IMG/VR virus record: IMGVR_UViG_3300036766_000184
Span: 23,864-87,863 of that record
DNA length: 64,000 nucleotides
Reading direction: 5' to 3' (one strand)
From: a virus
A program made the translations under genes and the position numbers. This document shows, in pieces, positions 1-64,000 of this stretch. How positions within the stretch are numbered: the first letter of the stretch is position 1; the number at the start of each line of letters is the position of its first letter. The notes beneath the pieces are model-generated. The model ran no database searches. It saw only the letters and a list, made by a program, of their open reading frames with translations, and was not told the DNA's origin.

Positions 1-2
1 AG

Positions 3-230
3 CGCCACCTCTGCCCGCTCCAGCTCGACGTGATTGACCGCGCGCTAATCCTGTGGAGCAACCCCGGCGATACCGTGGTGTCGCCATTCATGGGCATCGG
101 CTCCGAAGGCGTGTGCGCGCTGAGGCTCGGTCGCCGCTTCATTGGTGTGGAGCTGAAAGAGTCGTACTTCGCGCAAGGCAGCGGCTATCTGAACGCGGAA
201 GATCGACAGATGGAACTGACGACCCTCTAG
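3..230 (+). CDS. N6-A/N4-C DNA methyltransferase, C-terminal part (truncated by window start)
   Basis: HLCPLQLDVIDRALILWSNPGDTVVSPFMGIGSEG...FIGVEL: FxGxG SAM-binding motif in the C-terminal position of beta-class MTases. Confidence 0.85.
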   Translation, partial: RHLCPLQLDVIDRALILWSNPGDTVVSPFMGIGSEGVCALRLGRRFIGVELKESYFAQGSGYLNAEDRQMELTTL

Positions 231-568
231 ACCAGCTTCCGATTCGCCGGGACCCACTCAAGCAGCCCCACCTTCGCCAACTCCACTACGCGTGCCCCTT
301 CGGTCATCGTCGCCAACCTCGCGCCGATCCGACACCGATCGCAGCGTGGAACGCCGGGTGCGATCTTGGTCCAGCAGGTGTCGCACCGGGAGAGCGCCTG
401 AGACTCGCCTGACCGCGCCCGCAGCGAGCGGTCGATCTCCGCCTGTAGGACGTGCTCGCGGGGGATCGCGGGCCGTTCGACCATGTGTCCGCAGGCCGTG
501 CAGACGTAGGCCGCGGGTTCCGTTCGCATGAAGCCCCGGCACCGATCACAGCGTTTCGCTTTCGCCAC
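227..568 (-). CDS. Zinc-ribbon protein with four CxxC pairs
   Basis: CDRC, CTAC, CDTC, CDRC; GGAGGT RBS before GTG start. Confidence 0.65.
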   Translation of the reverse strand: MAKAKRCDRCRGFMRTEPAAYVCTACGHMVERPAIPREHVLQAEIDRSLRARSGESQALSRCDTCWTKIAPGVPRCDRCRIGARLATMTEGARVVELAKVGLLEWVPANRKLV

Positions 569-614
569 GGGCTACCTCCGGGAGTGTTGAGCCTCGCCGC
601 ATAGTACTAGAAAA

Positions 615-643
615 TTGACATTGACAACGCCCGCGTCCTAACA
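615..643 (+). promoter_or_regulatory. Sigma70-like promoter for the virion operon
   Basis: TTGACA (615-620), 17 bp, TAACAT (638-643); a second TTGACA follows in tandem at 621-626. Confidence 0.55.
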
Positions 644-679
644 TCGCGTCAACGTAGTACCGGGACGCCTTCTGACAAG

Positions 680-736
680 AAGCCCGGGGTGCAGATGGAG
701 AGAGTCGTTCTCTCTGTCCAGCGCTCCGGGCTTTTT
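680..736 (+). terminator. Long hairpin plus T-run in the leader (terminator/attenuator-like)
   Basis: aagcccggggtgc ... gcgctccgggctt with inner gagag/ctctc stem, ending in TTTTT. Confidence 0.5.
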
Positions 737-788
737 GCGTTCGGCGCACGGACTCCAGGCTGCCCGACCGGGCAAGGAGAGGACACAC

Positions 789-1928
789 ATGGCGACCAAG
801 ACCGACGGAGGTAGCGTGGCGACAGCGACTGAAGGCGAGATCGAGATCGTGGTCCCCGAGGGGATGGAAGACATCCTCGACGCGGCGACCGGCGCGCCCG
901 TGCGCCTGGACGGCGATCGTCTCCCGACCGACATCGAGGGCGCCTTCGCGGGCGACGAGACGATCGGTGAGAACGTACCAGCGCTCGCGCCTGAGCCGGT
1001 CGCCGCCGCGACCCCGGCCGCCGAGCCGGTCGTGCCATCTACCGAACCCGCCGCCGAGGTGGTCGCGTCACCGCCCCTCGACCCCCGAGCCTCCCGCCAC
1101 GCCCTTGAAGCGCAGGCCGACCTGGACCGGATCGACGAAGAGATCGAGCTGGGCCGCAAGACGATGCGCGCGGCGGCCCCGATCGACGCCGAGACGGAGA
1201 TGTCGGACGAGGACTGGGGCAAGCTCCAGGCCAAGGTCGTTGAGAAGGCCGGGGAAGCGCAGGACTTCGGCCAGGCCGTCAACGAAGTGTTCTCGACCCT
1301 CCGCGAGATCGACAAGCAGAAGGCGGTCACGCGCGCCTCGAAGCAGACCTTCACCAATCGAAACGCAGCCCTCACGGCCATGACGGAAGCGGCCCGCGAG
1401 CGGCACCCGGATTTCGACGCGATCGTGACCGATTCCGGCATCTGGGCTCAGGCCCACCTGGACAGCCCCACGAAGGACCCGGCGATCTCCAAGCTGGTCT
1501 ACTCCGCGATCGACCCGGCCGAGAAGGCGTACTGGCTGGGCCGGACCAAGATTGCCAGGGCGAACAAACGCGATCCCTCGGACCCGGACTTCGCGAAGCC
1601 GATCGGGGCGCCGGTCGCCGCCGCCGTGCCCGCCGCCGTGCCGGCTGTCGTACCGGCTGTTGTGCCAGACCCCGAGCCCGCGCCAGGGACCCCGGCCGCG
1701 ATCCGCCGGGACGCCACGAGGGCGACCGTCGACAAGCTGGCGGCCACGAGCACGCGCGGGCGTGGCGTCGACACCTTCACGCCGGCAGGGCGACCCACGA
1801 CCACGATGTCGATCGAGCGTCTGGACCGACTTCAAGAGCAGAACCCGGAGGCGTATCAGCGCCTCATCACCGCCAATCCGGGCCTGGGCGACGCCCACAT
1901 GATGGGCGACCTCACTCAAGTCGCATGA
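789..1928 (+). CDS. Putative capsid scaffolding protein
   Basis: Acidic, Pro/Ala-rich and helical; HPDFDAIV...DPAEKAYWLG typical of podovirus scaffolds; directly upstream of capsid gene; AAGGAG RBS. Confidence 0.75.
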   Translation: MATKTDGGSVATATEGEIEIVVPEGMEDILDAATGAPVRLDGDRLPTDIEGAFAGDETIGENVPALAPEPVAAATPAAEPVVPSTEPAAEVVASPPLDPRASRHALEAQADLDRIDEEIELGRKTMRAAAPIDAETEMSDEDWGKLQAKVVEKAGEAQDFGQAVNEVFSTLREIDKQKAVTRASKQTFTNRNAALTAMTEAARERHPDFDAIVTDSGIWAQAHLDSPTKDPAISKLVYSAIDPAEKAYWLGRTKIARANKRDPSDPDFAKPIGAPVAAAVPAAVPAVVPAVVPDPEPAPGTPAAIRRDATRATVDKLAATSTRGRGVDTFTPAGRPTTTMSIERLDRLQEQNPEAYQRLITANPGLGDAHMMGDLTQVA

Positions 1929-1948
1929 AAATAAGGAGATAGAGACCC

Positions 1949-2992
1949 ATGAAGACCCTCACCCATCAGCTCCAGGCGGCCTACGAGGCCCTCGGCCTGC
2001 CCATCATCATGGGTGGGACGGACACCGAAGTCCTCACGGGCGACGCCGTCACCGTCAAGCGGTGGGCGAGTCGTCTCTGGGTCGAGATGCCCCGGTCGAT
2101 CTACTGGGCGAAGTTCATGAAGACCAACGACATGAACTCGATCATCGAGGTCAAGGAAGACCTGGTCGGCCAGCCCGGAGATCAGATCACCTTCACGCTC
2201 CTGCGCAAGCTGACGGGCGCCGGCGTGTCGGGTGACAACACGATGGAAGGCAGCGAAGAGGCGATGGTGCCGTATTCCGACACCGTGGTCCTCGATCAGG
2301 TCAGGAACGCCGTCCGGCTCAAGGGCAAGCTCTCGGAGCGCCGCACCGCATGGTCGCAGCGCAACGCGGCCAAGACCATCCTCCAGACGTGGATGGCCGA
2401 GACGATCGACGACGACATCTTCACCCAGTTCGACAGCTCCCCGTCGACCGCGCTCTACGGCGGCTCCGCGACCGCGACGGCCAACATCACGACCTCCGAC
2501 AAGGTGACCCCGAGTCTGTTCAACCGGGCGGTCGCCAAGTCCCGCAAGTCCATCCCGAAGATCTGGCCGGTGCGCCTGAACGGCAAGGACCTGTTCGTCT
2601 CGGTCCTGCACACGGATGTCGCGTACGACCTGGAGCAGGACTCGACCTGGCAGGCGTTCCAGCGTGACGCGGCGATGCGCGGGGACGACAACCCCATCTT
2701 CACCGGCATGAACGGCATGATCGGCGGCGTCATCATCCACTCGCACGAGAAGGTGCCGATCTCGACCACGTACGGCGCGGGCGGCAATCTGACCGGCGCG
2801 GCCAACTTCTTCCTCGGGAGACAGGCGGGACTGTTCGCTTGGGGTGAGCGTCCCAAGTGGTGGGAAAAGGAATTCGATTACGGGAACGCGACTGGATTTT
2901 GCATCGGGGCTACCTGGGACTTCACAAAGGCAGTGTTTAACAGCGTGGATCACGCTTTCATCAGTCTTCGTTCGTATAGAACTTCCGTCTAG
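1949..2992 (+). CDS. Major capsid protein (N4-gp56/DUF4043-like)
   Basis: VKRWASRL, GDQITFTL, GVSGDNTMEGSEE, DQVRNAV, NPIFTG, GVIIH, EEF/KEFDYGN-type motifs; strong RBS. Confidence 0.9.
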   Translation: MKTLTHQLQAAYEALGLPIIMGGTDTEVLTGDAVTVKRWASRLWVEMPRSIYWAKFMKTNDMNSIIEVKEDLVGQPGDQITFTLLRKLTGAGVSGDNTMEGSEEAMVPYSDTVVLDQVRNAVRLKGKLSERRTAWSQRNAAKTILQTWMAETIDDDIFTQFDSSPSTALYGGSATATANITTSDKVTPSLFNRAVAKSRKSIPKIWPVRLNGKDLFVSVLHTDVAYDLEQDSTWQAFQRDAAMRGDDNPIFTGMNGMIGGVIIHSHEKVPISTTYGAGGNLTGAANFFLGRQAGLFAWGERPKWWEKEFDYGNATGFCIGATWDFTKAVFNSVDHAFISLRSYRTSV

Positions 2993-3001
2993 AGAATCTT
3001 C

Positions 3002-3030
3002 TTGACTCTCACGATGGATGTTGCTAAGCT
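3002..3030 (+). promoter_or_regulatory. Promoter of the free-standing HNH-like gene
   Basis: TTGACT, 17 bp, TAAGCT. Confidence 0.5.
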
Positions 3031-3074
3031 GCCCTCCATGGCCAGCGCTACTGGCGGCCATGGAGGAGTCAGCG

Positions 3075-3656
3075 ATGGAAGAGGAGAGAACCAAACGATG
3101 CGGTGTTTGCAAACTGGACAAGCCGCTCTCGGCCTTCTACGCCAAGCCAGGCGTGAAGGACGGACGGATGTCGAAGTGCAAGGACTGCCAACGTCAGTAC
3201 GTGCAGGGTCGCTACAACCGCATCCGTCCGGTGTGGCCCGAGGGTCACAAGTACTGCCCGCGATGCAAGCGGGTATTGCTGTTCGCGGAGTTCGACAAGA
3301 ACGCGCGCCGCGGAGATGGCTTGCAGACCTACTGCAAGACGTGCTGGCCGGAGTACCAGAAGTACTGGCGCAAGCGGCCCGAGGCGGGCTTCATGGCGAC
3401 CGAGAAAATCAAGCGGAGCCTGAAGACTCCTGTCGGCGCGCTCAAGGCTCGGGCACGTCAACTCACCGCGCTGGCCATTCAGTTCGGCCACCTCGTGCCT
3501 GCGCCCTGCGAGGCCGACGGGTGCGGAAGCCTGGATGTCCAGGCGCATCACACGCAGTACGAGAAGCCGCTCGACGGGATTCGCTGGTACTGCGAGAAGC
3601 ACCACTTGGACGTGGGCCACGGCGGTCAGTGGACGAATCCGCCGGTGGGCGCCTAA
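3075..3656 (+). CDS. HNH-like endonuclease with two N-terminal Zn-finger repeats
   Basis: KRCGVCK..F..DG...CKDC and KYCPRCK..F..DGL..YCKTC; C-terminal CEADGC...AHHTQYEKPLDGIRWYCEKHH. Confidence 0.75.
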   Translation: MEEERTKRCGVCKLDKPLSAFYAKPGVKDGRMSKCKDCQRQYVQGRYNRIRPVWPEGHKYCPRCKRVLLFAEFDKNARRGDGLQTYCKTCWPEYQKYWRKRPEAGFMATEKIKRSLKTPVGALKARARQLTALAIQFGHLVPAPCEADGCGSLDVQAHHTQYEKPLDGIRWYCEKHHLDVGHGGQWTNPPVGA

Positions 3657-3740
3657 GCCGTGCCGCTCCACGCCCCTCGTGGGCCGCCTAGCAGGAGGGC
3701 CTCGACGCCGCCAAGGCGAAGGCCAGGAGGAAGAGAGACC

Positions 3741-4436
3741 ATGGACACCGTGACAGCCCAGAAGCCCCTGAAGGCCCCGAAGGCTCCGAAGCCGCGCCCC
3801 GGCGATGACTACGACGACGCGCTGGCTGACTCCTCGGATGACGTCGAGCAGCGGGCCGCCGAAGCGCATCAGGCCCAGATGGGTTCGGCCCAGATGGACG
3901 ACGACCTCGATCTGTCCATCGTGGAAGATCGTGATGTCGAGATCGGGATGCCGCTGATCCCGCGCGCCCGCGTGGTCTATGTCGGGTCGCATCCCAAGAA
4001 GAACGAGCCGATCCGGGGCCAGATGGTCACCGAGTCGTGGGAAGCCGAGCCCGCCGTCGAGGCCGACCCGAAACGTGGGATCGCGGCTCGGCCGGCCGTC
4101 ATGGAGTACAGCAAGACGCCCACGACCGAGTCCGGGATCACGAGCTACAACTTCGCCATCCGGGACGAGCGGGGCCGAATCTTGACTCAGCGCCTGATGC
4201 CGCGGGACGCCAACCAGAAGGTCGCGGGCAAGCCGTGGGGGGTCTGTGAGCACCCCGAGCACCTGCGGTACTTCTTGCGCAAGCGGGATCGGGCCGGCGT
4301 GCGCGAGTACGAGGTCCTGATCCCCCAGGCGAAGCGGGCCGCGTTCGACAACTACGTGTCCGACAAGGAACGCGCGATCGGTCGCCACCACGCCCTCGCG
4401 GACTACTCGGCGGGGCTGCGTCAGACCCCTGAGTAA
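3741..4436 (+). CDS. Hypothetical protein in the virion operon
   Basis: Clean ORF, AGGAGG RBS, high GC3. Confidence 0.7.
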   Translation: MDTVTAQKPLKAPKAPKPRPGDDYDDALADSSDDVEQRAAEAHQAQMGSAQMDDDLDLSIVEDRDVEIGMPLIPRARVVYVGSHPKKNEPIRGQMVTESWEAEPAVEADPKRGIAARPAVMEYSKTPTTESGITSYNFAIRDERGRILTQRLMPRDANQKVAGKPWGVCEHPEHLRYFLRKRDRAGVREYEVLIPQAKRAAFDNYVSDKERAIGRHHALADYSAGLRQTPE

Positions 4437-4448
4437 AGGAGCTGCGCC

Positions 4449-4763
4449 ATGAGTGACCAGAAGGAATCCGGCAAGAACATGACCGGCATGGCCGATCCGG
4501 GCCGGGACGGGAAGCCCTACAGCGGGGCCTCGGATCTGGGCGAGTTTTCGACCAGCGGCGAGCCACGGAAGATCAACGCGGCCGGCCGCGCCAACGTGGA
4601 AGACACGACCCCGGCCAACGGGGAGAGCAAGAGCGCCAGCGGGGCGCTCGCGGAGTTCGGCGGGGTCAGTGACCCGCAGCGGATCAGCGCCCTCAAGGTC
4701 TCCGGGGCCTCGATCGAGATCCCGCGTGAGGGGTACGACGACGCCAAGAACCTGAAGGTTTAG
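4449..4763 (+). CDS. Hypothetical protein
   Basis: AAGGAG RBS; followed by GC hairpin gcgccgggc/gcccggcgc. Confidence 0.7.
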   Translation: MSDQKESGKNMTGMADPGRDGKPYSGASDLGEFSTSGEPRKINAAGRANVEDTTPANGESKSASGALAEFGGVSDPQRISALKVSGASIEIPREGYDDAKNLKV

Positions 4764-4883
4764 GGTCGGCATGCCGCGCCGGGCATCCGCGCCCGGCGCT
4801 CTCGCCCTCGCCCTGCCGGGGTGCGGGGGCGCCCGACACGATCGGGATTCCTTGCCCGCGCGGGCAGCGAAGGTGTCCTCGTC

Positions 4884-5765
4884 GTGGCGATAAACGACCT
4901 CCTGTCGTATGAAGACGTTTTGGATCTCGTGCTCTCGAAGTCGAACGAGGAGACGGACGGCTCCTCCGACTGGGACCTCGAAGCGCGCGCGGCCGTGGTC
5001 GCCCAGCACCGCCGTCTCGTCAACCTCTTCCCGTGGGTCTGCCTGGAGAAGTCTCCGCCCGGGATGCTCCTGACCACGGCGGCGATCACGAGCCTGACGA
5101 TCGCCGTCGCGGCGGCCGGGATCGGGGTCGCGGTGAGCCTCAGCGCGGTGCCGTCCCGAGACATCACGGGCGAGAAGATCACGCTCGGCAAGGACTACGT
5201 ACTGCGCGTGCTCTCGGGCGGCACGACCGCGACCCCGGTCGTCGACATGGTGCCGGAAGTGATCGCCTCCGGGACGGCCTGCACGATCTATCAGGACGAG
5301 TACACCCTGGCGAGCGACTTCAACATGCTCGTCAACGGCCTCTGGACCCGCGGTGGGCGCTTCATCCCGGTCACCGATGACGAGCGGACCCGCCGCACCG
5401 CCTGGGGCCCGGCTCCGTCGCAGCAAGGCTGGCCGCCCCGTATGGCGACCATGGTGGGCCCCCAGCGCATCCGCATCTCGGGCTGGGACACGCAGCGCCA
5501 CCCGATCGAGTACCCCTACACGTATAACCCCGGCGATCCGTCCGGAACCGGCGCGATGACGATCGAGCCCAGCTTGCGCGTCCTCCTGGTCTCCATGGCG
5601 CTCCCGGAGGTCCTCGATCTCAAGCGCGGGTTTTCGGAGTCGCTCAAGCTGCGCCAGTTCGAGCCGGGCCTGATCGAGGAAGCCAAGGACACGGATCATC
5701 GCCGCCGGCGCGGTGGAGAACTCGGTCGCCTGAGCCGCGAGCAGTCGGAAAGCCCGTGGGCCTAA
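4884..5765 (+). CDS. Putative head-tail adaptor (tail tubular protein A-like)
   Basis: FPW..LEK, YQDEYTLASDF, GWPPRMA motifs; position between capsid and nozzle genes. Confidence 0.65.
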   Translation: MAINDLLSYEDVLDLVLSKSNEETDGSSDWDLEARAAVVAQHRRLVNLFPWVCLEKSPPGMLLTTAAITSLTIAVAAAGIGVAVSLSAVPSRDITGEKITLGKDYVLRVLSGGTTATPVVDMVPEVIASGTACTIYQDEYTLASDFNMLVNGLWTRGGRFIPVTDDERTRRTAWGPAPSQQGWPPRMATMVGPQRIRISGWDTQRHPIEYPYTYNPGDPSGTGAMTIEPSLRVLLVSMALPEVLDLKRGFSESLKLRQFEPGLIEEAKDTDHRRRRGGELGRLSREQSESPWA

Positions 5766-5769
5766 CCTG

Positions 5770-7347
5770 ATGTGGGATGATACGCAGGATCTGAAGATCG
5801 TACTTGGGCGTGAGGGTTTTTTTGGTCTCCGGCAGCGCGACAGAATAGCGTTGGGCGGCCTCGTCACTCTTCGTAACGCCACCCTGGAAGACAACACGCT
5901 GCGCACCGTCGGGGGGGCCTCGAAGTTCGGCATCCCCGTCACGGGCGCGCCGCATGTCTTGGGCTGCCACGATTACTGGGAAGACCCGATCACTCAGCGC
6001 AACGTCGTGATGGGGTCCGATGGCAAGCTCTGGGAAGACGACGGGGCGGCCGGGGCGTGGGCTGATGTCACCGGGGCGCTCGGTGCGCTGACCGTGACGG
6101 GGGCGGTGCCGCACTTCTCGGACGGTGGGAAAGAGACCACAGGGCTGAGCCGGGCTCTGTTCTACGCCGATGGCGTCAACGCGCAACGGGTCCGGCGCGG
6201 GTCCGGGGCCTTCGCGGCCTTGACCAACCCGGCCCCTGAGTGGGCGGGCACGAACCGGCCCCGCGGATTCTTCATCAACCAGCAATACAACTGGGCTTTC
6301 GGCAACCCGAGCTTCCCGCACCACCTGATCCGGTCGCTCGACACGAACCACGAGAACTTCACCGCGACCCCGTTCGCGGCGCCGATCTTCCCCGGTCAGG
6401 GGCTCTACATCTCGTGCTGCCTGGACTTCAAGGGCCTCATCATCGTGTGGAAGTTCCCGGAAGGGGTCTACGCCTACGACACCCGGGACGCCGATTCCTC
6501 GAAGTGGTACGCGGTCAAGGTCGGGTCCGGTGGGTGCCCGAGCCCGACCGGGGCCGAGGTGGTCGAGAACGACGTGATCTGGGTCGATCTCACGGGCGGC
6601 CTCCATCTGCTATCGGCCGTGCAGGAAACGGGCTCGGTCAAGGCCGAGGATCTGTCCTACAAGAAGTTGTCCCGCTACATCCCGGACAAAATCAGCCGGC
6701 CGATGCTGACGCGGTGCCAGTTGCGCTACAACCCGGATCGCCAGAAAGTCGTCCTGGCCTGTGCCGCACAAGGGTCGACCACGCTCAACCGGCGACTGAC
6801 GCTGGACTACAACAACAAGGCCGAGGTCGGCGAGCGCTGGATCATCGAAGACCGGGATGTCAACGAATCCCTCTTCATGCGACGCGACGCAGCCGACAAC
6901 GTCCTCAAGCCGATCATGGGCGATGACGTCGGGCAGCTCTGGAAGCTCGACACGGACGCGCGGACCAAGGACGGCGCGGGTTATACCTTCGAGTGGTGGA
7001 CCGCCGACTCGGATTTCTCGCAGCTTGCGCCGACCTTCATGGGCAAGTCGATCAACGGGGCCTATATCCAGTTGGTCTACGATCCGCGCGGCTCGGTCGA
7101 TCACACGATCCGGGTCTGGCGGGACGGGACGATGCGCCAGTCGATCCCCTTCACGCTGAGCGGCGGGGACAACACACTCCCCTTCGTGTTCCCGATCGTC
7201 TTCGGGGCTTCCACGATGATGGCGACGCGGAAACGTCGGTTGCTCGGGTCTGCGCGCCGCTGGGCGTTCCAGGGGTTGTCGAGCGCGACGGGCGCGGATG
7301 TGTCGATTGCGGGACTGATCCTCGGGTTGCACGTTGGGCGGGAATGA
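5770..7347 (+). CDS. Putative tail nozzle / DNA stabilisation protein (P22 gp10 / tubular B-like)
   Basis: 525-aa beta-rich protein with GCPSP..AEVVENDVIWVD..G.H.L and LSYKK motif; synteny. Confidence 0.75.
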   Translation: MWDDTQDLKIVLGREGFFGLRQRDRIALGGLVTLRNATLEDNTLRTVGGASKFGIPVTGAPHVLGCHDYWEDPITQRNVVMGSDGKLWEDDGAAGAWADVTGALGALTVTGAVPHFSDGGKETTGLSRALFYADGVNAQRVRRGSGAFAALTNPAPEWAGTNRPRGFFINQQYNWAFGNPSFPHHLIRSLDTNHENFTATPFAAPIFPGQGLYISCCLDFKGLIIVWKFPEGVYAYDTRDADSSKWYAVKVGSGGCPSPTGAEVVENDVIWVDLTGGLHLLSAVQETGSVKAEDLSYKKLSRYIPDKISRPMLTRCQLRYNPDRQKVVLACAAQGSTTLNRRLTLDYNNKAEVGERWIIEDRDVNESLFMRRDAADNVLKPIMGDDVGQLWKLDTDARTKDGAGYTFEWWTADSDFSQLAPTFMGKSINGAYIQLVYDPRGSVDHTIRVWRDGTMRQSIPFTLSGGDNTLPFVFPIVFGASTMMATRKRRLLGSARRWAFQGLSSATGADVSIAGLILGLHVGRE

Positions 7348-7361
7348 GAGGGGTGATCGCT

Positions 7362-8516
7362 GTGAGACGGATCGGACTGGTACTCGGCCTTATCATGGCG
7401 CTCGCGCTCGGTGTCGCGGGGACCGTGTCCGCAGGAAACTGCGGGACGTATTCCACGTACTCCACCGGGTCAAGTTTTGGCGCCGCCGACATCAACGGCA
7501 TCCAGATTCTCCTGGGCCAAACAAACATGACGCCACTCTGCGTCTCGCCATACGCGGCCACCGCTGGCCAGATGCAGACGACGACCGACCCCTATCCCGC
7601 AGGGGCCGTGAGCCTGCCCACGAGTCTTCAAGGCGAACTGACCGGCCTCCGCCACGTCATCAAGCAGCTCACGGGCTGGACCTACTGGTACACCCACACG
7701 GACGACTTCACCCGGAACGCGACGTGGAACACGCTCGGGCAGAGCTTCTGCGCGTTCTGCGTGAACATCACCGACACGGCGAGCCATCCGATTTCTAGGT
7801 TCATCGACCTCGTGATCGTGGGCACCGGCTCGAAGTTCTCGGTCGACAAGGCCGGGAATACGGTGATCGGCGGGACGTTGGCGCTCACAGGCGCGTTCAC
7901 GGGCACGATCCCGGTCACGGCATTCAACAGCGGCACCGGCGCGTCGGCCTCGACCGTCCTGCACGGCAACAGCACGTGGGGCGCGGTCAATCTCGCCTCC
8001 CAGGTCACCGGCAATCTTGGGGTCGCCAACCTCAACAGCGGCACCGGAGCATCCTCGGCGACCTTCTGGCGTGGTGACGGCACGTGGGGCGCGGCGGGCG
8101 CGGCGGTCGTCCAGATCAAAAGCGCGACCTATTCAACGGCGGGTACCGCGACTGGAACGACGCTGACCGATAGCGGCCTCTCGGTAACCATCACGCCGAC
8201 GAGTGCCAGCAATAGCGTGCGCATCACGGCGGTCCAGAACGGAGTCAGCGTCAACACGGCGGGCCAGTGGGGGCTCTTGAGGCTCCTGCGGGGCGCGGGC
8301 GTCATCGCGTCCACGCTGCAATACGGCGGCTCAATCGCGACCGCCTTCGGGTCGGTCACGGTTGTCATCGGCCCGTACTGTGATAGCCCGGCCACCACTG
8401 GGGCCACGACCTACAAGACCCAGTACGCGGGCAGCGCGGGCGGGGTCAGTATCTCTGTGCAGGACTCATCGTCGACATCGTTCATCGTCGCGGAAGAGGT
8501 GACCTCATGTTCGTAA
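7362..8516 (+). CDS. Tail fibre / receptor-binding protein with N-terminal signal peptide
   Basis: Fibre motifs GTGASASTVLHGNSTW and GTGASSATFWRGDGTW; C-terminal VVQ...GLSVTITPTSAS...DSPATTGATTYK domain; N-terminus MRRIGLVLGLIMALALGVAGTVSA (alternative start 7344). Confidence 0.8.
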   Translation: MRRIGLVLGLIMALALGVAGTVSAGNCGTYSTYSTGSSFGAADINGIQILLGQTNMTPLCVSPYAATAGQMQTTTDPYPAGAVSLPTSLQGELTGLRHVIKQLTGWTYWYTHTDDFTRNATWNTLGQSFCAFCVNITDTASHPISRFIDLVIVGTGSKFSVDKAGNTVIGGTLALTGAFTGTIPVTAFNSGTGASASTVLHGNSTWGAVNLASQVTGNLGVANLNSGTGASSATFWRGDGTWGAAGAAVVQIKSATYSTAGTATGTTLTDSGLSVTITPTSASNSVRITAVQNGVSVNTAGQWGLLRLLRGAGVIASTLQYGGSIATAFGSVTVVIGPYCDSPATTGATTYKTQYAGSAGGVSISVQDSSSTSFIVAEEVTSCS

Positions 8517-8845
8517 TACTCGCGCTCGCCGTGCTGTTCGTGACCACGCCCGCGTGGGCGCTCGATGCCAAGGCCATCGCAACGACGATCACGGGCCAGT
8601 GCCCGGACGCCGAGTTTTCCTATCAAGGTGACGGGTCCTCGCTCGGCGCGCACACGGCGGCGAACGGCGACAAGGCCACGGGGCTCACATGGATCGCGTC
8701 ATCGACCTGTCCCACGAGACCGACACTGGCTGAGATTCAGGCGTGGGCCGCCGCGAAGCCAGCCCCGGAGAAGATCGCGGATCGTATCGAGGCTGCCAAG
8801 ACGTTGAACGACCTGAAGGTCATCCTCAAGGAGCGCCTGAAGTGA
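8507..8845 (+). CDS. Putative tail-fibre chaperone/adjunct (XkdW-like) with signal peptide
   Basis: PDAEFSY..D...LTW......RPTLAEIQAW pattern seen after such fibres; N-terminus MFVILALAVLFVTTPAWA. Confidence 0.65.
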   Translation: MFVILALAVLFVTTPAWALDAKAIATTITGQCPDAEFSYQGDGSSLGAHTAANGDKATGLTWIASSTCPTRPTLAEIQAWAAAKPAPEKIADRIEAAKTLNDLKVILKERLK

Positions 8846-9096
8846 TGAGAATGGTGCTCCTCTCGGCCCTCGCGGCTATCCTACTGGTCGTGGGTGCCGC
8901 GCAGGCGCAGGCCCCACCGGCGGGGTCGACGTGCGAAGGTAAGCTCGAAGAGCAGTCGATCATGCTGCAAGCGGTGTCGGCGGGGCGGATTCGGGCCGAG
9001 GCCGAGAGCGCGGTGGAGATCGCCCGACTCCGCCAGCAGGTGCGGGAACTGGCCAAGAAGCTGGACGACGTTGCCCGGACGGGCAAGGGGAACTGA
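8845..9096 (+). CDS. Small exported coiled-coil protein
   Basis: MRMVLLSALAAILLVVGAAQA signal peptide; C-terminal heptads. Confidence 0.65.
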   Translation: MRMVLLSALAAILLVVGAAQAQAPPAGSTCEGKLEEQSIMLQAVSAGRIRAEAESAVEIARLRQQVRELAKKLDDVARTGKGN

Positions 9097-10863
9097 GTGG
9101 CTGACGACGAACTCGACTTCAACACGTTCGGGCAGGACAGCAACGCCGGGAGTGTCGATCAGCTTGAATCCGCGTTCCAGCAGCAGCACGCCAACAACGC
9201 CGACAACTTTGTCACCACGATCCCGTCGAGCACGAACTTCTCCCTAACGCGACCGGACGGAACGACGGTCTCCCCCGCCGACTACTCGTTGATGGTCGGC
9301 AAGCTTGCGGTCGCCCCGGAGATGCAGGGTCTCGTGGTCGACAAGGCCGGGAACGTCTTGAACTCGGACGGGACACCGCTCAATCCATCTCAGAAAGATG
9401 GGCTACTCAAGACCCTCGGGAGCTTCTTCGACTCCTCCACGGGGCGCCTGATCGGTTCTCTTGCGCTCGGGGCGGCCGGGATGGGCCTCGGCAAGCTGGT
9501 GGCGGGTCCCGGCGGTACTCTCACGCTGCCCTCGACCACGGCGGGACAGAACCCGGTCGTCGCCGCGGCGCAGCCGCAGTTGCTCGCCTCGCTGGCCGGT
9601 CAGGGCGGGGCCGATCTCAAGTCGGCCCTCGATGCGAACTTCGCCGGGCAGAAGACCCTCGCCTCGGCCTCCACCGAAGACATCGCGCGCGCGAGTGCCG
9701 CCAACGCCCAGATCGAGGCACAGTCGGCCCCACTGCGCTCTCTGGCTGCGGCAAACCTCCCCGGCTATATGACCGGCACGGCCCCCCACCCGTCTGCGGC
9801 CTACGACGCCACCACGAGTGCCGCGATGGCCCAGATGGAGAAGCTGCTCGGCCTGCCGACCGGCACGCTGACGGGGGCTGGCGCTGCGGCGGGCGGCGGC
9901 GGCATCACGGACGACCAGTTCACCGCGAAGGGCATCTTCGATCCCGGACTGCGCAATATCATCAGAACGGATCCGACCGAAGCCTACAACTACGGCCTCG
10001 GCCCGAACCCTGCGACGACGCCTGGCGCGGCCGACACGACCGCCCCGGCGGGTGTGACCCAGGACTCGCTGCTTCCGGCCATCACGGACAAGCTCAGCAA
10101 GACGATGGCTGGCGGCCCCGCAGCCTACTACAGCGCGGACCCGGTGCAGGCCCAGATGGCAGCGCGGCTTCAGAACGCGCTCGCGGGAGGGGAACTGGAC
10201 CCGGCGACCGAGCGCAGCATCCGGGAACAGCTCGACATCCTGCACAACAACCTCAAGCGGGCCTACGGGGACGCGGGGGCCGAGTGGAACTCGACGGTCG
10301 GGCAGAGCCTCGCGGCCAAGAGCGCCGAGTCGGTCGCGGCCCTGCGGTACGGAGTCAACCGAGATGTCGTGAACTCGCTCGGGCCTCAAGAGCAGGCGCG
10401 CCGGACCTTCGCGATCACGAACCCGCAGAATATGTACCTGGCCGATCTCGGGTTCTACGGGGGCCAGCAGCAGCAGCGCAGTCAGTTGCCGGCCGCCGAG
10501 ACCCGGGCCCTCCTGGCGCAATACTTCCCCACGGTCGCCCAGAACGCGGCCTTCAACGAGAACGCCCGTCAGGTGAACGTGGCCCAGAACGCCGCGATCA
10601 CCGGACTCAATCGCCCCACGCTGGCGACCGGCTCGAACGCGCTCGGGAACCAGATCACCTCGTTGTCGCCGCTGCTCGGTGTCAACGAGCCGAACGTGTT
10701 CCCGACTCTCGCGGCGGCGAGCACGAGCGCCTTCAATGCGCAGCAGGCCGCCGATGCCGCGCAGGCCAAGAGCATCGCGGACATCTTCGGCAACGCGGCG
10801 GGCACGCTCAAGCCCGCCACGAACGTCACACTGGCGCCGACCGGCACCGGGATGTTCTCCTAG
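9097..10863 (+). CDS. Internal virion (ejection) protein
   Basis: 588 aa, Ala/Gln/Gly-rich helical with a glycine-zipper segment; first of three increasingly large genes. Confidence 0.7.
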   Translation: MADDELDFNTFGQDSNAGSVDQLESAFQQQHANNADNFVTTIPSSTNFSLTRPDGTTVSPADYSLMVGKLAVAPEMQGLVVDKAGNVLNSDGTPLNPSQKDGLLKTLGSFFDSSTGRLIGSLALGAAGMGLGKLVAGPGGTLTLPSTTAGQNPVVAAAQPQLLASLAGQGGADLKSALDANFAGQKTLASASTEDIARASAANAQIEAQSAPLRSLAAANLPGYMTGTAPHPSAAYDATTSAAMAQMEKLLGLPTGTLTGAGAAAGGGGITDDQFTAKGIFDPGLRNIIRTDPTEAYNYGLGPNPATTPGAADTTAPAGVTQDSLLPAITDKLSKTMAGGPAAYYSADPVQAQMAARLQNALAGGELDPATERSIREQLDILHNNLKRAYGDAGAEWNSTVGQSLAAKSAESVAALRYGVNRDVVNSLGPQEQARRTFAITNPQNMYLADLGFYGGQQQQRSQLPAAETRALLAQYFPTVAQNAAFNENARQVNVAQNAAITGLNRPTLATGSNALGNQITSLSPLLGVNEPNVFPTLAAASTSAFNAQQAADAAQAKSIADIFGNAAGTLKPATNVTLAPTGTGMFS

Positions 10864-12617
10864 TGGCCGCACCGTTCTCGGTCGCCTACCCGAGTGCCGG
10901 GAACGCGGCGGGGTCGCAGTTCGTCGACAGCTACCTGCGCGCGAAGTCACTCGCGATCCAGGAGCAGAACGCGGACGCGCTCAATCAGTACCGGGCGCTT
11001 CAGATGCAGGAGATGCAGGAGGCCGCTGCCCGCCGGGCAGGGGACGAGCGCGCGCTGTCAGCGGTTGCCAATGCCCCGACGGGTCCGATTACGCTGGCGT
11101 CCGAACAGCGCACCCCCGGCGCGATCGTAACCCCCGCATCGCCGGGCACCATGGCCGCCGAGGTCCCCGACGAGATGGGAGTCGCGCCGCCGATCTCGAT
11201 GGCCGCGACGAACCCGACCGCGGAAGTCCGTGCGCCCGATCAGGTCACCCCAGCCATCACGACGCCGGGGATCGCCATGTCGGACATCACGAAGTCGCTC
11301 GCGGCCGATCCGAAGGCTCTCGCGGGTCTCGCAACCCCGCAGGCCGCGGCCCTCATGAAGCAGCGCGGCGTCCTGTCGAGCGCCGACATCGAGCGCAAGA
11401 AGAACCTCGCGGATGCCAAGACGGAAGCGATCGGCTACCGGGACCAGATCCAGGAGATGATGAGCGGTCGCGACGTGGACCCGATCAAAATCGCGCTCAC
11501 CCGGAAGGCGTACCACGAGAAGGCCGCGATGGTCTACGCCGAGAGCGATCCCGCGCAGGCGCGCGAGCATCGTCAGGCGGCCGAGGCGTTCATGACCGAG
11601 GCGATCGGACTCTCGAACAACAAGCACGAGAATGATCTGGCGCGGGACGATCTCCGGTCCTTCAACGCCGCCGTGACGAAGTTCGACACCAAGGGCGGCA
11701 ATACCCCGGAGAACATGAGCGCGGTGCTCGACGCCGTGGCGGACTTCCAGAGCAAGGGCTTGGGCGCGACCCGGACGGCGTTCATCAACCACAAGCTGAC
11801 GAACATGATCGCCTCGATCCAGGACCCGGCCTACAAGGAGTTCGTCTCGGGCGTCGTGCAGAGCATGAACGCCCAGACCGGCACGCAGGATCTCCACAAG
11901 GCGTTCCTGGCTCAGAGCCTGATCGACCCGGACACCATGACGCGCATGATCGGCGACAAGGGGCACTTCGGGGACTGGGCCCGCAAGGCACTCTCACCGG
12001 ATCGGACGCTGAGCCTGAGCGCAGTCGGGGTCGCCCAGAAGCGAGTGGACGCGGAGATCGCGGCCGGGAGTCGGCCGGGCGTCGAGCAAGGGTCGGCCGC
12101 CTACTGGAAGCTCGTCAGTCAGTTCGCGCAAGAGGGTGTCAACGCCCGCGATGCGAGCCGTCACGACGACGCTGAGCGCCGACGCAGCCTCCAGCTTTAT
12201 GACCGGGAAATCGCGATCCACAAGAGCGAACTGGGGCGGATTCGTGCCGATCTCAAGGCCATTGAGAAAACCCCCTACGCCGAGCGAGCGGCGCGGCGCA
12301 AAGAGTTGACCGAGCGGGAAGCCGAAGCCGACCGGCTGCTGAAAGAAGCGGAGAGCGGCCTCGCGGCATTCAAGAAGACGGCCGAGCCCACAGACTCAGG
12401 CGAGCGCGCCGACCTTGAGCAACAGGTCAAGGACGCCAAGGGCTCGACGGCCGCGTCTGCGCAAGGCACGGCGGCGGCGACCTTCGAGTCGGCCCCGCCC
12501 GCGTCCAAGAAGGCGGCCGTCATCGCCATGACGAACGCGCTCTTTCCGAAGCGCACATGGCCGCAGTTGAACGAACAGGAGCGGACGACAGTTCTCGGTC
12601 GCCTCACGGGCCGCTAG
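10863..12617 (+). CDS. Internal virion (ejection) protein
   Basis: Helical Ala/Glu/Lys-rich; GTG start overlaps upstream stop. Confidence 0.7.
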   Translation: MAAPFSVAYPSAGNAAGSQFVDSYLRAKSLAIQEQNADALNQYRALQMQEMQEAAARRAGDERALSAVANAPTGPITLASEQRTPGAIVTPASPGTMAAEVPDEMGVAPPISMAATNPTAEVRAPDQVTPAITTPGIAMSDITKSLAADPKALAGLATPQAAALMKQRGVLSSADIERKKNLADAKTEAIGYRDQIQEMMSGRDVDPIKIALTRKAYHEKAAMVYAESDPAQAREHRQAAEAFMTEAIGLSNNKHENDLARDDLRSFNAAVTKFDTKGGNTPENMSAVLDAVADFQSKGLGATRTAFINHKLTNMIASIQDPAYKEFVSGVVQSMNAQTGTQDLHKAFLAQSLIDPDTMTRMIGDKGHFGDWARKALSPDRTLSLSAVGVAQKRVDAEIAAGSRPGVEQGSAAYWKLVSQFAQEGVNARDASRHDDAERRRSLQLYDREIAIHKSELGRIRADLKAIEKTPYAERAARRKELTEREAEADRLLKEAESGLAAFKKTAEPTDSGERADLEQQVKDAKGSTAASAQGTAAATFESAPPASKKAAVIAMTNALFPKRTWPQLNEQERTTVLGRLTGR

Positions 12618-12618
12618 T

Positions 12619-15600
12619 ATGGCCGTCACCATCCGCGACATCGACGCGCTCTTCGACGAAGAGCCGAAGAAAGACAGCGCGGCCTCAGCGCCCGCCACAA
12701 CCCCGGCAGCACTCGCACCGCCCATAACGACGGTCGGGGACATTGACAAGCTCTTCGCCGAGTCGCCCGACGATTCAGCATCGACCTTCCCCGCGAGCAC
12801 GCCGGAGATCAGGCAGGCCGAACTCGACCGGAACCTCCGCGACATCAAGGCCGGAAATGTCCCGCCGACCATCCAGGCCCCGATCGCCGCGGTCGATCCT
12901 GCGACGGGTGTCCCGCTCGACATGCCATCCCCGACACCACCCGTGACATCGGGCGAACCCGGCATCCTCACGCGCCTCGGTCGTGCCGCGCGCAACGTCA
13001 TCATGGGCACGCCAGCCGCCGCCCAGCCCGCGACACGTGATGGCTCCGGGGGCGTCATCGAGCCGCCGCCGAGTCAGGCTGAGGTGCGCGCGACCGCGCC
13101 GGGTGGAGGGCCGTTGGTCACACCACCTCCGGCGACACCTGCGGTCACTACGCCGATCGTCTCAGCGTCTACGGTGCCGGCGCCTCCTGCCCAGCGCTCA
13201 TCCACGCAGCCGGTGTTCACACCACCCGCACCCGTGACGCCGGAGAATCCTCTTCCCGAGTGGGCGGTCGAGCGCAATAAGATCACGCCGACCCCATCCA
13301 GCGCTCCCGTCATCAACTCGGTCAGGGACCTCGCGCCTCATGTCGCCGATCTTGTCGCGCCGCCGATCAATGCACGTCCCGCTATCGAGGATGCTGGTCA
13401 GCAACTCGACGCCTTCAGGGCTCGACTTGACCAGGAGCATACGGCCCTTGTGGCGGAGCGGTCTGCGCTGAATGCTGCGCGCGCGAGCCTTGAGTCGCGC
13501 CTCGGGCAATCACGAGCCCCAGGAGCACGAGCGGCCATCGAGGCTGAGGTCGCCAGCTACAACGAGCGCGAGGGGGTATTCAGCCAGCGCAGGGGGGCCT
13601 TCGGAATTGCCGCCGAGAGTTTCAACGCTCGCGCGGATAGGCTCAGGGCGCTGGACAAGGACGAGTCGTCGCGTGGCGGGATCGTTGAGCGTGGGACGCG
13701 CGCCGCCGTTGAAGCGCAGCGCAGCGGCATCAGTCGAGCAGCGCAAGCCGTCACCTCGCTGGGCGAAATCCCCTTGTACGCGGGGCCGGGCTCAACGAGC
13801 GAGCGGGTCAATGTCCCCAATATCGTCTGGCAAGCCTCCCTCAATCTCGCCAACGGGCTGTTGCAGGCCGGCGCAGCACCAGCCATTGGCGTTGGAGCGG
13901 CGGGCCGGGCGGCCCTTGAAAAGGCAGATCCAGAACTCGCGAGCACGACGCTTGTCGGCGACGACGCGACGGCGCGTGGCATCCGACTCGGATTGATGCC
14001 GACAGAAATCCCCGTGGATCGCACCCCCGAGGAACACGCCGCCCTTGGTGCGCCGATCACCGTCGGGGAAGCCGTCGAGATCCTCGGTGCCCTCGGCACG
14101 ATCATGGGTATCGGGCGCATCGCGTCGAGCAACACGCGCTACGTGATTAACTGGGGTCGGCCTGGCCCGAGGTTCGGTCGCATTGAGCCGATGAAGGCCC
14201 TGCCACCAGCGCCACCCGAGGCGCTCTCAGGCGTGGTCGCTCGCCCTGAGCCGGTCGGTCCATCTGGATCAGCCCCCACCATCGACCTGACCGTGACACT
14301 CGGCGACATCTCGTCTGCCCGCGCGGGCAAGGCGAATCTTGCTGAGTCACTGGCGGATGCAGCGGTCAGCCGACTCAAACCGCTCCCCGCGGAATGGGAT
14401 GCCGGTCGCCGTGTCTTCACGCTCACGGAAGACATCCCCGGCCATGCCCGCGGTGATGTCGTCAGCGCAACACAGGCCGCAGCGGAGGGCTATGACCCGT
14501 TGCGCCTTGCCGCGCGGACCAGCGCGACGCCGACCACTCGGCCGGTCGCTACAGCGGCGCGTCCTGAGCCGATCCTCATCGAGTCCGAGCCAGCGGCGGC
14601 TGGGTCGGGGCCGCTTGCGCCGGCCGCAGAGGCAGCGAAGGCTCGGCTCGCGCAACGGGCACCGACGCCACCGTTCGGGCCATCAGAACCACTCGCGTCC
14701 ACGGCCCCCGTCACCACCGAGGACATCGACGCGCTCTTCGTACCGCCCGCCAGAAACGAGCCGGAAACGACCCCCGAGTCGGCCGATCTCAAGCCCGCGC
14801 CATCGTTGACATCGCCGGGAAATCAACGGGGCGCCATGACTCCGCTCACTCCCGAATCGGTGGCCGCCGCGCTGGAGGATGCGAACGGCAACTACATCAC
14901 GGCTGCGGAGGCGCTCGCCGGGAGCGACAACCTCCTGAGCGTCCTGAACGCGGCGAATCAGGCCCGGAAACTCTCGCCCGAGTTCAACGACGCGATGGGC
15001 AACCGGCCCCGCACGGGCTCGATGCTCAAGGTGGAACGGGACCGGCTCGCGCAAGAAGACCGCGGCGGATGGGACCTCAACAACGACAACGACCTGATCG
15101 CCTTCGTGAAGAGTAAGGGGGGTATCCGACCGGACCCCGGCGGGGACCTCTCCGAGAAATGGGAGGCGATCCCGAAGGAACTGCGGAGCAAGACCAAGGG
15201 GCTCACGCCGTCGCAGATGGCGGAAGTCGTCAACGAATCCCTCGGACGCGAGCGCAACACGAATGTCATCAACGACGCGGAGATCCTGCGCCGCTTGTCG
15301 AAGTCGACGGTGCGCGGCGGAGCGCGCGGCCAGCGTGAAGAGGTTGACCGTGCGCAGGCCGAGCAGGAACGTCAGGCCGCCGATGCCCACGCGCGCTTCA
15401 TGGACATGCCGGAAGCCGAACAGATCGCCGCGCTTCGTGATATGACCGGGGCCTCGGAGGCGGATGCGCGAGCGCTTCTCAAGGCCCGACAGGATGCCGC
15501 GAGGCCCGTCGAGTTCCTGTCCGACAAAGACGAACCGACCGGCGAGAAGGGCGCGCTCGACAGGGCGCTCCTCGAAGGCTTCCTGGCAGGACCGGAACGG

Positions 15601-18600
15601 GAGCCGCGCGAGATCATCCGTGAGGTGCTCGATCAGGTCGGCGGCCACGAGGCGGTCGCCAAGGGGATGTTCGGCGGCGATATAGGCGAACTCGACGCCT
15701 TCGTGCGCCGTGTCCATGCGGAGGCGGTGGAGTCGAGCAAGGCGATGGAGCCGAGAGCGCCCTATGGTGGTCGCGGCACCTCCTTGCCCGCGCGGGCAAT
15801 GTTTCGCGGCGTCAAGGCTGGCCGAGATCCTCACGCCATCGAGGGCACCATCGGCGGCACGACATTCTCGCCTGACGAAAAGGTGGCGCGCGCCTACGCG
15901 GGCGAAGACGGTCGTGTTGTGCGCGAGAACCTCGGATTCAAGAATCTGCTCGCGGCCAAGAACTGGATGGAGGCTAAGCGCGCACTCGAACTCCCCGCAT
16001 CGGCGACCATGCCAGAGCTGATCCGGGCGGCGAGTGACGCTGGGCACGACGGTCTCGCGTTTCAGGGCGCGCACGGGCAGGAGTACATCAAGATCCCATC
16101 CAAGGGACCAGAGCCCAAGACCGAGAAGACCCCACTCGGCGATCAGGTCTTGGTCCCCGACACCCCCAAGCGCTCGATCCCCACCGGGAAAGCCAAGGCC
16201 CGCGTCGAGCAGCGCCCCTTGGACTCGACGCCGCTGTTCGGACAGGACAAAGCGGAACGAGATCGGAATTCCGACGACGCGCAGGGGATGCTTCTTGAGG
16301 ACCGCGCGCCGTTCCAGGCACAGGAGAAAGCGGCCAAAGCTCAGGAGAAGGCCGCTGAGGCGCTCACGAAAGCTGCTGGCGCGATCAAGGATGCGGCCGA
16401 CGAAGTGCGGGCGGCCGTTCCCGAGGCCCCGAAGCCCGCGCCGGTCACGTGGGGCGGCTGGCAGGAGCGCTTCAACAAGGAGCCGCTGCCGCTCTGGTCT
16501 CTGACCCAAGACATCCCCGGCCACCCGAAAGGCTCTACGGTCGGCCCCCAGGCGCTCCAGAAGGCGGGATTCGAGGTCCCCGAGCCCCCGGAAGCGGCCC
16601 CGACCGGCGCATCGCCGTACAAGTACTCAAGCGTAGAGATCCGACTGCCGGCCGGGATCGGAGACGCGGTGCGCCGGTTCGCGCAGACGATCCCGCAAGA
16701 TCAGTTGGCGCCGAAGGGTGTCGAGGCGGTGTCTCACGTAACCGTTCGTTATGGCATCCAAAGCTCAGAGCCCGACCGGATTAAGGACGCGCTCAAGGAT
16801 CAGGGCCCCGTCGAGATCACGCTCGGCACGGTCAAGAGCTTCCCGGACACCGGCGACGGAGAAGTCCTCTACGTGGAGGCCCAGGGCCCGGCGGTCGACG
16901 CGCTCCACGAGCACCTGACGGACGCGCTCGTGACCGTCGACACCCAGAAGACGTTCAAACCTCACGTCACCCTCGCCTATTTGAAGAAGGGCGAAGCCAA
17001 GGCCCACGTCGGCGACACCAGTTTCGTCGGCCGGACCTTCACGGCCTCCGAGGTCGTGTTCTCGCCGCGCGATGGAGCGGAGCCTACGGTACTGGCCTTG
17101 CCCGGGCGGGCAGTGGAGCCAGCCACCGAAGCGCCGCGTGTGTCAGACACACCATCCGGTGTGCTAGACACACAGCCGCCGACCGCCGTCAACGAACCAG
17201 TCGCCCCCTACACCACGGAGCCCGCCCCGGCTTTCTTCTCCGCACTCCGTGACGCAGCCGACAAGCGTCTGCCCGCGCGGGCCAGCGCCGAGCAGATCAT
17301 GGCGACCATCCGGGCGACCCCAGGCGTCAAGGCCGACGAGATCACCTGGACCTACCTCCCCGAGTGGTTGGCCGAACAGAAAGGCCCGATCGCCAAGGCG
17401 GACGTGCTGGCGTATCTGGACGACTACGGCGTCAAGGTGCGGGAAAGCCTGCGCGGGCAGGGAGCGGGGAGCGATCCGGGCCAAGAGGCATTCCGTCGAG
17501 CGTTCGAGCCCGCCGCGCCCGGCGAGTACGCGCGCACATTCCGCGACCTGATCGAGCCGCTTGGCTACCACCCGGAGCATGCGTCCTCGGGGCCGGGCTA
17601 TCTCGTCATCCGCGCCGCGCCCATCGTCAATCCGGAAGTGGGCCTGGACGAATTGAACCGACGGATGGATCTGCTCGAAGCCGAGCGCGAGCCTGCCTAT
17701 CGGGCCGCACACCGTCTCGGCATCATCGACACGCGCAGTGAGGCTGAGGACATGGAACTCGCCCGCCTCACACAGACCTTGACGATCATCGACGGACAGG
17801 AACAAGAGATCGACGACCAGATTCAAGAGGTCGTTGACCGGGATCGTCCGCGCTACTTCACCATCCGCGCTGAGGGCCGCGTACTGCTCAACGACGACGA
17901 GGGGGCCGCCGACTTCGATGAGGCTGTCGTGAATGCGTGGCGTGACCAGGAGGATCGCGCAGGACGCAGTACCACACCGAACGCCAATCTCTCGCCCGCC
18001 GAGTACGAAGGCTACAAGGCCGTCAGAGGCGGTGAGAGCTACCGCGAGCTACTGTTCCTCTATGAGAGGCCGCCAACAGAGCTTGACAAAGAGATTCGTG
18101 CGCTCTCGCGGGGCAGGGGGCGACCGGGCTCAGGCCATGACGATGCTTTCTCGATACAACCGGAAGACCAGCCACGCTTGGACGCGCTGCTCAGCCGTCG
18201 TGTCGGGCTACCCCGCCATGTTTTCCGGCCCCCTCACTTCCGCAACGCCGAGGACATGATTGCGCATGTCCGATTCGATGTCCGCACCGACGCCGACGGC
18301 CGGCGCGGACTCCTGATCCAAGAGGTGCAGGACGACCTCGACAACCAGATCCGCAAGCGACAGGACAACTTGAAGTCGATGGAGCGCGCATTGCCGGATG
18401 TCGCAGAAGGAACGCCAGCGCGACCCGGACTAGAAGGAAACATCGCGGACGCGAAGACCGAGATCGCCCGCCTCGAAGCCCTTCTCCCCTTCCGGGGCGG
18501 CAAGTCGAACGAGTTGGTGATGAAGCGCGTCCTGCGTTTTGCTTCGGAACAGGGCTACGACTTCGTGGGGTTGGCGACGGGCGCGCAGCAGGCGGAATTG

Positions 18601-21600
18601 TACAACCTCTCGACGCACGTCAAGCGGATCATGCTCTACGACGCCAGCGGCGGCATCAGCGTGCCCAAAGATGGACCGTTCGTAAGCGGGATGTTCGTGG
18701 CGACCCCGCGAGATCGCGGACAACAGATTGAGCGCCGCATTGACTTGGCGCAAGACCCAGAAGCGCTGAACGATCTCGTCGGCCCTGAGATGGCGGCGCG
18801 ACTCCTGGCGCGTCCGTCTCGCGTGGGCAACTGGGCTGGACTCGGCGCGCGTATCCGTTCGCTGGAAGATCTGGACCTCGAAATGCCGAGTAAGCAAGCG
18901 CAAGGCAAGAAGAAGACCTACGACGAGATCCTCCTCGCCGTCCTGAACAAGCTGGCGAAGCCGTGGGGACAGAAGGTGGAGGATCGGTACCTGAAGGCTG
19001 ATGCGGGATCTCGGACGATGGCGAATGATGACGCTGGTTCCGCAGCGGCGATCGGCGCCGCGCCCATCCACGCTATCGCCATCACCCCCGAGATGCGCGA
19101 GGCCCTCCTGCGTCACGGCTTCCCGCTCTTCGAGGACCGCGCGGCCTACGGGGCACTCCCCGCTGAGGCCAAGGTCGCCGCTGACGCTCTCAACGCGCAG
19201 GACATCCGCAACAACCCCAACTTTACAAGGTGGTTCGGAGCCTCGAAGGTGGTGGACGAGAAGGGCGCCCCGAAGGTCGCCTACCGCGGCGACAACCGCG
19301 CGGATCGCCTCGACCGTCTCCGCAAGGCTCGCGCGTCCAGCGCGCATGGGTTCTTCTTCACCGAAGACCCGGCCATCGCGTCGAGCTACGCCACGGGGAA
19401 GGTCGACCGGAACGCGGTCGACGACGTGATGGAGGGCGAGAACTTCCGCAACTACTTCCGATTCACGCGCCCCGGCGTGCGCGGCACGATCAACCTGCAC
19501 GATCTCTGGTATCACCTGAGTCGAGCCGAGCAAGCGCGCGTCGAGGACGTGGTACGCAAGTCGGACTACACGGAAGAGCAGCCGGACGGCACGGTCGGCC
19601 CGCGCTACTGGGACTTCAGCGGCGAGCGTAGTGTGCGCGATCAGGCTGGATGGGATTACGAGATTCGTGACAACCGAGGCAACGTGCTCGACGCAGCGGC
19701 CTCGACCTACTTGGGCGGCGCGATTCTGCACGGCGATGGTGACGAGGCGCTCTTCCTCGATCTCCTGAAAGAGGCCGGGATCGAGGGCGAGTACGTCGAC
19801 CCGTGGGCGGAAGCCCCCGCCGTCACACCGGTCTATCTTGCGATCCAGACTCCGCTCGATACGGCGGCAATCCCACCGGCCGTGGTCGACCGACTCCGAG
19901 CCGTCGCGCGCCGCTCACGCCGTCAGCCGAAAGAGGGCTACGGCGACCCGTGGAACATGGCGGCCATCACGCCGAAGGTGTGGATCAGCGAGCTTGAAGA
20001 CAACCTGACGAAGGGCACGACGACCGCGTGGACCTCGATCCCGAAAGAGATCGTGCGCGCGCTCCAAGGGCTCGGCTACGACGGGATCAAGGACACGGGC
20101 GGGAAGATGGGCGGCCAGCCCCACGCGGTCTGGATTGCGTTCGAGCCGACGCAGGTCAAGAGCGCCATCGGGAATCGGGGCACGTTCGATCCGTCGAGCC
20201 CGTCACTGGTCCGAGAAGAAGCGACGCCCTACGCCGAGTTGCCCGCCCGGGCAGAGCCAGCTCCCGCGTTCTACTCGACGCTCCTCCAAGCCGCCGAGAA
20301 GCGCCTGATGCCGAAGATGTCCCGCGCTCAGGTCCTCGGGGTACTCGGGTCCACGCCGGGCGTCAAGAAGATCGAGATCCACTGGACCGGCCTTGAGGCG
20401 TGGCTCGCCGGCCAGCCCGAGGTCGGGATCAAGAAGACGGACGTGCTCGACTTCATCCGGGCGAATCAGGTCCGGGTGGCGATCAGGGAGTTGAGCGAGG
20501 CGACCTCGGAGACCGAGCAGCGACGGATCGAAGCAGAGTCCGGCCTCGATCTCTCCGAAGAATACGGAGGCATGGGCAGCTTCGACTCCGCGTGGGACGA
20601 GGTGCGCGCGCTCGACCCAGATCCTGAGTACGTGAAGGAGATGCGCGCCGAAGACCCGGACTGGGAGCCGAGCGACGAGGAGATCGAATACCGCTCGTCT
20701 CATCCGGCCGGGTACGAGGTGACCGGGAATCGTGAGAGCGGTTTCTCGGTCTGGGTCCCTGATGCGTCTAAGGGCGTCGGGCGCAGGGGCGTGCGCGATG
20801 ACGGCGGCGTCCAGTTCGATCGCCTCGACGCCGCACAAGAAGCCGCTGGCTTAGACTACTTCAACTGGCTTGAGAGAGCGGCTGACGATGGGGCCGCTCC
20901 TCGTCACGGCGAACACGTCGAGCCCGGCGGTCTCCCCGGCACCTATCGGGAGCGGCTGTTCGTGTGGCCGCCGGAGACGCTGGAGCCAGCGCCGACATCT
21001 CGAAGCCTGTGGCGCGAGAAAGCAGAGCAGGTCGCAGGCGAGAACGGCATCGAGCAGCCGCACCTGCTCAGCGATGCCGCTCTTCGAGAGCGTGTGGGCG
21101 AGATGGCCGCACAGGAGGACGTGAGCGCTGTTGATCGGCCTCGGCGCGACGACACGCTGTACGAGCCCCCATCTTCCCACTTCGATCAGCCCAACCTGAT
21201 CGCCCACGCGCGCCTGGACGACGGGACGCTTGTCGATGGGACGCCGGTGCTGCGGATGCAGGAAGCGCAATCCGACTGGCGGCACGCCGTCCTTTCCGAA
21301 GGCGAGCGCACCCCCGAGCCGCCGCCCGTCCTGACGGAGTTGCCGGAGGGGTACAAGGTGGAGTCGGCTCCGAGTCAGGTGGTCGAGCAGGGTGCCGGGA
21401 AGTTCCGCTATTCACCCGTCACGAAGGTCCTGTCCCATGTAGGGCCAGAGGGTCAGGAGTGGCGTCGCGACGGTGTCGAGCCGATCAACCTGGGCCTTTT
21501 CATGGACGAGTTCACGGCCGGCAAGCTATTCGACCGCCTCGAAGCCATCGGCGTCCTCAAGAAAACCCTCAGAAAGAGGTCCTGGGTCGTCCGTCAGCCT

Positions 21601-24600
21601 GACGGGGTCGTGATGGTCAGAGCCGAGGCGACGGCGAGTCGCGCCGAAGCGGTCAAGCGCGCCGTGAGCCAACTCAACCGCGACCGCCACAACGCCTGGT
21701 CCCGCGCCGTCCCGCCCTTCCCCTGGTTGAAGAACTGGCTGGAACTGGTCATGAAGGACGGGATCAGCGAGGCGGCCCGGACGGGCAAGCAGTGGTTCGT
21801 CTGGACGACAGGCAAGCAGCAGGCCGAGCGGTGGAGCCAGAAGGTCACCGAGAACATCGCGGCGGTGCGGTATCACAAGACGGGGCACTCGGACGGCCCC
21901 GCCGATTGGGTTCTCGACGGGTGGAGCGCCAAGCGATCACAGAAGCGCGAGGGCGAATGGCGCGACCCCGATGTCGTCCAGCGCGTCACCCCCGATGAGT
22001 TGCCGAACTACGTCGGCAAGGAACTCGCCCAGAAGTTGATCGCGGCGGACGGGGAGGTGCTGACCGGCCAGGATCTGACGTTCGGAGGTTCTGAGTTTCG
22101 CGCCATCTACGACACCATGGCCCTCTCTTTCGCGCGCGCGTTCGCCAAGCCGTTCAAGTCGCGGGTGGAGGATGTGCAGGTCAACACGGCGCCGACTGGC
22201 AACCCGCGCGTGGGCATGACCATGCACGGCATCTCGATCACGCCTGAGATGGTGTCCACCGTCTTGACCCACGGCCTGCCGATCATGGAGCCGCGCGCCC
22301 CGTTTGCCGCCGTCCCTGAACCACGCTATCCTCTCCGCGATGGAGCCGACCGGACGAAGAGCTACGCGCTCTTCCACGAGGCGGCGCGTGAGCAGTTGGA
22401 TCTGTTTGGAGGGAACCGTGGGGAGCCAGGGAAGCAAGCGGAAACTCAGGCTGTCGAACCGGCGATCCCGGCTGCGCAAGGTGACACCGGAAGAGCTGGA
22501 AACGCACGCGCGCCTGTTCGTGCATCCCAGCCCGCCCTACGGGGATTCGACGCCGGAGCCGGAGTCCGCACTCTCGCCCTTGCGCTTGCCCGCGACCTCG
22601 CCAACCTCGGCTACGTCTCCCTCCGCGGCTACCGAGTAAGCTCCGCCGAAGAACTCGGCCCCCTCGCGCAGATCTGGCGCGATCCGCGCTACGAAACCTT
22701 CCGCATCGTCTACGTGGACGACGCGGGCACCATCCTCGCCCATGAGGCCATGACGTCTCGGAGCGCCGGAGCCGCAGAGGCGTGGAAGCCTGACGACGAC
22801 GTGGACGACTGGATCGCCACGCGCCGCGTTCGGATGGCGAAGATGGGCGCGACCGGATACTACCTGCTGCACAACCACCCAACGACGGCCCCGATCCCGT
22901 CACGCGAGGATCGCGCGCTCACGACCAGAATCTCGCGGGCGCTGACTGGGTTCAAAGCACACGTCATCATCGACCACGGGAGCTTCGGCATCCTCCGCCC
23001 TGACGGGACTGAGGTCATGCGTCCCGTGACGGCGCAGCCGGATGCGCGCTACATCCCCGCCGTCCCGCACGACATTCTCGATGTTCAACTGACGAGTCCC
23101 CAGGATGTCGTGAGGCTCGGCAAAGCCATCGAGGTCCGCGACGGTTGGGTCGCGCTGCTCTACCGTGGCGCGGCAGGGCAGATCATTGCGGCTCAAGAAA
23201 TGCCACGGGCGCTGTTCCTTCACCCGACAGAGGCGACCAACTATCTACGCGCCCAAAAGAATAAGTGGGATGCCGACAGCATCTTTGCTTATTCATCCGT
23301 GCGCGGCGACGCTGCCGTGATCGCGGCGGCGCAATCCCTTGTCGACGATGGACGACTTCGCGATGCGTGGGTTGGCGCTCACGGCGCGGAGATTCTCAGC
23401 GACCGAGAGCGAGGCGTGCGCGCTAACGAAGATCTCGCGACCCGTCCTATCGTTCGCTTCGCAGAATCCGGCGCCCCCTACAACGACACGACCGACGAGG
23501 ATCTCCGCGAGCTGGGCCGGGCCTTCCTGACCGATCCACCAGACTACGAATCGTGGGCGGCGCAGATGCGGACACACGTGAGCCCGGCGTACTACGCGCG
23601 GCTGGCGAAGACGTATCAGGATCTCACCGCGTCGGCCTCGGATGTCCAGACGTCGAGCGCGCGCCCGACCGGCGTGCAGAATCCGGCCCAGACCGCCGCG
23701 GGCGATCTCAACGCCGCGCGCGGCATCCCACTGCCCGCCGGGCAAGCCCTCATGGAGCGACTGCACAAGATTCTCGACGTGCCGATCTCCGAGGGGCGCG
23801 TCGGTGGCGGGGCCGGGCGTCTCGGGTTCACGCGGCTCAAGGGCGGGCGTGCCGAGGCCGCTCGGCTCAAGGTCTCCGAGGATCTCTCGACGGCCGCCCA
23901 CGAGGCCGGACACGTCATCTCGGCGATCGTCTGGGGTGCCCGCCCCGGCGCGCGCGATGCCTTCTACATGCGCCACTCGCCTGACCTGATGCAGTTGGCT
24001 GAGGGGCACGTGACACCGAACCAGGAAGAGGGCTGGGCCGAGTTCTGGCGGCTCTACTTGCAGAACGCCGACAGCACGCGCGCGATCTACCCGGACCTGA
24101 CCCGCGACATTGAAGACGCGCTGGCTCGCGAGGATCAGCCGCTCCTATCCGCACTCCAGCAGTGGGGCGACGACTACCGGGCGTGGCGTGGATCTCGGCC
24201 CCGGGACCGGATTCGCAGTCACGTGGTCCGCGAAGTCGGCAAGACCCGTGACCTCCGCGGCACGCTGCGGCGGACCTACACCAACCTGCTCTGGGAAGGG
24301 GCCCCGCTGGACCGCGCGGTCAATACACTCGCGGCTGGGCACCCGCTGGGGCCCGAGCAGAATGCGAGCCTGCTCAAATCGGTCTTGGCCGGCGCCCCGA
24401 AGCTGGCCGAGTACTTCCTCTTCGACAAGAACGGCCACGGCGGGACCCTCGACTTCCACACACGCCAGGTGACCGGGCCGTCGCTGGAAGCCGTGCTCAA
24501 TCCCGTCAAGGCGACCTGGCAGGACTGGTCGGACTACATGATCGCCCGTCGTCTCCGGGAGTTGATGGGTCGCCCAGACGACAACGGCAAGCGCGCGGCC

Positions 24601-27240
24601 GGACTCCTGATGCAGGTGCTCGAAATGAGCGCGGCCGATGTCCACGGCGAGCTGGCCGCGTGGGAGATCGAGCACCCGGAGTACGAGGCGGTCGCCGCGG
24701 CCTTCCAGACCTGGAACAAGAGCCTGCTCAAGTACCTCGAAGACGCCGGCGTCACGTCAGCCGAGAGCCGGGTCGCCATCGAGGAGGCCAACCAGGACTA
24801 CTTCCCGTTCCATCGCTTCTTCGCCGACGACGCTGAAGCTGGCGCGAAGCCGATGGGGGCCGGGGGCGGGGTCGCCAACGTCAGGAGTCCGGTCAAGACC
24901 CTCAAGGGGTCGGGCAGGAAGCTCACCGATCCGCTCGGCTCGGCGGTCAGGAATACCTACGTGATGGTGATGCGGGCCGAGCGCAACGCCGTCCTAGAGG
25001 CACTCGTGTCGCTCGCCGAGTCGACGCCGGGCGGCGGGGCCTTGATCGAGCCGCTCCCGGCCCCACAGACGGGCCAGCAGGTCATGACCGTGGAGGCCAT
25101 CGCCCAGATCCGGCGCGACCTGGAGCGCAACGGCTTGCCGACCGTCGCGCTTGACATGCTCGACCCGACCCAGCTCCGCGAGGTGGTCCGCACCTTCCGA
25201 CCGGATCTGTTCCGGGCGACGCTCCCCGGTGAAATCTGGGTGCTCAGGAAGGGCAAGCCCGCGCACTACCAGATCCACGACCCGGAGCTGTATGGGGCGC
25301 TCGCCAACCTCGACCGGGCCAGCGCGCAGTGGCTCAAGCACCCGCTGGCTCAGGGTCTCCTGGTTGCGCCGGCTGCCCTTCTGCGCGCCGGCGCAACCCT
25401 GTCACCGGAGTTCCTCGGCCGCAACCCCGTGCGCGACACCTTCGCGCGCATCCTGTATACGGCGGCAGCCTCAAAGGTCCCCCTCGTCGGCCCGTACATC
25501 GACGCCGGCAAGGCTCTCGACGGCTTCGTCAGGGGGGTCTTCTCGGCCATCCGACAGGATGCCTGGTATGACGTGTGGAAACGGAGTGGGGCCGCGATCA
25601 CGGCGCTCTCGTCGCTGGATCAGGAGAGTCTCCAGAAGCACCTCGATGACGTGCTGGCCGGCCGGGATGGTGTTCGCCTGCCTGGCTACAAGGGCACTCC
25701 GATCCGTTTCGGGACGGTCATCCAGACGCCGATTCAGTTGCTCAGGCTTGTCAGCGAAACCATGGAAGAGGCCAGCCGGATTGCCGAGACGCGCGACGTG
25801 CTGCGAGGGCTCGGGGTAACTAACCCCGGACAGGCGACCAAGGGGCAACTCCTCGAAGCGGGCGGTGCCGCGCGGGATGTCACCCTCGACTTCAACCGCA
25901 TGGGCGTGTTCTTCAAGGTCACAGGACTCAACCGAGTCGCCGCATTCGTCAACCCCTCGTGGCAGTCGTGGGACAAGCTCGCGCGCGAGGCGGGGCTCGG
26001 ACAGGTGCCAGCCGGCCTCGACCTCGGCGGTGGGGCTGGCGGCGCCGGCGGTGGCGGGCGCACGCCGCCCGTTGGCGGGGCTGGTCTCCCGCAGGGGCCA
26101 CAGGGCCGGCGCATCCTCGAATGGCGCGCCCGGAAGATGCGCGGGTTCTCCTACCGGATACTCATGCTGATGACCCTGCCCTCACTCCTGCTCTGGTGGT
26201 ACAACCACCAGGACGCTCGGTGGGTGGAGATCCCCCAGTGGCAGAAGGACATCTCGTGGATCGTCTTCTCGCGCCGGATCACCAAGGATCAGTGGACGAC
26301 CATGACCGAAGATGAGCGTGTCGAGGCGATGCGGGACGGCATCGTCCGCATCCCGAAGCCCTTCGAGCTGGGCGTCCTGTTCGGCTCGGTCCCGGAACGG
26401 ATCGCCGAGTGGATCGTCGGCCAGAATCCGAACGCCCTCAAGTCGATCGGTCAGAGCCTCGCGACCGCGGCGGGCACGTCCATGATCCCGATGCCGACCG
26501 TGCTCTGGCCGCTCATCAGCATCGCGATGAACTGGAACAACTTCTTCGACCGGCCGGTGGTGTCCAGGGGCCTCCAGGACATCGACCCGGAGTTCCAGAG
26601 CGGCCCCGGCACCAGCCGATCGGCCGAGTCGATGGCGCGCTCGCGCCCGATGGGTTGGCTCTCTCACGGACTCGAAGCCAGCAAGCTCGTTCCGACGTTC
26701 CTGACCGAGGCGATCCGGTCCCCGATCCAACTAGAAAGCCTGATCCAGGGCTACGCGGGGAACCTTGGGCGCATCGGTCTCAACGCGGGAGATCTGGCCC
26801 TTAAGGCCCTCGATGCCCACGGGCCGGCCGAGCCCGAGAAGACGTGGAGCGATGTCCCGGGCATCCGGGGATTCCTGGTCCGCTACCCGTCTGGGAGCGC
26901 CACCTCGATTCAGGACTTCTACACGATCTACGCGGACGCCCAGAAGGCCGTCAAGACCCTGCAATTCATCGCCAAGAAGAAGCCGCGAGAGGACCCGGAA
27001 GCCTACGAGCGCGAGCACGAGTTCGCGCTGCTCGAATACGTCGCCATGCAGGCGACCGCGAAGTCCCTCACGCAGTCCCGTGCCGACTTGCAAGAGATCC
27101 GTGAGGACAAGGCGATGGACGCGCAGACCAAGCGCAAGGAAATGGATCGTGTCACGCTCGGCATGATCGAAGAAGCCAGAGGGGCCGTTGAGGGTCGTCG
27201 CACCGCCGAGGCAGCCTACCGAGCGGCCCGCAAGCCGTAG
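12619..27240 (+). CDS. Giant polyvalent internal virion protein (2x ART-like, 2H phosphoesterase, duplicated unknown domain, JAB/RadC, HExxH peptidase, LPD38-like C-terminus)
   Basis: 4873 aa; MFRG..TFS (~15800); HVTVRYG/HVTLAY (~16735/16963); NFTRWFG..AYRG..GFFFT..GYDGI..FEPTQVKSAIGNRGTFD (~19210-20200); HNHP..PS.ED (~22870); HEAGH (~23900); RIPKPFELG..FG (~26350). Confidence 0.9.
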   Translation: MAVTIRDIDALFDEEPKKDSAASAPATTPAALAPPITTVGDIDKLFAESPDDSASTFPASTPEIRQAELDRNLRDIKAGNVPPTIQAPIAAVDPATGVPLDMPSPTPPVTSGEPGILTRLGRAARNVIMGTPAAAQPATRDGSGGVIEPPPSQAEVRATAPGGGPLVTPPPATPAVTTPIVSASTVPAPPAQRSSTQPVFTPPAPVTPENPLPEWAVERNKITPTPSSAPVINSVRDLAPHVADLVAPPINARPAIEDAGQQLDAFRARLDQEHTALVAERSALNAARASLESRLGQSRAPGARAAIEAEVASYNEREGVFSQRRGAFGIAAESFNARADRLRALDKDESSRGGIVERGTRAAVEAQRSGISRAAQAVTSLGEIPLYAGPGSTSERVNVPNIVWQASLNLANGLLQAGAAPAIGVGAAGRAALEKADPELASTTLVGDDATARGIRLGLMPTEIPVDRTPEEHAALGAPITVGEAVEILGALGTIMGIGRIASSNTRYVINWGRPGPRFGRIEPMKALPPAPPEALSGVVARPEPVGPSGSAPTIDLTVTLGDISSARAGKANLAESLADAAVSRLKPLPAEWDAGRRVFTLTEDIPGHARGDVVSATQAAAEGYDPLRLAARTSATPTTRPVATAARPEPILIESEPAAAGSGPLAPAAEAAKARLAQRAPTPPFGPSEPLASTAPVTTEDIDALFVPPARNEPETTPESADLKPAPSLTSPGNQRGAMTPLTPESVAAALEDANGNYITAAEALAGSDNLLSVLNAANQARKLSPEFNDAMGNRPRTGSMLKVERDRLAQEDRGGWDLNNDNDLIAFVKSKGGIRPDPGGDLSEKWEAIPKELRSKTKGLTPSQMAEVVNESLGRERNTNVINDAEILRRLSKSTVRGGARGQREEVDRAQAEQERQAADAHARFMDMPEAEQIAALRDMTGASEADARALLKARQDAARPVEFLSDKDEPTGEKGALDRALLEGFLAGPEREPREIIREVLDQVGGHEAVAKGMFGGDIGELDAFVRRVHAEAVESSKAMEPRAPYGGRGTSLPARAMFRGVKAGRDPHAIEGTIGGTTFSPDEKVARAYAGEDGRVVRENLGFKNLLAAKNWMEAKRALELPASATMPELIRAASDAGHDGLAFQGAHGQEYIKIPSKGPEPKTEKTPLGDQVLVPDTPKRSIPTGKAKARVEQRPLDSTPLFGQDKAERDRNSDDAQGMLLEDRAPFQAQEKAAKAQEKAAEALTKAAGAIKDAADEVRAAVPEAPKPAPVTWGGWQERFNKEPLPLWSLTQDIPGHPKGSTVGPQALQKAGFEVPEPPEAAPTGASPYKYSSVEIRLPAGIGDAVRRFAQTIPQDQLAPKGVEAVSHVTVRYGIQSSEPDRIKDALKDQGPVEITLGTVKSFPDTGDGEVLYVEAQGPAVDALHEHLTDALVTVDTQKTFKPHVTLAYLKKGEAKAHVGDTSFVGRTFTASEVVFSPRDGAEPTVLALPGRAVEPATEAPRVSDTPSGVLDTQPPTAVNEPVAPYTTEPAPAFFSALRDAADKRLPARASAEQIMATIRATPGVKADEITWTYLPEWLAEQKGPIAKADVLAYLDDYGVKVRESLRGQGAGSDPGQEAFRRAFEPAAPGEYARTFRDLIEPLGYHPEHASSGPGYLVIRAAPIVNPEVGLDELNRRMDLLEAEREPAYRAAHRLGIIDTRSEAEDMELARLTQTLTIIDGQEQEIDDQIQEVVDRDRPRYFTIRAEGRVLLNDDEGAADFDEAVVNAWRDQEDRAGRSTTPNANLSPAEYEGYKAVRGGESYRELLFLYERPPTELDKEIRALSRGRGRPGSGHDDAFSIQPEDQPRLDALLSRRVGLPRHVFRPPHFRNAEDMIAHVRFDVRTDADGRRGLLIQEVQDDLDNQIRKRQDNLKSMERALPDVAEGTPARPGLEGNIADAKTEIARLEALLPFRGGKSNELVMKRVLRFASEQGYDFVGLATGAQQAELYNLSTHVKRIMLYDASGGISVPKDGPFVSGMFVATPRDRGQQIERRIDLAQDPEALNDLVGPEMAARLLARPSRVGNWAGLGARIRSLEDLDLEMPSKQAQGKKKTYDEILLAVLNKLAKPWGQKVEDRYLKADAGSRTMANDDAGSAAAIGAAPIHAIAITPEMREALLRHGFPLFEDRAAYGALPAEAKVAADALNAQDIRNNPNFTRWFGASKVVDEKGAPKVAYRGDNRADRLDRLRKARASSAHGFFFTEDPAIASSYATGKVDRNAVDDVMEGENFRNYFRFTRPGVRGTINLHDLWYHLSRAEQARVEDVVRKSDYTEEQPDGTVGPRYWDFSGERSVRDQAGWDYEIRDNRGNVLDAAASTYLGGAILHGDGDEALFLDLLKEAGIEGEYVDPWAEAPAVTPVYLAIQTPLDTAAIPPAVVDRLRAVARRSRRQPKEGYGDPWNMAAITPKVWISELEDNLTKGTTTAWTSIPKEIVRALQGLGYDGIKDTGGKMGGQPHAVWIAFEPTQVKSAIGNRGTFDPSSPSLVREEATPYAELPARAEPAPAFYSTLLQAAEKRLMPKMSRAQVLGVLGSTPGVKKIEIHWTGLEAWLAGQPEVGIKKTDVLDFIRANQVRVAIRELSEATSETEQRRIEAESGLDLSEEYGGMGSFDSAWDEVRALDPDPEYVKEMRAEDPDWEPSDEEIEYRSSHPAGYEVTGNRESGFSVWVPDASKGVGRRGVRDDGGVQFDRLDAAQEAAGLDYFNWLERAADDGAAPRHGEHVEPGGLPGTYRERLFVWPPETLEPAPTSRSLWREKAEQVAGENGIEQPHLLSDAALRERVGEMAAQEDVSAVDRPRRDDTLYEPPSSHFDQPNLIAHARLDDGTLVDGTPVLRMQEAQSDWRHAVLSEGERTPEPPPVLTELPEGYKVESAPSQVVEQGAGKFRYSPVTKVLSHVGPEGQEWRRDGVEPINLGLFMDEFTAGKLFDRLEAIGVLKKTLRKRSWVVRQPDGVVMVRAEATASRAEAVKRAVSQLNRDRHNAWSRAVPPFPWLKNWLELVMKDGISEAARTGKQWFVWTTGKQQAERWSQKVTENIAAVRYHKTGHSDGPADWVLDGWSAKRSQKREGEWRDPDVVQRVTPDELPNYVGKELAQKLIAADGEVLTGQDLTFGGSEFRAIYDTMALSFARAFAKPFKSRVEDVQVNTAPTGNPRVGMTMHGISITPEMVSTVLTHGLPIMEPRAPFAAVPEPRYPLRDGADRTKSYALFHEAAREQLDLFGGNRGEPGKQAETQAVEPAIPAAQGDTGRAGNARAPVRASQPALRGFDAGAGVRTLALALARDLANLGYVSLRGYRVSSAEELGPLAQIWRDPRYETFRIVYVDDAGTILAHEAMTSRSAGAAEAWKPDDDVDDWIATRRVRMAKMGATGYYLLHNHPTTAPIPSREDRALTTRISRALTGFKAHVIIDHGSFGILRPDGTEVMRPVTAQPDARYIPAVPHDILDVQLTSPQDVVRLGKAIEVRDGWVALLYRGAAGQIIAAQEMPRALFLHPTEATNYLRAQKNKWDADSIFAYSSVRGDAAVIAAAQSLVDDGRLRDAWVGAHGAEILSDRERGVRANEDLATRPIVRFAESGAPYNDTTDEDLRELGRAFLTDPPDYESWAAQMRTHVSPAYYARLAKTYQDLTASASDVQTSSARPTGVQNPAQTAAGDLNAARGIPLPAGQALMERLHKILDVPISEGRVGGGAGRLGFTRLKGGRAEAARLKVSEDLSTAAHEAGHVISAIVWGARPGARDAFYMRHSPDLMQLAEGHVTPNQEEGWAEFWRLYLQNADSTRAIYPDLTRDIEDALAREDQPLLSALQQWGDDYRAWRGSRPRDRIRSHVVREVGKTRDLRGTLRRTYTNLLWEGAPLDRAVNTLAAGHPLGPEQNASLLKSVLAGAPKLAEYFLFDKNGHGGTLDFHTRQVTGPSLEAVLNPVKATWQDWSDYMIARRLRELMGRPDDNGKRAAGLLMQVLEMSAADVHGELAAWEIEHPEYEAVAAAFQTWNKSLLKYLEDAGVTSAESRVAIEEANQDYFPFHRFFADDAEAGAKPMGAGGGVANVRSPVKTLKGSGRKLTDPLGSAVRNTYVMVMRAERNAVLEALVSLAESTPGGGALIEPLPAPQTGQQVMTVEAIAQIRRDLERNGLPTVALDMLDPTQLREVVRTFRPDLFRATLPGEIWVLRKGKPAHYQIHDPELYGALANLDRASAQWLKHPLAQGLLVAPAALLRAGATLSPEFLGRNPVRDTFARILYTAAASKVPLVGPYIDAGKALDGFVRGVFSAIRQDAWYDVWKRSGAAITALSSLDQESLQKHLDDVLAGRDGVRLPGYKGTPIRFGTVIQTPIQLLRLVSETMEEASRIAETRDVLRGLGVTNPGQATKGQLLEAGGAARDVTLDFNRMGVFFKVTGLNRVAAFVNPSWQSWDKLAREAGLGQVPAGLDLGGGAGGAGGGGRTPPVGGAGLPQGPQGRRILEWRARKMRGFSYRILMLMTLPSLLLWWYNHQDARWVEIPQWQKDISWIVFSRRITKDQWTTMTEDERVEAMRDGIVRIPKPFELGVLFGSVPERIAEWIVGQNPNALKSIGQSLATAAGTSMIPMPTVLWPLISIAMNWNNFFDRPVVSRGLQDIDPEFQSGPGTSRSAESMARSRPMGWLSHGLEASKLVPTFLTEAIRSPIQLESLIQGYAGNLGRIGLNAGDLALKALDAHGPAEPEKTWSDVPGIRGFLVRYPSGSATSIQDFYTIYADAQKAVKTLQFIAKKKPREDPEAYEREHEFALLEYVAMQATAKSLTQSRADLQEIREDKAMDAQTKRKEMDRVTLGMIEEARGAVEGRRTAEAAYRAARKP

Positions 27241-27296
27241 ACAGAGCGCCGAAAAGTCACCCCCTGTGGGGTAGGCGTCGGGATAGAATCGGCCGC

Positions 27297-27635
27297 ATGG
27301 GCACCGACGACGGCGGCCGGATCATCCGCGATGTTGCGGAACTGAAGGCGATCCTGACCGAGAGGGGGCGCGACGCCGAGGTGTTCCGGGGCGAGATGCG
27401 CGATGGCGTCCGCGATATGAATGGCTTCCTGGTCGATCACGCCGCCGAGGACACGCGCCGATTCGAGAAGTCCGGTGAGGTCCTGGACGAAAAGGTCGCC
27501 GGGCTCTACGAGTACATGGAGAAGCAGGCGAACGCCCAGCGGACGAGGGCGTGGCAGATCGCCGGGATTGTGATGACGGCGGTGCTCGGGTTGGCCGGTG
27601 TCTTGATCGCGGCGCACAAGTCGGGGTTGCTGTGA
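27297..27635 (+). CDS. Membrane protein with C-terminal TM (holin/XhlA-like)
   Basis: Coiled coil followed by one C-terminal TM helix; starts the lysis-like cluster. Confidence 0.55.
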   Translation: MGTDDGGRIIRDVAELKAILTERGRDAEVFRGEMRDGVRDMNGFLVDHAAEDTRRFEKSGEVLDEKVAGLYEYMEKQANAQRTRAWQIAGIVMTAVLGLAGVLIAAHKSGLL

Positions 27636-27687
27636 GGTTTGTCGTGAAAACATTCTTGAGGCACGCTCAAGGAAAGGCTCAATAGGC

Positions 27688-28143
27688 ATGCCATTCAACG
27701 CCACGCGACCCAAGCGCTTCACGGGCGTCCTCGGGGACATGCCGGCCTATGAACAGGCCGCCTGTATCGTCCTCTCGGAGGCATTGCACATTCCACCCGC
27801 GATGCTCGGCGCTATCCGCTGGCACGAGAACGGCCGAGGCGGCAATGAGAAGACAACGAGTCTCGCCTTCGGTGTCAAGAGTCTCGATGCGGCAGACCAG
27901 GACGAATACGGCGAGCAGGCCATGTTGTGCGCGGAGTCGATCAGAAACAACATCACGAGATTTCAGCGAGCCTCTGGCCACGCCGCGTGGGTCGGTGACC
28001 GGCTCTCGGACGGGTTCATTGCTTTTATGGGTTCACGGTACTGCCCGGTTGGGGCAGCAGACGACGCGGTTACTAATCTGAATCGTTTCTGGGTCGAAAA
28101 GGTCACCGAGATTTATAGAGGTTCTGGGATTGAGTGGGCGTGA
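27688..28143 (+). CDS. Putative endolysin (lysozyme-like fold)
   Basis: AIRWHENG (candidate catalytic Glu), FGV, FMGSRYCPVGAADD..NLNRFWVEKV resembling glucosaminidase-like phage lysins. Confidence 0.65.
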   Translation: MPFNATRPKRFTGVLGDMPAYEQAACIVLSEALHIPPAMLGAIRWHENGRGGNEKTTSLAFGVKSLDAADQDEYGEQAMLCAESIRNNITRFQRASGHAAWVGDRLSDGFIAFMGSRYCPVGAADDAVTNLNRFWVEKVTEIYRGSGIEWA

Positions 28144-28358
28144 TGAACTACGGGGAAGCTATGACCGGAGTCCGCGTCGAACTGTTCAAGGCCCGCAACG
28201 GCAAGTGGGGCTTCCGCACCATCGCCGCGAACGGGCGGAAGGTGCTGACCTCGGGCCAGACGTTCCGGGGATCGAGCACGCACGCACGCCGGGCCATCGC
28301 GCGGGCGCTGCGGCTCACGGCGGACGCCTTCGCGCATGGCAGGGTGGTGGTGCGATGA
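28134..28358 (+). CDS. YegP/DUF1508-like protein
   Basis: VELFKARNGKWGFRTIAANGRKVLTSGQTF. Confidence 0.75.
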   Translation: MGVMNYGEAMTGVRVELFKARNGKWGFRTIAANGRKVLTSGQTFRGSSTHARRAIARALRLTADAFAHGRVVVR

Positions 28359-28651
28359 CCCAGATGACGACCCAGGAGGCGATCCAACTGGCGACCGCGG
28401 TGGGGGCCATCGCGGGTCCGCTGCTCACGTTCTGGGTCGCGTCACGGCTCAGAATCTACAAGCTAGAGATCAACTCGCGCATGAGCGAGCTGATGAACTC
28501 GACGCGCGCCCTCGCCCATGCGGAGGGGGTGACACAGCAGCGCGATAAGCAGGACGAAATTGATGCGCAGCGCGCGCTCGGCAAGGCCGAGAGCGTCGAG
28601 ATCACCAACGGGTCCGACGTCAGGATCGTGCAGGAGCCACCGACGCCATGA
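28355..28651 (+). CDS. Single-TM membrane protein
   Basis: N-terminal hydrophobic helix; ATGA overlaps on both sides. Confidence 0.6.
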   Translation: MTQMTTQEAIQLATAVGAIAGPLLTFWVASRLRIYKLEINSRMSELMNSTRALAHAEGVTQQRDKQDEIDAQRALGKAESVEITNGSDVRIVQEPPTP

Positions 28652-29088
28652 TCGCGTGGAAGTGGCTCCTGATTATCGACGCTGCAACGATGTTCATCAT
28701 CACCATGGGCACCACGCTCGGGGTCGTGATGTTGGAAGTCGGCAAGAACGAGCAGATCATGTGGCGCTCGATCATCGGCGCCACCCTCGGGGCCCTAGTG
28801 GCCTGCGCAAACCAGTTGCGGGCCCGGCTGGCCCTGCCCCCACCGACTAGCGGCATGATCGCAGCAGCGGTCGCGGCGACCGCTCCGATCGCTGCGCGCG
28901 TGGCTGCGGAAGCCGCGGCACCGGCAGCGGCGCTTGCGGCTGCCCCGGCGGCAGCCCGCGCAGCAGCTCCCGAAGCGGCTGCGATTGCCGCACCCGCCGC
29001 CGCCGCCGCTGCTGCGCCAGCGGCGGCGCGTGAGGCTGCGCCCGAAGCGGTCGCCATTGAAGTCGCCAAGATCCAGATCACCCAATGA
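28648..29088 (+). CDS. Two-TM protein with Ala/Pro-rich tail (holin-like)
   Basis: Two hydrophobic helices then AAAPAAA repeats. Confidence 0.55.
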   Translation: MIAWKWLLIIDAATMFIITMGTTLGVVMLEVGKNEQIMWRSIIGATLGALVACANQLRARLALPPPTSGMIAAAVAATAPIAARVAAEAAAPAAALAAAPAAARAAAPEAAAIAAPAAAAAAAPAAAREAAPEAVAIEVAKIQITQ

Positions 29089-29099
29089 CAGGAGAACGT

Positions 29100-29576
29100 A
29101 TGAAGAGCCTCAGCGTGTTCGCCCTCATCGCGATCGTCCTTACCGGCTGCGCCACCGGGGCTCCGATTAGCGGGAACCCGGCCCAGGATGCGTTCGCGAA
29201 CCGGCCGGTCAAGCTCTCGGGCGCGCTGTCCATCGAGGACGGATTGAAGGAAATGGCCTTCAACCTCGACAGCGCGATCACCGTGCAGGCGATCCCGGCC
29301 GACGACCCGCTCTCCGCGTGCGTGAAGGGGATCATGAAGGATCTCGGCATCGGGGATGTGAAGGACGTCGCGCCGTCGTTCGTCCCGAAGGAAGACACGC
29401 TCCTCGGCCGCGGCTCTGTCCTCTACATCCGCGCGCAGCAAGCGCAGCGCATGGCCGGTGCCGGCACGAAGCTCCCGATCTCGTGCGAGGCTTCAATCGG
29501 GAAGATCGTGATCGACGTCGCCCGGGCCAACGCGAAGAGCATGCCGGGCGGGGGGCTTTTGCCGGCCCTCAGGTAG
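29100..29576 (+). CDS. Lipoprotein (possible spanin component)
   Basis: MKSLSVFALIAIVLTG-C lipobox; AGGAG RBS. Confidence 0.7.
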   Translation: MKSLSVFALIAIVLTGCATGAPISGNPAQDAFANRPVKLSGALSIEDGLKEMAFNLDSAITVQAIPADDPLSACVKGIMKDLGIGDVKDVAPSFVPKEDTLLGRGSVLYIRAQQAQRMAGAGTKLPISCEASIGKIVIDVARANAKSMPGGGLLPALR

Positions 29577-29775
29577 GGGGAACGCATGATCGAGCCCGAC
29601 CCGGAGTCCTGATGGACGCCATCTCGATGATCGGTCGGTGCGCGGCCCGGCAACTCGACGCCGAAGAGCACTCGCATTACTGCCCGCTGCATCACGGGAA
29701 CTGGCGTGGGCCGTGCGCTTGTACGACACCGGAGGCGCTGAGTCAGTCGTGCCGGTCGTGTCGTGAGCGAGTCGG

Positions 29776-30450
29776 ATGAGCACGCCGATCTTGATCTTGT
29801 TCGGGACATGGGGAAGGGCGCAGCAGTGGTACAAGCCGAACTCGCCGCTATGGACTGCGCTTGAAGCGCGCGGCTTTTCTCCAATCGTCTGCCCCTGGTC
29901 TGGCTTCTTGGGTGGCTACCACCACCCGATCATCGTTCCGCCCGCCTCCGACATTCGCGGCACGCTGGAGTTGTGGCGCTCAGAAGCGGAGAAGGCCGCG
30001 CTGTTCTGCAAGACCATCGGCCTGGAGCGGCCACATGTGATTTCACATTCTCATGCGATCAACCTCGTGGCCTTCGCCGCCGCGGGCACGGACTTCACGC
30101 CGCCCCAGCCATTCGCGACCGTGCTCAGTATTTCTGGTCCCATCCGTCAGGACATGGCGTTCACGCGCGCGCAGGCCAAGCTGAACATCCAGAAGTGGAT
30201 TCAGGTGACCGATCCCAAAGACGACCACACGATCCGTCAGGGCGAGTTCCTTGACGGCCACATCGGCTGGAACTACCACCTCCCCGAGGCCGACGTGAAC
30301 ATCGACGCGCCGGGCTGGGGGCATTCCCGGCTCACGGTGGAGATCGAGCCCGCGTGGACGGACCTCGGCCTGTGGCGGGAGCTGGTTCCTGAGACGCCAG
30401 CCCCTCCAGCCGTGGTACATTTCGACCCGCCCTATCTCGACCGCGCCTAG
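29776..30450 (+). CDS. Alpha/beta hydrolase (lipase/esterase-like)
   Basis: ILILFGTW, nucleophile elbow HVISHSHA, DPKDD, WGHS. Confidence 0.7.
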   Translation: MSTPILILFGTWGRAQQWYKPNSPLWTALEARGFSPIVCPWSGFLGGYHHPIIVPPASDIRGTLELWRSEAEKAALFCKTIGLERPHVISHSHAINLVAFAAAGTDFTPPQPFATVLSISGPIRQDMAFTRAQAKLNIQKWIQVTDPKDDHTIRQGEFLDGHIGWNYHLPEADVNIDAPGWGHSRLTVEIEPAWTDLGLWRELVPETPAPPAVVHFDPPYLDRA

Positions 30451-30471
30451 CCGTTCTACGAAAGCGAGGTG

Positions 30472-30537
30472 ATGCAGATGGATACCCCGAAGCCCGATCC
30501 GAAGCCGAAGCCCGAGCCGGAGCCTCAGTCTCCGTAG
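30472..30537 (+). CDS. 21-aa Pro-rich micropeptide (MQMDTPKPDPKPKPEPEPQSP)
   Basis: GAGGTG RBS directly upstream; below the ORF-track size cutoff. Confidence 0.4.
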   Translation: MQMDTPKPDPKPKPEPEPQSP

Positions 30538-30549
30538 CGGGGTATGGTC

Positions 30550-30704
30550 TGCGCGCTGAGCATCCCGGTGAGAACGGGAGCGGTCCTTCAACAGCCGAGG
30601 CGGCGCAACGGCATATGGCGCCGTGAAATCCGGGACCGTCTGGCAACCTCCTCGGCGACAGTTTCGCCGGGCACCGGGTTTGAATCCCGGCCAGCGCGCA
30701 ACCA
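30550..30704 (+). ncRNA. Enlarged tRNA-like RNA
   Basis: 9-bp terminal stem tgcgcgctg/cagcgcgca + ACCA; T-arm ccggg-TTTGAAT-cccgg; D-like arm tcccg/cggga; cggtcc/ggaccg arm; 8-bp variable-like arm. Confidence 0.55.
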
Positions 30705-30734
30705 TTGACAGGCCGCATGAGTTCACGGTAGTCT
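30705..30734 (+). promoter_or_regulatory. Promoter with (A)TGAGTTCAC operator
   Basis: TTGACA, 18 bp, TAGTCT; motif at 30717-30726. Confidence 0.65.
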
Positions 30735-30742
30735 GTCTCCCG

Positions 30743-31096
30743 ATGGCACGACAAGTCAGGATGTCCCGACCGCTTGCGTCGTACCCGCTCCTCGTCGTCT
30801 TGCGCGACCGCGCCGAGGCGTTCGCTCGATCCCCCGACGATGCGCCCTTGACCGTCCGTGAGATCAACGACCTGGAGGCGCGCGAGAAACACGCGCTCGT
30901 CGACCTGCGGAACCTGATCTCGCTCCACGGCCTTCGTCAGGACGTGATCGCCCGGGCCTGTAAGGTGGACCGCACGATGGTCAACAAGGTCTGGAACTCC
31001 GGCAAGGGCGGGCGCGAGCGCCAGTGGACCCGGAGTCAGCGGGTGGTGGCGGCGACGTATCGGGCGCTGGAGTCCGCGGGATGGATTCCGGCATGA
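30743..31096 (+). CDS. HTH (Cro/XRE-like) transcriptional regulator
   Basis: GLRQDVIARACKVDRTMVNKVWNSG helix-turn-helix. Confidence 0.65.
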   Translation: MARQVRMSRPLASYPLLVVLRDRAEAFARSPDDAPLTVREINDLEAREKHALVDLRNLISLHGLRQDVIARACKVDRTMVNKVWNSGKGGRERQWTRSQRVVAATYRALESAGWIPA

Positions 31097-31374
31097 CCTC
31101 GCGCATCCGAGCGCTGGTAGAGATGGAGACGACGATCAAGGATCGCTACCTCGGGCGCGCAGTCGAAGGGGTCATCGTGCCGCCCGTGAATCACTTCCGC
31201 GTGCTCATAGATCGCTCGATTGAGCAGGAGGAGCGCGGCGAAGATCCAGTGCTGTTGCTCCTGACCGCCATGGCGGTCACGACCGATCTTGTCAATGGGC
31301 TGGCGGCCGAAGTCGTGGACGCGCGTCGCGTAGCCGAAGCGGCGACTCTCATCGCTGAATCGTGCGTCCGATGA
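31093..31374 (+). CDS. Hypothetical protein
   Basis: ATGA-coupled ORF. Confidence 0.55.
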   Translation: MTSRIRALVEMETTIKDRYLGRAVEGVIVPPVNHFRVLIDRSIEQEERGEDPVLLLLTAMAVTTDLVNGLAAEVVDARRVAEAATLIAESCVR

Positions 31375-31513
31375 TCGGCCGACCGTACCACCCGACACCG
31401 CCCCCCGCCTCCGTGCCACGCGAAGTTGCCCGCGCGGGCAGTGCGGTATTCCTGCTCGGCCTTCTCGTGCTGATCGCAGTCGCGCTCGTCAGCTAGCCGC
31501 CCAGCCTTTCCGC

Positions 31514-31543
31514 TTGACAATCGGAGTGAGTTCACAGTACATT
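31514..31543 (+). promoter_or_regulatory. Promoter with GTGAGTTCAC operator
   Basis: TTGACA, 18 bp, TACATT; motif at 31526-31535. Confidence 0.75.
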
Positions 31544-31565
31544 TCCTCGTAGTAGGAGGAACGAC

Positions 31566-32675
31566 GTGCCCATTCATGGCCTATCGGACAAGCGGCGGTT
31601 GGTTCGCCTCGGAAAAATCAAGATGGGGGTCATGGTGCAGCCCGCGCAGGGCAAGCCCTACCCCCGCGCAACCGACTTCTTCGTGGTCCCCGACTCCGTA
31701 CAGAAGGTCTACGGCGAGAAACCGCGCGCGCTCGGGATCATGCTGCCATCAGACAGCCCCGACGAGGTCTTTCCGCAGGAACTGAAAGCCTACAAGGCTT
31801 CGGGTCTTTTCTGCGCCGGGGACAACCGCGTCGCGAAGCGCTGGCATGAAGGCAGGCTGGTCGAGCGCCCCTGCCCGTGCGAGATGTTGGACTCGGGAGA
31901 GTGTCAGCCGACCGCGACCTTGAACGTGATGCTCTACAGGGTCGCCGGACTCGGGGTCTGGCAGCTCACCGTGCGCCAGGAAGCGGCCATCATCGAGATC
32001 AACACGACCCTGGAGAAGTTCACGACCATGTTCGGCGGGCTCCGCGGCATCCCGTTCGTCCTCCGGTTGGAGCAGGTCCAGCGCCAGCGGTACGACGAGA
32101 AGACGAAGGCGATGGTCAAGGTCATGGTCTGGACACCAAAGATCGACACCGAGATGACCCTTGAGGAGATCTTCACGTCCCGCAAGGCCCTCGGCGCCGG
32201 CGTCGATCGTCTCATGCTACCCGCCATGGGCGAGATCGAGGAGGACGACCACCCAGTCACGACCTCCGAAGCCACTGAGAGCCCCCAGGGGGCCGTCGAA
32301 GACGCCACCCTGACCCAGATGGCACCCCCAGCCGAGATCGTGGCCCCTGCCGCCACCACGCCTGCGACAGACCTCTTCCCGGCCCCTGCCGCCAGCCAGC
32401 ACGACGACCCGGCCCCGCCGGCCGCTGCCCAGGGCAAGGTCGAGGGTGCCGGCCTGCTGATGGACGAGTGTTTCGAGCTGGCCCAGAAGCTCGACGTGGA
32501 TGCCGCGACCTACCGGGCCTATCTTCAGGCGATCCACGGGACGGTCGACCTGCCCCACGAGTCGGCCGCGACCGAGATCGAGCGGCTCCGGGACGCGATG
32601 AAGAACCCAGGTACGGCAGGCGCGGCCAAGGCGGCCATGAAGGCCGGGGCGAGGAAGATCGGTGGCGGACGATGA
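31566..32675 (+). CDS. Gp3-like recombination protein (recombination directionality factor-like family)
   Basis: RLGKIKMG...YPRATDFF, YGEKP..L.I.LP, LFCAGD, C.C....C, GLGVWQL, GIPFVLRL; AGGAGG RBS. Confidence 0.75.
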   Translation: MPIHGLSDKRRLVRLGKIKMGVMVQPAQGKPYPRATDFFVVPDSVQKVYGEKPRALGIMLPSDSPDEVFPQELKAYKASGLFCAGDNRVAKRWHEGRLVERPCPCEMLDSGECQPTATLNVMLYRVAGLGVWQLTVRQEAAIIEINTTLEKFTTMFGGLRGIPFVLRLEQVQRQRYDEKTKAMVKVMVWTPKIDTEMTLEEIFTSRKALGAGVDRLMLPAMGEIEEDDHPVTTSEATESPQGAVEDATLTQMAPPAEIVAPAATTPATDLFPAPAASQHDDPAPPAAAQGKVEGAGLLMDECFELAQKLDVDAATYRAYLQAIHGTVDLPHESAATEIERLRDAMKNPGTAGAAKAAMKAGARKIGGGR

Positions 32676-32883
32676 GCGGTCGAGTTGCCCGCGGCGGGCA
32701 GTTGGTTCCACCGGGCCCCATGACCGACCTCGCCGCCGCCCTCATAGTCCTTCACGCTCGGGGCTTCGCCTCCTGCTACGGCCTCGTGCCGGACACGGAG
32801 ACGCCGGAGGAACGGCACGAACGGTTGCGGCATGGGTTGCCCTCGCCTCACGGGGCGCGAGTGACGACGATGGAGGAGCGGCC

Positions 32884-33204
32884 ATGAGGAAGCTGCGGGT
32901 ACTGAATCTCTATAGCGCGGCGTACGCGTCCGGCCACGAGCCCGAAGTGTATTCGGATCGCGTCGTGCTTCGGCTCTACGGCAACCCCTCCTCGTCGGGC
33001 TATCGACAAGTCGTGCGCGTGCATCTCGAGTGGGGCGCGCTGCCGTGGCTCATGCGAAAGCTGTGGGCGGCGTGGTGGCGGCACAAGGCGGATGTCCTTC
33101 GGAATCTGTCATGGATCGAGCGGGAGCTGGCCGGGGCCGGCGTCGAGAAACCGAAAGAGTTGACGACGTCGGACCGGGAGCGCGGGGAGGCGGTGGGGGC
33201 GTGA
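32884..33204 (+). CDS. Hypothetical protein
   Basis: GGAGGAG RBS; coupled ORF chain. Confidence 0.55.
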   Translation: MRKLRVLNLYSAAYASGHEPEVYSDRVVLRLYGNPSSSGYRQVVRVHLEWGALPWLMRKLWAAWWRHKADVLRNLSWIERELAGAGVEKPKELTTSDRERGEAVGA

Positions 33205-33518
33205 GCGCGAAGGACTGGCGGATGGTCGCGCCGTGCGAGACGTGCCCGTTCTCAGATTCCGAGGGCGGCACGCGCATGCGCCGGTCGCTGCGACCCGGAC
33301 GCGTGGCGAGCATCAAGCGCGGGCTCCTGCGCGGCGACGCGTTCCATTGCCACAAGACGGTCGGACACGACGACGAGGATGAGGCCGTCATCGGGGCCGG
33401 CGCCCGACTGTGCGCCGGGGCGTTGGCGTGGCAGAACGGACGCGGCGCGTCGTCCAACTATCAGCGCGTCTGCGAATCGCTCGACTACGTCGCGGAGCGG
33501 CGAAAGGCGCGCCCGTGA
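33201..33518 (+). CDS. Cys/His-rich hypothetical phage protein
   Basis: PCETCPF...FHCHKT...LCAGA. Confidence 0.65.
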   Translation: MSAKDWRMVAPCETCPFSDSEGGTRMRRSLRPGRVASIKRGLLRGDAFHCHKTVGHDDEDEAVIGAGARLCAGALAWQNGRGASSNYQRVCESLDYVAERRKARP

Positions 33519-34006
33519 ACGTGACGCCAGCCGAGTACGCCCAATTGCAGGCGCGGGCTCAGTCACCCGTGCGTGAGGGTTGGCGAGACGGCGCGTTGAG
33601 CGTTTTTGTCCCCGGCATCCCCTACAACTTCAAGAGCGGCGGGCAGACGACCCGCGGCGGCTTGATGAAGCATCGTCGGCTCGTGAAGGAATGGCGGGAG
33701 CGGACGGCGGATCGCATCTTCGCCGTCATGTCGGAGAACGACCTCGGCGAGAAACGCGCACCCTTCCTCGCCTGGAAACAGAGCGACCCGAAGCGCGTGA
33801 CGTTCACGGTCTACTCGCGCAACGCCTTCGACAGCGACGGACGCGAAGTCTGCTGTTCGCCGTCGCGCGATGCGTTGAAGGATATGCACCTCGTGACCGA
33901 CGACCGCGACTCCGCGGGCAATGTTTTCATCTACGAACAGATCACGAGCCGGAAGGCCACGTTCGTTCGCGGCATCGCGATCCGCATCGAACTGAGAAAG
34001 GACTGA
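33515..34006 (+). CDS. RusA-like Holliday junction resolvase (divergent)
   Basis: VFVPGIP...FDSDG.......RDALKDMHLVTDD...GIAIRIE. Confidence 0.55.
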   Translation: MNVTPAEYAQLQARAQSPVREGWRDGALSVFVPGIPYNFKSGGQTTRGGLMKHRRLVKEWRERTADRIFAVMSENDLGEKRAPFLAWKQSDPKRVTFTVYSRNAFDSDGREVCCSPSRDALKDMHLVTDDRDSAGNVFIYEQITSRKATFVRGIAIRIELRKD

Positions 34007-34007
34007 C

Positions 34008-34304
34008 ATGAGACAGAGAGTCATGAGACAGAGAGCAGTGCTCGTCACGACGAGTCATCGCGGTGTGTTCTTCGGCTACGAGCAAACCTCGCTGAAGCGC
34101 GGCAACGTGACGCTCACGGATGCACGGAACTGCTTGTATTGGTCGGCGGACGTGAAAGGATTCATGGGGCTAGCCGCGAGCGGCCCGAGCAAGTCCTGTC
34201 GGGTCGGCCCCGCCGTCAAGTCGATCACATTGACCGGCGTCACTTCCGTGGCTGCTGTAAACGCTGACGCCGAAAAGCGGTGGACTGATGCCGCCTGGAG
34301 CTAA
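34008..34304 (+). CDS. DUF6948-like phage protein
   Basis: VLVTTSHRGVFFGY...LTDARNCLYWS...GLAASGP. Confidence 0.75.
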   Translation: MRQRVMRQRAVLVTTSHRGVFFGYEQTSLKRGNVTLTDARNCLYWSADVKGFMGLAASGPSKSCRVGPAVKSITLTGVTSVAAVNADAEKRWTDAAWS

Positions 34305-34836
34305 GGCGGCAGTAGCGTTCGGCTCCGGCTCCGTCTCCGGCGACGGCTACGGCGACGGCTACGGCGACGGCTACGGCGACGGCTCCGGCTCCGGCTCCGG
34401 CGACGGCGACGGCTCCGCCTACGGCGACGGCTCCGGCTCCGGCTCCGGCTCCGGCGACGGCGCTTACTGGCGCGCCGCGATTGCGTCCTATGTCGGCCGC
34501 TGGACACCTGCCCAACGAGACCGTATGCGCGTACTCAAGCGGCAGGGCGCGACCATCGCCTACTGGCAGTCGGATGCGAACGGATTACCGGCGAACGGCG
34601 GGGCTTGGGCTTCGGTTGGCCCCGCTGAGGCAGGGCTTATTCAGCGCACCCTCGGCCCGCTGAGTCTCTGTGAGGCGGGCACGCTCCACGCCACGCTGAT
34701 CCCGCCGAAGTGGGCAGGAACGCGCCGGTGGATTGTCGCGCTCACCGGCACGGTGGTCGGCGACGAAGACAAGTACGGCGCGCTGACTCGTGAAATCTTG
34801 GGCGAGGCGATCGGCCAGAACCAAGGAAAGGACTGA
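34288..34836 (+). CDS. Protein with N-terminal GDGY/GSGS repeats
   Basis: GDGYGDGYGDGYGDGSGSGS; C-terminal LCEAGTLHAT; usual partner of DUF6948 genes. Confidence 0.7.
   Translation: MPPGAKAAVAFGSGSVSGDGYGDGYGDGYGDGSGSGSGDGDGSAYGDGSGSGSGSGDGAYWRAAIASYVGRWTPAQRDRMRVLKRQGATIAYWQSDANGLPANGGAWASVGPAEAGLIQRTLGPLSLCEAGTLHATLIPPKWAGTRRWIVALTGTVVGDEDKYGALTREILGEAIGQNQGKD
34321..34462 (+). repeat. 6/12-bp coding tandem repeats (ggcgacggctac, ggctcc)
   Basis: Directly visible. Confidence 0.9.
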
Positions 34837-35587
34837 CATGCCCGTCACCCTGAAGGATCTCCGCGCGTCGGCTCTCGACCGTGGACGCCAGTGCGCCGAG
34901 TTCGCGTATGAGTCAACGTGCGATCCGTCGCGCCCATTTGCCGTCGTCACCGCGAGGAGCGGCGTCAAGTACGAACGCTGTACGTGCGGCATCGTGACCG
35001 AAGTCCGGCCCGAGGCGGCGGCGCAATGACCTTCCTTCACCTGCCCGCGGGCGTCATCCTCGGCTACCCGCCCGAGCTGCCGCTCTCGCTCGTCGTGCAC
35101 GGCATCGGCGCGCTCATGACGGTGGTCCTCATCGTGGTGGCGTGGCGCGTGTGGCGGGGATGATGGGCCAGATCACCGAGGACATCCTTGACGGCTCTCA
35201 GTGCAGCGGATGCGGCGTCTGTTTCGAGACGGAGCACGGCTATCCGGTGCTCTGCGGTGATTGCTGGTATCGCGCCGAGCACGAGGCACGGCACGGAATG
35301 CAGCGCGCGACGAAGCGGGAACTGTGATGCCCCGCCGCATCACGAACCGCCGCCTCCTCGCGGCATTCCTCGCCGGCCGCTCTGTCCTCGGGCTGGCGCG
35401 GACGTACGGGAGGACGGTCGCGCAGATCGAGGCGCGGCTGCGGCGCGCGGCGAAACCGTGGTGGGCGCGAGTTCCCCGCGCGGAAGCCGGGAGCGATGAA
35501 CGGATGACCCGCGCGCAAATCTTCCCGTCGCCGAGTTGTTCGCATGACCCTCACCCTCGCGCCTGAGTGCACAGGAAAGGATCGACG

Positions 35588-36028
35588 ATGAGCCGCTACG
35601 CCGAAGGCACCGCCGTCCCCGTCGAACGCAGCGAGGCCGAGATCAAGCGCGTCCTGCAACGCTACGGCGCGGAAAAGATCGGCATCATGTCGGAGCCGAC
35701 GAAGGCCACGATCTATTTCGGCGTGAAGGGGCGCGACGTACAAATGGCGCTCCCGCTCGTCCGCAAGGGCGACGCCAGCAAGAAGGGGCAGGCGTGGACG
35801 GAGAACGCCGCGCAGGCGGAAGGCCGGCGCCGCTGGCGTGTCCTCGTGCTCACGCTCAAGGCGATGCTCGAAGCCGTCGAGTCGCAGATCACGACCTTCG
35901 ACGCCGTGTTTCTCGCGCACATCGCGCTCCCTGGCACGGGCCGCACGATCGGCGAGGAACTCGTGCCGAAGCTGCCGGAACTCTACAAGGGCGCATCGCT
36001 CCGCGCGCTGCTCGCGGAAAACCCATGA
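35588..36028 (+). CDS. Conserved hypothetical phage protein
   Basis: YAEGTAVPVERSEAEIKRVLQRYGA...WRVLVLTLKAMLEAVE...FLAHIALP. Confidence 0.75.
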   Translation: MSRYAEGTAVPVERSEAEIKRVLQRYGAEKIGIMSEPTKATIYFGVKGRDVQMALPLVRKGDASKKGQAWTENAAQAEGRRRWRVLVLTLKAMLEAVESQITTFDAVFLAHIALPGTGRTIGEELVPKLPELYKGASLRALLAENP

Positions 36029-36074
36029 CCCCCGCCCTCGCGCCCGATCGCGCGCGGTCAAGAAAGGACTAGCG

Positions 36075-37300
36075 ATGTCGAAGGTCCGCACGAACAGTTT
36101 GCGTCGCGATGCATTCTCCGTCTTCGCGCGGGCGATGGCGCGCTATCTCGACACGCAGGGGTGGACGGTGTTGGTCGCGGGCGGCGTCGGCATTGAGGCC
36201 CGGCCTCCGCTGAAATACAACTACCGCCTCGTGATGGACTTCACCGGAAAGAAACGAGTGACGCCATGACGGAGCCGAGCGCGATGGCGATGGAGCGGGC
36301 GCGGAATCTTGTGACCAGCATTGTGCGTAGCTCGGAAGGCGGATGCGGATGCAGCCTCGATCCGTGCGGCTTCCACGCGCCGTTCGTCACGCGGCTCCTC
36401 AGTTTCGCCGAGTCCTACGCGGCCGAGCGGGTGGAGGGGCTGCGGGGCGCTCTCGTACCCGCGTCCCCGCCGGCGCCAGGGCTGGAGTGATGGGGCGCGC
36501 TAGTGAGTGCCGCATCTACGCGATCCGGGATGGCTCCGGCGCGCCGATTCTCGTATGGGCGGACGTGCGCGTCACAGCCATGACGACGAAAATCATCTCG
36601 TCGTCGGATCGGGAGGCGTGGGGCTTCAAGACGTTCCTCAGCCACTATGTGCGATATGCGCGCTCGCCGTCCGAGGCGTGGGCGGGTTACGCAGACCAAC
36701 TACGAGACACCATCCGTGAGCATACCGCGCAGATCGCGCGGTGTCGCGCACTGATCCCCCTCGCTGAGGCATCCGCGAAGGCATCCGTGCTAGACGCGCC
36801 GACGGCGGATACCTTGGAGATCGCCCCGCCCATGACGCCCGCTGAGCCGAGGGAGGAATGATGCGATGAGCCACGAAGACGCCACGCTGGAAGAGGTGTC
36901 AGACGCCTACCTCGCGCAGATCGCGCACACGGATTTCGTGCGCGCGGAATATCAGCGACGACTCGCCACCCTCCGCGCTCGCGTGGCGACGCTGGAGGGG
37001 GAACGGATGCGGGCGTTGGCTGAGCCGACGTGCGGGTGCCGAGTGACTCTCGCAGCTGGAGACTACGATGCACCAATGGTCGGGCACGGCGTGCGCGGAG
37101 AGATGATCTACGGTCGCATCGCCCAGTGCCCCCTGTGCGCGAGTGCGGGGGCACTGCGGGCGGCGCTGACCGATGTTATTGAGAGCGCCGTGGAGTTCGA
37201 CGACGATCGGGTCGGCTACGTCGTCATGCAGATCGACCGTGGTGATTTAGCGCGCGCGCAACGTGCTCTCGCCCCGACGCCGGAGACGCCCGCGCGATGA
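36075..37300 (+). CDS. Chain of four small hypothetical genes (36075-36269, 36266-36490, 36490-36861, 36866-37300)
   Basis: Stop/start overlaps and RBSs. Confidence 0.5.
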
Positions 37301-37377
37301 GGGGCTGGATAGCGTCCCCACATGGCGAGTAAGCGACGACTGAGGCGGAAGGAATGCTCCAAGAAGGAGAATATGTC

Positions 37378-38757
37378 GTGATCCTCGAAAAAGTTTTGGA
37401 CTACTACGAGTCTGACGATGTGGACATGAAGAAGCGCCGCAAGCCGGGCAGCGGCAATCCGACCGGCTCGGCCTTCGGTAAGTGCGCCGCCCAGATGGTC
37501 CTCCACCGCTACAAGGAGATCGGCAAGCCCGAGGAGTACCGAGCGCGCACGGTCATGACCTTCGAGGAAGGCGACCGCATTGAGGAGTGGCTCAAGGCTC
37601 GGATCGCGTCGGTCTACCCAGGGCTCGTCGGCGCCGCGCAGGGGCTCACCTACCTCGATGTCGATCTGGACGACGACGAGATCGAGGCGCTTCGTCCGCA
37701 CGTCGGCGGCGCGTGGGAAGATCCGCATCGCATCTGGGGCGAGGTCCGACACAACTTCCAAGGTGGACGGCCACGGGTGAGCGCCGATGGGAAACTCGTC
37801 GCGCGCCAGCTCAACCCCAAGGCCGGATTCATCCTCGATCCGGTCCAGAAGAAGCTCTGGGCGCCGATCTTCATCGACTTCGCCGCCAAGACCGAAGACC
37901 GCGGCCACGTCATCGTGGAGATCAAGTCCGTCAGCGACGGAACCTTCCGCCGGCTGCTGATGGGCGAGTTGGATGCCTCGAAGAAAGCGCAGGCGGCCGG
38001 GATCGTGGAGGCGACGGGGTTGCCGTTCGTGATGATCGCCTGCCGCAAGATGACTTCGCATCTACTCGAAATCTCCTACCTGCCGACACCGGGCGGGGAC
38101 ATCCAGGTGCGGCTCATGCGGACGAATCGGATGGTGGACGAGTTCCGGGTCAAGCCCGGCACCGATCTAGTCTTCACGCCCGACGGGAGCAAGGCGACGC
38201 TACCGAACGACCAGGGCTGGGAGATCGGCGAGGTGTGGACGCCGCACGATCCGGCGCTGCTCTCCGAGATCCGCGCCCGCATCAAGCGCGTTCTGCTCTG
38301 GCGTCCAGGCGACCCACTACCGCGTGAAGCTGGCCCGGATTTCGTCTGTCAGAAGTGCCGTGGCCTCGGTGATCGCGTCTGTGGCCAGTGCCACGGCACC
38401 GGCGTCACCGCGAAGCTCAAGAAAACGTGCGGCCCTTGCGGCGGCGCGAAAAGGGTCACGTGCGAGGCGTGCGACGGGAAGCGGCTGCTCGATGAGGTCG
38501 CGTTGCCGCCTATGCCATGTTCGTATTGCGGTGTAAAAAACGCCTGTCTCGGCGAGCCACTGATGGCTACCGGCATCGAGGACGCCTTTCGTCTCGAAGT
38601 CTCCGAGGGCAAAGCTCCTAAGTGGATCGTCAAGCGCGCGGCGTGGGAGAAGGCCGGGCTCAGCTATGTGACACCGCCGAGCCAGAGGAAGGCGTCGCTG
38701 ATAGTGGAAGGACCACCGTTGGCAGAACAGACGCCACTCATGGAGGTATCCGCATGA
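37378..38757 (+). CDS. Cas4-like PD-(D/E)xK exonuclease with inserted DnaJ-type Zn finger
   Basis: GSAFGKC; G..IEE; FIDF...IVEIKS; CxxCxGxG repeats; C-terminal CSYC....AC (alternative start 37354). Confidence 0.8.
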   Translation: MILEKVLDYYESDDVDMKKRRKPGSGNPTGSAFGKCAAQMVLHRYKEIGKPEEYRARTVMTFEEGDRIEEWLKARIASVYPGLVGAAQGLTYLDVDLDDDEIEALRPHVGGAWEDPHRIWGEVRHNFQGGRPRVSADGKLVARQLNPKAGFILDPVQKKLWAPIFIDFAAKTEDRGHVIVEIKSVSDGTFRRLLMGELDASKKAQAAGIVEATGLPFVMIACRKMTSHLLEISYLPTPGGDIQVRLMRTNRMVDEFRVKPGTDLVFTPDGSKATLPNDQGWEIGEVWTPHDPALLSEIRARIKRVLLWRPGDPLPREAGPDFVCQKCRGLGDRVCGQCHGTGVTAKLKKTCGPCGGAKRVTCEACDGKRLLDEVALPPMPCSYCGVKNACLGEPLMATGIEDAFRLEVSEGKAPKWIVKRAAWEKAGLSYVTPPSQRKASLIVEGPPLAEQTPLMEVSA

Positions 38758-39479
38758 CCACCATCGCCAAGATCATCCCACCGAACGTGACCCTGCTCGC
38801 GTTCTCACCCGCCGAGATGGCGACCGCGCAGGCGGACCTCATCCTCTGGGGCCGGCAGAAAGTCGCCACCGAGCAGGCCCGTGTCGACGAGTTGGAGGCC
38901 GAACTCGCCCGCGCCCGCTCGAATGCGTGGGGCTGGAAAAGCTGGGACGTTGAGGTCAAGCGCCAGAAGAAGCTCGTCGTCTACTACGGCAAGCTCCTGC
39001 GCGCCTTCCAGGCGGGCTACCTCGTGATCCCGGACTTCCCGATCCGCGCCTTCGCCATCAGGACGAACGCGCCGTCGCCCGACGAGCAGGGCTCGAAATG
39101 GCACGGCGACACGCGCTATCAGAAAGCGCGCCCGCTGCCGATCGGGGAAGGGCGCTACGTCTCACCCGAGCCCGTAGTCTACGAGAGCGAGCGGCCTGGC
39201 GAGAAGCCGGGGGAGATGACGAAGTGGTACTACGCGGGCGATTTCCGCGAGATCACCTTCCCGGGCCGGATGGTCAAGCCGGAGATCGTGGCCCAGACCG
39301 AGCGCGCGATGGCGCTGGAACTGTTCGACGAGGTGGGGTTGGTCGGGCCGGCGCCCGAGAAGAGGCGCGACCCCATCGTGGTCGGCCGCATCCTCGATCC
39401 GCGCGGGCCGCGCTATGAGTCGCCGCGTCGCGGCGTCAGTTATTTCATTTCCTGGTGGCTCGATTTATCCACGCTGTAG
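38754..39479 (+). CDS. Hypothetical protein
   Basis: GGAGGT RBS, ATGA overlap, high GC3. Confidence 0.7.
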   Translation: MTTIAKIIPPNVTLLAFSPAEMATAQADLILWGRQKVATEQARVDELEAELARARSNAWGWKSWDVEVKRQKKLVVYYGKLLRAFQAGYLVIPDFPIRAFAIRTNAPSPDEQGSKWHGDTRYQKARPLPIGEGRYVSPEPVVYESERPGEKPGEMTKWYYAGDFREITFPGRMVKPEIVAQTERAMALELFDEVGLVGPAPEKRRDPIVVGRILDPRGPRYESPRRGVSYFISWWLDLSTL

Positions 39480-39639
39480 CCACGCGACCCGCTGCCCGCC
39501 GGGCAGGGACCGCGCGCTCGCGTCGCCCTGTAGTGGCCCGTCCACGAGCGCTCTACAAGCCCTAGCGGCCAAACGATTTGCGTTGACTGGCGCCGACGAA
39601 GTTGCGTAGCGTGACCGCGCGATGGAGCCCATGAAAAGC

Positions 39640-39669
39640 TTGACACCGCACGCGGCGATTTCGTAAAGT
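39640..39669 (+). promoter_or_regulatory. Promoter of the replication operon
   Basis: TTGACA, 18 bp, TAAAGT. Confidence 0.7.
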
Positions 39670-39675
39670 CGGCTC

Positions 39676-39778
39676 GTGAAACTTGGGGTGTCTCGTGCTA
39701 TTTCCTCTCGCCGTCCACCTCGGCGCAACGCCGAGGGCCTCGTGATTCCCCAAGTTTCACAGTGGCACGGACGGCGAG
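39676..39778 (+). ncRNA. Structured leader / C4- or CI-like antisense RNA and its target
   Basis: 13-bp perfect stem 39676-88/39748-60; inner 8-bp hairpin; loop segments complementary to 39762-69 and 39769-78. Confidence 0.65.
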
Positions 39779-39786
39779 TTTTTTAG

Positions 39787-40470
39787 ATGCGCGACATAGC
39801 GCAGATACTAGGCAAGCTTGAGCGCATACTCAGCGCCCTTGAGCACGACGAGCAGCAAACCATCCTCCGTTGCCTCATGCTCCGTTACCCATCAACGAAC
39901 GCCGTTCGTATGCGCAATGTACGTGCGCAACCTGCACAGCGTGCAGAACAACGTGCAGAACTCAGTTCTGAACAGCGTGCAGAACAGGTAAGTGCGACGC
40001 GCAAGGTGTTGACTTTACCTGCTGTAGATTCTTTAGCTTCTAAAGCAGTAGAATCTAAAGGTTCTAAGGCAGTAGAGCCTGAAGGATTTGCTGAGTTCTG
40101 GAATGCGTATCCACTCAAAAAAGACATAAATCGCGCTCAAAAAGCCTATGCGCAAGCTCTGAAAAGGGGCGATGCGCAAGCGATATTAGAGGGCTTGCGC
40201 AAGCAATCAAACGACATGCGCATTCGTATTGCGCAAGGTGAATCTAAGTACGTTCCGCATCCGACAACGTGGCTTAACAACGACCGTTGGGACGACGAAG
40301 CGGATGTTCAGGCGACGGTGAGCCCGAAGGCGACCGGGCCGGCGGTGTGGTTAAGTATGCACACTAACGGGGGAAGTAGGGATGATAGACAACGACAGGG
40401 CGAACTTCGCGCGGGTGATGACGAAGCTCTCCGAGGCGTTCAGCGAGACGGTGAGCCCGCTCAAGACTGA
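39787..40470 (+). CDS. Phage replication initiator
   Basis: FAEFWNAYPLKK...AQKAY...YVPHPTTWLNNDRWDDE C-terminal domain. Confidence 0.8.
   Translation: MRDIAQILGKLERILSALEHDEQQTILRCLMLRYPSTNAVRMRNVRAQPAQRAEQRAELSSEQRAEQVSATRKVLTLPAVDSLASKAVESKGSKAVEPEGFAEFWNAYPLKKDINRAQKAYAQALKRGDAQAILEGLRKQSNDMRIRIAQGESKYVPHPTTWLNNDRWDDEADVQATVSPKATGPAVWLSMHTNGGSRDDRQRQGELRAGDDEALRGVQRDGEPAQD
39930..40080. repeat. Putative replication origin (iterons plus AT-rich tract) inside the initiator gene
   Basis: Three copies of cgtgcagaac; repeated ttctaa(a/g)gcagtaga; local AT enrichment. Confidence 0.6.
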
Positions 40471-40876
40471 CGTGTACTTCGAGGCACTACTGGACTACGA
40501 GATGGAGTTTTTAGAGCCGGCGGCCGAGTACATCATCCGCACCGCGAAGTGGTTCCCGAAGCCGGTCGAGTTGCGCGATGCCGCGAGCCTGTTCCGGGTG
40601 GAGGCGCGGCGCAAGGCGCTCCCGCCGGCGATGCGCTATGCACTGACGGGGCCGATGCTGACCGAGGTCGAGATCAAGTCCTTCCTCGACAAACTCCGTG
40701 AGCAGCCCGAGAACGCCGAGCGGCTGGCTGAGATCCCTCGGAAGGGGGCCGAGGCTCTCGAAGCCGACCTTAAGCGGCTGGACGCGATCGGCGCCCGCGA
40801 CATGACCGACGAGAAGCGACGGGCACTGGGCCAGTTCAAGCGATACCTTCCGGGCCAAGACGAACGCGCTTGCTAA
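40382..40876 (+). CDS. Putative helicase loader (lambda P / SPP1 gp39-like position)
   Basis: YFEALLDY.....AAEYIIRTAKWFPKPVELR; follows initiator. Confidence 0.65.
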   Translation: MIDNDRANFARVMTKLSEAFSETVSPLKTDVYFEALLDYEMEFLEPAAEYIIRTAKWFPKPVELRDAASLFRVEARRKALPPAMRYALTGPMLTEVEIKSFLDKLREQPENAERLAEIPRKGAEALEADLKRLDAIGARDMTDEKRRALGQFKRYLPGQDERAC

Positions 40877-40899
40877 GTGAACTCACGGCACGGTAGACT
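40870..40899 (+). promoter_or_regulatory. Promoter with inverted operator GTGAACTCAC
   Basis: TTGCTA, 18 bp, TAGACT; motif at 40877-40886; ATG at 40906. Confidence 0.6.
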
Positions 40900-40905
40900 G
40901 ACCCC

Positions 40906-41361
40906 ATGAGCCGCCCCCTCCAGATCTCCCGTGCGGACGCCAAGCGACTCGGGATCACGGTTGCCCGGCGGGCACGGGTCGTCACAGAGGTTGTTGGGGT
41001 CGGGGCGCGCCACGCCTACGCCTGCGTACCGTACACGGCCGAGGCATGGTCGAAGAACAAGGCGTGGCGGCACCGGAAAGACGGGCGGGTCTACCTGAGC
41101 ACGCCGGCACGGGAAGCCCGCGAGACCCTGACCGCGCTCCTGCGACAGCCCGCATGGCCGCAGCGAAAAACGTGGCTCGTGGTCGACGTCTACCTTGGCG
41201 ATCATCGGAGCGACCCGATCAACACCGTCGATGGTTTGGCCGATAGCGTGAAAATTGCCATCGGGGTTGACGACAGATTTTTCGCAATCAAGCATCTCGA
41301 CTGGTTCATCGACCCCGAAAATCCACGGATCGAAGTTCAGGTCTACCAGGACGCATCGTGA
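40906..41361 (+). CDS. RusA-like endodeoxyribonuclease
   Basis: SKNKAWR...RSDPINTVDGLADSVKIAIGVDDRFF...DPENPRIEVQV. Confidence 0.7.
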   Translation: MSRPLQISRADAKRLGITVARRARVVTEVVGVGARHAYACVPYTAEAWSKNKAWRHRKDGRVYLSTPAREARETLTALLRQPAWPQRKTWLVVDVYLGDHRSDPINTVDGLADSVKIAIGVDDRFFAIKHLDWFIDPENPRIEVQVYQDAS

Positions 41362-41392
41362 GCTGCCCGCGCGGGCAACAGGAGTGGTGGGT

Positions 41393-42628
41393 ATGCAGGT
41401 GATCGCGGAGCACGGACACAAGCCGATCAAGGCGTGGATTGACGGCGTAGAGATCGAAGATGCGGCCCGCCAGCAGCTTCACAATCTGGCGTCGTTGCCG
41501 TTCATCTACAAACACGTTGCGGTCATGCCGGACTGCCACTTCGGGATCGGCGCGACCGTGGGCTCGGTGATCGCGACGCGCGGCGCGGTCGTGCCAGCGG
41601 CTTGCGGGGTCGACATCGGTTGCGGGATGCTGTGGGCGCCGCTCGACGTGCGCGAGGAAGAACTCGACGGCCAGCGTCAAGCGCTCCACGACGCCATCGA
41701 CGGGTCGATCCCGAACGGCCGCACGAACAACGGCCAGGCCGGTGACGATGGCGCGTGGGGCACGCCGCCCAACTACATCTCGACCGCGTGGGGCCCGATG
41801 ATGGACGACCTCGCGTCAATCCAGGCGCGGCATCCGAAGATCACGCCGCGCGTCGAGCCGGTGCATCAACTCGGGACGCTCGGGACCGGCAACCACTTTG
41901 TCGAGGTGGTGGTCGATGAGACCGGCCGTGCCGGGATCATGCTGCATTCGGGGAGTCGCGGCATCGGCAATCTCATCGGACGCTACTTCATCGAGCGCGC
42001 CAAGCGCGCCATGGAGCGGTACTTCATCACGTTGCCCGACGCGGACCTAGCCTACCTGCCCGAGCTCGACAGTGCCGGCCAGCCCGACAAGGATTTCGTG
42101 GACTACATGGACGCGGTGTGGTGGGCGCAAGAGTTCGCCGCCAAGAACCGATCGCTCATGCTGCGCGCCGCTCTGGCGGTGATGGGGAGCGTGCTCGGGC
42201 GCGAGGTCAGCGTCGGCGGGCCCGGCGCGGTCCAATGTCACCACAACTACATCGCCCGTGAGAACCACTACGGGGACAACGTACTCGTGACGCGCAAGGG
42301 GGCCGTGCGGGCTCGCGTCGGCGATCTCGGGATCATCCCCGGCGCGATGGGACGTCAGAGCTTCATCGTCCGCGGCAAGGGCAACCCGGAGAGCTTCATG
42401 TCGTGTAGCCACGGGGCCGGGCGCGCGATGAGCCGAACGCAAGCGCGCGCGAGGTTCACCGTCGAGCAGCATCAGGCCGACACGGAGGGCATCGCGTGCC
42501 GCAAGGACGCGAGCGTGCTGGACGAAACGCCACGAGCGTACAAGTCGATTGAAGCGGTCATGGCCGCTCAGTCTGATCTGGTGGAGATCGTCCACACCCT
42601 GCGCGCCGTCGTGTGCGTGAAGGGATGA
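41393..42628 (+). CDS. rtcB: RtcB RNA ligase (3'-P or 2',3'-cyclic P to 5'-OH)
   Basis: MPDCH, GVDIGCG, GTGNHF, HSGSRG, HHNY, RKGA, SCSHGAGR, DETPRAYK. Confidence 0.97.
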   Translation: MQVIAEHGHKPIKAWIDGVEIEDAARQQLHNLASLPFIYKHVAVMPDCHFGIGATVGSVIATRGAVVPAACGVDIGCGMLWAPLDVREEELDGQRQALHDAIDGSIPNGRTNNGQAGDDGAWGTPPNYISTAWGPMMDDLASIQARHPKITPRVEPVHQLGTLGTGNHFVEVVVDETGRAGIMLHSGSRGIGNLIGRYFIERAKRAMERYFITLPDADLAYLPELDSAGQPDKDFVDYMDAVWWAQEFAAKNRSLMLRAALAVMGSVLGREVSVGGPGAVQCHHNYIARENHYGDNVLVTRKGAVRARVGDLGIIPGAMGRQSFIVRGKGNPESFMSCSHGAGRAMSRTQARARFTVEQHQADTEGIACRKDASVLDETPRAYKSIEAVMAAQSDLVEIVHTLRAVVCVKG

Positions 42629-42834
42629 AAACCATCGCCTTCGTGGTCCTCCTGTACGAATCAGGCGGCGCCCTCTCGGACGTCGCCATCCGCCACAATC
42701 GCGCCTCCGCGAAAGGGATCGGAGAAACGTGGACCGGCCGCTCGGACTGGCGCAAACAAGCCGACAAGCGCACCGTCACCGTGTCGGGGAACGAGGGGCG
42801 AGTCGCGCACGTGTACGAAAGGGAAATCGCATGA
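42625..42834 (+). CDS. Small hypothetical protein between the two ligases
   Basis: ATGA overlaps with both neighbours. Confidence 0.55.
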   Translation: MKTIAFVVLLYESGGALSDVAIRHNRASAKGIGETWTGRSDWRKQADKRTVTVSGNEGRVAHVYEREIA

Positions 42835-43790
42835 GCGGCGAGTCTACGTCCTGGCATTCCTATCCGTCGAGCTTCGCGCTGGGTCATCGTGCGCTCGCCG
42901 ATCTCCTACTCGATCCGGTACTCGTAGAGGAGAAGGTAGACGGCAGCCAGTTTTCGTGGGGACTCTTCCCCCGCGAAGACGATCCGTTCATGTGGGAGGG
43001 GTTGCGGTGCCGATCGAAGGGCGCGCAACTCAACCTCCTCGCGCCGGAGAAAATGTTCGAGCGCGCGATCGACACCGTCAAGGCGATGCGTGGTCAGCTC
43101 CAGCCCGGCTGGACCTATCGCGCGGAATATATGGCGAAGCCTCATCACAACGCGCTCACCTACGATCGCGTACCCGCCCAGCACCTCATCCTTTTCGACA
43201 TCAACCCAGGGCACGAGGAATATCTGTCGTGGGACGACAAGGCCCGAGAGGCTGAGCGGCTCGGGCTGGAGGTCGTGCCGCGGCTCTTCTACGGGATACT
43301 CACCGACGTCGAGATGCTGCGAGAGATGCTGAGCCGGGTGTCGATCCTCGGGGGCCAAACGATCGAGGGTGTCGTCATCAAGAATCCGGCGCGGTTCGGA
43401 CTCGACAAGAAGATCCTGATCGGAAAGTACGTCTCGGAGGCGTTCAAGGAAGTTCACGCGGCCGAGTGGAAAGCCGCCAACCCGAAGAGCGGCGACATCA
43501 TCGAGATGCTGATCCGCCAGTACGCATCACCGGCGCGCTGGCAAAAGGGACTCCAACACCTCCGAGAGGCCGGACAGATCACAGATAGCCCGAAGGACAT
43601 CGGCCTCCTCATGCGCGAGATCCCCGAGGACATCGCCAAGGAAGCCGAGGACGAGATCAAGGCGCGCCTCTGGTCGTGGGCGTGGCCGAAGATCCGACGT
43701 GGCGTCGCCGCTGGCCTCCCGAACTGGTACAAAGACTCGATTCTGCTCCCGAAGCAATTTGAGGAAGCCGCGCCAGAGGAGACCCAATGA
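42831..43790 (+). CDS. ATP-dependent RNA ligase (Rnl2-like nucleotidyltransferase)
   Basis: Motif I EEKVDGSQ, RAEY, LFDI, VVPRLF, IEGVVIKN, GKYVSEAFKE. Confidence 0.85.
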   Translation: MSGESTSWHSYPSSFALGHRALADLLLDPVLVEEKVDGSQFSWGLFPREDDPFMWEGLRCRSKGAQLNLLAPEKMFERAIDTVKAMRGQLQPGWTYRAEYMAKPHHNALTYDRVPAQHLILFDINPGHEEYLSWDDKAREAERLGLEVVPRLFYGILTDVEMLREMLSRVSILGGQTIEGVVIKNPARFGLDKKILIGKYVSEAFKEVHAAEWKAANPKSGDIIEMLIRQYASPARWQKGLQHLREAGQITDSPKDIGLLMREIPEDIAKEAEDEIKARLWSWAWPKIRRGVAAGLPNWYKDSILLPKQFEEAAPEETQ

Positions 43791-44746
43791 AGAAGAAGCG
43801 CACGCGGCGCGCGAACGACTCGGCGCCTCCGGTGACACCCGCAACGGCCCCGCCATCAGACGCGGTGGCCGCGACACCTGTCGTCAGCGATTCCGAGGGG
43901 CACCCGGAACGACAGGATTCGGGGAGCGTGCCTACGGAGGTTGCCGTCGCAAAGAGGCCGCGCACTGCCCGGGCGGGCAAGGCGCGGCTCACCGAGATCG
44001 TCGCGGATGCCGCCGTTGCGGTGATCGTGGCAGCGGCCGGGGCCGAGCCCGATCTGGTGCTGGTCGAGGAATCCGCCACCCACAAGACGGAGGAAGGCCG
44101 CGCCGCCCAGGCCCTCTATGACCGCATCCTGGCTCAGGTCCACACGATCGAGACCGGGTTCATCAAGGTCGCGGCCGACATCGCGGAGGCGTACCGGACA
44201 CGGATCTGGGAGTTCTTCGGCGACGAGCCCCCGGAGCTGTTCTTCCAGAACAAGATCGGGCTGGGCATCCGCACGATCCTGCGCTTGAAGGCGATCCACG
44301 AGGCGCTGGACCGGCTCCCGATCGAGGAGCGGCTCGGGGCCGAGCTGGCCTTGGCGAAGATCGGGAGTCACAAGGCGGCCGTCTTGGCCCCGGTAATCGG
44401 CAACCATGAGAAGCCCTTGGGGGAGTGGCTGGTCATCGCGGCCGACCCGAGGACCACCGAGAAGACCCTCCAGGCCGCTGTCAGTGTCGCGACCGGGGCC
44501 ACACGGCAGGCCCGTGCTGGCTCGGAGCGGGACTTTGGGCAGGAGTTCCTTGACCGGACCATCGGGGGGCTCTCACCGCGTCACCAGGGGCAAGCGCGGG
44601 CCGTCTGGATGGCCTATTCCGGGTGGCTCGCCTCCCAGGCGGGGCGCGACAAGCCGTTCGATCCCCGGGCGACCTTCGTGGTCATGATCGAGCGAGCGCA
44701 GCATGAGATGGGTGAGGCCGGGATCGAGATCGCGGTGACGGCATGA
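43787..44746 (+). CDS. Hypothetical protein (possible HTH)
   Basis: Coupled ORF; FFQNKIGLGIRTILRL segment. Confidence 0.65.
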   Translation: MKKKRTRRANDSAPPVTPATAPPSDAVAATPVVSDSEGHPERQDSGSVPTEVAVAKRPRTARAGKARLTEIVADAAVAVIVAAAGAEPDLVLVEESATHKTEEGRAAQALYDRILAQVHTIETGFIKVAADIAEAYRTRIWEFFGDEPPELFFQNKIGLGIRTILRLKAIHEALDRLPIEERLGAELALAKIGSHKAAVLAPVIGNHEKPLGEWLVIAADPRTTEKTLQAAVSVATGATRQARAGSERDFGQEFLDRTIGGLSPRHQGQARAVWMAYSGWLASQAGRDKPFDPRATFVVMIERAQHEMGEAGIEIAVTA

Positions 44747-45480
44747 CAGACCACCTCGAAGAGCTGCCCGAGATCGAAGCGCAGGCCGCCGCCGTGGCCC
44801 AGAGAGTTCCATTGATTGCCATCACCGACCAGGCGAGCTTCGACTTGGCGACTGAGGACCGACGGGACATCAAGCGACGCCTCGCCCGGATCGCCGAGCT
44901 GATGGACGACATCTGCGACAGCGCGCATAAGGCGTGGAAGACAGCGGTAGCGAAACGTGATGGGTTGCGCGCGCCGTTCCTGGAGGCGGATAAGGCGTAT
45001 TCGCGAGCACAGGGCGCCTACGAGGAAGGGCAGACGAGGATTCGGCGCGAAGCCGAAGAGACGACTCGGCGCGAACGCGAGCGCCTGGAAACTGAAGAGC
45101 GGGATCGGGTCGCAGCCGAAAGCGCTAGGCTTCGACGGGAAGCCGAGGAGCGCCTGTTCGCCGAGGCGGTAGAGGCGGAGTCGGTTGGGGATACGCCGAC
45201 CGTCGTGCGGCTGCTGGAGACGCCGATCGAGACGCCTCTCGTTGAAGCTCGACCGGTCGCGGCCCCGGTGGTCCAGCTCGTCGCGAAGCCTGTCGCAAGA
45301 GGCGTGAGTTTCCGATCGGATTGGGACTTCGTGATTGTCGACGAGGCGAGCATCCCGCGCGAGTATCTGATCCCCGACCACGTGAAAATACGCAAGGCGG
45401 TGAAGGCCATGCGCGGCGAGACGGCTATCCCCGGCGTCAAAGCGACTGAGACGAGGATCGCCGTTCAGAGACAGGGCTGA
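44743..45480 (+). CDS. Coiled-coil protein with gp157-like C-terminus
   Basis: WDFVIVDEASIPREYLIPDHVKIRKAVK...IPGV. Confidence 0.7.
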   Translation: MTDHLEELPEIEAQAAAVAQRVPLIAITDQASFDLATEDRRDIKRRLARIAELMDDICDSAHKAWKTAVAKRDGLRAPFLEADKAYSRAQGAYEEGQTRIRREAEETTRRERERLETEERDRVAAESARLRREAEERLFAEAVEAESVGDTPTVVRLLETPIETPLVEARPVAAPVVQLVAKPVARGVSFRSDWDFVIVDEASIPREYLIPDHVKIRKAVKAMRGETAIPGVKATETRIAVQRQG

Positions 45481-45998
45481 TGCCGCTCCCCCGGAAGAAG
45501 CCTATGGCACCTCGCCAGTGCGGCATCGGCCGCTCAACCGAAAGCGGCAAGACGCTCTACTGTCTCCTCGACAAGGGTCACAAGGACGACTGCCGTTGGG
45601 ATCTGCCGCGCCCGGCCCCGCCGATCCAGAAGGGCGACACGATCATCCTGGCTGGGCGCGTGGTGGGGTTCCAGGCGATCGAGGCGCGCGTGCTGGACAT
45701 CGAACGCGAGGCGAGTCTTTTCGACCTCGACGGGAAGCCGCTCAAGCATGGCGCGACCGTCGTCAAGTACGACACCGTACTGACCCTGGTGGACATCCGC
45801 ACCCCCGTGCGCACCATCTGGAACAGGATGCGCCCCAAGGTCACGTTGAGCGTCACGTTCGATGCGTCCGGCGAAGAAGGGATGGTCTCGCGTCGGCTCA
45901 CCATCGCGGAGCTGCGTGCGTGGGCGATCCAGTGCCCGGTCGACGGAATCGTGTCTGAGTGGCTGCTCGAACACTTGTCACGGGGACCGATGTCGTGA
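45480..45998 (+). CDS. Hypothetical protein
   Basis: Coupled ORF; N-terminal C...C..GH...C. Confidence 0.6.
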   Translation: MPLPRKKPMAPRQCGIGRSTESGKTLYCLLDKGHKDDCRWDLPRPAPPIQKGDTIILAGRVVGFQAIEARVLDIEREASLFDLDGKPLKHGATVVKYDTVLTLVDIRTPVRTIWNRMRPKVTLSVTFDASGEEGMVSRRLTIAELRAWAIQCPVDGIVSEWLLEHLSRGPMS

Positions 45999-46528
45999 CC
46001 CGCGGTAAGGGCCTCTCCCGGAAGAAGCCCATGAACCGCGGCAAGGGGTTCTCCAAGACCCCGGTGGCGAAGCTCTGGAAGGCACTCGAAGCTGCCGCCC
46101 GCGCGGGCAAGCCGACGAGGCCCCGCACGCGCCTGCGCCGCCGCCGCGACGACGCCGAGACGCGAGCGGCGGACGCGGCCTATCGAGCGACGTGCGCGGA
46201 CCTAGCAAGGATCTGTAGAGGGCGATGCGAAAATCCGCTGTGCCCCGGCGAGCACCATGTCTCGGAGCCGCTCGATGCGAACCATGTCAGGAAGCGCTGG
46301 CGCTATGGCCGAAAAACCCAAGCGCAGCGGGACGACCGCTCCAATCTGACGATGTTGCGGAGAGGCTGTCACGAGTGGAGCGACGAAAGTATCGCGGGCT
46401 ATCGCGGTCGGCTGTCAATCATCCCGTGGGGCAACGAGAGGTTCGAGTTCGTCGTGACACGGCTACGAGGCGGCGAGGAGATCGCAGAGCGCGCGATCTA
46501 CACTCGCGCCAAGGAGAATCGCTTATGA
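45995..46528 (+). CDS. HNH-like nuclease
   Basis: GRCENPLC...LDANHVRKR...NLTMLRRGCH. Confidence 0.6.
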   Translation: MTRGKGLSRKKPMNRGKGFSKTPVAKLWKALEAAARAGKPTRPRTRLRRRRDDAETRAADAAYRATCADLARICRGRCENPLCPGEHHVSEPLDANHVRKRWRYGRKTQAQRDDRSNLTMLRRGCHEWSDESIAGYRGRLSIIPWGNERFEFVVTRLRGGEEIAERAIYTRAKENRL

Positions 46529-47115
46529 GCGGCGCCATTCACGGACCCTGGTTCTCAGGCAAGGGCTGGATCGACGGCGGGGACAACCGACTTTTACCCG
46601 TCGAGCGTGGGGAGCCGCGTACCTCCATCCAGGAGCGCCTCGAAGGTCGCCAGATCGCTCGGATGCACGACCTCATCACGCCGGCCGACGAGCACGGGCT
46701 CGGGTTCGAGCTGACCTCGGGGGCCCGCATGGTCATCTGGTCCGCCCGCGATTTCGACGCGCGCACGTATCAGTGGCGCGTCGTGTTCCGCTGGATACCC
46801 CCGATGAAGATCTGGACCCCGACGAGCGTCCGTCACTTCGGCAACGAGCGGCGCAACGCCTTGAAGCCCGAGGACCGCGCCGACGCGCTTCAGGAGCGCG
46901 TGGAGGGCCAGTGGATCGAGCACGTCGGCCCGACCTACGAGCCCAACGCCTACGGGGGCGAGACGGTCGTGTTCCACTTCCGGGGCGGGGCGAAGTTCAC
47001 GCTGGACGCCTGCCCGCCGGGCAAGGAATCGAAGGACACCTCGGACATGCGGTTCGCGTTCGTCGATGCGCCCGCGAAGACATACACGGGCGGGCCGCTC
47101 ATTATCGCGCCCTAA
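46525..47115 (+). CDS. Hypothetical protein with an internal domain duplication
   Basis: IQERLEGRQI...FELTSGA and LQERVEGQWI...FHFRGGA; AAGGAG RBS. Confidence 0.65.
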   Translation: MSGAIHGPWFSGKGWIDGGDNRLLPVERGEPRTSIQERLEGRQIARMHDLITPADEHGLGFELTSGARMVIWSARDFDARTYQWRVVFRWIPPMKIWTPTSVRHFGNERRNALKPEDRADALQERVEGQWIEHVGPTYEPNAYGGETVVFHFRGGAKFTLDACPPGKESKDTSDMRFAFVDAPAKTYTGGPLIIAP

Positions 47116-49618
47116 TCCTCCTCGCGCATCCGATCCACCGCGAGATCGTCTGCGTCTGAGCGCCCTCGCAACTCGTCTTCTGCCGCGGCTTCGAGCACCG
47201 CGTCGATGAAGTCCTCATCGTCCGTCACGTCGTCCGCGTGGGAGCAGCCGGCGATGCTGTTGACTTCGGCAGGCTCGGTCGGATCGTCTCGATGACCGCG
47301 CGACCCCGGCGTGACCGTTGCCGTGAGAGGGGCTTCACAGACTGGACACGATAGCTCAACGGTGACGGTCCTCATAGAACCTCCTCGGCGCGGAAACCCC
47401 GCACCCGACATACCTGGTGCTCCTTGATTGTGGCCTCATAGGGTACGCGGACCAAGCACTGAGCGGCGCGGGAACTCCACGTCACAGTGACGACGAGGAG
47501 CCGGTTCCCACGGACCCCCTTGGAGATGCGGATGATCTCGCCCTCCCACGTCCTGAACCGCTTGAGCCGAGCCGTCACGCGCTCCCCGGCCTTCCACGAC
47601 CAGCGGGCCGAGCGCGCGTTCGTCATTGAGGCGAGTCGGGCTGGACTCTTGGACTGGCCGCCCTTCTTGCCGGCGCACCGCATACAGGTCATCGTGCCGC
47701 CGCACTTTGGGCAACGGTTCGCCGTTTTCACAGCGCTGCGGCTCCGTGATGATCCTTGCCCGCCGGGCAGTGGGCGTCGCGGACGACCGTGAGGCGCTTC
47801 CAGGGGATCTTGACCTCGCGGCCAGCGACGTAGACGACCGCCGACCGCGCGCTGTGGCCGACGATGCGACCTTCTTGTCTGGATAGCGCCTTGTAGTAGC
47901 CGATGACGACCGTTCTCCCGACGTGGTGACAGATCCAGCACGGCCTCACAGTCTCGGCTCGTGGTCGGGGCCTTGCCCGTACTTGAGGTCGTCTCGGATC
48001 GGGGACTCGCGCATCGGCGGGGCGTTCTCGATGACGCCGCCGCGGGGTGCGATGATCTCACGCAGGCGCCACTTCTCGGCCCACTTGAGCCCGAAGCGCC
48101 GTACCATCTCGTCTCGCGCCTCGGCGTGCGTACCCTCGATGCGAACGAAGTGGTCGTCCAGCGACCAGCCGCCCTCGGGATGGACGTGCCCGAAGGTGAA
48201 GATCCATTCGTTCTTCATCACGCTCTCCGTTTCCGGCCCGCGCTGGCTGCGCCTTCTTCTTTAATCGTCACGGCCTTCGTCTTCGGAATCCAACCGGGCT
48301 CAAGGCAGATCGTGCTCTGCGCGCTGATGCCGTTCTCTGTTGTGAGCCAGAGCGCGTAGCCATCGAAGGACACGTAGCAGCCGTCACCGAGGTACGCCTT
48401 GTTCATGGCTGCTTGCATATAAAGCCTCCACCGATCGGGCACCGAGACACTCCGAGCGAACGCGGGGTGGTCTCCGAATCGCTCTCGAAGCATCGTGGCG
48501 AAACGCCGACGCCCTTGATGTAGTTCGGCCGCGTGCGCTCGCAGGCGTCCTTCGTCACGAACGGCCCCATGTTGAAGTTGATCGGCGTGTACGCCGTGAA
48601 AAACCACCCGAGCAGGACGATGGTCTTCGCTGTTCTCATGCCTGACCTCCCTCGCCGAGCGCCAGCGGCGGCACGACTCCGAGCGCTTCGAGTCCGGCGG
48701 TCTTGACGGCTGCGTTGAGATGGGCGTGGATCTCTGCCTTGGCGGCCTCTACGGTCTGGTCCATGTGCTCTCCGAACTGGCGCGCCACGAAGTCCAAGTT
48801 GTCGCCGATAGCCATCGAGACTTGATGCAGTTCGTCCCGAAGGGCTTTCTTGCCCGCACCATCTTCGACCAGCTTCTGCAAGGTCGCTACGCGCTCGCGG
48901 AGTTGCGCGAGCTTCTGATCCATCTCGGCCGAGAACTGCTCGGTGCGCGGCGCCGGATCGGGCAGGCGCGAGACCGGCCCCGACTCCACGCGCCGGATCG
49001 TGCAGGGCACGCCGCTACCACTCCCGACCGAGGACACATAGGTCGCCCACTGAGCCTCCGACATATCGACCTCGATCAAGGTCTTCCGGGCGTTCCAGCG
49101 GTCCTGATGGAGGCTGCGGTGCAGTTCGGCCACCGAGATTTCGATGATGACGCAGCGCTGGTGGATGAAGTCCGACCCGACCAGAACGTTGCGTCCGGTG
49201 CCACGACCGAGACGGATCATCCCGTAGGCCGGGTGATGCTCGACGGTCTCGTGGTCACCGCCCGCGCGCGGCGCGGCCTCGATTGTCGGCGCTTGGGGCC
49301 AGCAGTACGGACACGCGCCGATCTTATAGTTGTGTCCGCAGTGGCCGGGCTTCGTGATGCCGACGACAAAGCCGGGGCCGTAGGTCCCCTTGTAGGGCCC
49401 TTCGGTGATCTCGGTGACCTTGGTGCCAGCGACCAGGGCGACTCGACTCTCACTCATCGCGCCACCTCCTCCATCGTCTCGACCGTCTGCGCCAAGGTCA
49501 CCCGCGCCCGATGCGCCCGGGTCTGTTCGTGTGACCGGGTCGCGCGCTCGACGGAGTCCAGCAGCGCCCGGGAGTCCTGCCCGCAGCCGACGCAGAAGAG
49601 GGTGATGGTCGTGGTCAT
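47112..49618 (-). CDS. Leftward operon of eight small genes (47112-47375, 47372-47731, 47728-47949, 47946-48221, 48218-48418, 48403-48639, 48636-49457, 49454-49618), probably early
   Basis: Chained overlaps, GGAGG RBSs, several CxxC proteins, one exported protein. Confidence 0.65.
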
Positions 49619-49639
49619 GAGTGGGTCTCCCTGCACGAT

Positions 49640-49668
49640 CTTATAAACGATCCGGGTCCGCATGTCAA
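49640..49668 (-). promoter_or_regulatory. Leftward sigma70 promoter
   Basis: Minus strand TTGACA, 17 bp, TATAAG. Confidence 0.7.
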
Positions 49669-49766
49669 GAGGCTGTCTCAAGAAGTCTCTCGGTGAGTTC
49701 ATTGTAACCACAACAACCGTTGAAATCTCTGCCGCCAGGACCTGGTAGGAAGCGTCGTAACGGGGC

Positions 49767-49795
49767 TTGATGTCAGCCAAGTGGATGTGTATACT
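49767..49795 (+). promoter_or_regulatory. Promoter of the RHH-tnpB cassette
   Basis: TTGATG, 17 bp, TG-extended TATACT; ATG at 49802. Confidence 0.65.
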
Positions 49796-49801
49796 GTCAT
49801 C

Positions 49802-49930
49802 ATGGTTCACGTGAACTATCACCTGACTGACTCCCAGTTGGCGGCGCTCCGAGCGCGGTCGAAAGCGACCGGCCTCTCGGTCGCCGAGCTGATTCGGCGT
49901 GCCGTGGACGCCTACTTGAAGCGCCGCTGA
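49802..49930 (+). CDS. CopG/ribbon-helix-helix protein (42 aa)
   Basis: MVHVNYHLTDSQLAALRARSKATGLSVAELIRRAVDAYLKRR. Confidence 0.8.
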   Translation: MVHVNYHLTDSQLAALRARSKATGLSVAELIRRAVDAYLKRR

Positions 49931-51118
49931 ATGCGTTTCCGCCTCTGTCCGACGCCCGAGCAAGTCATCGTCTTGGAGCGCCACTGCGCCGACGCGCGCT
50001 TCGTCTGGAATCTCGCCTTGGAGCAACGGATGCTACACCGAATCCGGCTGCGCCCGTCGCCAAGTTATGTCGAGCAGAGCCGCCAAATGACGGAGGCGCG
50101 CGCCGACAACCCGTGGCTGGCTGATGGCTCGCATGTGGTCCAGCAACAGGCGCTCCGCGACCTCGATCAAGCCTTCCGGTACTTCTTCAACGGCACCCAT
50201 GGTTATCCCAAGTGGCGGAAACGCGGCGCGAACGAAGGTCTCCGAATCGTCGCTGTGCAGCCGGACGACATCCGCCGCCTGTCCCGCCACAAGGGCGCGA
50301 TCCAAATTCCGAAGATCGGCACCGTAAAGTTCCGCTGGTCGCGCGACCCGGGCGAGCCCAAGTCTTTCCGCGTAACCCGCGACGCCGCCGGTCGCTGGCA
50401 TGTTGCGTTCGCGGTGATCCCGCCCGCCATCGAGGGCCCAGGCACCGGCGAGGTCGTCGGTCTCGACCGCGGGGTGGCCGTCTCGGTGATGACGAGTAAT
50501 GGCGAGGCGTTCTACGCGCCGACGCTGCGTCCGAAGGAATCCGAGCGGCTCATGAGATTGCAGCGCCGACTTTCGCACGCGATGCTAGGAAGCAATCGGC
50601 GCCATCGCGTAAAGCGATCCATCGCGATCGTGCGCGCCCGCGAAGTCCAGCGGCGAAAAGATTGGATCGAGAAAACGACGACCACGCTTGCGCGGCTCTA
50701 CGACATCGCAAAAGTCGAGGCGTTGAAGATCGGGAACATGACGCGCTCAGCGCACGGGACTGTCGCACAGCCCGGATGTCGGGTGCGCCAGAAAGCCGGC
50801 CTGAATCGCGCGATTCTCGCCCAAGGCTGGGGCTTGTTCGTCGCGCGGCTGGAACAGAAGATGCCGGGCCGCGTCGCCCGAGTCGACCCGCAATATACAA
50901 GTCAGCGGTGCAGCGAATGCGGGCACGTCGCCGCCGAATCGCGCGAGAGCCAAGCGCGATTCCGGTGCGTGTTCTGTGGATTCTCGCTGCACGCCGACCT
51001 CAACGCAGCACGCAATATCGCGGGCGGGCAGCCCGTGACAGCGCGGGGAGCGCGGATCAGTAAGCGCCGTGCCGTGAACCGCGAACCTCACCAGCGCCGC
51101 CGTTCCGAGGTGGCGTAG
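49931..51118 (+). CDS. tnpB: RNA-guided nuclease TnpB (IS200/IS605 family)
   Basis: FRLCPTPEQ, RFVWNLAL, RuvC GLDRG / VEAL / ADLNAARNI, Zn finger CSECG..CVFCG. Confidence 0.95.
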   Translation: MRFRLCPTPEQVIVLERHCADARFVWNLALEQRMLHRIRLRPSPSYVEQSRQMTEARADNPWLADGSHVVQQQALRDLDQAFRYFFNGTHGYPKWRKRGANEGLRIVAVQPDDIRRLSRHKGAIQIPKIGTVKFRWSRDPGEPKSFRVTRDAAGRWHVAFAVIPPAIEGPGTGEVVGLDRGVAVSVMTSNGEAFYAPTLRPKESERLMRLQRRLSHAMLGSNRRHRVKRSIAIVRAREVQRRKDWIEKTTTTLARLYDIAKVEALKIGNMTRSAHGTVAQPGCRVRQKAGLNRAILAQGWGLFVARLEQKMPGRVARVDPQYTSQRCSECGHVAAESRESQARFRCVFCGFSLHADLNAARNIAGGQPVTARGARISKRRAVNREPHQRRRSEVA

Positions 51119-51175
51119 GTGAAATCCCACAATTCTAGTAGTGGGAGGATGTCAACTGCCAGGCGGACGGATCAG

Positions 51176-51349
51176 ATGATCTCGACGGCGCGTATCCCCG
51201 AGCAGGCGTACTGTACGAAATGCCACGCGCTCGTCGCCTTCGTGAACGGCACCACGAAGATCACCGAGGGGGTGTCGGTACGGACGGCGCGTTGCCCAGG
51301 CTGCGATCAAGAAATCGTGCGGGTGGGCGGCGCCCGCGATGGAGGTTAG
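51176..51349 (+). CDS. DUF5679-like zinc ribbon protein
   Basis: AYCTKCH...ARCPGCDQEIVRVG. Confidence 0.6.
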   Translation: MISTARIPEQAYCTKCHALVAFVNGTTKITEGVSVRTARCPGCDQEIVRVGGARDGG

Positions 51350-51352
51350 AGT

Positions 51353-51556
51353 ATGGACGACGTGATCCGGCTGATCGAGGATCGGCTGACCGAGAACAAC
51401 GAAGAGCGCGCCCGACTGACGCGCGAATCGAGTGAGTTGCGGACCGCGGCGACGCTCCTTCGTACCGGCGAGGCGCTCGGGATCGTGATGGCGAGATTGC
51501 GCGCGGCCGGCATCGAGCCAGCCGACTGGCCCGTGGCCCAGAAAGCGAGAGACTGA
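51353..51556 (+). CDS. Hypothetical protein
   Basis: GGAGGT RBS. Confidence 0.6.
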   Translation: MDDVIRLIEDRLTENNEERARLTRESSELRTAATLLRTGEALGIVMARLRAAGIEPADWPVAQKARD

Positions 51557-51557
51557 C

Positions 51558-51742
51558 ATGGAGTGCTACATCGGAACGAAAATCGTCCAGGCGGAGCCGA
51601 TGCTCGACACGATCTTCGAGTTCAAGTACAGCAAGAAGCTCAAGACGGGTATGTCTCGTGGAGTCCGAAGGAGACATTCGAGCGCGCGTACCGGCTCGTA
51701 ACGGACGCGGAGCGCGGACTGCTGACTGAGAATCCTCACTGA
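51558..51742 (+). pseudogene. Frameshifted small phage domain (YIGTK..AEPM / DGYVSWSPKETFERAY)
   Basis: The two conserved halves lie in different frames; break near 51640. Confidence 0.7.
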
Positions 51743-51815
51743 TCCGACCACTTCCGCGTTATCGTGGCGATAGTCCTGCTCCTGCTCAAGGAAGGACTCG
51801 GAGGGTTGGCGGCTC

Positions 51816-52280
51816 TTGCGTAACGCGAATCCGCATCATCCCGGGAACTTCAAAAAGGGCAACAAGGTCGGGGGCGGGCGCCCCAAAGGCTCTAAGAATG
51901 TCGTCCCCGCCGACCTCAAGGCCCTCGTCGCGCAGCTCGGCACGACGGACTCGAAGCTCGTCATGGACGCCTTCATAAAAGGCATCAAGTCCGACCCCCC
52001 GCACAGCGCCTCCTACATCAAGATGGCCTTGGAGCGCAACCTCGGCCCCGTCCCCAAGGAGCCACTCGACCCGACCCGTATGCCGATGTTCATCGTCCTG
52101 GCCCGCGCGCTCGGCTACGATCCGCTGGCGATCCCCCCCGACGAAGCCCCGGCCGTGGTCCACAAGGCGCTGGCGGAGGGCGCGCGTGTTGCAGAGGCCA
52201 AGCGGGTGTCGTCCATGCCCTTGCCCGCGCCGGGCAGCGCGGCGGCCGATTCGACCGATGATCTAGAGATCGTGTCGTAG
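51816..52280 (+). CDS. Putative terminase small subunit (DUF5681-like N-terminus)
   Basis: GNFKKGNKVGGGRPKGSKN. Confidence 0.6.
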   Translation: MRNANPHHPGNFKKGNKVGGGRPKGSKNVVPADLKALVAQLGTTDSKLVMDAFIKGIKSDPPHSASYIKMALERNLGPVPKEPLDPTRMPMFIVLARALGYDPLAIPPDEAPAVVHKALAEGARVAEAKRVSSMPLPAPGSAAADSTDDLEIVS

Positions 52281-52283
52281 GGC

Positions 52284-52313
52284 TTGACATGCGGAGTGAG
52301 TTCACAGTATAAA
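52284..52313 (+). promoter_or_regulatory. Promoter with GTGAGTTCAC operator
   Basis: TTGACA, 18 bp, TATAAA; shares cggagtgagttcacagta with the 31514 promoter. Confidence 0.75.
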
Positions 52314-52320
52314 TACCCGC

Positions 52321-52512
52321 ATGAAGATACTCACCGAGTTCGAGGCGACGATCAGCGCGATGAGCGGGCACAACATCAAGAACGAGGACGTGCGTGTGAC
52401 GGCCGCCTATTCGCACGCGAATGTCGGATCGGTCACGTTCGATATTCCCGCTGTCGTCGCGCGTGAGCTTCACATCGGCCAGCGCATCCTTATGACCCCC
52501 GCGACGGACTAA
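52321..52512 (+). CDS. Small hypothetical protein, probably leaderless
   Basis: ATG 7 nt after the -10 box, no SD. Confidence 0.55.
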   Translation: MKILTEFEATISAMSGHNIKNEDVRVTAAYSHANVGSVTFDIPAVVARELHIGQRILMTPATD

Positions 52513-52657
52513 CGATGGACACCCGGCCTGTCACTGTCACCCTGACCCTCGCGATCCCCACAGACTGCACAAACGAGCAGATCGACGCCGCGCTCCGCGA
52601 GACGATCGGAGAGCAGCTCGACTCCTGGGTCGTGACGGATGTTGAGGTGGTGAGCGC

Positions 52658-53011
52658 GTGAGGCATCGAGCGGCGACCTCATTGATGCTGATGGTGGCGT
52701 GTTCTCTGGTCATGGGTTGCGCTGATGGCTGGTTCTGCCGGGACCACGACGAACTCCAGTCGGCGACACTCCAGCACCTCTACACGCTGAACATATCTAG
52801 GTTCGACCCCGACGCCGAGATCAACGCGAAAGAGAAGAGGGTCATCGCCTTGAGGGAATGGGCGCGCACGCTAGATGATCGTTGCATCCGCGCCGTGTAT
52901 ATGGACTGGCTCGACTACTTTGATCGCGAGATCGCAGGCGCTCGGTCCTATAAGGAAAAGCAGATCAACGCGCAGAATCGAGCGCGGCAGATCCCGGCGC
53001 CACCACAATGA
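52658..53011 (+). CDS. Putative lipoprotein
   Basis: MRHRAATSLMLMVACSLVMG-C lipobox-like. Confidence 0.55.
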   Translation: MRHRAATSLMLMVACSLVMGCADGWFCRDHDELQSATLQHLYTLNISRFDPDAEINAKEKRVIALREWARTLDDRCIRAVYMDWLDYFDREIAGARSYKEKQINAQNRARQIPAPPQ

Positions 53012-53250
53012 AGCGCTGGGCCTCGATCCTCCTGTGCGGCTGGATTCTGTGGGGGCCGGAATGGGTTGATACGTCCTCCAAAGTGATGCAAAGCATCGGG
53101 CCAACGATTGCAGTCGCTGGCTTCGATACAAGAAAAGAATGTGAGTCGGCGCAAGCCAATCGCGACAAAACGCATGGTGTATTCAGTCTGTCCAGCACTA
53201 ACGTTTGGATCAGCGCCAATCGCTGCTGGCCCGCAGGCCACAAGCCATGA
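53008..53250 (+). CDS. Small exported Cys-pair protein
   Basis: CGWILW...GFDTRKECES...RCWP. Confidence 0.6.
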   Translation: MKRWASILLCGWILWGPEWVDTSSKVMQSIGPTIAVAGFDTRKECESAQANRDKTHGVFSLSSTNVWISANRCWPAGHKP

Positions 53251-53329
53251 GGCGCGGGCTCGTGCTCCGGTTCGTGGACTGGCTGATCGCCGCGCTGGAT
53301 CGCTCATGTGACGCGGAGCGAGAGCGCCG

Positions 53330-53704
53330 ATGAGGCGCCGCCGCTCGACGCCCGATACTCAGGCCGCCCTGATCTTCGACGCGACTGCCGGCGCATCGCT
53401 CAAGCGCGACGGCATGGCCCGGGCCGAGCAGCATGCGGGCGCGCTCTGGAACGCCACGATGGACGGGATCGTTCACGCGCTCTGCGGATCGCTGACCCTC
53501 GGGGTGATGACAACGGACGACCTCTGGCGAGAGATCGGCGCGCGCAAGCTGACGCCGCCTCGGGAAGGTCGCGCCCTCGGGCCAGTGATGCGACGGGCCG
53601 CGGGGGCGGGCTGGCTCAAGCGGACGGATGCGTGGCAGCCCAGCGAGCGCGCGGCGTGTCACGGGCGGGACATTCGTGTGTGGGCGATCTTGCGGAGGAT
53701 GTGA
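53330..53704 (+). CDS. Hypothetical phage protein
   Basis: KRDGMARA...RALGPVMRRAA..G......CHGR.IRVW. Confidence 0.65.
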   Translation: MRRRRSTPDTQAALIFDATAGASLKRDGMARAEQHAGALWNATMDGIVHALCGSLTLGVMTTDDLWREIGARKLTPPREGRALGPVMRRAAGAGWLKRTDAWQPSERAACHGRDIRVWAILRRM

Positions 53705-54612
53705 TGGGCCAGACGACGGGCATCCAGTTCGCGGACTCCACGGCCAACGGCATGATGGGTTGCGATGGATGCGAGTTGTGGTTTACCCGAGCCGATGGTA
53801 CTCGCGTCCGCATCTGCTACGCAGGGGTCGCTACGGAGAACATGCTAAGCAACGGACCCCGTAAGGGCTGGCCGACATCGTTCGACACCCCAGCACTATT
53901 CCCGGGTCGCATCGAAGCGACTGCGCGCTGGAAGGATCTCACGGGTACTGCCCGTCCACGAAAGCCGTGGCTTGATGGGATGCCGCGAGTCATCTTCTGT
54001 GACGACATGGGTGATCGGTGGACGGCTTCGCTTCCCATTGACTCACTCGCGCCAACGCTTTCTGTGATCGCCAAGAGTCCGCACATCTACCTGTTTTTCA
54101 CGAAGCGACCGGATCGAGCGGCGACCTTCTCGCAAACGCACCGGCTCCCGGAGAATCTGTGGCTCGTGACGACCATCACCGGCGCTCAGGATGCGAGACT
54201 TCGAGCCTTGCGTCGCGCGAAAGCCGCTGTGCTCGGAGTGAGTTACGAGCCGATCCTGCGCGACGCAGGCGATGCCGTGCGGCGGCATCCATGGGCGCGC
54301 TGGTGGATCTTCGGCGGATCGTCCGGTGTCGAAGCCAAGATGACTGACTTGGCGGTGATTCGTTCCGGCGTAGTCGCCTGTCGTGAGGTTGGGTCGGCGG
54401 CGTTTGTGAAGCAGTTCGGTGCCAAGCCGGTCTACAGCGAAGAGATCGGAGAGCCGTTCGGACCCGGCATCTCCGGCGATGACGAGATGGCGATGATGCC
54501 CGGTGGTCGCCTGCTTCACCGACTCAAACTCCGGCACCCCAAGGGCGGCGATTGGAATGAATGGCACTTCAAGGATCTCCGCGTCCGGGAATACCCCACG
54601 GTGACCCCATGA
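53704..54612 (+). CDS. DUF5131 (phage Gp37/Gp68) three-Cys protein
   Basis: TGIQFADST.N...GCDGC...CYA, IFCDDMGD, FFTKRP, SYEPIL, FVKQFG, KGGDWNEW..DLRVREYP. Confidence 0.85.
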   Translation: MGQTTGIQFADSTANGMMGCDGCELWFTRADGTRVRICYAGVATENMLSNGPRKGWPTSFDTPALFPGRIEATARWKDLTGTARPRKPWLDGMPRVIFCDDMGDRWTASLPIDSLAPTLSVIAKSPHIYLFFTKRPDRAATFSQTHRLPENLWLVTTITGAQDARLRALRRAKAAVLGVSYEPILRDAGDAVRRHPWARWWIFGGSSGVEAKMTDLAVIRSGVVACREVGSAAFVKQFGAKPVYSEEIGEPFGPGISGDDEMAMMPGGRLLHRLKLRHPKGGDWNEWHFKDLRVREYPTVTP

Positions 54613-55013
54613 GCGGCTCCCGCTTCATGGCTGTCCTCGAAACCAGCTACCCGGACCTGGTGAAGGCCCTCGCGGACATGGACGGTATTGTCGGGAACCG
54701 AGAGGTCGAAGTCCTCCAGGCCCTGTGCGCGAGCAACGACGAAGCCGAACGGTTGAACGCGGCGATGCGAGGCGCGACGGGCGACCTTACTGGGATTTTC
54801 CAAGACTTCGAGGGCAACAGCCGGGTCGACGCGAAGCGGGCGCAGATCCAGTTCAACGTCCACACGGTCAGTCTGTTGCTTAGGATGATCGAGTTGGGGG
54901 TCTGGCTCGGCCAGGAGAGGTTGATGTCGCTCAAGCCAGCGCCACTCCGGCACCGGCTCAAGATCCTCGAAGACGAAGCGCGTAAGAAAGCGGCCGAGAA
55001 GAAGGCTCCGTAG
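54609..55013 (+). CDS. Hypothetical protein
   Basis: ATGA-coupled ORF. Confidence 0.6.
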   Translation: MSGSRFMAVLETSYPDLVKALADMDGIVGNREVEVLQALCASNDEAERLNAAMRGATGDLTGIFQDFEGNSRVDAKRAQIQFNVHTVSLLLRMIELGVWLGQERLMSLKPAPLRHRLKILEDEARKKAAEKKAP

Positions 55014-55056
55014 TCACTGCCCGGCGGGCAACGATCATCATCGTGAAAGGAACCCA

Positions 55057-55508
55057 ATGCTCTTAACAAAACAGCAGTTACTTGCTCACCTCATGGCCTC
55101 CGACGACGACACCCGCTTCGTCCTTCAGCACCTCCAGGTCGAGCCCGGCCACGGCCCGCACGGCTCAGTCCTGGCGACCAACGGGCACCTCGCGGTCATC
55201 GTGACGAGCAAGGACTTGCCGAGCGAAGGCGACCTCCCCGAGGTGCCGAACCAGCGCGGCGCGGACCCTGACCGACCGGTCTACCTTCACGCCGCAGCGG
55301 CGGCAGCGGCGGCCAAGATCACGCCGAAGAAGTCGGACAAGGCCGGGTTCCAGCTCGGCCGTCTCCGGGTCGAAGAGGGCGTCGGCGCTGCGAGCCGTCT
55401 CTCGGTCGGGGCCAGCGACGGGATCACGCCTCAGCTCGTGATGACCGACGAGCCGACCGAGATGCGCTTCCCGGACATGCGTCCCGTGTTCCCGACCGAG
55501 GCCCCGGT
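55057..55508 (+). pseudogene. Beta-clamp-like gene, 5' part (interrupted by transposon)
   Basis: DDDTRFVLQHLQV, LATNGH, RFPDMRPVFP resemble DnaN domain II motifs. Confidence 0.75.
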
Positions 55509-55529
55509 GGCTTTGCCCAACAACCCGCA

Positions 55530-56801
55530 CTAACCGGCGAGTTGTTGGGCACCGTCGTCGCCTGCCCAAAAAGTAGGGTCGATTCCTAGCTCATACATTT
55601 CGTGAATCACCACGACGAGATTGTGACACAGCACCTTGCACAGCGCCTCGTTCACCATCGCCACGGCCGTCTTGCTCCGCACAGCGTCACCAAACTTCCG
55701 CTTAATCATGGAGAACGTCGTCTCGACGTTGCTCCGCTTGTGATAGTGCTCTAGGAAGTCCGCGCGGCGATACATGAAGTAGCCGAACATCTTGTTCCAC
55801 ATGCCGCCCGTCAGTCCGGTGTCCGACGTGCGGTACGCGATGTACGGCGTCGCGCCGTGCGCGGCGACGGCCTCCGCGTTCTTCGCGCTGGCGTAGCCCT
55901 TGTCCGCCGACACTTCTGCGACGGCGAAGTTACGCGCCGTCGTGTCTACGAGCGCCGGTAGCTGGTGCGCGTCCGACGCGTTGCGCCCGTGAATCTCGAT
56001 CGCGGTGACGATGTTCGTCTTGACGCCGCACATGATGTGGACCTTGACCCAATCGTGCTCCTGCCGCTCCTGCCCGTACTTGTGATCGAACCAGCGGTGA
56101 AACTTGTTCGTCGTGAAGCCCGACGAGTCGGCGGCGAAGTCGACTTCCACGCCCTTCAACGGCAGGCTGCTCCGCACGATCAGATCGCGGAGGATCGGAG
56201 TGAGCGCCGGATTCTCTAGGTAGTTGAAGATCGAGTTGTAGTGGGGCACGCGGGACACGTAGCCGCGCCGCTGCGCCTCGCGCAGATCGGACATGAAGCG
56301 CCGTCCGCTCACCGTTGAGTAGACCTTGAACGCGCTGCTGAATACGGCGTCGGCCAGCGGCAGGCGTGGACGGCCACCACGAGGCGCGTGCGTCTCCGGC
56401 TCCTGAATCCCCCGGCACAGATCGCGGAGCAGGACTTGGAAGCGGTCTTTCTCGCCGGTCTGCGCGGCGTTGTACGCGGGCCACTGTTGCGGGTACGTGC
56501 GCTTGACCGTCTCCGTCAGCGTCAACGACCGCGTGAACGTGACCCGACCGTCCGCACGCTGCTCCCGCTCCATCACGAATCGGACGGCGTAGACGTGCTT
56601 GCAGTCAAGGCCGCGCGTCTCGTAGTCGGGGCACGTGCAGGTCGCCCCGCGCACTTTGCTCAGGATGACGCTGTAGCGCCCGTTGCCGCTCTGCGAAGGG
56701 ACGCGCCACGCGCCCTCGTGTAGCTCGATGCGGCTCCGCGCCGCGATCTCTAGCCCGCGCTGCTCCCGGCCGTCCGTCGTGTCCATCGTCCTGCCCTCCA
56801 T
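55530..56801 (-). CDS. DDE transposase (IS4/IS5 superfamily) with N-terminal SWIM finger
   Basis: CTCPDY...CKH; ADSSG, ADKGY, YHKRSNVETTFSMIK (Y-2-R-3-E-6-K). Confidence 0.93.
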   Translation of the reverse strand: MEGRTMDTTDGREQRGLEIAARSRIELHEGAWRVPSQSGNGRYSVILSKVRGATCTCPDYETRGLDCKHVYAVRFVMEREQRADGRVTFTRSLTLTETVKRTYPQQWPAYNAAQTGEKDRFQVLLRDLCRGIQEPETHAPRGGRPRLPLADAVFSSAFKVYSTVSGRRFMSDLREAQRRGYVSRVPHYNSIFNYLENPALTPILRDLIVRSSLPLKGVEVDFAADSSGFTTNKFHRWFDHKYGQERQEHDWVKVHIMCGVKTNIVTAIEIHGRNASDAHQLPALVDTTARNFAVAEVSADKGYASAKNAEAVAAHGATPYIAYRTSDTGLTGGMWNKMFGYFMYRRADFLEHYHKRSNVETTFSMIKRKFGDAVRSKTAVAMVNEALCKVLCHNLVVVIHEMYELGIDPTFWAGDDGAQQLAG

Positions 56802-56900
56802 GTGGTACTACTAATATATTACTTGAAAGGACATACAGGAGTCAACACCCCGGCAACGAATTACTTGACGTGATATATCAGCAAGGGATACAAGTAGCGT

Positions 56901-57083
56901 ATGGCAAAGGTGACGTTGACGGTCCAGGGCTTCCGGTGCGAGCGTTGCAATCACCAATGGACGCCGCGCGTCGCTGGCAAAGAGCCAAGAGTCTGCCCCA
57001 ACCCGAAGTGCCACAGCCCGTACTGGAACAGCCCGCGTCGGACCGAGAAGCGAAAGATCTTACCAAAGCGGAAACCTCGTTAG
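56901..57083 (+). CDS. Small zinc-ribbon passenger protein
   Basis: CERCNHQW.PR.....CPNPKCHSPYW; divergent from transposase. Confidence 0.7.
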   Translation: MAKVTLTVQGFRCERCNHQWTPRVAGKEPRVCPNPKCHSPYWNSPRRTEKRKILPKRKPR

Positions 57084-57177
57084 GCGCTACCGGATGAGGA
57101 CCCGTCAGACCTCGAACCCAACCCCTAGTAGTTTACTGTTGCGTCCGCAACAAGGCCCGGGTATAACTCGCGCCCAG

Positions 57178-58092
57178 ATGTCAGTGCTCGTGGAGCCCGG
57201 CAGCGTGAAGGGTCTCCGACTAGAGGCTGGCTTCTCGCTCGACGCCGATGCGGTGCTCTACAAGGGCGATTGCGTCGAGTTTCTCGGGAGCCTGCCCGAT
57301 GGCGTCGCGCGCCTCGTCGTCACATCACCGCCCTACAACATCGGCAAGCGGTACGAGCACCGGATGAAGTTCGATGACTACCTCGCGGATCAGGCGAAAG
57401 TGATCAAGGAGTGCGTCCGGGTACTCGCGGACGACGGCTCGATCTGCTGGCAGGTCGGAAACTTCGTGGATGACAACGAGATCATCCCGCTCGACGTGGC
57501 CCTCTGGCCGACGTTCCGAAGCCTCGGCCTCAAGATGAGGAATCGCATCATTTGGCACTTTGAGCACGGGCTACACTGTTCGCGGCGTTTCTCCGGTCGC
57601 TACGAGACGATTGTCTGGCTCACGAAGTCAGATGACTACGTGTTCAATCTCGATACAGTCCGCGTCCCGCAGAAATATCCCGGCAAGAAATACTTCAAGG
57701 GGCCGAAGCAGGGGCAGTTCTCCTGCAACCCGCTCGGGAAGAACCCCGGTGACCTGTGGATCATTCCGAACGTCAAGCACAACCACATCGAAAAAACAGC
57801 GCACCCCTGCCAATTCCCGGTGGAATTGGTAGAGCGCCTTGTGCTCTCGATGACGAATCCGGGCGATTGGGTACTCGATCCCTATATGGGGGTCGGGACG
57901 GCCCCTGCCGCCGCGATACGCCAAGGTCGCAAGGGCATGGGGGCAGAGCTGCTCCCCGAGTACGTTGCGCTTGCCCGCGAGCGCGTCACCGCCGCGAAGG
58001 ATGGAACGCTGCGGACTCGACCGATGGACCGGCCCGTGTACAAGCCGAGCGGTAGAGAGCAGGTGTCTCAGCGCCCACTCGCCGGAGTCTGA
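57178..58092 (+). CDS. Beta-class amino DNA methyltransferase (probably N4-cytosine)
   Basis: VTSPPYN, GKNPGDLW, HPCQFP, VLDPYMGVGT. Confidence 0.93.
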   Translation: MSVLVEPGSVKGLRLEAGFSLDADAVLYKGDCVEFLGSLPDGVARLVVTSPPYNIGKRYEHRMKFDDYLADQAKVIKECVRVLADDGSICWQVGNFVDDNEIIPLDVALWPTFRSLGLKMRNRIIWHFEHGLHCSRRFSGRYETIVWLTKSDDYVFNLDTVRVPQKYPGKKYFKGPKQGQFSCNPLGKNPGDLWIIPNVKHNHIEKTAHPCQFPVELVERLVLSMTNPGDWVLDPYMGVGTAPAAAIRQGRKGMGAELLPEYVALARERVTAAKDGTLRTRPMDRPVYKPSGREQVSQRPLAGV

Positions 58093-58099
58093 GTCGAAG

Positions 58100-58798
58100 G
58101 TGAAGATCGTAGACGTGTTCAGCCATCGGAATGGGCGGGACATTCTTGAGAGCCCGAATTTCAGTATGGCGTTTCACGAGTTCATGGAAGTCCTGAGCGG
58201 CCTACCTCCGTACCGCGCCGCCAAGCCGAAGAAGACATCATCGAATCACGTGATCGCTCCGGGCGCGATGAATCGCTGGCTCGACCAGGAGCTATGCATC
58301 GCGCGGGATTGGGACTGGCATCCCTTGGTAATCGACGCGGATCCAGACGACGAGACCCGCAAGAGCCAGCTACGTTCGGACTTCCGTAAGGCCCGCATCG
58401 AGGTAGAGGTACAGTTCGGGAACGTCGCGCGCTACGCCTATGACGTCTACAAAATGGCTATCTCGATGGCCCTTGGCCATTCCGACGTAGGGATCATGGT
58501 GGTCTGTACGAAGAAGTTCGCGGGCATCACGGGCGGGAACATCGCCTACTACGAACGCGCTGTTCGGGAATTGGAGCGGTCACGCCTGACGCTCATCGTG
58601 CCGCTCGTCGTCGTCGGCATCGAACCTGAGCAATGGGTATTCGACGCCTACCCCGGCGAGGATAAGGCTCCTGACGTCACGGCGAAGACCATCAATGCCG
58701 TCCGTAAGCAACGCGGGGCACCGCCCGTGCCTGAGGTTGAGACGGACGAAGAATTGTCACTGGGCGACATCCGGCGGATCGCCGCGCGCGTGGCGTGA
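58100..58798 (+). CDS. Type II restriction endonuclease, BglII/BstYI-like
   Basis: FSHRNG, SDFRKARIEVEVQFGN...YDVYK, DVGI, YYERAV, VPLVVVGI. Confidence 0.85.
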   Translation: MKIVDVFSHRNGRDILESPNFSMAFHEFMEVLSGLPPYRAAKPKKTSSNHVIAPGAMNRWLDQELCIARDWDWHPLVIDADPDDETRKSQLRSDFRKARIEVEVQFGNVARYAYDVYKMAISMALGHSDVGIMVVCTKKFAGITGGNIAYYERAVRELERSRLTLIVPLVVVGIEPEQWVFDAYPGEDKAPDVTAKTINAVRKQRGAPPVPEVETDEELSLGDIRRIAARVA

Positions 58799-58862
58799 GG
58801 TTTTTGGGCAACCGTGCCGGTTATTGGGCAACGGGGCGTTGTTGGGCAAAGCCGGCCCCGGT

Positions 58863-59298
58863 CGCCCAGATTCTATTAAGCGCCAAATACCTCAAGCTCG
58901 TGGCCCAGTACGCCGAGAAGTTCGCGGCCACGGAACGTCCGGCGATTCGGCTGACCTTCTTCAGCCCCGGCAAGCCCGTCATCTTCGACTGGTCGGACGC
59001 GCGTCACGATGTCCGCGGGCTCTTGATGCCGATGCTGGATGCCTCGTCGCGTCGGGATGCGGTCGCGGCGGCCGAAACTCCCGAGGCGCAGGCGTTAGCG
59101 GCGGCCACGAGACTCCTGGTGCCTGACGCGGCGGCGACGGTCCCTGGCGTGACCCCGCTTGTCCCGGACATGATCGAGCTGGGCGGTGCCGACGACGCGA
59201 TGGCGCGCGCGGCGCTCAACGCCCGAGAGAAGTCCAACGCGGCCAAGGGCGCGAAGGCGAAGAAGGCCACGAACTCAGGCGGGCCGATCGCAACGTGA
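58863..59298 (+). pseudogene. Beta-clamp-like gene, 3' part
   Basis: ILLSAKYL...IRLTF..P.KP...GLLMPM resembles the DnaN C-terminal domain; in frame with the 5' part once the element and one TSD are removed. Confidence 0.75.
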
Positions 59299-59386
59299 AA
59301 AAGCTACGCGCCCGCCTACTCCCGTTGGTATGCTGCGCGGTGTGACCATGCCGATTTCTCGTGACCATCCAAGGGGAGCCACCACC

Positions 59387-60136
59387 ATGACGCGACTGTA
59401 CTCGACGCTGATGACCGTGTTCCTGTTGGCGACGATGAGTCTGTCGCCGCTCGGGATCGACCTGCTCGGGGCCTCGCCCGCCGTCGCCCAGAGCCAAAGC
59501 CAGCGCTTCTGGCTCCAGGCGCAAGGTGACAACGGCTCCAGCCTGACCTCTGGCCGGTGCCGCATCCTCAACGCCGGACTCCAGACGGATGCGACGATCT
59601 ACACGGACGGCACGCTCGGGACTGCGGCGACCAACCCGCTGACCCTCAACACGACCACGGGTCAGTGCGAGTTCTACATGAGCGGCTCGGCGGTCGACGT
59701 CGAGGTCTGGATCACGGACGGAACCTACAAGGGCTCGCTCGCGCGGATCTACAACTTCGGACGGACCAGTACCAAGAATGTCCTATTCGGTCGTGGGCAC
59801 GTCATGAAGTCCATCACGGTGCCGATGCCGGCCAGCGCCTCGTCAGCTACGGTGTCTTCTGGGATCACGCTTCCCGTCGGCGCGATGGTGACGCACGCGG
59901 TTGTGGAAACGACGACGGCGGGCACGTCCTCGACGGCCCTCGTCGGGTTCTCGCCCGGCGCCATCAACGCGATCTGCTCGGGCGCCTCGACGGCCGCCAT
60001 CGGGGTGGTCGATTGCAACCCGACCAAGTTCCTCGTGACGAGCGGGAACAACACGATCGCCTACACACCGCAGGGGCATGCCAGCGCGGGGTACATCACA
60101 GTCGTTTACCATCTCGGGTCGATCTCCGGGCCGTAG
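59387..60136 (+). CDS. Exported Ser/Thr-rich head-spike/decoration-like protein
   Basis: Signal peptide ending PAVA-Q; ATIYTD...TNPLTL...GQCEFY head-binding-like domain; TLPVGAMV...VETTTA...VG...GYITVVY jelly-roll-like domain. Confidence 0.6.
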   Translation: MTRLYSTLMTVFLLATMSLSPLGIDLLGASPAVAQSQSQRFWLQAQGDNGSSLTSGRCRILNAGLQTDATIYTDGTLGTAATNPLTLNTTTGQCEFYMSGSAVDVEVWITDGTYKGSLARIYNFGRTSTKNVLFGRGHVMKSITVPMPASASSATVSSGITLPVGAMVTHAVVETTTAGTSSTALVGFSPGAINAICSGASTAAIGVVDCNPTKFLVTSGNNTIAYTPQGHASAGYITVVYHLGSISGP

Positions 60137-60142
60137 TCGCGC

Positions 60143-60172
60143 TTGACGGCGGCACCGGGACCAGCGTAGATT
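60143..60172 (+). promoter_or_regulatory. Promoter of the RNA island
   Basis: TTGACG, 18 bp, TAGATT. Confidence 0.55.
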
Positions 60173-60332
60173 CAGCGGGCGACCTCGTGATGGGGTCGCC
60201 CGAGTTCTTTTCCACTTGAATAGATACCGTCGCTAGTCGCGTCGAGGCGGATACTCGCCCGAGCCCAAGGTCGCAACGGGCTGGGCACAGAGGCTGCCGA
60301 TCGCCACGGATCAGTGCGGCGCGAACCGCGAA

Positions 60333-60448
60333 CCGCTGCATGTGGAGCCCGAAACATAACCACGCGGGCGCATCCTCTGCTGGACCAGATCACCTGGCAG
60401 GGGTGTCACCCCTCGGGCCAGTGTGGGATGGGAGTAGGGACGCAGCGG
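60333..60448 (+). ncRNA. Candidate structured RNA
   Basis: ccgctgc/gcagcgg closing stem, gcccga/tcgggc, catcctctgc/gcaggggtg inner stem. Confidence 0.4.
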
Positions 60449-60487
60449 AACAAATCTACTGCCCGCGCGGGCAGTGAAATGACACAC

Positions 60488-60565
60488 GTTGACGTTCGGC
60501 TAGTCAGGTTAAGCCCCGAGACCGTGGCTCTCGGTACACCGGTTCAACTCCGGTACGTCAACCCA
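60488..60565 (+). tRNA. tRNA-His (GUG) with encoded G-1 and CCA
   Basis: Full cloverleaf: G-1:C73, acceptor ttgacgt/acgtcaa, D ggct/agcc, anticodon cgaga-ccGTGgc-tctcg, T accgg-ttcaact-ccggt. Confidence 0.9.
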
Positions 60566-60566
60566 T

Positions 60567-60688
60567 CTCGCCCAGCGAGACGCGAGCGATGCTACGAAGT
60601 CAGTCTGAGGCTAGTCAGTCGCCGATGAAAGTCGGAGGACAGAGCCTCACGGCAGAAGATCGGCGTGGCCCGTGGTCGGCTGGGCGAG
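60567..60688 (+). ncRNA. Rod-like RNA with central bubble
   Basis: ctcgcccagc/gctgggcgag, tgaggct/agcctca, ccga/tcgg. Confidence 0.55.
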
Positions 60689-60731
60689 TTCAATTCACAG
60701 ATAGAGCAGTCGATGTGATAATGTCGGAGGC

Positions 60732-61145
60732 ATGGAGAGGTTAGCGTATAACGCCTACATGCGCCCTTATCTGCGCACTCGATACCGAGAACGCAGGATT
60801 CGTATTATTGCGGCCCTGGGCGGTAAATGTGTGGTGTGCTGTGCCGTCAAGGGGCTCGAAGTAGATCACGTTGATGCAGCAAGCAAGGGGAAGGACTCTC
60901 GGCGTCTCTGGACAGCTTCCGAGGCTATTTTGCAACGCGAGATAGATAAATGTCAGCTTCTATGCCGTCGATGTCACGCTATCAAAACGCTATCTGAGCG
61001 AGGTCAGGTACCGGCTCGCGGTACACATGGGACGCTGTCTGCATACCGATACTGTAAATGTTCTGAATGCCGATCGGCTAACACGCTCTGGCATCGTATG
61101 AAATATGGTCAAGCCGCTCACTCGCCAGAGCAGCGACAGGATTAA
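60732..61145 (+). CDS. HNH endonuclease next to tRNA
   Basis: LGGKCVVC..LEVDHVD...EIDKCQLLCRRCH..KT; HGT..Y..CKC..C tail; AT-richer than flanks. Confidence 0.88.
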   Translation: MERLAYNAYMRPYLRTRYRERRIRIIAALGGKCVVCCAVKGLEVDHVDAASKGKDSRRLWTASEAILQREIDKCQLLCRRCHAIKTLSERGQVPARGTHGTLSAYRYCKCSECRSANTLWHRMKYGQAAHSPEQRQD

Positions 61146-61201
61146 TCCAGCCCACCACTTTCCTCTTGCATTCCTCGTTCGATCTCTCGTACATTGTGTC
61201 G

Positions 61202-61477
61202 GTGAGTTCACGTAGATATTCCATCCTGCTCGCCCTCCTCGCCTGGACGCTCTACCTCGGCGGTAGCGGACGGAACGTAATGTTCTCCGGGATGACTGAG
61301 TGCGTGTCCGACACGTACAGATGTCTTGCTCCGGGCCACACGATCTGGTCCTACGATGCGAGCCGATTGACACCAGGCCAGTTCCGTCAGTTCTCCGGCG
61401 GGCTCGTTATCAAGACCTCCAAGGGTAAGGTGATCGTCCATCACGGGCCGTACCAGTTGGTCGGGGAGAAGCCGTGA
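61202..61477 (+). CDS. Small exported/membrane protein
   Basis: Hydrophobic N-terminus and a Cys pair; promoter TTGCAT-18-TACATT at 61166-61195. Confidence 0.5.
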   Translation: MSSRRYSILLALLAWTLYLGGSGRNVMFSGMTECVSDTYRCLAPGHTIWSYDASRLTPGQFRQFSGGLVIKTSKGKVIVHHGPYQLVGEKP

Positions 61478-61973
61478 CGTGCGGGCGATGCGGCAGCGCG
61501 GGCCATACCGAATGCCTGTCGACGCCACCGCATGTTGACCACTGGACGGATGCGAGGCCCACGTCGCCGCCCGACTGTGCTCGGTACGGCGAGTTCATGC
61601 CTAACTGTGGGCAGTCCGAGGGCGAAGATTCGTGTTGGGCGTGCGGACTACCAGCAGCGCAGCACCACCTATCGACGCGTCCGATCCCGATGTTCAAGGA
61701 GAAGCCGTGAACCTCCCGGACGGCCTGACCGCGCCGCAGTTCAAGGCCGTCGAGGCCCTGTTAGAGCAAGACTACGGGCTGACGCTCGCCAGCGTCCCGC
61801 CCAAGGTCGGCGCCGCGCTCATCGCAAAGGGCTGGGCCGAGCCGCAGGTGGTGACCATGGGGCACGACAGGCTCGGGCCGATCACCGTCAACGCCTACCT
61901 GCTCACGATCCGGGGCCACATGCTCTACTGCGAGTGGGCCGCGAAGCAGCGGTCGGAGATCGACGCGCCGTGA
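61474..61973 (+). CDS. Two small hypothetical genes (61474-61710 Cys-rich; 61707-61973)
   Basis: GTGA overlaps, GGAG RBSs. Confidence 0.55.
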
Positions 61974-62350
61974 CCCGCCACCTCGTGTCGGGCTTCGTCG
62001 TGCTTAGCGCCTTGGTGGCTATGGCGTGGGTGGTGTCGGGCGCGATGGTCGCGCACGACGACAACATCCGCCAAGAAACGCGGGCGCTGCTAGAAACCAA
62101 GGCGCAGCAGGAGTTGTTAGCCCGGCGTATTTTCTGGCGCTGGTGGCTCGTGCAGACGAATGAGAGTACGGGCGGCGCGCCGTATATCCATACCATCGAA
62201 GTCTTCGCTGAGGATCATCTGGAGGCGTGTGAACAGAGGCGTTCGGAGATGTCGGAACATGCGGCGGTGACAGCGAAGACGGTCGGTCCTCATTACATTG
62301 AGCGCGTGAGTCACTGTCGCGGCGCCCATCTCGTCGAGCACAAGCGATGA
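61970..62350 (+). CDS. Membrane-anchored Cys-pair protein
   Basis: N-terminal TM; WWLVQ...F....EACEQ...HC. Confidence 0.55.
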   Translation: MTRHLVSGFVVLSALVAMAWVVSGAMVAHDDNIRQETRALLETKAQQELLARRIFWRWWLVQTNESTGGAPYIHTIEVFAEDHLEACEQRRSEMSEHAAVTAKTVGPHYIERVSHCRGAHLVEHKR

Positions 62351-63666
62351 CGCACCGCCTCGTCCTCGCCTGCTCGTTCTTGGTCCTGAGCGCCGTCCCC
62401 TTCCCGGTCAGCCTCGCGAGCTTCGGCCGCACGAACCCCATGGAGGCATGGCCGACCGTGCTCTTTGTGGTCCTGGGCCTGCTCGGGCTCACGGTCACGA
62501 CATTCCGGCCGGTGCCGCACGCCTTTGTCGCCTTCTACGCCTGGGCGCTCGTCCGGGTTCTGCTCGGCGGCTTCGACAACCGGGCGACGTGGTGCTTGTT
62601 GGTCCTCGTGGCCGGGATCGGGGTCTTCCGGCTGATGGCCGAGTTGCCCGCCGGGCACGACGTGGTGCTCGGCATCACGATCGCGGGCGTCGTGGCGCTC
62701 CAGGTGGCCCTCGGCATCCTGGACGTGATGAAGATCAACCCCTGGATCGCGGTCACCTACCCGGACATGGTCGGCAAGCCGCACGGGCTGCTCTATCACC
62801 CGAACCACTACGGGCTCTACCTCGCGCTGGCCCTGCCGGTCCTGATCGTGCTCACGGGGCATGCCTGCCGCTTGATGGCGGGATGGCGACGGTGGGGCAC
62901 GATCGCGGCCGGGAGCTTCGTCGTCTCGGCGGTCATCACGCTCCTGATCGCGTCCGGGTCTCGCATCGCGCTCGGTGGGCTGGTGATCGTTCTCGCGTGG
63001 GCGGTCTCGATGGCGGGGCGCGCGTTGGCACGACTCGTACCGGACGACCGGCGCTGGACGTGGGCGGCTTGCTCGGTCTTTGCGGCAGCGCTCGCGGTCG
63101 TCATCTGGCGGTTCGTCGGCCGACAGCAGATCGACTCTCTCGGCGGCCGGACCCCTATGTGGACGGTCGGGGCCGTGGAACTCTCGACGTGGACGTGGCC
63201 GTCCTTCCTGTTCGGCGGCGGCTTCGGCTCGTGGGCTACGTGGGCAACGCATCCGGGCGGGCGGCTCCGCGGCCTTGGGGTCCCCGAACTCGGCATCCCG
63301 CCCCAGAACGCCTTCTCGGGGTGGTGGACCGAGGCGCACAACATCGGGATGCAGGTGACCTTTGAGATCGGGATCGTTGGGCTCCTGCTCGGGGCCTGGG
63401 TCGTGTGGGCGCTGATCCGGCTGGTAGGTGGGGGTTTCGCTGGCAAGCGTCACCACTTCCTTGTGCAACTGAAGAACGATTCAGCGTGGACGGTGTCGGA
63501 CACCATCGCCGCGACGCGAACATCTGCATTCACGCTCTGGCCCGAAGCCTGGGCTATCGTGCTCCTGATCGGCCTCATGGCGATGCACTTCACCCTCGTC
63601 TTCCACCACGCGGCGCTGGCGGTCGTGACCATCACGGCGGCGGCGAGGCTGTGGGCGCGGCGATAA
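62347..63666 (+). CDS. O-antigen ligase family (WaaL/Wzy_C/O-OTase-like) polytopic membrane protein
   Basis: About 11-12 hydrophobic helices; HPNHYG, SGSR, GRTPMW, FGGGFGSW, EAHN...FEIGIVG. Confidence 0.88.
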   Translation: MTHRLVLACSFLVLSAVPFPVSLASFGRTNPMEAWPTVLFVVLGLLGLTVTTFRPVPHAFVAFYAWALVRVLLGGFDNRATWCLLVLVAGIGVFRLMAELPAGHDVVLGITIAGVVALQVALGILDVMKINPWIAVTYPDMVGKPHGLLYHPNHYGLYLALALPVLIVLTGHACRLMAGWRRWGTIAAGSFVVSAVITLLIASGSRIALGGLVIVLAWAVSMAGRALARLVPDDRRWTWAACSVFAAALAVVIWRFVGRQQIDSLGGRTPMWTVGAVELSTWTWPSFLFGGGFGSWATWATHPGGRLRGLGVPELGIPPQNAFSGWWTEAHNIGMQVTFEIGIVGLLLGAWVVWALIRLVGGGFAGKRHHFLVQLKNDSAWTVSDTIAATRTSAFTLWPEAWAIVLLIGLMAMHFTLVFHHAALAVVTITAAARLWARR

Positions 63667-63667
63667 C

Positions 63668-64000
63668 ATGGAGACCGATATGGCAGGCCAGCGGAAGCGC
63701 ATCACGTCGATCACATCCGCCGAGCGCGACCGATTCGGGGAATGGGTTGAGCGCTGGACCGCCATTGGGCTCTCGACGGCTGAGGCAGATCGCGATCTGT
63801 TCGAGCGCGCGGCCCGCCGGTGTTACCGCTTCGCTGATCTTACCGAACCGCGCGCGATTGTGTGGGTCGAATCGCCACTCGTTGCGTGTATCGCTGGGCC
63901 GCTCGCTGCGATAGAGATAGCCGTTAGACGGGGCTCGGCGGTGGACTCTGCGGTGGACTCGGCGGTGCGCTAGGCGGTGCGCTCGGCGGTGGACTTGGCG
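63668..64000 (+). pseudogene. DUF6745-like protein with SAVx repeats and an in-frame TAG; runs off window
   Basis: W..IGLST..ADR...CYRFA....P..IVWVESP; 12-bp repeats continue in frame past TAG at 63971. Confidence 0.6.

Follow-up and report, generated by a model that had tools for sequence, protein, structure and literature searches.

Gene layout of the locus

The window analysed here comprises 64,000 nucleotides of a viral contig of 87.9 kb (IMG/VR record IMGVR_UViG_3300036766_000184). It carries three successive genes with Sec-type leaders, here termed A, B and C, in a block between a tail-hub-like gene and genes for internal proteins (Table 1). The first-pass annotation had noticed signal-peptide-like starts in three consecutive genes of the tail module. 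This is confirmed for A, B and C, and the reading frames of all three are backed by third-position GC within the window. The fibre motif and six cysteines that it described in A, and the two cysteines in B, were also found.

Table 1. Features of the fibre locus and its surroundings (window coordinates).
Feature	Position	Strand	Remarks
Tail-hub-like protein, 525 aa, leaderless	5770..7347	+	stop overlaps ATG of gene A
Gene A, putative tail fibre pre-protein, 390 aa (ATG 7344) or 384 aa (GTG 7362)	7344..8516	+	
Predicted Sec-type leader of A, residues 1–30	7344..7433	+	n-region Arg, uncharged hydrophobic core, small residues at -3/-1
Conserved N-terminal anchor domain of A, residues 31–165	7434..7838	+	phmmer family
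Fibre repeat region of A, residues 212–255	7977..8108	+	two motif copies
C-terminal (distal) domain of A, residues 283–388	8190..8507	+	36% identity to a stretch of HTVC026P
Gene B, 112 aa, two Cys	8507..8845	+	18-residue leader at 8507–8560, ending ...TPAWA
Gene C, 83 aa, one Cys	8845..9096	+	21-residue leader at 8845–8907, ending ...AAQA
Three leaderless genes, 588 aa, about 585 aa and 4873 aa	9097..27240	+	position of internal/ejected virion proteins
Putative holin-like two-TM protein, then lipobox lipoprotein (...LTGC)	28648..29576	+	read from sequences

Two starts of gene A are to be considered. The ATG at 7344 overlaps the stop codon of the hub-like gene (ATGA); the GTG at 7362, which is the start chosen in the first-pass annotation, has a GAGGGG 8 nt upstream. 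From either start the n-region is basic, the hydrophobic core spans about 15 residues, and ...TVSA immediately precedes GNC. The predicted cleavage site follows ...VSA and lies within 0–1 residue of Gly31. The public gene call (P0004, 373 aa) begins at Met18, which halves the leader. An in-frame GTG at 7425, three codons ahead of Gly31, would in principle permit a leaderless isoform, with a sole GGGGA at a poor spacing of 2–3 nt upstream.

The six cysteines of A are residues 33, 66, 136, 139, 364 and 389. The anchor domain contains Cys33, Cys66 and a Cys136-x-x-Cys139 motif. In the fibre repeat region (...SGTGASSATFWRGDGTW) a motif SGTGAS...W/L-R/H-G-D/N-G/S-TW is present twice. This region shares 72% identity with parts of records from uncultured Caudoviricetes, and its motif recurs in many fibre-like matches. 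The distal domain aligns with a stretch of Pelagibacter phage HTVC026P (E = 6e-5), which lies under features annotated as 'putative tail fiber protein' and 'hypothetical protein'. At E ≤ 1e-3, 792 homologues of A were found among 8000 candidates scored. Pfam and PHROGs gave no above-threshold match for A, B, C, the hub-like protein or a 314-residue protein, and PDB sequence searches with A, the hub-like protein and the family profile gave no match.

Leaders in the anchor-domain family

A phmmer search with the anchor domain retrieved 1184 representatives at E ≤ 1e-3. The leader census covers the 150 matches listed, with the full-length A of the window replacing its short public call, and leaders were scored by simple rules of our own. 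Among these matches, the anchor domain is covered from its start in 134 cluster representatives. Leaders are present in 85 of them and absent from 43, and six are odd or mis-started. The signal-peptide-like start, which the first-pass annotation had suggested tracing through homologues, is thus kept as a property in the majority of the listed family members.

The letters of the leaders differ between homologues of A and their build is constant. In the 85 listed leaders the length is 18–44 residues (median 26) and the n-region is net positive in 80; in A and C an Arg precedes the core. Counted as far as the cut and with the c-region included, the longest run of uncharged residues is 19 at the median (range 11–25) and at least 24 in eight leaders. 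Small residues at -3 and -1 occupy one fixed site in 74 of the 85 (per-position background 0.32), and in 83 the -3/-1 rule holds at a cut 0–2 residues before the conserved Gly. The predicted cut-site endings are VSA in A, AWA in B and AQA in C.

A Tat signal was considered and rejected, the motif [ST]-R-R-x-hydrophobic-hydrophobic being found in just three of the 85 listed leaders. RR pairs are present in 30 of them, although short leaders with strongly hydrophobic cores are the rule. One homologue of A (P0174, locus L008) has a lipobox-like ...LLAGC in its leader.

The 43 leaderless forms among the matches listed begin at the predicted cut site of the leadered ones. In all 41 of them that have 1–3 residues ahead of the domain, the order is Met, a residue of the set A/P/G/S and the domain start. 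Leader cleavage and Met removal would therefore give the same mature N-terminus by both routes.

The leadered reading frame starts at the stop of the hub gene in L005, L007, L010, L011 and L028, as in the window. Of 13 leadered viral loci, 11 have no ATG, GTG or TTG in the six codons ahead of the domain. Low-GC members of the family also have classical Lys-rich leaders (e.g. L026). An artefact of translating high-GC DNA was accordingly rejected on the grounds of charge-free cores, the fixed cut, the leadered low-GC members and these 11 loci. One relative, L003, lacks a leader; a stop codon lies shortly before its domain.

In loci whose capsid is similar to that of the window (43–62% identity) the fibre is leadered in nine of nine cases. 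The best tree of the domain contains at least ten changes of leader state, just two of which are forced by supported branches. Median GC is 0.66 for leadered and 0.49 for leaderless loci.

Export of A through the Sec pathway is predicted from these sequences and, at the level of sequence comparison, well supported by the build of the leader, the fixed cut site and the leaderless homologues that start there.

Cysteines and conserved columns of the anchor domain

At 24 of 90 profile columns of the anchor domain, leadered and leaderless forms share their dominant residue. Only Gly31, Cys33 and Cys66 are conserved in the leadered forms alone. Among the matches listed, 81 of 85 leadered forms carry the Cys33/Cys66 pair, as do seven of 43 leaderless ones (raw counts); the four other leadered forms have neither residue. 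Since seven leaderless forms have both cysteines and four leadered forms lack them, export and disulfides are not strictly coupled. For a correlation between leader and cysteines, the supported branches yield two independent pairs (p = 1 in a sign test), and the link cannot be separated from shared ancestry. Cys33 and Cys66, and perhaps the Cys-x-x-Cys motif, probably form disulfides in the periplasm.

Linkage to the hub gene and distal domains

Of 84 loci that had been chosen by the fibre anchor domain, 78 have a hub homologue in their flanks, as detected by tblastn. In the gene maps examined the hub gene is directly upstream of the fibre gene. In the Atlas the hub-like protein falls into a viral beta-propeller family (TM 0.83–0.89), and one matching cluster carries the label PF11134 Phage_stabilise on 17% of its members. 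Searches of 50,697 GenBank phage records with the hub protein and with a leaderless family member gave no match.

The anchor-domain gene is single per contig. A is the only one in the whole contig, and a second, leaderless copy of the fibre, considered as a candidate, is absent from it.

Among 32 family members scanned, BppL_N, the second domain of Mtd (PF21916), End_tail_spike and Gly_rich_2 were each matched once. The leadered L011 has Collar (E = 2e-20) and Gp10_C, and the leadered L028 has the PF21916 domain. The sources of the family are 81 viral contigs and just three contigs among 185,579 species genomes, all three of which come from MAGs. The assignment of A as a receptor-binding protein of the tail-fibre type is supported by these sequence relationships.

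The small genes B and C

Gene B begins with MFVILALAVLFVTTPAWA; its n-region has no basic residue (net 0). Its one homologue, P0124 (49% identity), keeps the leader, again with an n-region of net 0, and has no cysteine. The first-pass annotation described a fibre and its chaperone as both bearing signal peptides. The leaders on A and B stand, while the word chaperone for B derives from leads that are all below threshold. These are an Atlas cluster with XkdW on 72% of its members (feature score 0.86), a Phage_tail_APC cluster (TM 0.48/0.42) and a match of P0124 to XkdW PF09636 at E = 0.056 (13.6 bits, cut-off 24.6); B itself does not match PF09636.

Gene C begins with MRMVLLSALAAILLVVGAAQA, followed by a Pro-rich linker and a helical tail that looks coiled-coil-like by eye. 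In a near-copy, P0271, the leader has diverged yet is still hydrophobic, and the body is nearly unchanged. In L005 the leadered fibre gene is immediately followed by a leadered 98-residue ORF with which C aligns (38% identity over 69 aa, E = 9e-5 in a single comparison). BLAST gave no alignment of C with a similar-looking 79-residue ORF of L006 and none of B with an ORF of L012. C was considered as an i-spanin and rejected: there is no lipobox ORF in or beside C and the lysis-like genes lie 19 kb downstream.

The co-occurrence of leaders on neighbouring genes, raised in the first-pass annotation, was recovered as a tendency that is confounded by the GC difference: a leadered ORF lies directly behind the fibre in eight of 13 leadered loci and behind one of 68 leaderless fibre genes. 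In one of these eight loci, L028, the follower resembles an internal protein more than a leadered one. Roles of B and C as helpers or chaperones are plausible.

Genomic context and host

The portal is of the P22 type (PF16510, E = 9e-89), which indicates a short-tailed phage. The order of the three genes behind C matches Bcep22, and the last of these encodes a giant protein with LPD38, ART-PolyVal, 2H phosphoesterase and RadC-JAB domains. No family match was found for the holin-like two-TM protein or the lipobox lipoprotein; the position of this pair after the giant gene matches the lysis cassette of Bcep22. At least five further leadered late genes, including a fibre-like one of 725 residues, are present outside the tail module of the contig.

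A host with two membranes is indirectly hinted at by the lipobox gene and by the bin labels of the three MAG contigs, just one of which (L085) has a leadered fibre. No cultured relative was found among the 50,697 GenBank phage records. A 439-residue membrane protein of the contig gave a match to Wzy_C at E = 0.0035 (17.6 bits, cut-off 31.7). A search of sequencing runs for the window DNA listed one DNA run, from a sediment metagenome, and no RNA run.

Proposed assembly route and alternatives

Since the only tail fibre has a predicted export signal, it probably matures outside the cytoplasm, which is the site of particle building in tailed phages. We propose that A is synthesised with a Sec signal that can be cleaved off, and that the host translocon would export this pre-protein. 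Signal peptidase I would cut 0–2 residues ahead of the conserved Gly-x-Cys, and the resulting end would equal the mature N-terminus of the leaderless relatives after removal of Met. A would then fold and trimerise in the periplasm. The anchor domain, made up of its first 135 mature residues, may serve to dock it on the product of the preceding hub gene. B and C, as small partners, would be translated together with the fibre and follow it into the periplasm. The proteins of head, portal and hub and the internal proteins, all leaderless, would assemble in the cytoplasm. As these other virion proteins are leaderless and cytoplasmic, the fibre would meet the particle only once lysis removes the inner membrane. 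We infer that it joins the particle at or after lysis. For the proposal as a whole, a Sec-exported fibre that matures in the periplasm and joins the particle at lysis, we regard the chances as evenly balanced.

Export may also serve a purpose other than virion building. A, B and C could mask or occupy receptors inside the envelope, for superinfection exclusion or to guard progeny from sticking to debris, or be set free as a decoy or adhesin. In that case, whatever fibre the virion carries would stem from a minor portion that escapes export. Phage T5 Llp and Cor of T1-like phages are small secreted or lipoprotein receptor blockers encoded beside receptor-binding genes and set a precedent, and the additional leadered late genes outside the tail module would fit a wider programme directed at the envelope. 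A pure decoy, however, would need neither the 24 hub-docking anchor columns shared by leadered and leaderless forms nor the linkage of the fibre, as the sole anchor-domain gene of the contig, to the hub gene. The ATGA overlap furthermore couples A to the hub gene. A, B and C have no lipobox, and a lipoprotein-type blocker processed by SPII, such as Llp or Cor, was rejected for this reason. We consider export for masking rather unlikely.

Whether the leader is removed at all bears on the next alternative, in which it acts as an uncleaved signal-anchor and keeps A, together with B and C, attached to the inner membrane on its periplasmic side, either for good or until the cell lyses. The eight listed leaders with uncharged stretches of at least 24 residues and the lack of a basic n-region in B would be compatible with this, and SAR-type membrane-tethered lysis proteins of phages are a precedent (the Bcep22 cassette is annotated with a SAR endolysin). 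The median stretch of 19 residues and the small-x-small site, fixed relative to the domain in 74 of the 85 listed leaders, point the other way. This fixed site is the start of the leaderless homologues, and an uncleaved anchor has no reason to keep it. A permanent or lysis-timed tether is therefore given only a small chance.

A similarly small chance is assigned to a leader that is not used, either because translation starts near the domain edge (GTG 7425 in the window) or because the leader is a cytoplasmic pro-peptide; A would then be an ordinary cytoplasmic fibre. The GTG at 7425 is in frame, the public call P0004 starts inside the leader, L003 does without one, and high-GC DNA gives translations rich in Ala, Leu, Val and Arg. 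Against this, 11 of the 13 leadered loci offer no start codon that close to the domain, GTG 7425 is poorly spaced from its GGGGA, and third-position GC indicates coding through the leader. Charge-free cores and a fixed cut in 85 diverse listed leaders, low-GC members included, also speak for a functional signal.

It is highly improbable that A is a bacterial-style surface fibre carried as phage cargo and not part of the virion, since, despite a layout matching that described for the signal-peptide fibre adhesins of Bdellovibrio (Caulton et al., PMC10769870), A lies inside a structural operon and overlaps the hub gene, the family is found in viral contigs with the exception of three MAG contigs, and the anchor domain is common to leaderless fibres of viral contigs.

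Comparison with known systems

The phage described here resembles P22 in its short tail, its P22-type portal and the position of a hub-like gene just ahead of the fibre. The fibre itself would resemble the P22 spike in combining a conserved N-terminal docking domain with a swappable distal part. The P22 tailspike gp9 has an N-terminal particle-binding domain that sits on the gp4/gp10 hub; it is leaderless and folds in the cytoplasm. It is the last part to be added, and heads also take it up in vitro, so late joining of a fibre is physically plausible. In contrast to gp9, A is leadered and its anchor domain has no sequence similarity to it in PDB sequence searches. The link of the hub to a P22-type hub through PF11134 is only that 17% cluster label.

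Also comparable to A are the leaderless members of its own family (such as L004, L016 and L029, from uncultured viral contigs), which share the N-terminal domain and the upstream hub gene and have varied distal domains. They differ from A in starting with Met, one small residue and the domain, in their lower GC and in that 36 of 43 are without the full Cys33/Cys66 pair.

Late phage proteins that pass the host Sec system before lysis are well known: signal-peptide and SAR endolysins, spanins and the T4 antiholin RI. The Bcep22 record annotates a SAR endolysin and spanins. Unlike A as proposed, these are lysis factors, are no part of the virion, and none of them joins a cytoplasmic particle. Filamentous phages have virion proteins with cleavable leaders (g3p, g8p), which the machinery of the host inserts or exports, and g3p is disulfide-bonded in the periplasm. 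Their whole particle is, however, extruded at the membrane, with no cytoplasmic capsid, tail or lysis. Bcep22 gp70 carries the record note 'contains potential signal peptide', but it lies among the genes for internal proteins, its n-region is not basic and it is unrelated to A.

The adhesive trimer fibres of Bdellovibrio, as outlined by Caulton et al. (2024, PMC10769870), have a signal peptide, a conserved N-domain of about 130 residues, a phage-like fibre and variable tips. As far as that account goes, they are chromosomally encoded in a predatory bacterium and displayed on the cell; they are likened to A by layout alone. Signal peptides on phage capsid proteins, spanins and genes of unknown function have been reported by Matrishin et al. 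(2023, PMC10367356); tail fibres are not named in the accessible text of that paper, and the capsid proteins are regarded there as substrates of the prohead protease. In the literature, as far as its text was accessible, no description of a tailed-phage fibre with a Sec leader was found, and Supplementary Data 4 of PMC10367356 could bear on priority.

Implications

Morphogenesis of tailed phages is taught as a cytoplasmic process, and a fibre family with export signals would add a second assembly compartment. A wider generalisation is tentative and, in our estimate, rather more doubtful than the route proposed for A: short-tailed phages of a widespread, uncultured lineage, mostly of high GC, may use two compartments to build their particles. 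Hub-bearing particles filled with DNA would form in the cytoplasm, and fibres and helpers, exported by Sec and folded under oxidation in the periplasm, would be added to them only at lysis. If so, the question arises when and where the last step of assembly occurs. To fold, receptor-binding proteins of this kind would have to be expressed in the periplasm under Dsb-competent conditions, and host-range work on uncultured phages of soil and sediment would have to reckon with an export step. Tools that sort 'virion' from 'secreted/moron' proteins would misfile leadered fibres. Gene callers shorten the starts of leadered fibres, as with P0004.

Leader-like starts of three consecutive genes

Three consecutive genes of the late operon begin with signal-peptide-like segments. 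They encode the tail fibre pre-protein A and two small proteins, B and C. Two starts are candidates for A: an ATG at 7344, which overlaps the stop of the gene for the upstream 525-residue protein, and a GTG at 7362 with a good GAGGGG 8 nt 5' of it. From either start, arginine residues and a hydrophobic core some 15 residues long lead to ...TVSA and then Gly-Asn-Cys. The public gene call of A starts at Met18 and thereby hides the leader. The segments of B and C end in AWA and AQA, respectively, and that of B lacks a basic residue. All three frames, leaders included, are backed by third-position GC. These data bear out the three-gene run described in the first-pass annotation, and re-reading gave the same cysteine counts for A (six) and B (two); C has one. 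Signal peptides were scored throughout by our own rule-based counting. The head, portal, hub and internal proteins of the contig have no leaders. Upstream of the window, four further consecutive genes carry Sec-type leaders.

The window corresponds to bases 23864-87863 of a viral contig 87,863 bases long. The contig has an estimated completeness of 83% (CheckV) and a GC content of about 65%, and probably derives from a sediment metagenome (the single public run with this contig). The late operon runs from the capsid gene through the HNH/endonuclease VII-like gene and genes for 258-, 104-, 314- and 525-residue proteins to A, B and C, followed by genes for 588-, ~585- and 4873-residue proteins. 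The last of these occupies the place of the giant DarB-like protein of Bcep22. It is followed by genes for a protein with two TM segments and for a lipobox lipoprotein, in the position of the Bcep22 lysis cassette; a family search gave no match for either.

Features of the contig and of homologous loci (window positions unless marked otherwise)
Feature	Position	Match or content	Remark
ORF with TnpB-like N-terminus	contig bases 7627-8829		second such ORF, similarity by eye
Four leadered genes	L084:2850-7786 (contig bases 10849-15785)	119 aa; 725 aa, Cys-rich, fibre-like; 246 aa; 540 aa, DUF1996 (E 3.8e-21)	flanked by terminase-like gene and portal
Portal	upstream of window	P22-type, PF16510, E 9e-89	
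Capsid	1949-2992	PF13252 / phrog_334	33-35% identity to Bcep22-like podophage capsids
HNH/endonuclease VII-like	3018-3656	phrog_2340, E 1.9e-23	directly 3' of capsid gene, within structural operon
525-aa hub-like protein	5770-7347		
A, tail fibre pre-protein	7344/7362-8516		
B	8507-8845		
C	8845-9096		
4873-aa polyvalent protein	12619-27240	LPD38, two ART-PolyVal stretches, 2H phosphoesterase, RadC-JAB domain	
TnpB-like	49931-51118	OrfB_IS605, Cas12f1-like TNB and HTH domains	
439-aa multi-span membrane protein	62347-63666	Wzy_C, E 0.0035	O-antigen ligase/polymerase family
Lipobox homologue of A (P0174)	L008:5800-6000		
Interrupted fibre gene	L003:9965-10140		
Stand-alone anchor domain	L004:3588-3905		
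Stand-alone anchor domain	L087:9965-10294		

A as a modular fibre with a predicted hub-docking domain

The conserved N-terminal domain of A (residues 31–165) occurs once in the contig. A phmmer search with residues 31–170 gave 1184 cluster representatives at E ≤ 1e-3, 207 of these at E ≤ 1e-10. The remainder of A carries the SGTGAS...FWRGDGTW repeat frequent in fibre-like proteins. Over its distal part, A shares 36% identity with a stretch of Pelagibacter phage HTVC026P covered by two features, 'putative tail fiber protein' and 'hypothetical protein'. Distal domains differ among relatives: Collar and Gp10_C in one leadered fibre (L011), an Mtd second domain in another (L028), and BppL_N, End_tail_spike and Gly_rich_2 in one member each (32 family members scanned). 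Thus, A is predicted to be a modular receptor-binding fibre whose N-terminal module stays constant. The repeat, the HTVC026P match and the receptor-binding-type domains of relatives agree with its earlier assignment as a fibre.

A homologue of the 525-residue protein was found by tblastn in 78 of the 84 loci fetched for the N-terminal domain, and lies directly upstream of the domain in all gene maps read. The protein falls into a viral beta-propeller family (TM 0.83–0.89, Atlas). PF11134 (Phage_stabilise), the family of the P22 hub gp10, is present on 17% of the members of one cluster matching it. Because of this linkage and placement, the N-terminal domain of A is read as a hub-docking anchor. 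Among 50,697 GenBank phage records there was no match to the hub, a leaderless family member or the anchor part of a leadered member; the hub-anchor module is known solely from uncultured phages. In many leaderless loci (the two in the table and about 20 more), the anchor domain forms a protein by itself, ~105–110 residues long and encoded after the hub gene. Distal fibre parts would be separate genes there.

The leader across the family

The listed matches of the anchor-domain search were classified (n = 150, the full-length window protein replacing the truncated public call). The domain start is held by 134; the other 16 match later parts of the query alone. In 85 of these 134 proteins the domain is preceded by 18–44 additional residues that include a hydrophobic core; in 43 the start lies 0–4 residues from the domain, and six are odd or mis-started. 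The 85 leaders vary in sequence and share a common build. In 80 the n-region carries a net positive charge, and the median length of the uncharged stretch is 19 residues. Positions −3/−1 of a single fixed site, located one residue ahead of the conserved Gly, are small in 74/85; with the site allowed to lie 0–2 residues before this Gly, the count is 83/85 (background 0.32 per position). A Tat signal is rejected, the Tat-like motif occurring in three of the 85.

Among the 43 leaderless proteins, the domain is preceded by one to three residues in 41, and in every one of these the order is Met, A/P/G/S, domain. After Met removal this N-terminus would equal the one that signal peptidase is predicted to create in leadered forms. 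That both routes would give one mature N-terminus argues more strongly for a cleavable signal than any other single observation. The leader is not accounted for by mis-called starts: in 11 of 13 leadered viral loci, start codons are absent within six codons of the domain, and in the five leadered loci read the ORF begins at the stop of the hub gene. GC bias as its source is rejected as well, low-GC members having Lys-rich classical leaders.

Two homologues are unusual. The leader of P0174 is longer and contains a lipobox (...LLAGC), and a linker of 17 residues connects it to the anchor domain; this protein may be a lipid-anchored variant. In the fibre gene of L003 a stop lies just before the conserved Gly-x-Cys; the next in-frame ATG/GTG/TTG follows 46 codons beyond it and the intervening stretch is conserved at the protein level. 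The gene could be frameshifted, misassembled or read from an unusual start.

Cysteines and lineage

Only Gly31, Cys33 and Cys66 are at least 80% conserved in leadered forms alone. Both cysteines are present in 81/85 leadered versus 7/43 leaderless proteins. This distribution fits a disulfide that would be made in an oxidising compartment, but is not independent evidence: just two independent pairs are available on the domain tree (p = 1), and where the leader state changes, the cysteines are mostly unchanged. The tree requires 10 leader-state changes versus a shuffled mean of 36 (0/500 shuffles as low); two are forced by supported branches. Median GC is 0.66 in leadered viral loci versus 0.49 in leaderless ones. 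All nine loci with a window-like capsid (43–62% identity) are leadered. Judged from these sequences, the leader marks a phage lineage. The anchor domain is also found on three MAG contigs, one of them leadered and binned as Alphaproteobacteria.

Genes behind the fibre

By a simple leader rule, a leadered ORF of at least 60 residues begins no more than 300 nt behind the fibre gene in 8 of 13 leadered loci; for fibre genes lacking a leader the count is 1 of 68. This contrast is confounded by GC and one of the eight (L028) is doubtful; with these limits, leaders on both the fibre and the next gene recur across relatives, as the first-pass annotation had proposed to check. The partners differ, comprising C-like helical proteins, a Laminin_G_3 protein (L009, E 2.6e-18) and proteins of no assigned kind.

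C has a near-copy with an almost identical body and a leader changed at several positions. In a single comparison, C is 38% identical over 69 residues (E 9e-5) to a leadered 98-residue ORF directly 3' of the leadered fibre of L005. The two proteins have the Pro-rich linker and the single Cys in common, and their helical tails are similar. A 79-residue ORF of L006 has a C-like build; no similarity to C was detected. Presumably, C and the small coiled-coil T4 fibre chaperone gp57A are alike in size and predicted helicity only. The one homologue of B (49% identity) keeps the leader and not the cysteines. Every lead of B to XkdW and Phage_tail_APC was below threshold, and a chaperone role for B is a guess.

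Proposed route of the fibre

A single-copy gene overlapping the hub-gene stop encodes a fibre, putatively hub-anchored, with a conserved Sec-type leader. Its leaderless relatives begin at the predicted cut, and leadered small genes come after it. We propose that the fibre, once exported and cut, folds in the periplasm and may form disulfides there, that B and C act in this compartment, and that the fibre meets the hub once lysis removes the inner membrane. Alternatively, the exported fibre could be a pure decoy. This is less favoured, since leadered forms retain the constraint on the anchor domain (in 24 of its 90 columns the dominant residue, at ≥70%, is that of leaderless forms), which suggests that the exported protein, too, needs to bind the hub.

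Literature searches found no paper on Sec-leadered tail fibres of tailed phages. The nearest published cases come from Matrishin et al. 2023 (PMC10367356), who report that capsid, spanin and unknown genes in Porphyromonas phages carry signal peptides, from Caulton et al. 2024 (PMC10769870), who describe fibres bearing signal peptides in Bdellovibrio, and from the Bcep22 record, which annotates a potential signal peptide on gp70.

Elsewhere, the contig encodes a TnpB-like protein and a second ORF resembling its N-terminus. The weak Wzy_C match of the 439-residue membrane protein is below the cut-off and spans the whole profile.

Follow-up and report, generated by a model that had tools for sequence, protein, structure and literature searches.

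The giant open reading frame (ORF) of the window, the whole stretch of 64,000 nucleotides of phage DNA analysed here, encodes a protein in which a short motif recurs seven times, closing six successive cassettes. This is a real inter-cassette linker motif that, judging from its pattern of conservation, appears to be under selection, and sequence comparison indicates that it is lineage-specific, confined to three proteins in a small clade of related phages. We tentatively propose, at somewhat less than an even chance, that the motif is an inter-cassette processing or recognition site in a packaged polyvalent protein, with anchor residues kept by selection and with a cutter shared by the clade rather than the zincin-like domain of the protein itself. 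If true, the motif would mark where an injected protein is cut into separate weapons.

Architecture of the Giant Protein

The source is an uncultured short-tailed phage (podophage) with a P22-like portal. Both the portal gene (genome 16311-18572) and the major head protein gene (window 1949-2992) lie upstream of the giant ORF, whose single 4873-aa product (P0001) is a phage polyvalent virion protein that is probably ejected into the host. The features of the ORF are the following (window coordinates, all on the + strand):

12619..27240 (+): giant ORF, 4873 aa (translation and Pfam domains)
15748..15765 (+): motif copy 1, (A-M-)EPRAPY, aa 1044-1049; closes the N-terminal region; AKEPNVY at this place in the relative P0002
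16297..16314 (+): motif copy 2, (L-L-)EDRAPF, aa 1227-1232; closes the small unnamed cassette
16732..16998 (+): 2H phosphoesterase domain (Pfam 2_5_RNA_ligase2), aa 1372-1460, E 1.6e-10
17194..17211 (+): motif copy 3, (V-N-)EPVAPY, aa 1526-1531; closes the 2H cassette, followed by module A copy 1
17221..19131 (+): module A copy 1, aa ~1535-2171; unnamed domain of ~640 aa, starting PAFFSAL and ending ITPEM..HGFPLF
19132..19149 (+): motif copy 4, (L-F-)EDRAAY, aa 2172-2177 (regular expression); follows module A copy 1
19213..20199 (+): ART-PolyVal-containing domain; folded core aa ~2199-2527, best Pfam stretch aa 2399-2523
20215..20232 (+): motif copy 5, (V-R-)EEATPY, aa 2533-2538 (regular expression); after the ART-PolyVal core
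20251..22287 (+): module A copy 2, aa ~2545-3223; paralogue of copy 1
22288..22305 (+): motif copy 6, (I-M-)EPRAPF, aa 3224-3229 (regular expression); after module A copy 2
22687..22965 (+): RadC-like JAB domain, aa 3357-3449; HNHP..PSxxD present
23464..23481 (+): motif copy 7, (F-A-)ESGAPY, aa 3616-3621; aligned with VQEESSY in P0004 and VQEEREPY in L165
23698..24141 (+): zincin-like domain, aa ~3694-3841; HEAGH at aa 3761-3765 (nt 23899-23913), EGWAEF at aa 3804-3809
24142..26211 (+): remainder of the conserved C-terminal core, in part like a PhiM1 ejectosome protein
26212..26862 (+): LPD38 domain (Pfam), aa 4532-4748, E 7.5e-30

The six cassettes are thus a small unnamed one, 2H phosphoesterase, module A, ART-PolyVal, a second module A and RadC/JAB. 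Pfam searches matched no family in the small unnamed cassette (aa 1043-1227, ~180 aa) or in module A copy 1, a domain whose relatives are encoded in 494 viral stretches. The two copies of module A are old paralogues (28-43% identity in patches). In the C-terminal core, residues 198-552 of the predicted model resemble the PhiM1 ejectosome protein 8vb2_A (Z 6.3).

Seven Copies of a Junction Motif

The regular expression E..[AT][PA][YF] matched P0001 exactly seven times (aa 1044, 1227, 1526, 2172, 2533, 3224, and 3616), confirming the seven copies listed in the earlier note, whose quoted heptapeptides begin one codon before each match. Shuffled versions of the protein (n = 2000) contained 0.67 matches on average and reached seven in 0 of 2000 cases, although P values are inflated since the expression was fitted post hoc. 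Tighter forms were also in excess, with five matches to E..AP[YF] against 0.15 expected and four to E[PD]RA[PA][YF] against 0.006 expected, and all five AP[YF] tripeptides of the protein have E three residues upstream. The residue two before the motif E is hydrophobic in every copy (A, L, V, L, V, I, and F), and the extended pattern including this position matched seven times against 0.34 expected. All seven copies, one to each cassette end, follow the N-terminal region of 1043 aa and precede the conserved C-terminal core. The first 1043 aa contain no match even though long stretches of them are rich in Pro and Ala, and the last 1257 aa are likewise free of the motif.

The earlier note had placed each copy at a junction between recognisable domains, and this is shown for part of them. 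Within 20 aa of a site were 45 of 147 BLASTP homology-block ends, against 15.7 for random sites (P = 0.012), and the Pfam domains of P0001 fall between the sites; however, block ends cluster at four of the seven (0, 1, 5, 10, 21, 7, and 1 for copies 1-7), leaving sites 1, 2, and 7 without such support. The AlphaFold2 model places copies 4 and 5 beyond the folded core of the ART domain, in stretches with pLDDT <50, although such low values can also arise when the alignment is thin and need not mean true disorder. As had been noted, copy 7 comes before HEAGH, 145 residues upstream (counted to aa 3761).

Codons differ among the seven copies, and 12 identical bases are common to sites 2 and 4 only, so the conservation is at the protein level. 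Crossover by DNA homology is accordingly not supported, although domain gain and loss between L165 and P0004 breaks at the junctions. Nor need the seven copies represent seven independent events, since four may derive from one duplication of a unit consisting of tail, motif, module A and motif.

Beyond the giant ORF, E.RAP[YF] has two matches where 0.12 are expected; one of them is at the extreme N-terminus of a coding-like ORF (MSEQRAPYG), and a search for relatives of this small ORF found none.

Conservation of the Motif Across Relatives

Besides P0001, the motif recurred only in P0004 and in its IMG/VR relative from a sister phage (L165), both of which also carry the RadC/JAB cassette. P0004 contains five matches to the extended pattern against 0.34 expected, at homologous junctions, and its junction peptides are VAEEKAPY, VAEREAPY, VRETRAAY, VAEGEASY, LFEKGTPY, and VQEESSY; those of L165 are VAEEEAPY, VAEKPAEY, VAEPKAGY, and VQEEREPY. 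This replication is independent support for the motif. P0004 and L165 are 72% identical overall, and at comparable junctions E was kept in four of five cases and the aromatic residue in five of five, while the inner residues drifted (REAP to KPAE, TRAA to PKAG). Such a pattern, with anchors fixed and inner residues drifting, is what short functional motifs usually show. Within P0001, the paralogous sites 3 and 5, and 4 and 6, likewise keep the motif while flanking modules that are 28-43% identical. P0002 is the closest relative by sequence, its module A being 54% identical to that of P0001, and at the same junctions it has degenerate peptides (AKEPNVY, LFQPEGDRY, DQAAPL) or none.

Outside P0004 and L165, the motif showed no enrichment in five further sets comprising ~360 relatives in all. 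Among the giant homologues (n = 27), 26 had two matches or fewer, the exception being P0024 with four loose ones. The 149 proteins sharing the zincin module had 37 matches against 39.9 expected, and five of the tight form against 10.1. Shorter homologues had 8 against 6.7 expected, viral ART loci 32 against 22.7, and module-A loci 25 against 21.9; among the module A ends listed, 0 of 44 were followed by the motif.

The Zincin-Like Domain and Self-Cleavage

The HEAGH region had been described as a peptidase, and it is indeed a conserved zincin-like domain. All 142 aligned rows contain HExGH, the two glutamates of EGxAE occur in 144 of 144 and 139 of 144 rows, and the first ~180 residues of the module were modelled with pLDDT >90. 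The nearest solved folds are the lethal factor catalytic domain (1yqy_A; Z 9.1, rmsd 6.0, 140 aligned), PPEP-2 (6fpc_A; Z 7.1, rmsd 3.8, 122 aligned), and PPEP-3 (9g0j_A; Z 7.0), with Z values in the range that the search tool calls common. No Pfam peptidase family matched above threshold, the only match at E<=1 being Peptidase_M50B (E 0.15; 12.2 bits against a cut-off of 26).

Self-cleavage by this domain, probably between Pro/Ala and Tyr/Phe so as to release each cassette, was the main reading of the earlier note; it is possible but poorly supported, and we regard it as quite unlikely. In its favour, all seven copies lie upstream of the domain in the same chain, the module is conserved and its nearest solved folds are zincins. 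PPEPs cleave between two prolines, and an optimised lethal factor substrate has Pro at P1 and Tyr at P1', the latter position being mainly hydrophobic, according to the part of the source that treats it (PMC6259840); by analogy, enzymes of these types, which accept Pro at P1, would be in character with a cut between A-P and Y/F. Against it stands the distribution of motif and module. P0004 has no HExxH in the whole protein and no match to the zincin module, and the sole HExxH in the stop-to-stop frame of L165 is upstream of the start Met. Moreover, the complete phage record of L165 (89 kb, rated 100% complete) gave no module-profile match at E<=1 in a search that does match the window's own genome. 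Five to six motif copies are thus kept in proteins without the module, and the motif is not enriched in the 149 that carry it, nor do the regions preceding the module share any motif. By BLASTP, P0001, P0002, and P0004 show no relationship in their C-terminal cores. Finally, there are module-only proteins of ~800-1100 aa without N-terminal effectors, so effector release cannot be the conserved role of the zincin. A link between motif and peptidase, their travelling together, and the presence of the peptidase for releasing effectors are thus not supported.

Processing, Docking or Linker Signature

A processing site is favoured because of the enrichment of the motif, its placement at borders, its flexible setting, its replication in the clade and the conservation of its anchors. 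Polyvalent proteins have also been argued to need processing into individual units, in the portion of the text concerned with this point (PMC5512222), and this prior expectation favours the same reading. On this reading the copies belong to a single short linear motif, hydrophobic-x-E-x(2-3)-small-[P/A]-[Y/F], which forms the flexible C-terminal tail of each cassette; selection keeps its anchors, namely E, the aromatic residue and the hydrophobic residue that precedes E by two places, within a small phage clade. Cutting at the motifs, once the chain has been packaged or ejected, would yield an N-terminal part, the six cassettes and the membrane/ejectosome core. A factor common to the whole clade would be a likelier cutter than the HEAGH zincin, and candidates are a protease of the host or some phage activity that went unrecognised, for example the shared RadC/JAB cassette. 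Cleavage itself, the position of the cut and the cutter are what we infer from the observed motif, its placement and its conservation pattern.

A role in non-proteolytic docking, the repeated tail binding a conserved partner, fits the same data and is held to be unlikely, though not strikingly so. The partner could be a phage structural protein that lays the chain in the procapsid or feeds it into the channel, or a host factor after ejection. Conserved anchors, variable inner residues and a disordered setting are typical of binding motifs, and the E.RAP[YF] matches outside the giant ORF, one at an ORF N-terminus, also suit docking. The two motif-carrying phages share a head module (major head protein, 62% identity over 323 aa; portal, 42% over 635 aa), with neither a common C-terminal core nor a common recognised protease. 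However, docking does not require that every cassette end have a single copy or that the long disordered N-terminal region lack the motif, and the motif is largely lost from P0002. That loss, like the confinement to three proteins, suits a motif devoid of specific function, a lineage linker signature left by duplication and cassette shuffling that serves as spacer or cap at domain ends; this we consider doubtful, although with a real chance of being right. Sites 3/5 and 4/6 are paralogous, and the duplicated unit includes the ART-tail-like GVLDTQPPTAV, matching GTFDPSSPSLV. In most relatives, a generic domain end (PLF or nP.I.[FY] followed by [SQ]) has S or Q where the motif has E; [DN][ILMV].[FY][SQ] is ~2.3-fold enriched (35, 18, and 71 against 14.6, 7.8, and 30.9 expected), and other relatives bear repeated tails of their own (FSVSGKP, TFAISP, IRYQV). 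Yet the anchors outlast diverged inner positions and flanks when P0004 is compared with L165, and also when P0001 is compared with P0004 (domains ~29% identical), and the motif follows five unrelated domain types rather than duplicated ones alone. E and the aromatic residue are kept in 17 of ~18 copies, which is not expected of neutral linkers this old.

Cleavage after the motif Glu by a prohead maturation protease, inside the capsid, seems very improbable. The sites of T4 gp21 read L/I-x-E with the cut after E, and all seven copies read hydrophobic-x-E, those of the P0004 clade mostly V-[AQR]-E. Nevertheless, Peptidase_S78, S77, ClpP, and S49 gave no match at E<=1 in the 87.9-kb record (rated 83% complete), the portal is P22-like, and the proteins common to the two motif phages include no recognised protease; besides, a site ending at E would not need a conserved aromatic residue five residues downstream.

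Comparison With Known Systems

Giant multi-enzyme proteins encoded in a podophage morphogenesis module and ending in LPD38 are also represented by Bcep22 gp75 / JC1 gp69 ('DarB-like', 4515 aa) and phi24B gp47 (2811 aa), and many phage 'large polyvalent protein associated domain' proteins have predicted structures that match the C-terminal core of P0001. JC1 gp69 and phi24B gp47 were detected in virions by mass spectrometry, and the portions of the two reports that deal with these proteins describe no repeated junction motif (PMC9144972; bioRxiv 10.64898/2026.04.10.717836). The cassettes of P0001 (2H, two of module A, ART-PolyVal, RadC/JAB) are unlike the JC1/phi24B type, and a tblastn search with aa 1000-3700 against 50,697 phage records gave only weak partial matches covering <=25% of the query. 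A zincin-like MPTase in the same chain as several effectors, as in P0001, is a feature of the polyvalent proteins of Iyer et al. (2017), for which autoproteolytic release of units was indeed proposed in the sections on this subject (PMC5512222). The main text there names no cleavage motif and uses 'linker', 'interdomain', and 'boundar' 0 times, and in contrast to its model, motif and zincin do not travel together here. RadC, which those sections confine to conjugative-element proteins, is present here in a phage-type LPD38 protein.

The zincin-like domain shares HExxH and a downstream Glu helix (aa ~3694-3841) with the M34 zincins (anthrax lethal factor, PPEP-2/3), at 13-15% identity and rmsd 3.8-6.0 Å; the M34 members are secreted toxins or enzymes, whereas the domain of P0001 is fused to an ejectosome-like and LPD38 core. 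In MARTX toxins, which target eukaryotic cells, an internal cysteine protease frees effector domains at inter-domain linkers, cutting after Leu. P0001 resembles them as one delivered polypeptide with several enzymatic effectors and flexible linkers bearing a simple recurring site, and differs in protease class, site and target, cleavage being putative in P0001. A parallel in position comes from the generic tails of relatives, '..NRGTFDPxnPdI-x-[FY]-[SQ]' for ART-PolyVal and '..G-x-P-[LM]-F-[SQ]' for module A. P0001 has none of the common [DN][ILMV].[FY][SQ] tails and, like P0004 and L165 alone, adds x-x-[AT]-[PA]-[YF] instead, in the same place right after the last conserved residues of the domain, with the motif E aligned with S/Q.

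The Giant Protein and Its Recurrent Motif

The virus record G000 (IMGVR_UViG_3300036766_000184; 87,863 bases, completeness rated 83%, the window covering bases 23864-87863) encodes a giant protein, P0001, in a single ORF of 4873 aa that carries all seven copies of the motif E-x-x-[AT]-[PA]-[YF]. This ORF sits within a phage morphogenesis module, together with a major head protein gene and, upstream of the window, a gene for a P22-like portal. Four domains were named by Pfam, and P0001 joins several unrelated effector domains on one polypeptide:

Features of the window and domains of P0001
window 1949-2992, major head protein
window 12619-27240 (+), P0001
aa 1372-1460, 2H phosphoesterase (Pfam)
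aa 2399-2523 (best stretch), ART-PolyVal (Pfam)
aa 3357-3449, window 22687-22965, RadC-like JAB domain (Pfam)
aa 4532-4748, LPD38 (Pfam, E 7.5e-30)

In the interval between the portal and head genes (G000:C1:19928-24094), ORFs matched a YkuD L,D-transpeptidase domain, a DNA methylase and, weakly, an SNF2-like helicase; the site is an unusual one for such genes.

The motif had been described as sevenfold in an earlier note made from the sequence alone, and this count was confirmed: the pattern matched P0001 exactly seven times, where that note had placed it (from aa 1044, 1227, 1526, 2172, 2533, 3224, and 3616), against a mean of 0.67 in shuffled sequences, and none of 2000 shuffles reached seven. 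All five AP[YF] tripeptides of P0001 have a Glu three residues upstream, and the form E[PD]RA[PA][YF] occurs four times (0.006 expected). A hydrophobic residue followed by any residue precedes the Glu in 7/7 copies, and the extended pattern that includes it gave seven matches against 0.34 expected. Since the pattern was fitted post hoc, more weight was placed on its replication in relatives. A de novo search for exact-residue motifs, which ranked DID..F at the top, did not recover the [YF]-degenerate motif and listed only EP.AP and EDRA; in a search with a reduced alphabet, the merging of D and E kept it out of the ranking.

Outside the giant ORF, 448 stop-to-stop frames with a length of 100 aa or more (83,591 residues) contained eight loose matches against 3.2 expected, and two matches to the tight form E.RAP[YF] against 0.12, both in frames with coding-like GC3. 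One tight copy forms the N-terminus (MSEQRAPYG) of a small coding-like ORF upstream of the window (G000:C1:4723-5214, +; GC3 0.85), for which no relatives were found in a single-protein scan of viral contigs. The second, EKRAPF, lies in window 33410-34006 (+).

Position of the Motif Copies Relative to Domains

The seven copies bound six cassettes of 183, 299, 646, 361, 691, and 392 aa, which follow the first 1043 aa of P0001 and precede its last 1257 aa. Each named domain is contained within one cassette, there is one copy per cassette end, and none occurs in the long disordered N-terminal region. BLASTP comparison with 27 giant homologues gave 147 alignment block ends, of which 45 were no more than 20 aa from a site, where random sites would have 15.7 (P=0.012). 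These ends clustered at sites 3-6, so the proposal that the copies fall at domain junctions held there; sites 1, 2, and 7 had 0, 1, and 1 ends, and their junction status is therefore read from the motif and the Pfam spacing alone. AlphaFold2, applied to aa 2160-2560 with a 20-row alignment (mean pLDDT 68), put copies 4 and 5 in stretches of pLDDT under 50 that flank a folded core at about aa 2199-2527. In alignments the motif begins right where conservation of the domain before it stops (..HGFPLF-EDRAAY, ..HGLPIM-EPRAPF, and ..DPSSPSLVR-EEATPY), with variable spacing to the next domain; because of this, we take the motif to be the C-terminal tail of each cassette.

Two kinds of cassette lacked a Pfam name. 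The small one between copies 1 and 2 (window 15766-16296, aa 1050-1226) had no Pfam match; by eye it has an R / S-x-S-like / E pattern (MFRGV, TTFSPD, QEYI), and it could be a minimal ADP-ribosyltransferase. The other, which we call module A, is about 650 aa long, belongs to no Pfam family and occurs twice in P0001 (window 17221-19131 and 20251-22287). It is characterized by a PAFFSAL.. start, HF..PN.LAH.R, QSDW, WTTGEQQAERY, and an ITPEM..G.PLF end. Relatives of module A are encoded in at least 494 viral-contig stretches, and a single-protein scan of viral contigs gave nothing for it.

Conservation of the Motif Among Homologues

Among the 27 giant homologues, P0004 alone stood out, with four strict and five extended matches against 0.49 and 0.34 expected, and an additional VQEESSY. 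Its copies occupy homologous junctions, after the ART tail, module A and the RadC cassette. P0024 had four loose matches (0.52 expected) yet one extended match, and P0002, the closest protein by sequence, carries degenerate forms only. A relative of P0004 from IMG/VR, L165 (72% identical over aligned pairs), has the tails VAEEEAPY, VAEKPAEY, VAEPKAGY, LFSPESPY, and VQEEREPY. Between these two proteins the E is kept at 4/5 comparable junctions and the aromatic residue at 5/5, the inner residues varying freely. The phage record of L165, G001 (89,082 bases, rated 100% complete), encodes a head protein 62% and a portal 42% identical to those of G000, identities that point to a relative of the phage in the window.

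Matches remained close to expectation in 24 shorter homologues (8 against 6.7) and in 149 proteins sharing the HEAGH-bearing C-terminal module of P0001 (37 against 39.9), and reached 32 against 22.7 in 80 viral loci encoding a relative of ART-PolyVal and 25 against 21.9 in 80 encoding a relative of module A; the motif followed none of the 44 module-A ends listed. Against 50,697 phage records, a megablast search with the gene gave no match and tblastn with aa 1000-3700 gave weak partial matches only, and a metagenome scan with P0004 returned the L165 contig again, one distant match and nothing more. The enrichment in homologues by which the earlier note would have judged its motif was thus found at homologous junctions of P0004 and L165 but not in the other sets. 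Since these two proteins replicate the motif, P0002 is degenerate and the other sets are not enriched, the motif is specific to a small clade, where it is conserved in the way expected of a short functional motif, and polyvalent proteins in general do not share it. Its functional role is put forward from comparison of the three proteins to which it is confined (P0001, P0004, and L165).

A different repeat, D-I-D-x-L-F, has four exact matches in P0001 (0.022 expected), three of them in the N-terminal region:

window 12637-12654 (+), D-I-D-x-L-F at aa 7
window 12739-12756 (+), D-I-D-x-L-F at aa 41
window 14722-14739 (+), D-I-D-x-L-F at aa 702
window 26578-26595 (+), D-I-D-x-L-F at aa 4654

A similar sequence, LDE[IV]ADEVF, occurs twice at the start of both P0004 and L165. 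This repeat may be a packaging or portal-binding signal.

The HEAGH Module

The module that contains HEAGH (aa 3761-3765) is about 750 aa long, and 4619 representative proteins matched it at E<=0.001. Among aligned rows, HExGH is present in 142/142, E3804 in 144/144, and E3808 in 139/144, and we infer that the domain binds metal. At E<=1, aa 3622-4000 had a single Pfam hit, Peptidase_M50B (E 0.15, well under its cut-off), and a PDB sequence search gave nothing relevant. An AlphaFold2 model (791 residues, 38 rows, mean pLDDT 76, the first approximately 180 residues above 90) placed HEAGH on helix 67-83. When all 791 residues of the model were compared with the PDB by Foldseek, no match reached E<=0.001; the zincin matches came from the VIA wide structure search, which paired the model with the catalytic domain of lethal factor (Z 9.1, rmsd 6.0, 140 aligned), PPEP-2 (Z 7.1, rmsd 3.8, 122 aligned), PPEP-3 (Z 7.0), and several further zincins at lower Z. 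The predicted zincin fold is assigned with moderate confidence, because best Z values of 7-8 are common in this search. Over its later part the model is similar to the ejectosome protein of PhiM1 (Z 6.3). For the C-terminal core of P0001, BFVD gave 52 matches at E<=0.001.

This core (window 23686-26862, +), consisting of the zincin, the PhiM1-ejectosome-like part and LPD38, is very widespread as a phage module and also occurs by itself, in proteins of about 800-1100 aa. The zincin signature HExGH..EGxAEF is invariant, yet no Pfam peptidase family scored above threshold.

Possible Readers and Roles of the Motif

The earlier note had proposed that the HEAGH peptidase cuts P0001 at the motif. PPEPs are described as cleaving Pro|Pro, and an optimised lethal factor substrate is cut between a P1 Pro and a P1' Tyr (PMC6259840); as both accept Pro at P1, an A-P|Y/F cut would be in character for the HEAGH zincin. 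The distribution of site and protease among relatives argues otherwise. In P0004 and L165 the motif is present but the zincin is not: HExxH is missing from P0004, neither P0004 nor P0002 matches the module, and the module profile found no match in G001 in the same search that matched G000. Conversely, the 149 proteins with the module are not enriched in the motif, 138 module proteins shared no motif upstream of it, and some proteins consist of little beyond the module. Complex prediction for zincin 3690-4064 with the linker aa 3208-3245 scored 0.00 in two runs made without controls, an outcome that speaks neither for binding nor against it. Site and protease do not co-occur, and we consider self-cleavage by the zincin improbable. 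A trans-acting zincin common to both phages was also rejected: G001 has an ORF with PF18894 PhageMetallopep and a weak SprT-like ORF, neither of which had a match in G000 at E<=1. A hidden protease of shared ancestry in the C-terminal core is unlikely, since by BLASTP the cores of P0001, P0002, and P0004 are unrelated. These comparisons warn against assuming that an embedded zincin is the processing enzyme.

We tentatively prefer to regard the motif as a site under selection between cassettes, at which P0001 would be processed or recognised by a reader common to the clade. As in a self-processing polyprotein, a recurring site, in seven copies, stands at every cassette end. Processing is favoured because there is one copy per cassette, none in the disordered N-terminus, and because polyvalent proteins must be separated into units, as argued in PMC5512222. 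All three motif-bearing proteins share just one catalytic cassette, RadC/JAB, whose HNHP..S..D is intact; it is a candidate reader, offered as a lead, and a literature search for RadC/JAB acting as a peptidase in phages gave nothing relevant. A less probable account of the same copies is a linker signature that was inherited and has no specific role, and a docking motif, also suggested in the earlier note, is unlikely. T4 gp21-type prohead proteases cut after the Glu of L/I-x-E, and hydrophobic-x-Glu is present at 7/7 copies; Peptidase_S78, S77, ClpP, and S49 had no match at E<=1 in the 83% complete G000, and cleavage by such an enzyme seems very improbable. Our order of decreasing probability is thus a processing site shared by the clade, a linker signature, docking, HEAGH self-cleavage, and a prohead protease. 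As a short mutable motif that brackets every cassette, it gives a direct handle on processing, packaging or docking.

Domain-End Tails and Cassette Shuffling

In most relatives, ART-PolyVal ends in ..nP.I-x-[FY]-[SQ] and module A in ..G-x-P-[LM]-F, then mostly S or Q, and the E of the motif aligns with this S/Q. P0001 lacks the pattern [DN][ILMV].[FY][SQ], which three sets of relatives contain about 2.3 times as often as expected (35 against 14.6, 18 against 7.8, and 71 against 30.9). Several relatives (P0011, P0010, P0027, P0008, and L059-L062) have repeated domain-end tails of their own, such as D[IL]RFSVSG.P (FSVSGKP), TFAISP, IRYQV, DIRLRRKEI, and DITFSL. Repeated lineage-specific tails may be a general trait of polyvalent proteins. 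No description of them was found in the literature available, including the text of PMC5512222, supplements aside. If the pattern holds, such tails would be a general building rule of these proteins and would help to delimit unnamed cassettes, module A among them.

A further reading, which we regard as doubtful, would make the junction tails a lineage-specific processing code. Each lineage would mark its cassette ends with its own tail, hydrophobic-x-[FY]-[SQ] in most and hydrophobic-x-E-x3-[YF] in this clade, to be read by a protease travelling with or meeting the injected chain. The zincin of P0001 would cut A-P|Y/F, giving about eight proteins in the host, and the effectors would leave with a ..A-P-[Y/F] or [Y/F].. 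terminus, possibly itself a signal.

The L165 protein (9599-17845) is without the ART-PolyVal and module A of P0004, and at that gap reads ..RVAEPKAL-TEGQPLFSPESPY.., a junction tail that runs straight into the final six residues of module A. Because of this fusion, the cassette deletion appears to have had its breakpoint at or near a junction, as expected of linkers. The suggestion that the motif copies serve as crossover points for domain shuffling gained this one case and lost its homology-driven form: DNA-homology recombination at the motif was rejected, since the codons of the seven copies differ too much.

Comparison With Known Polyvalent Proteins

The presumed role of polyvalent virion proteins is to deliver anti-defence enzymes alongside phage DNA. 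The protein class and the idea of its processing were known already; as far as our searches show, the replicated junction motif and its failure to track the zincin are new. No defined cut site for polyvalent virion proteins was found in the printed sources available, where processing itself is only proposed (including PMC5512222). RadC was confined to polyvalent proteins of conjugative elements in the 2017 survey (PMC5512222); here a RadC-like JAB domain with an intact HNHP..S..D (window 22687-22965, +) occurs in a phage-type LPD38 polyvalent protein.

Giant LPD38 proteins have been detected in particles by mass spectrometry, as reported in two studies: JC1 gp69 of a Bcep22-like phage (PMC9144972) and phi24B gp47 (bioRxiv 10.64898/2026.04.10.717836). 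Since its architecture and position match those of JC1 gp69 and phi24B gp47, P0001 is probably a packaged polyvalent protein that is ejected; we infer the packaging of P0001 itself from this analogy. In both domain architecture and gene position, P0001 resembles the virion-associated LPD38 giants of Bcep22-like phages and phi24B.

Follow-up and report, generated by a model that had tools for sequence, protein, structure and literature searches.

Oversized tRNA-like stable RNAs have been familiar in phages T4 and T5 for decades, and to our knowledge no Rfam family exists for them. RNA1 and RNA2 of phage T5 (AY543070, positions 30501-30644 and 32959-33083) are annotated as 'tRNA-like stable RNA with unknown functions', and the species 1 RNA of T4 is encoded by rnaC (AF158101, positions 70908-71046, 139 nt). 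These are the closest known RNAs to the putative RNA gene described here, which was found in a window of 64,000 nucleotides of viral DNA (the whole stretch that was analysed, to which all positions refer unless otherwise stated). The window RNA fits the same kind, namely phage RNAs of 100-170 nt whose oversized centre is framed by a closing helix and a T arm.

Both T5 RNAs share with the window RNA that they are phage-encoded, measure 125-144 nt and have an oversized centre framed by a closing helix and a T arm. RNA2 also shares the layout of the window RNA: in its fold a closing helix of 8 bp is followed by the spacer CG, a D-like stem of 5 bp, a long arm and finally the T arm. However, they show no sequence similarity to it, a BLAST search with the window RNA having matched none of 50,697 phage records, and the loops differ: RNA2 carries GAUGGGGA with UUCGAAU and RNA1 is of the leucine type, whereas the window RNA combines GUGAGAA with UUUGAAU. 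Moreover the T5 RNAs lie in a tRNA cluster, whereas the only tRNA that ARAGORN calls in the window, a tRNA-His at 60489, is 30 kb away. The T4 RNA, too, is a stable small RNA of a phage and has the same T stem (CCGGG-UUCGAAU-CCCGG near its 3' end), but its closing helix is weak, its fold contains no D-like hairpin, its loop is UUCGAAU and it is placed inside a tRNA cluster. The kinship with the T5 and T4 RNAs is defined by design and not by shown common descent.

Position and fold of the RNA

The tRNA-like elements noticed in a preliminary description of this DNA (a 9-bp acceptor, a D arm, a variable arm, a T loop reading TTTGAAT and an ACCA end) are all present where it had placed them (Table 1). 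It had also reported a stem cggtc/gaccg enclosing CTTCAA and an insert of about 40 nt; this stem (30581-30585 with 30634-30638) is part of the 8-bp stem of the MFE fold, and the insert forms two small hairpins. The competing 7-bp pairing that it mentioned does exist, between GCCGAGG (30594-30600) and CCTCGGC (30650-30656). In place of the anticodon and variable arms, the window RNA has about 95 nt of lineage-specific folded RNA. The MFE fold of the whole RNA has an energy of -77.6 kcal/mol (z = -2.68), and 3 of 200 shuffled sequences fold equally well; the fold energy alone is just moderately above chance, and the comparative evidence is stronger.

Table 1. Features of the RNA gene and their positions in the window
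Feature	Position	Strand	Description	Basis
RNA gene	30550-30704	+	155 nt	
Leader TGGT	30545-30548	+	pairs with ACCA (30701-30704), lengthening the closing helix	MFE fold
Closing (acceptor-like) helix, 5' strand TGCGCGCTG	30550-30558	+	9 bp with CAGCGCGCA	fold and comparison
D-like hairpin TCCCG/GTGAGAA/CGGGA	30563-30579	+	7-nt loop GTGAGAA at 30568-30574	
Long arm replacing the anticodon arm	30580-30639	+	8-bp stem, 30580-30587 with 30632-30639	MFE fold
CTTCAA in the long arm	30586-30591	+		
Small hairpins in the long arm	30594-30604 and 30608-30624	+		
Linker	30640-30650	+	11 nt, unpaired, between the long arm and the variable-arm-like hairpin; without counterpart in tRNAs	
Variable-arm-like hairpin	30651-30671	+	8 bp, 30651-30658 with 30664-30671 (CTCGGCGA/TCGCCGGG), 5-nt loop	
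T arm CCGGG/TTTGAAT/CCCGG	30674-30690	+		fold and comparison
Single unpaired C	30691	+	between the T stem and the closing helix	
Closing helix, 3' strand CAGCGCGCA	30692-30700	+	followed by A and CCA (30701-30704)	

The canonical tRNA features that are kept include the 5-bp T stem with its 7-nt loop and the closing helix ending in CAGCGCGCA-A-CCA, whereas the length of this helix (9 bp and not 7) and the C left unpaired at the junction depart from a tRNA. The closing helix is followed by a spacer that reads AGCA (or GC-A). If a 7/5 tRNA frame is imposed, the 5' strand of the helix runs from 30553 to 30559 and an A.C mismatch lies at the base; the calls that ARAGORN makes on shortened variants of the RNA begin at 30553. 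Since the helix is prolonged by the pairing of TGGT with ACCA, the 'CCA end' of the window RNA is paired in the fold of the primary transcript. By direct reading there is no U8 and no G18G19 (the D-like loop is without GG), and there is no 7-nt anticodon loop on a 5-bp stem, CTTCAA being part of an enclosed region of 44 nt.

ARAGORN did not call the RNA in its search of the window, nor did it find anything at default thresholds when introns were allowed, and neither its tmRNA option (-m) at a lowered threshold nor Rfam found a tmRNA. In the Rfam search nothing reached the gathering score, and no known family matched the window RNA on the + strand at E<=10; the single match to tRNA-Sec (RF01852) is on the minus strand and has 18.5 bits against a gathering score of 47. 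No second copy of the RNA was found in the 87.9-kb record. A search of sequencing runs for the stretch retrieved one DNA run, probably the source sample, and no RNA run. The reads of the DNA run over the stretch give one full-length contig with no variants and no joints.

Related RNAs in other lineages

Because both loop motifs (GTGAGAA and TTTGAAT) were fixed in the search patterns that retrieved the relatives, the conservation of the loops is circular and the helices alone are independent evidence. Among 76 distinct matches to the two motifs, seven have 7/7 closing-helix pairs at the expected place (the window RNA, W, and L018, L023, L051, L058, L103 and L089), whereas 0/76 reach seven pairs in a control with the partner strand shifted by 10-11 nt. 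In six of these seven the T stem is paired 5/5 and the D stem is paired as well. The exception, L089, was rejected as a chance match (seven closing pairs including two G.U, T stem 4/5, no D stem), and L042/L067 and L074/L099 were not accepted as family members either. A further motif scan, after the 76-match set, found L106, L110 and L111, and scans with other spacings added nothing; the 80 metagenome stretches from the motif scan are mostly ordinary tRNAs preceded by a chance GTGAGAA.

The family descriptor consists of a closing helix of at least 7 bp, a 2-4-nt spacer, a hairpin with a GUGAGAA loop, a variable centre of 55-120 nt and a 5-bp T arm with UUUGAAU. Five lineages fit it, namely W, L018, L023, L051/L058/L103 and L106/L110/L111. 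The four besides that of the window come from phages or metagenomes; their closing helices have 7/7 pairs and unrelated sequences, and their centres of 55-120 nt are lineage-specific.

With regard to covariation, the closing helix, the D-like hairpin and the T arm recur with compensatory changes in these four other lineages. In the alignment of L018, L023, L051, L058 and L103, 60/60 cells are paired and 7/12 pairs change on both sides; this pair count was reached by none of 500 shuffles, and slid controls were 35-53% paired. The window RNA and the L106 group, which MAFFT sets one column out of register, are left out of this count and were compared by means of the scripted descriptor. The closing-helix sequences are unrelated across the five lineages (CGCGCTG, AGCACAG, TCGGTAG, GCGGCGG and TCGCCTA) and the D stems co-vary (TCCCG/CGGGA, GCGTT/AACGC, GTGTG/CACAC and GGGT/ACCC). 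Because its frame is shared with co-varying helices in four other lineages, the window RNA is, as judged from sequence comparison, a real RNA gene. The preliminary description had considered a tRNA mimic, and this idea is supported: the upper half recurs with compensatory changes, and every tRNA or tmRNA model applied fails to recognise the molecule.

The lineages differ in how well the RNA is kept. In L051/L058/L103 it is 96.5-99.3% identical versus 71-82% for the flanks, and a hairpin of the cargo shows one double change from U-A to C-G. In L111 two changes break closing-helix pairs, and the RNA is no better kept than its flanks (97% versus 97%). CCA is encoded at the expected place in three of the five lineages (W, L018 and the L106 group). 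The central domains of the relatives are unrelated and have neither an anticodon arm nor an anticodon loop, and the long-arm domain of the window RNA is specific to its lineage, having no counterpart in the other four. The L018 RNA is part of a tRNA array, and a further small RNA comes after it. One 11-mer, CCTTCAACAGC, occurs both in the central domain of the window RNA and in the sequence that flanks the L018 RNA on its 5' side.

The window RNA is a singleton, with no close relative found, and its central domain, including CTTCAA, is therefore without comparative support. BLAST queries with a 6-kb stretch and with four family RNAs found no match among GenBank phages. Searches of viral contigs with the upstream ORF, with the Gp3-like protein encoded downstream and with an 8-protein alignment of the upstream ORF revealed no relative; in a large protein collection the upstream ORF has seven homologues besides itself. 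A scan of 185,579 species genomes for the D or T arm yielded three stretches, of which one is a family member (on a MAG contig) and two are due to chance, and no host tRNA with either arm was found among these genomes.

The favoured reading and its alternatives

Our best guess is that this RNA is a non-decoding tRNA mimic which is excised and stabilised by tRNA-processing enzymes. We give about an even chance to the reading, drawn from sequence, that the gene encodes a non-decoding tRNA-shaped RNA which is processed and acts in trans. As the codon-reading arm is replaced by about 95 unrelated nt, the RNA is most probably non-decoding. What it retains of a tRNA is the upper half, that is, a closing helix adjoining a 5-bp T arm (UUUGAAU) beside a D-like hairpin (GUGAGAA), and the GUGAGAA loop would dock on the UUUGAAU loop to form the tRNA elbow, with an A:U pair in place of the usual G19:C56. 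The RNA would be co-transcribed with upstream genes; no promoter-like site was found upstream of it in the scanned region (29700-31700), the sole match being downstream at 31514. It could then be excised by the enzymes of tRNA maturation, RNase P generating the 5' end and trimming or CCA repair the 3' end, and the product would be a stable small RNA. RNase P-type processing and a free CCA are less certain for the window RNA than for its relatives because its CCA is paired and its helix is longer (9 bp, or 10 positions in the tRNA frame, and 4 leader-trailer pairs, versus 7 bp in the other lineages).

The released RNA may act in trans by offering a tRNA-like surface, together with its own cargo domain, to a tRNA-binding host factor, and its possible roles are those of a decoy, a sponge or a regulator. 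A host rather than a phage partner is suggested by the fact that no protein encoded within 6 kb of the RNA is common between lineages. Antisense targets inside the phage genome did not exceed chance level, the best being 13-mers at E 0.16. A decoy for a host tRNA-cutting defence (for anticodon nucleases, in the words of the preliminary description) is speculative, and it is the most attractive specific role since the phage carries RtcB (41255-42628, 10.5 kb from the RNA), an Rnl-type ligase and a 2H phosphoesterase domain.

The lack of a promoter-like site upstream in the scanned region would also be expected of a cis-acting processing or stability element, in which the tRNA-like fold recruits RNase P or RNase Z within a polycistronic transcript, separating messages or protecting ends, and the released RNA is functionless. 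The RNA lies between two same-strand genes with TTGACA directly after it, and it keeps the tRNA upper half, which is the part that RNase P recognises. However, a cleavage signal needs neither a large, folded cargo nor the strong conservation, with a compensatory change, that the cargo shows in the L051 lineage, and the placement of the L018 RNA in a tRNA array, with a small RNA after it, is that of a gene product rather than of punctuation. We therefore consider a cis element unlikely.

The singleton status of the window copy, the two helix-breaking changes in L111 and the Gp3-like recombination directionality factor encoded 0.9 kb downstream of the RNA can be taken to indicate a now functionless relic, either a tRNA gene in decay or an att-site remnant, the latter having been raised in the preliminary description. 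However, an att remnant would retain just the 3' part of a tRNA, whereas here neither the closing helix nor the D stem has lost a strand, and both helices co-vary across five lineages. In addition, the L051-lineage RNA is far better kept than its flanks, and none of the species genomes scanned has a host tRNA with this D or T arm. Because both helix halves co-vary an att remnant is unlikely, and we give very little weight to the explanation as a whole.

It is even less probable that the RNA is charged and works outside the ribosome's normal decoding path, donating an amino acid or acting as a rescuer in the manner of a miniature tmRNA. The tRNA-like domain of tmRNA has the architecture seen here, combining the upper half of a tRNA with a substitute for the anticodon arm, and CCA is encoded in three of the five lineages. 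However, the tmRNA search with ARAGORN and Rfam found nothing, there is no G3:U70, and all frames of L023 and L106 contain stops, which leaves no tag reading frame. Nor is there a common synthetase identity, since each lineage has different bases in the closing helix and at the discriminator position.

An intron-bearing tRNA with the anticodon UCA (tRNA-Sec or a UGA suppressor), from whose anticodon loop about 40 nt would be excised and whose halves would be joined by the phage RtcB, was also proposed in the preliminary description. CTTCAA agrees with the 5' part of the tRNA-Sec anticodon loop (E. coli sequence), RtcB is encoded in the window, and the window RNA resembles bacterial tRNA-Sec (RF01852) in its long variable-arm-like hairpin, its closing helix of more than 7 bp and the CUUCAA in the place of the anticodon. 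Removal of the insert was expected to give a UCA loop, and indeed excision of 30592-30632 leaves, by direct reading, the 7-nt loop CTTCAAG on a 5-bp stem, but the excised molecule (30592-30632 or -33, or 30593-30632 removed) is rejected by ARAGORN. A call of tRNA-SeC(tca) was obtained on 103 of 968 in-silico deletion variants, but solely from ad hoc deletions, which mostly remove the GGGACCG strand, and two such variants that were drawn out lack this strand and have weak substitute stems.

Moreover, no bulge-helix-bulge can be drawn by eye, the 4-bp UUCA/UGAA helix being flanked by a 5-nt bulge with no adjoining inner helix. Even after excision there remain a 34-nt variable region with the 11-nt linker, an acceptor/T stack of 9+5 bp, no U8 and no G18G19. 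The stack of the window RNA, with its bulged C, differs from the 8+5 of tRNA-Sec (13-bp acceptor and T), as do the approximately 40 extra nt in the loop with the linker after them. The D hairpin of tRNA-Sec has 6 bp and a 4-nt loop, unlike the D-like hairpin of the window RNA with 5 bp and a 7-nt loop. To this must be added the failure of the Rfam tRNA-Sec model on the + strand (E<=10) and of ARAGORN with introns at default thresholds. The four related lineages have no anticodon arm whatsoever, and RtcB is found in 0/3 of the other records searched (L018, L103 and L003, two of them incomplete or a MAG). Finally, 20 of the 27 long ORFs end in TGA, and a UGA reader would therefore be harmful. 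Such a tRNA is thus highly improbable, and RNA genes of this type should not be called intron-bearing or selenocysteine tRNAs.

A small protein gene has a negligible likelihood: a 54-codon ORF (30544-30708), open from ATG 30544 to TGA 30708, coincides with the stretch, but such open frames are common at 65% G+C (13 kb contains 112 ORFs of 50 aa or more), the RNAs of L023, L051, L103 and L106 have stops in all same-strand frames (those of L023 and L106 in all six frames), and the conserved features are base pairs and not codons.

Place among known tRNA-like RNAs

The non-decoding tRNA-shaped RNA that we favour would be one of a subgroup spread over unrelated phages, in which the helices co-vary while the central domain is replaced wholesale; this supports the view of the tRNA frame as a carrier and of the centre as its cargo. 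Such genes are missed by ARAGORN and Rfam in annotation. A literature search found no earlier description of this subgroup, older T4 and T5 papers being outside its reach.

Oversized tRNA genes with 'enigmatic introns' have been described for Lak megaphages (Devoto et al. 2019, PMC6784885) and, like the window RNA, they are left unclassified by bacterial tRNA finders. The authors read the additional sequences as inserts, and type and anticodon can be assigned with eukaryote settings, whereas the excision proposed for the window RNA restores no tRNA. Allo-tRNAs, as defined by Mukai et al. (2017, PMC5389517), have a 12-bp acceptor branch split 8/4 or 9/3, whereas the window RNA has 9 bp and 5 bp with a bulged C. 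YrlA and the bacterial Y RNA-like RNAs (RF02553) are RtcB-linked tRNA mimics with a T and a D arm and no decoding, and in this they are like the window RNA; no Rfam match to RF02553 occurs in the window. Moreover the ends of YrlA RNA lie in its Ro-binding stem and not in an acceptor-like helix.

Ponchon and Dardel reportedly engineered a 'tRNA scaffold' for recombinant RNAs in E. coli which gives processing and stability. The scaffold is man-made, and its design is identical to that of the window RNA, the upper half being kept and the anticodon arm exchanged for a cargo; this resemblance is an analogy for the mechanism and not evidence. A tentative and rather unlikely extension of our proposal would be a family of natural 'tRNA-scaffolded' RNAs, in which the elbow and acceptor helix secure processing and stability and the swappable cargo is an anti-defence module, here an imitation of a CUUCAA anticodon arm that occupies or misdirects a host tRNA-cutting immune nuclease alongside RtcB and Rnl. 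Should the cargo turn out to be a regulator or an anti-defence decoy, such RNAs would constitute a new class of phage counter-measure and the natural counterpart of the engineered scaffold. Among the long-known phage tRNA-like RNAs, the window RNA appears to belong to a rare, undescribed subgroup with its own conserved loop pair.

Structure and surroundings of the tRNA-shaped RNA

The cloverleaf-like fold of the preliminary description was reproduced at 30550-30704 (+), with all arms present in the sequence and in the computed fold, and the competing pairing GCCGAGG/CCTCGGC also exists. In the fold a single unpaired C separates the T stem from the closing helix, which extends outward through pairing of TGGT with ACCA. 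Of 200 shuffled sequences, 197 folded less well (z -2.68), a single-sequence statistic which is suggestive of a real structure but not decisive.

Elements of the tRNA-shaped RNA and the ligase genes downstream of it
Feature	Position in window	Strand	Basis
Closing helix, 9 bp, TGCGCGCTG / CAGCGCGCA, then A-CCA	30550-30704	+	sequence and fold
D-like hairpin TCCCG-GTGAGAA-CGGGA	within 30550-30704	+	fold
8-bp stem around CTTCAA and about 40 more bases forming two small hairpins	within 30550-30704	+	fold
Unpaired linker, 11 nt	within 30550-30704	+	fold
8-bp hairpin where a long variable arm would sit	within 30550-30704	+	fold
T arm CCGGG-TTTGAAT-CCCGG	within 30550-30704	+	fold
RtcB (PF01139, E 1.7e-112) and Rnl-type RNA ligase (PF09414)	41255-43790	+	domain matches

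Searches with Rfam and with ARAGORN recognised no known family or tRNA at this place. Rfam gave no match in the whole window at gathering scores, nor on the + strand of the RNA region at E<=10. The only ARAGORN call in the window was a tRNA-His 30 kb away; with introns allowed there was no call at the RNA at default thresholds, and lowered thresholds produced only poor models contradicting one another. No tmRNA was found in the RNA by the same program.

The window forms the final 64 kb of a virus record in IMG/VR (87.9 kb in all, sediment metagenome) and has a G+C content of about 65%. All the genes around the RNA are on the + strand. Upstream there is a 4873-aa polyvalent protein with ART, 2H-phosphoesterase, RadC/JAB and LPD38 domains, followed by several small ORFs without family; the closest upstream ORF encodes a 224-aa protein whose homologues (7 found) have an alpha/beta-hydrolase domain. 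A Pro/Lys/Glu-rich mini-ORF of 19 codons with an upstream GAGG (30478-30537, +) stops 13 nt before the RNA. Downstream are a familyless ORF, a Gp3-like recombination directionality factor and, 10.5-13 kb from the RNA, the RtcB and Rnl-type ligase genes, which are 100 bases apart (42629-42728), with TnpB further on. Judged from their domains, the two ligases and the 2H phosphoesterase domain of the polyvalent protein make up a predicted RNA-repair set. Upstream of the RNA no promoter-like site was detected in a scan covering 29700-31700; the single match (31514) is downstream and ahead of the Gp3-like gene. A perfect TTGACA right after the CCA, with TAGTCT 18 nt on (30706-30741, +) and before an ATG at 30743, was not counted because the second hexamer is weak. 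No close phage relatives were found with the upstream ORF and the Gp3-like protein against viral contigs, or by 6-kb BLAST against GenBank phages.

Related RNAs in other loci

The 17-base T arm retrieved 18 stretches from IMG/VR, most of them with ordinary tRNAs and two with oversized tRNA-shaped units (loci L018 and L003). The L018 RNA directly follows a tRNA-Met/Gly/Thr array, and just past its closing helix has a hairpin with a GUGAGA(A) loop, which was found without selection for that motif. Scans requiring both loop motifs, at various spacings, gave L106, L110 and L111 in IMG/VR; L023, L051 and L058 were among the matches listed for metagenomes (at least 80 stretches), and 185,579 species genomes yielded three stretches, one of which is a member (L103). 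This sole species-genome member lies on a short MAG contig, and the family is regarded as a phage RNA and not a host gene. In total there are nine loci in five lineages, L106, L110 and L111 forming one of them, and different lineages have no protein in common within 6 kb of the RNA.

In a scripted test the strand 5' of the hairpin was compared with the strand 3' of the T arm in 76 distinct motif matches. All seven closing pairs were present in 7/76, and in 0/76 when the partner was displaced. In six of these the T stem is complete and the D stem paired as well; the seventh, L089, with a 4/5 T stem and no D stem, was rejected. The closing helices are fully paired and unrelated in sequence across the five lineages (CGCGCTG, AGCACAG, TCGGTAG, GCGGCGG and TCGCCTA), and the D stems co-vary across lineages. 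In the five sequences kept in register by MAFFT (L018, L023, L051, L058 and L103), to which the pair count was restricted, 60/60 cells are paired and 7 of 12 pairs show two-sided change, while 0/500 shuffles match this and slid partners are 35-53% paired. The helices are the independent evidence here, and the conserved loops are not, because both were fixed by the search patterns.

The centre (55-120 nt) is unrelated among lineages and folds in its own way in each; that of the window RNA has no counterpart in the other four lineages, the comparative support being confined to the frame. Among L051, L058 and L103, which form one lineage, the RNA shows 96.5-99.3% identity against 71-82% in its flanks, and one U-A to C-G double change falls in a hairpin of the centre. 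In L111 two changes disrupt closing pairs and the RNA is no more conserved than its flanks. Three of the five lineages encode CCA where a tRNA would have it. The L023 and L106 RNAs have stops in all six frames, and therefore the family is not protein-coding. Compared with its relatives, the window RNA has a 9-bp closing helix (in the tRNA frame 10 positions, the basal one an A.C mismatch), one extra spacer base and a CCA paired with the leader in the fold. That it is a real RNA gene is very probable.

Other features were observed in the retrieved loci. The L003 RNA (1368-1484, +) measures about 117 nt and combines a leucine-type D arm (GUGGCGGAAUCGAUAGACGC) with a T arm identical to that of the window RNA; it has no recognisable anticodon arm and is not called by ARAGORN. 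L023, whose family member is at 8448-8609, carries on the same contig a second oversized tRNA-shaped unit of 123 nt (2303-2425, +). The closing helix of this unit is GGGGATG/CATCTCC and its T loop reads TTCGACT, and a tRNA-Thr is found about 300 nt away. In L018 an abiF RNA motif match (RF03085; 12773-12809, -; 48.4 bits, gathering score 37) follows the tRNA-shaped RNA after 13 nt, at the end of the tRNA array. The match might represent a defence-system RNA carried by the phage, and this single case is consistent with a cluster of small anti-defence RNAs. The 11-mer CCTTCAACAGC of the window RNA's central domain (30585-30595) is found again at L018:12985-12995 (-), where it runs from the 5' flank into the closing helix; its recurrence may be chance or may mark a recombination or processing signal. 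A pair of class-II-like tRNA units recurs in one metagenome set (L025, L027, L031, L038, L041, L044, L048 and at least about 15 loci more); at the place of the anticodon loop, the first unit of the pair carries a hypervariable loop of 10-15 nt, for example ttcaaacccg or ttaaaatctg.

Possible tRNA mimicry and decoding

We give an even chance to the full reading of the window RNA as a non-decoding tRNA mimic that is processed like a tRNA. RNase P, the CCA enzyme and the enzymes that trim 3' ends all recognise the upper half of a tRNA. In the mimic this half would be a frame securing excision and stabilisation of the RNA and bearing a lineage-specific cargo. The elbow contact may be compensated by A:U in place of G19:C56, the D-like loop being without GG and the T loop having U instead of C56; the leucine-type frame of L003 has the same pair of changes.

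It is highly improbable that the RNA is an intron-bearing tRNA of the tRNA-Sec type with a UCA anticodon, excised and rejoined through RtcB. Excision of 30592-30632 arithmetically yields CTTCAAG on a 5-bp stem, and when 968 single-interval deletions were passed to ARAGORN by script at default thresholds, 145 were called as tRNAs, 103 of them SeC(tca). However, the latter deletions mostly also lose the GGGACCG strand, and the two examples drawn depend on weak substitute stems. The excision originally put forward gave no call, because the spliced form would retain a 34-nt variable region including the 11-nt linker, and a 9+5 stack, and would also be without U8 and G18G19. In addition, no bulge-helix-bulge could be drawn, the relatives have no anticodon arm, and RtcB was found in 0/3 other records searched (those of L018, L103 and L003, two of them incomplete or a MAG); maturation by RtcB was thus not borne out. 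TGA ends 20 of the 27 long ORFs, so a UGA reader would harm the phage.

For the non-decoding mimic, one speculation is that the cargo could act as a decoy against a host defence that cuts tRNAs, which is attractive because this phage devotes genes to RNA repair (RtcB, Rnl, 2H domain). The swapping of centres within the subgroup makes the idea of carrier and cargo testable.

Comparison with known phage RNAs

No sequence similarity of the window RNA to T5 RNA1 or RNA2 or to T4 species 1 RNA was found by BLAST in 50,697 phage records. T5 RNA2 folds in the same layout; in the T5 record, RNA1 and RNA2 both carry the annotation 'tRNA-like stable RNA with unknown functions'. T4 species 1 RNA has a T stem identical to that of the window RNA, but its loop is UUCGAAU. 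Oversized tRNAs of Lak phages were described as intron-bearing (Devoto et al. 2019, PMC6784885). The 10,006 candidate viral RNAs of Fremin and Bhatt 2023 (PMC10690425) include 'tRNA-like' ones, and the word anticodon is absent from the main text of that paper. Our literature search found no description of the GUGAGAA/UUUGAAU subgroup. Oversized tRNA-shaped phage RNAs are a long-known class, within which this subgroup is new.
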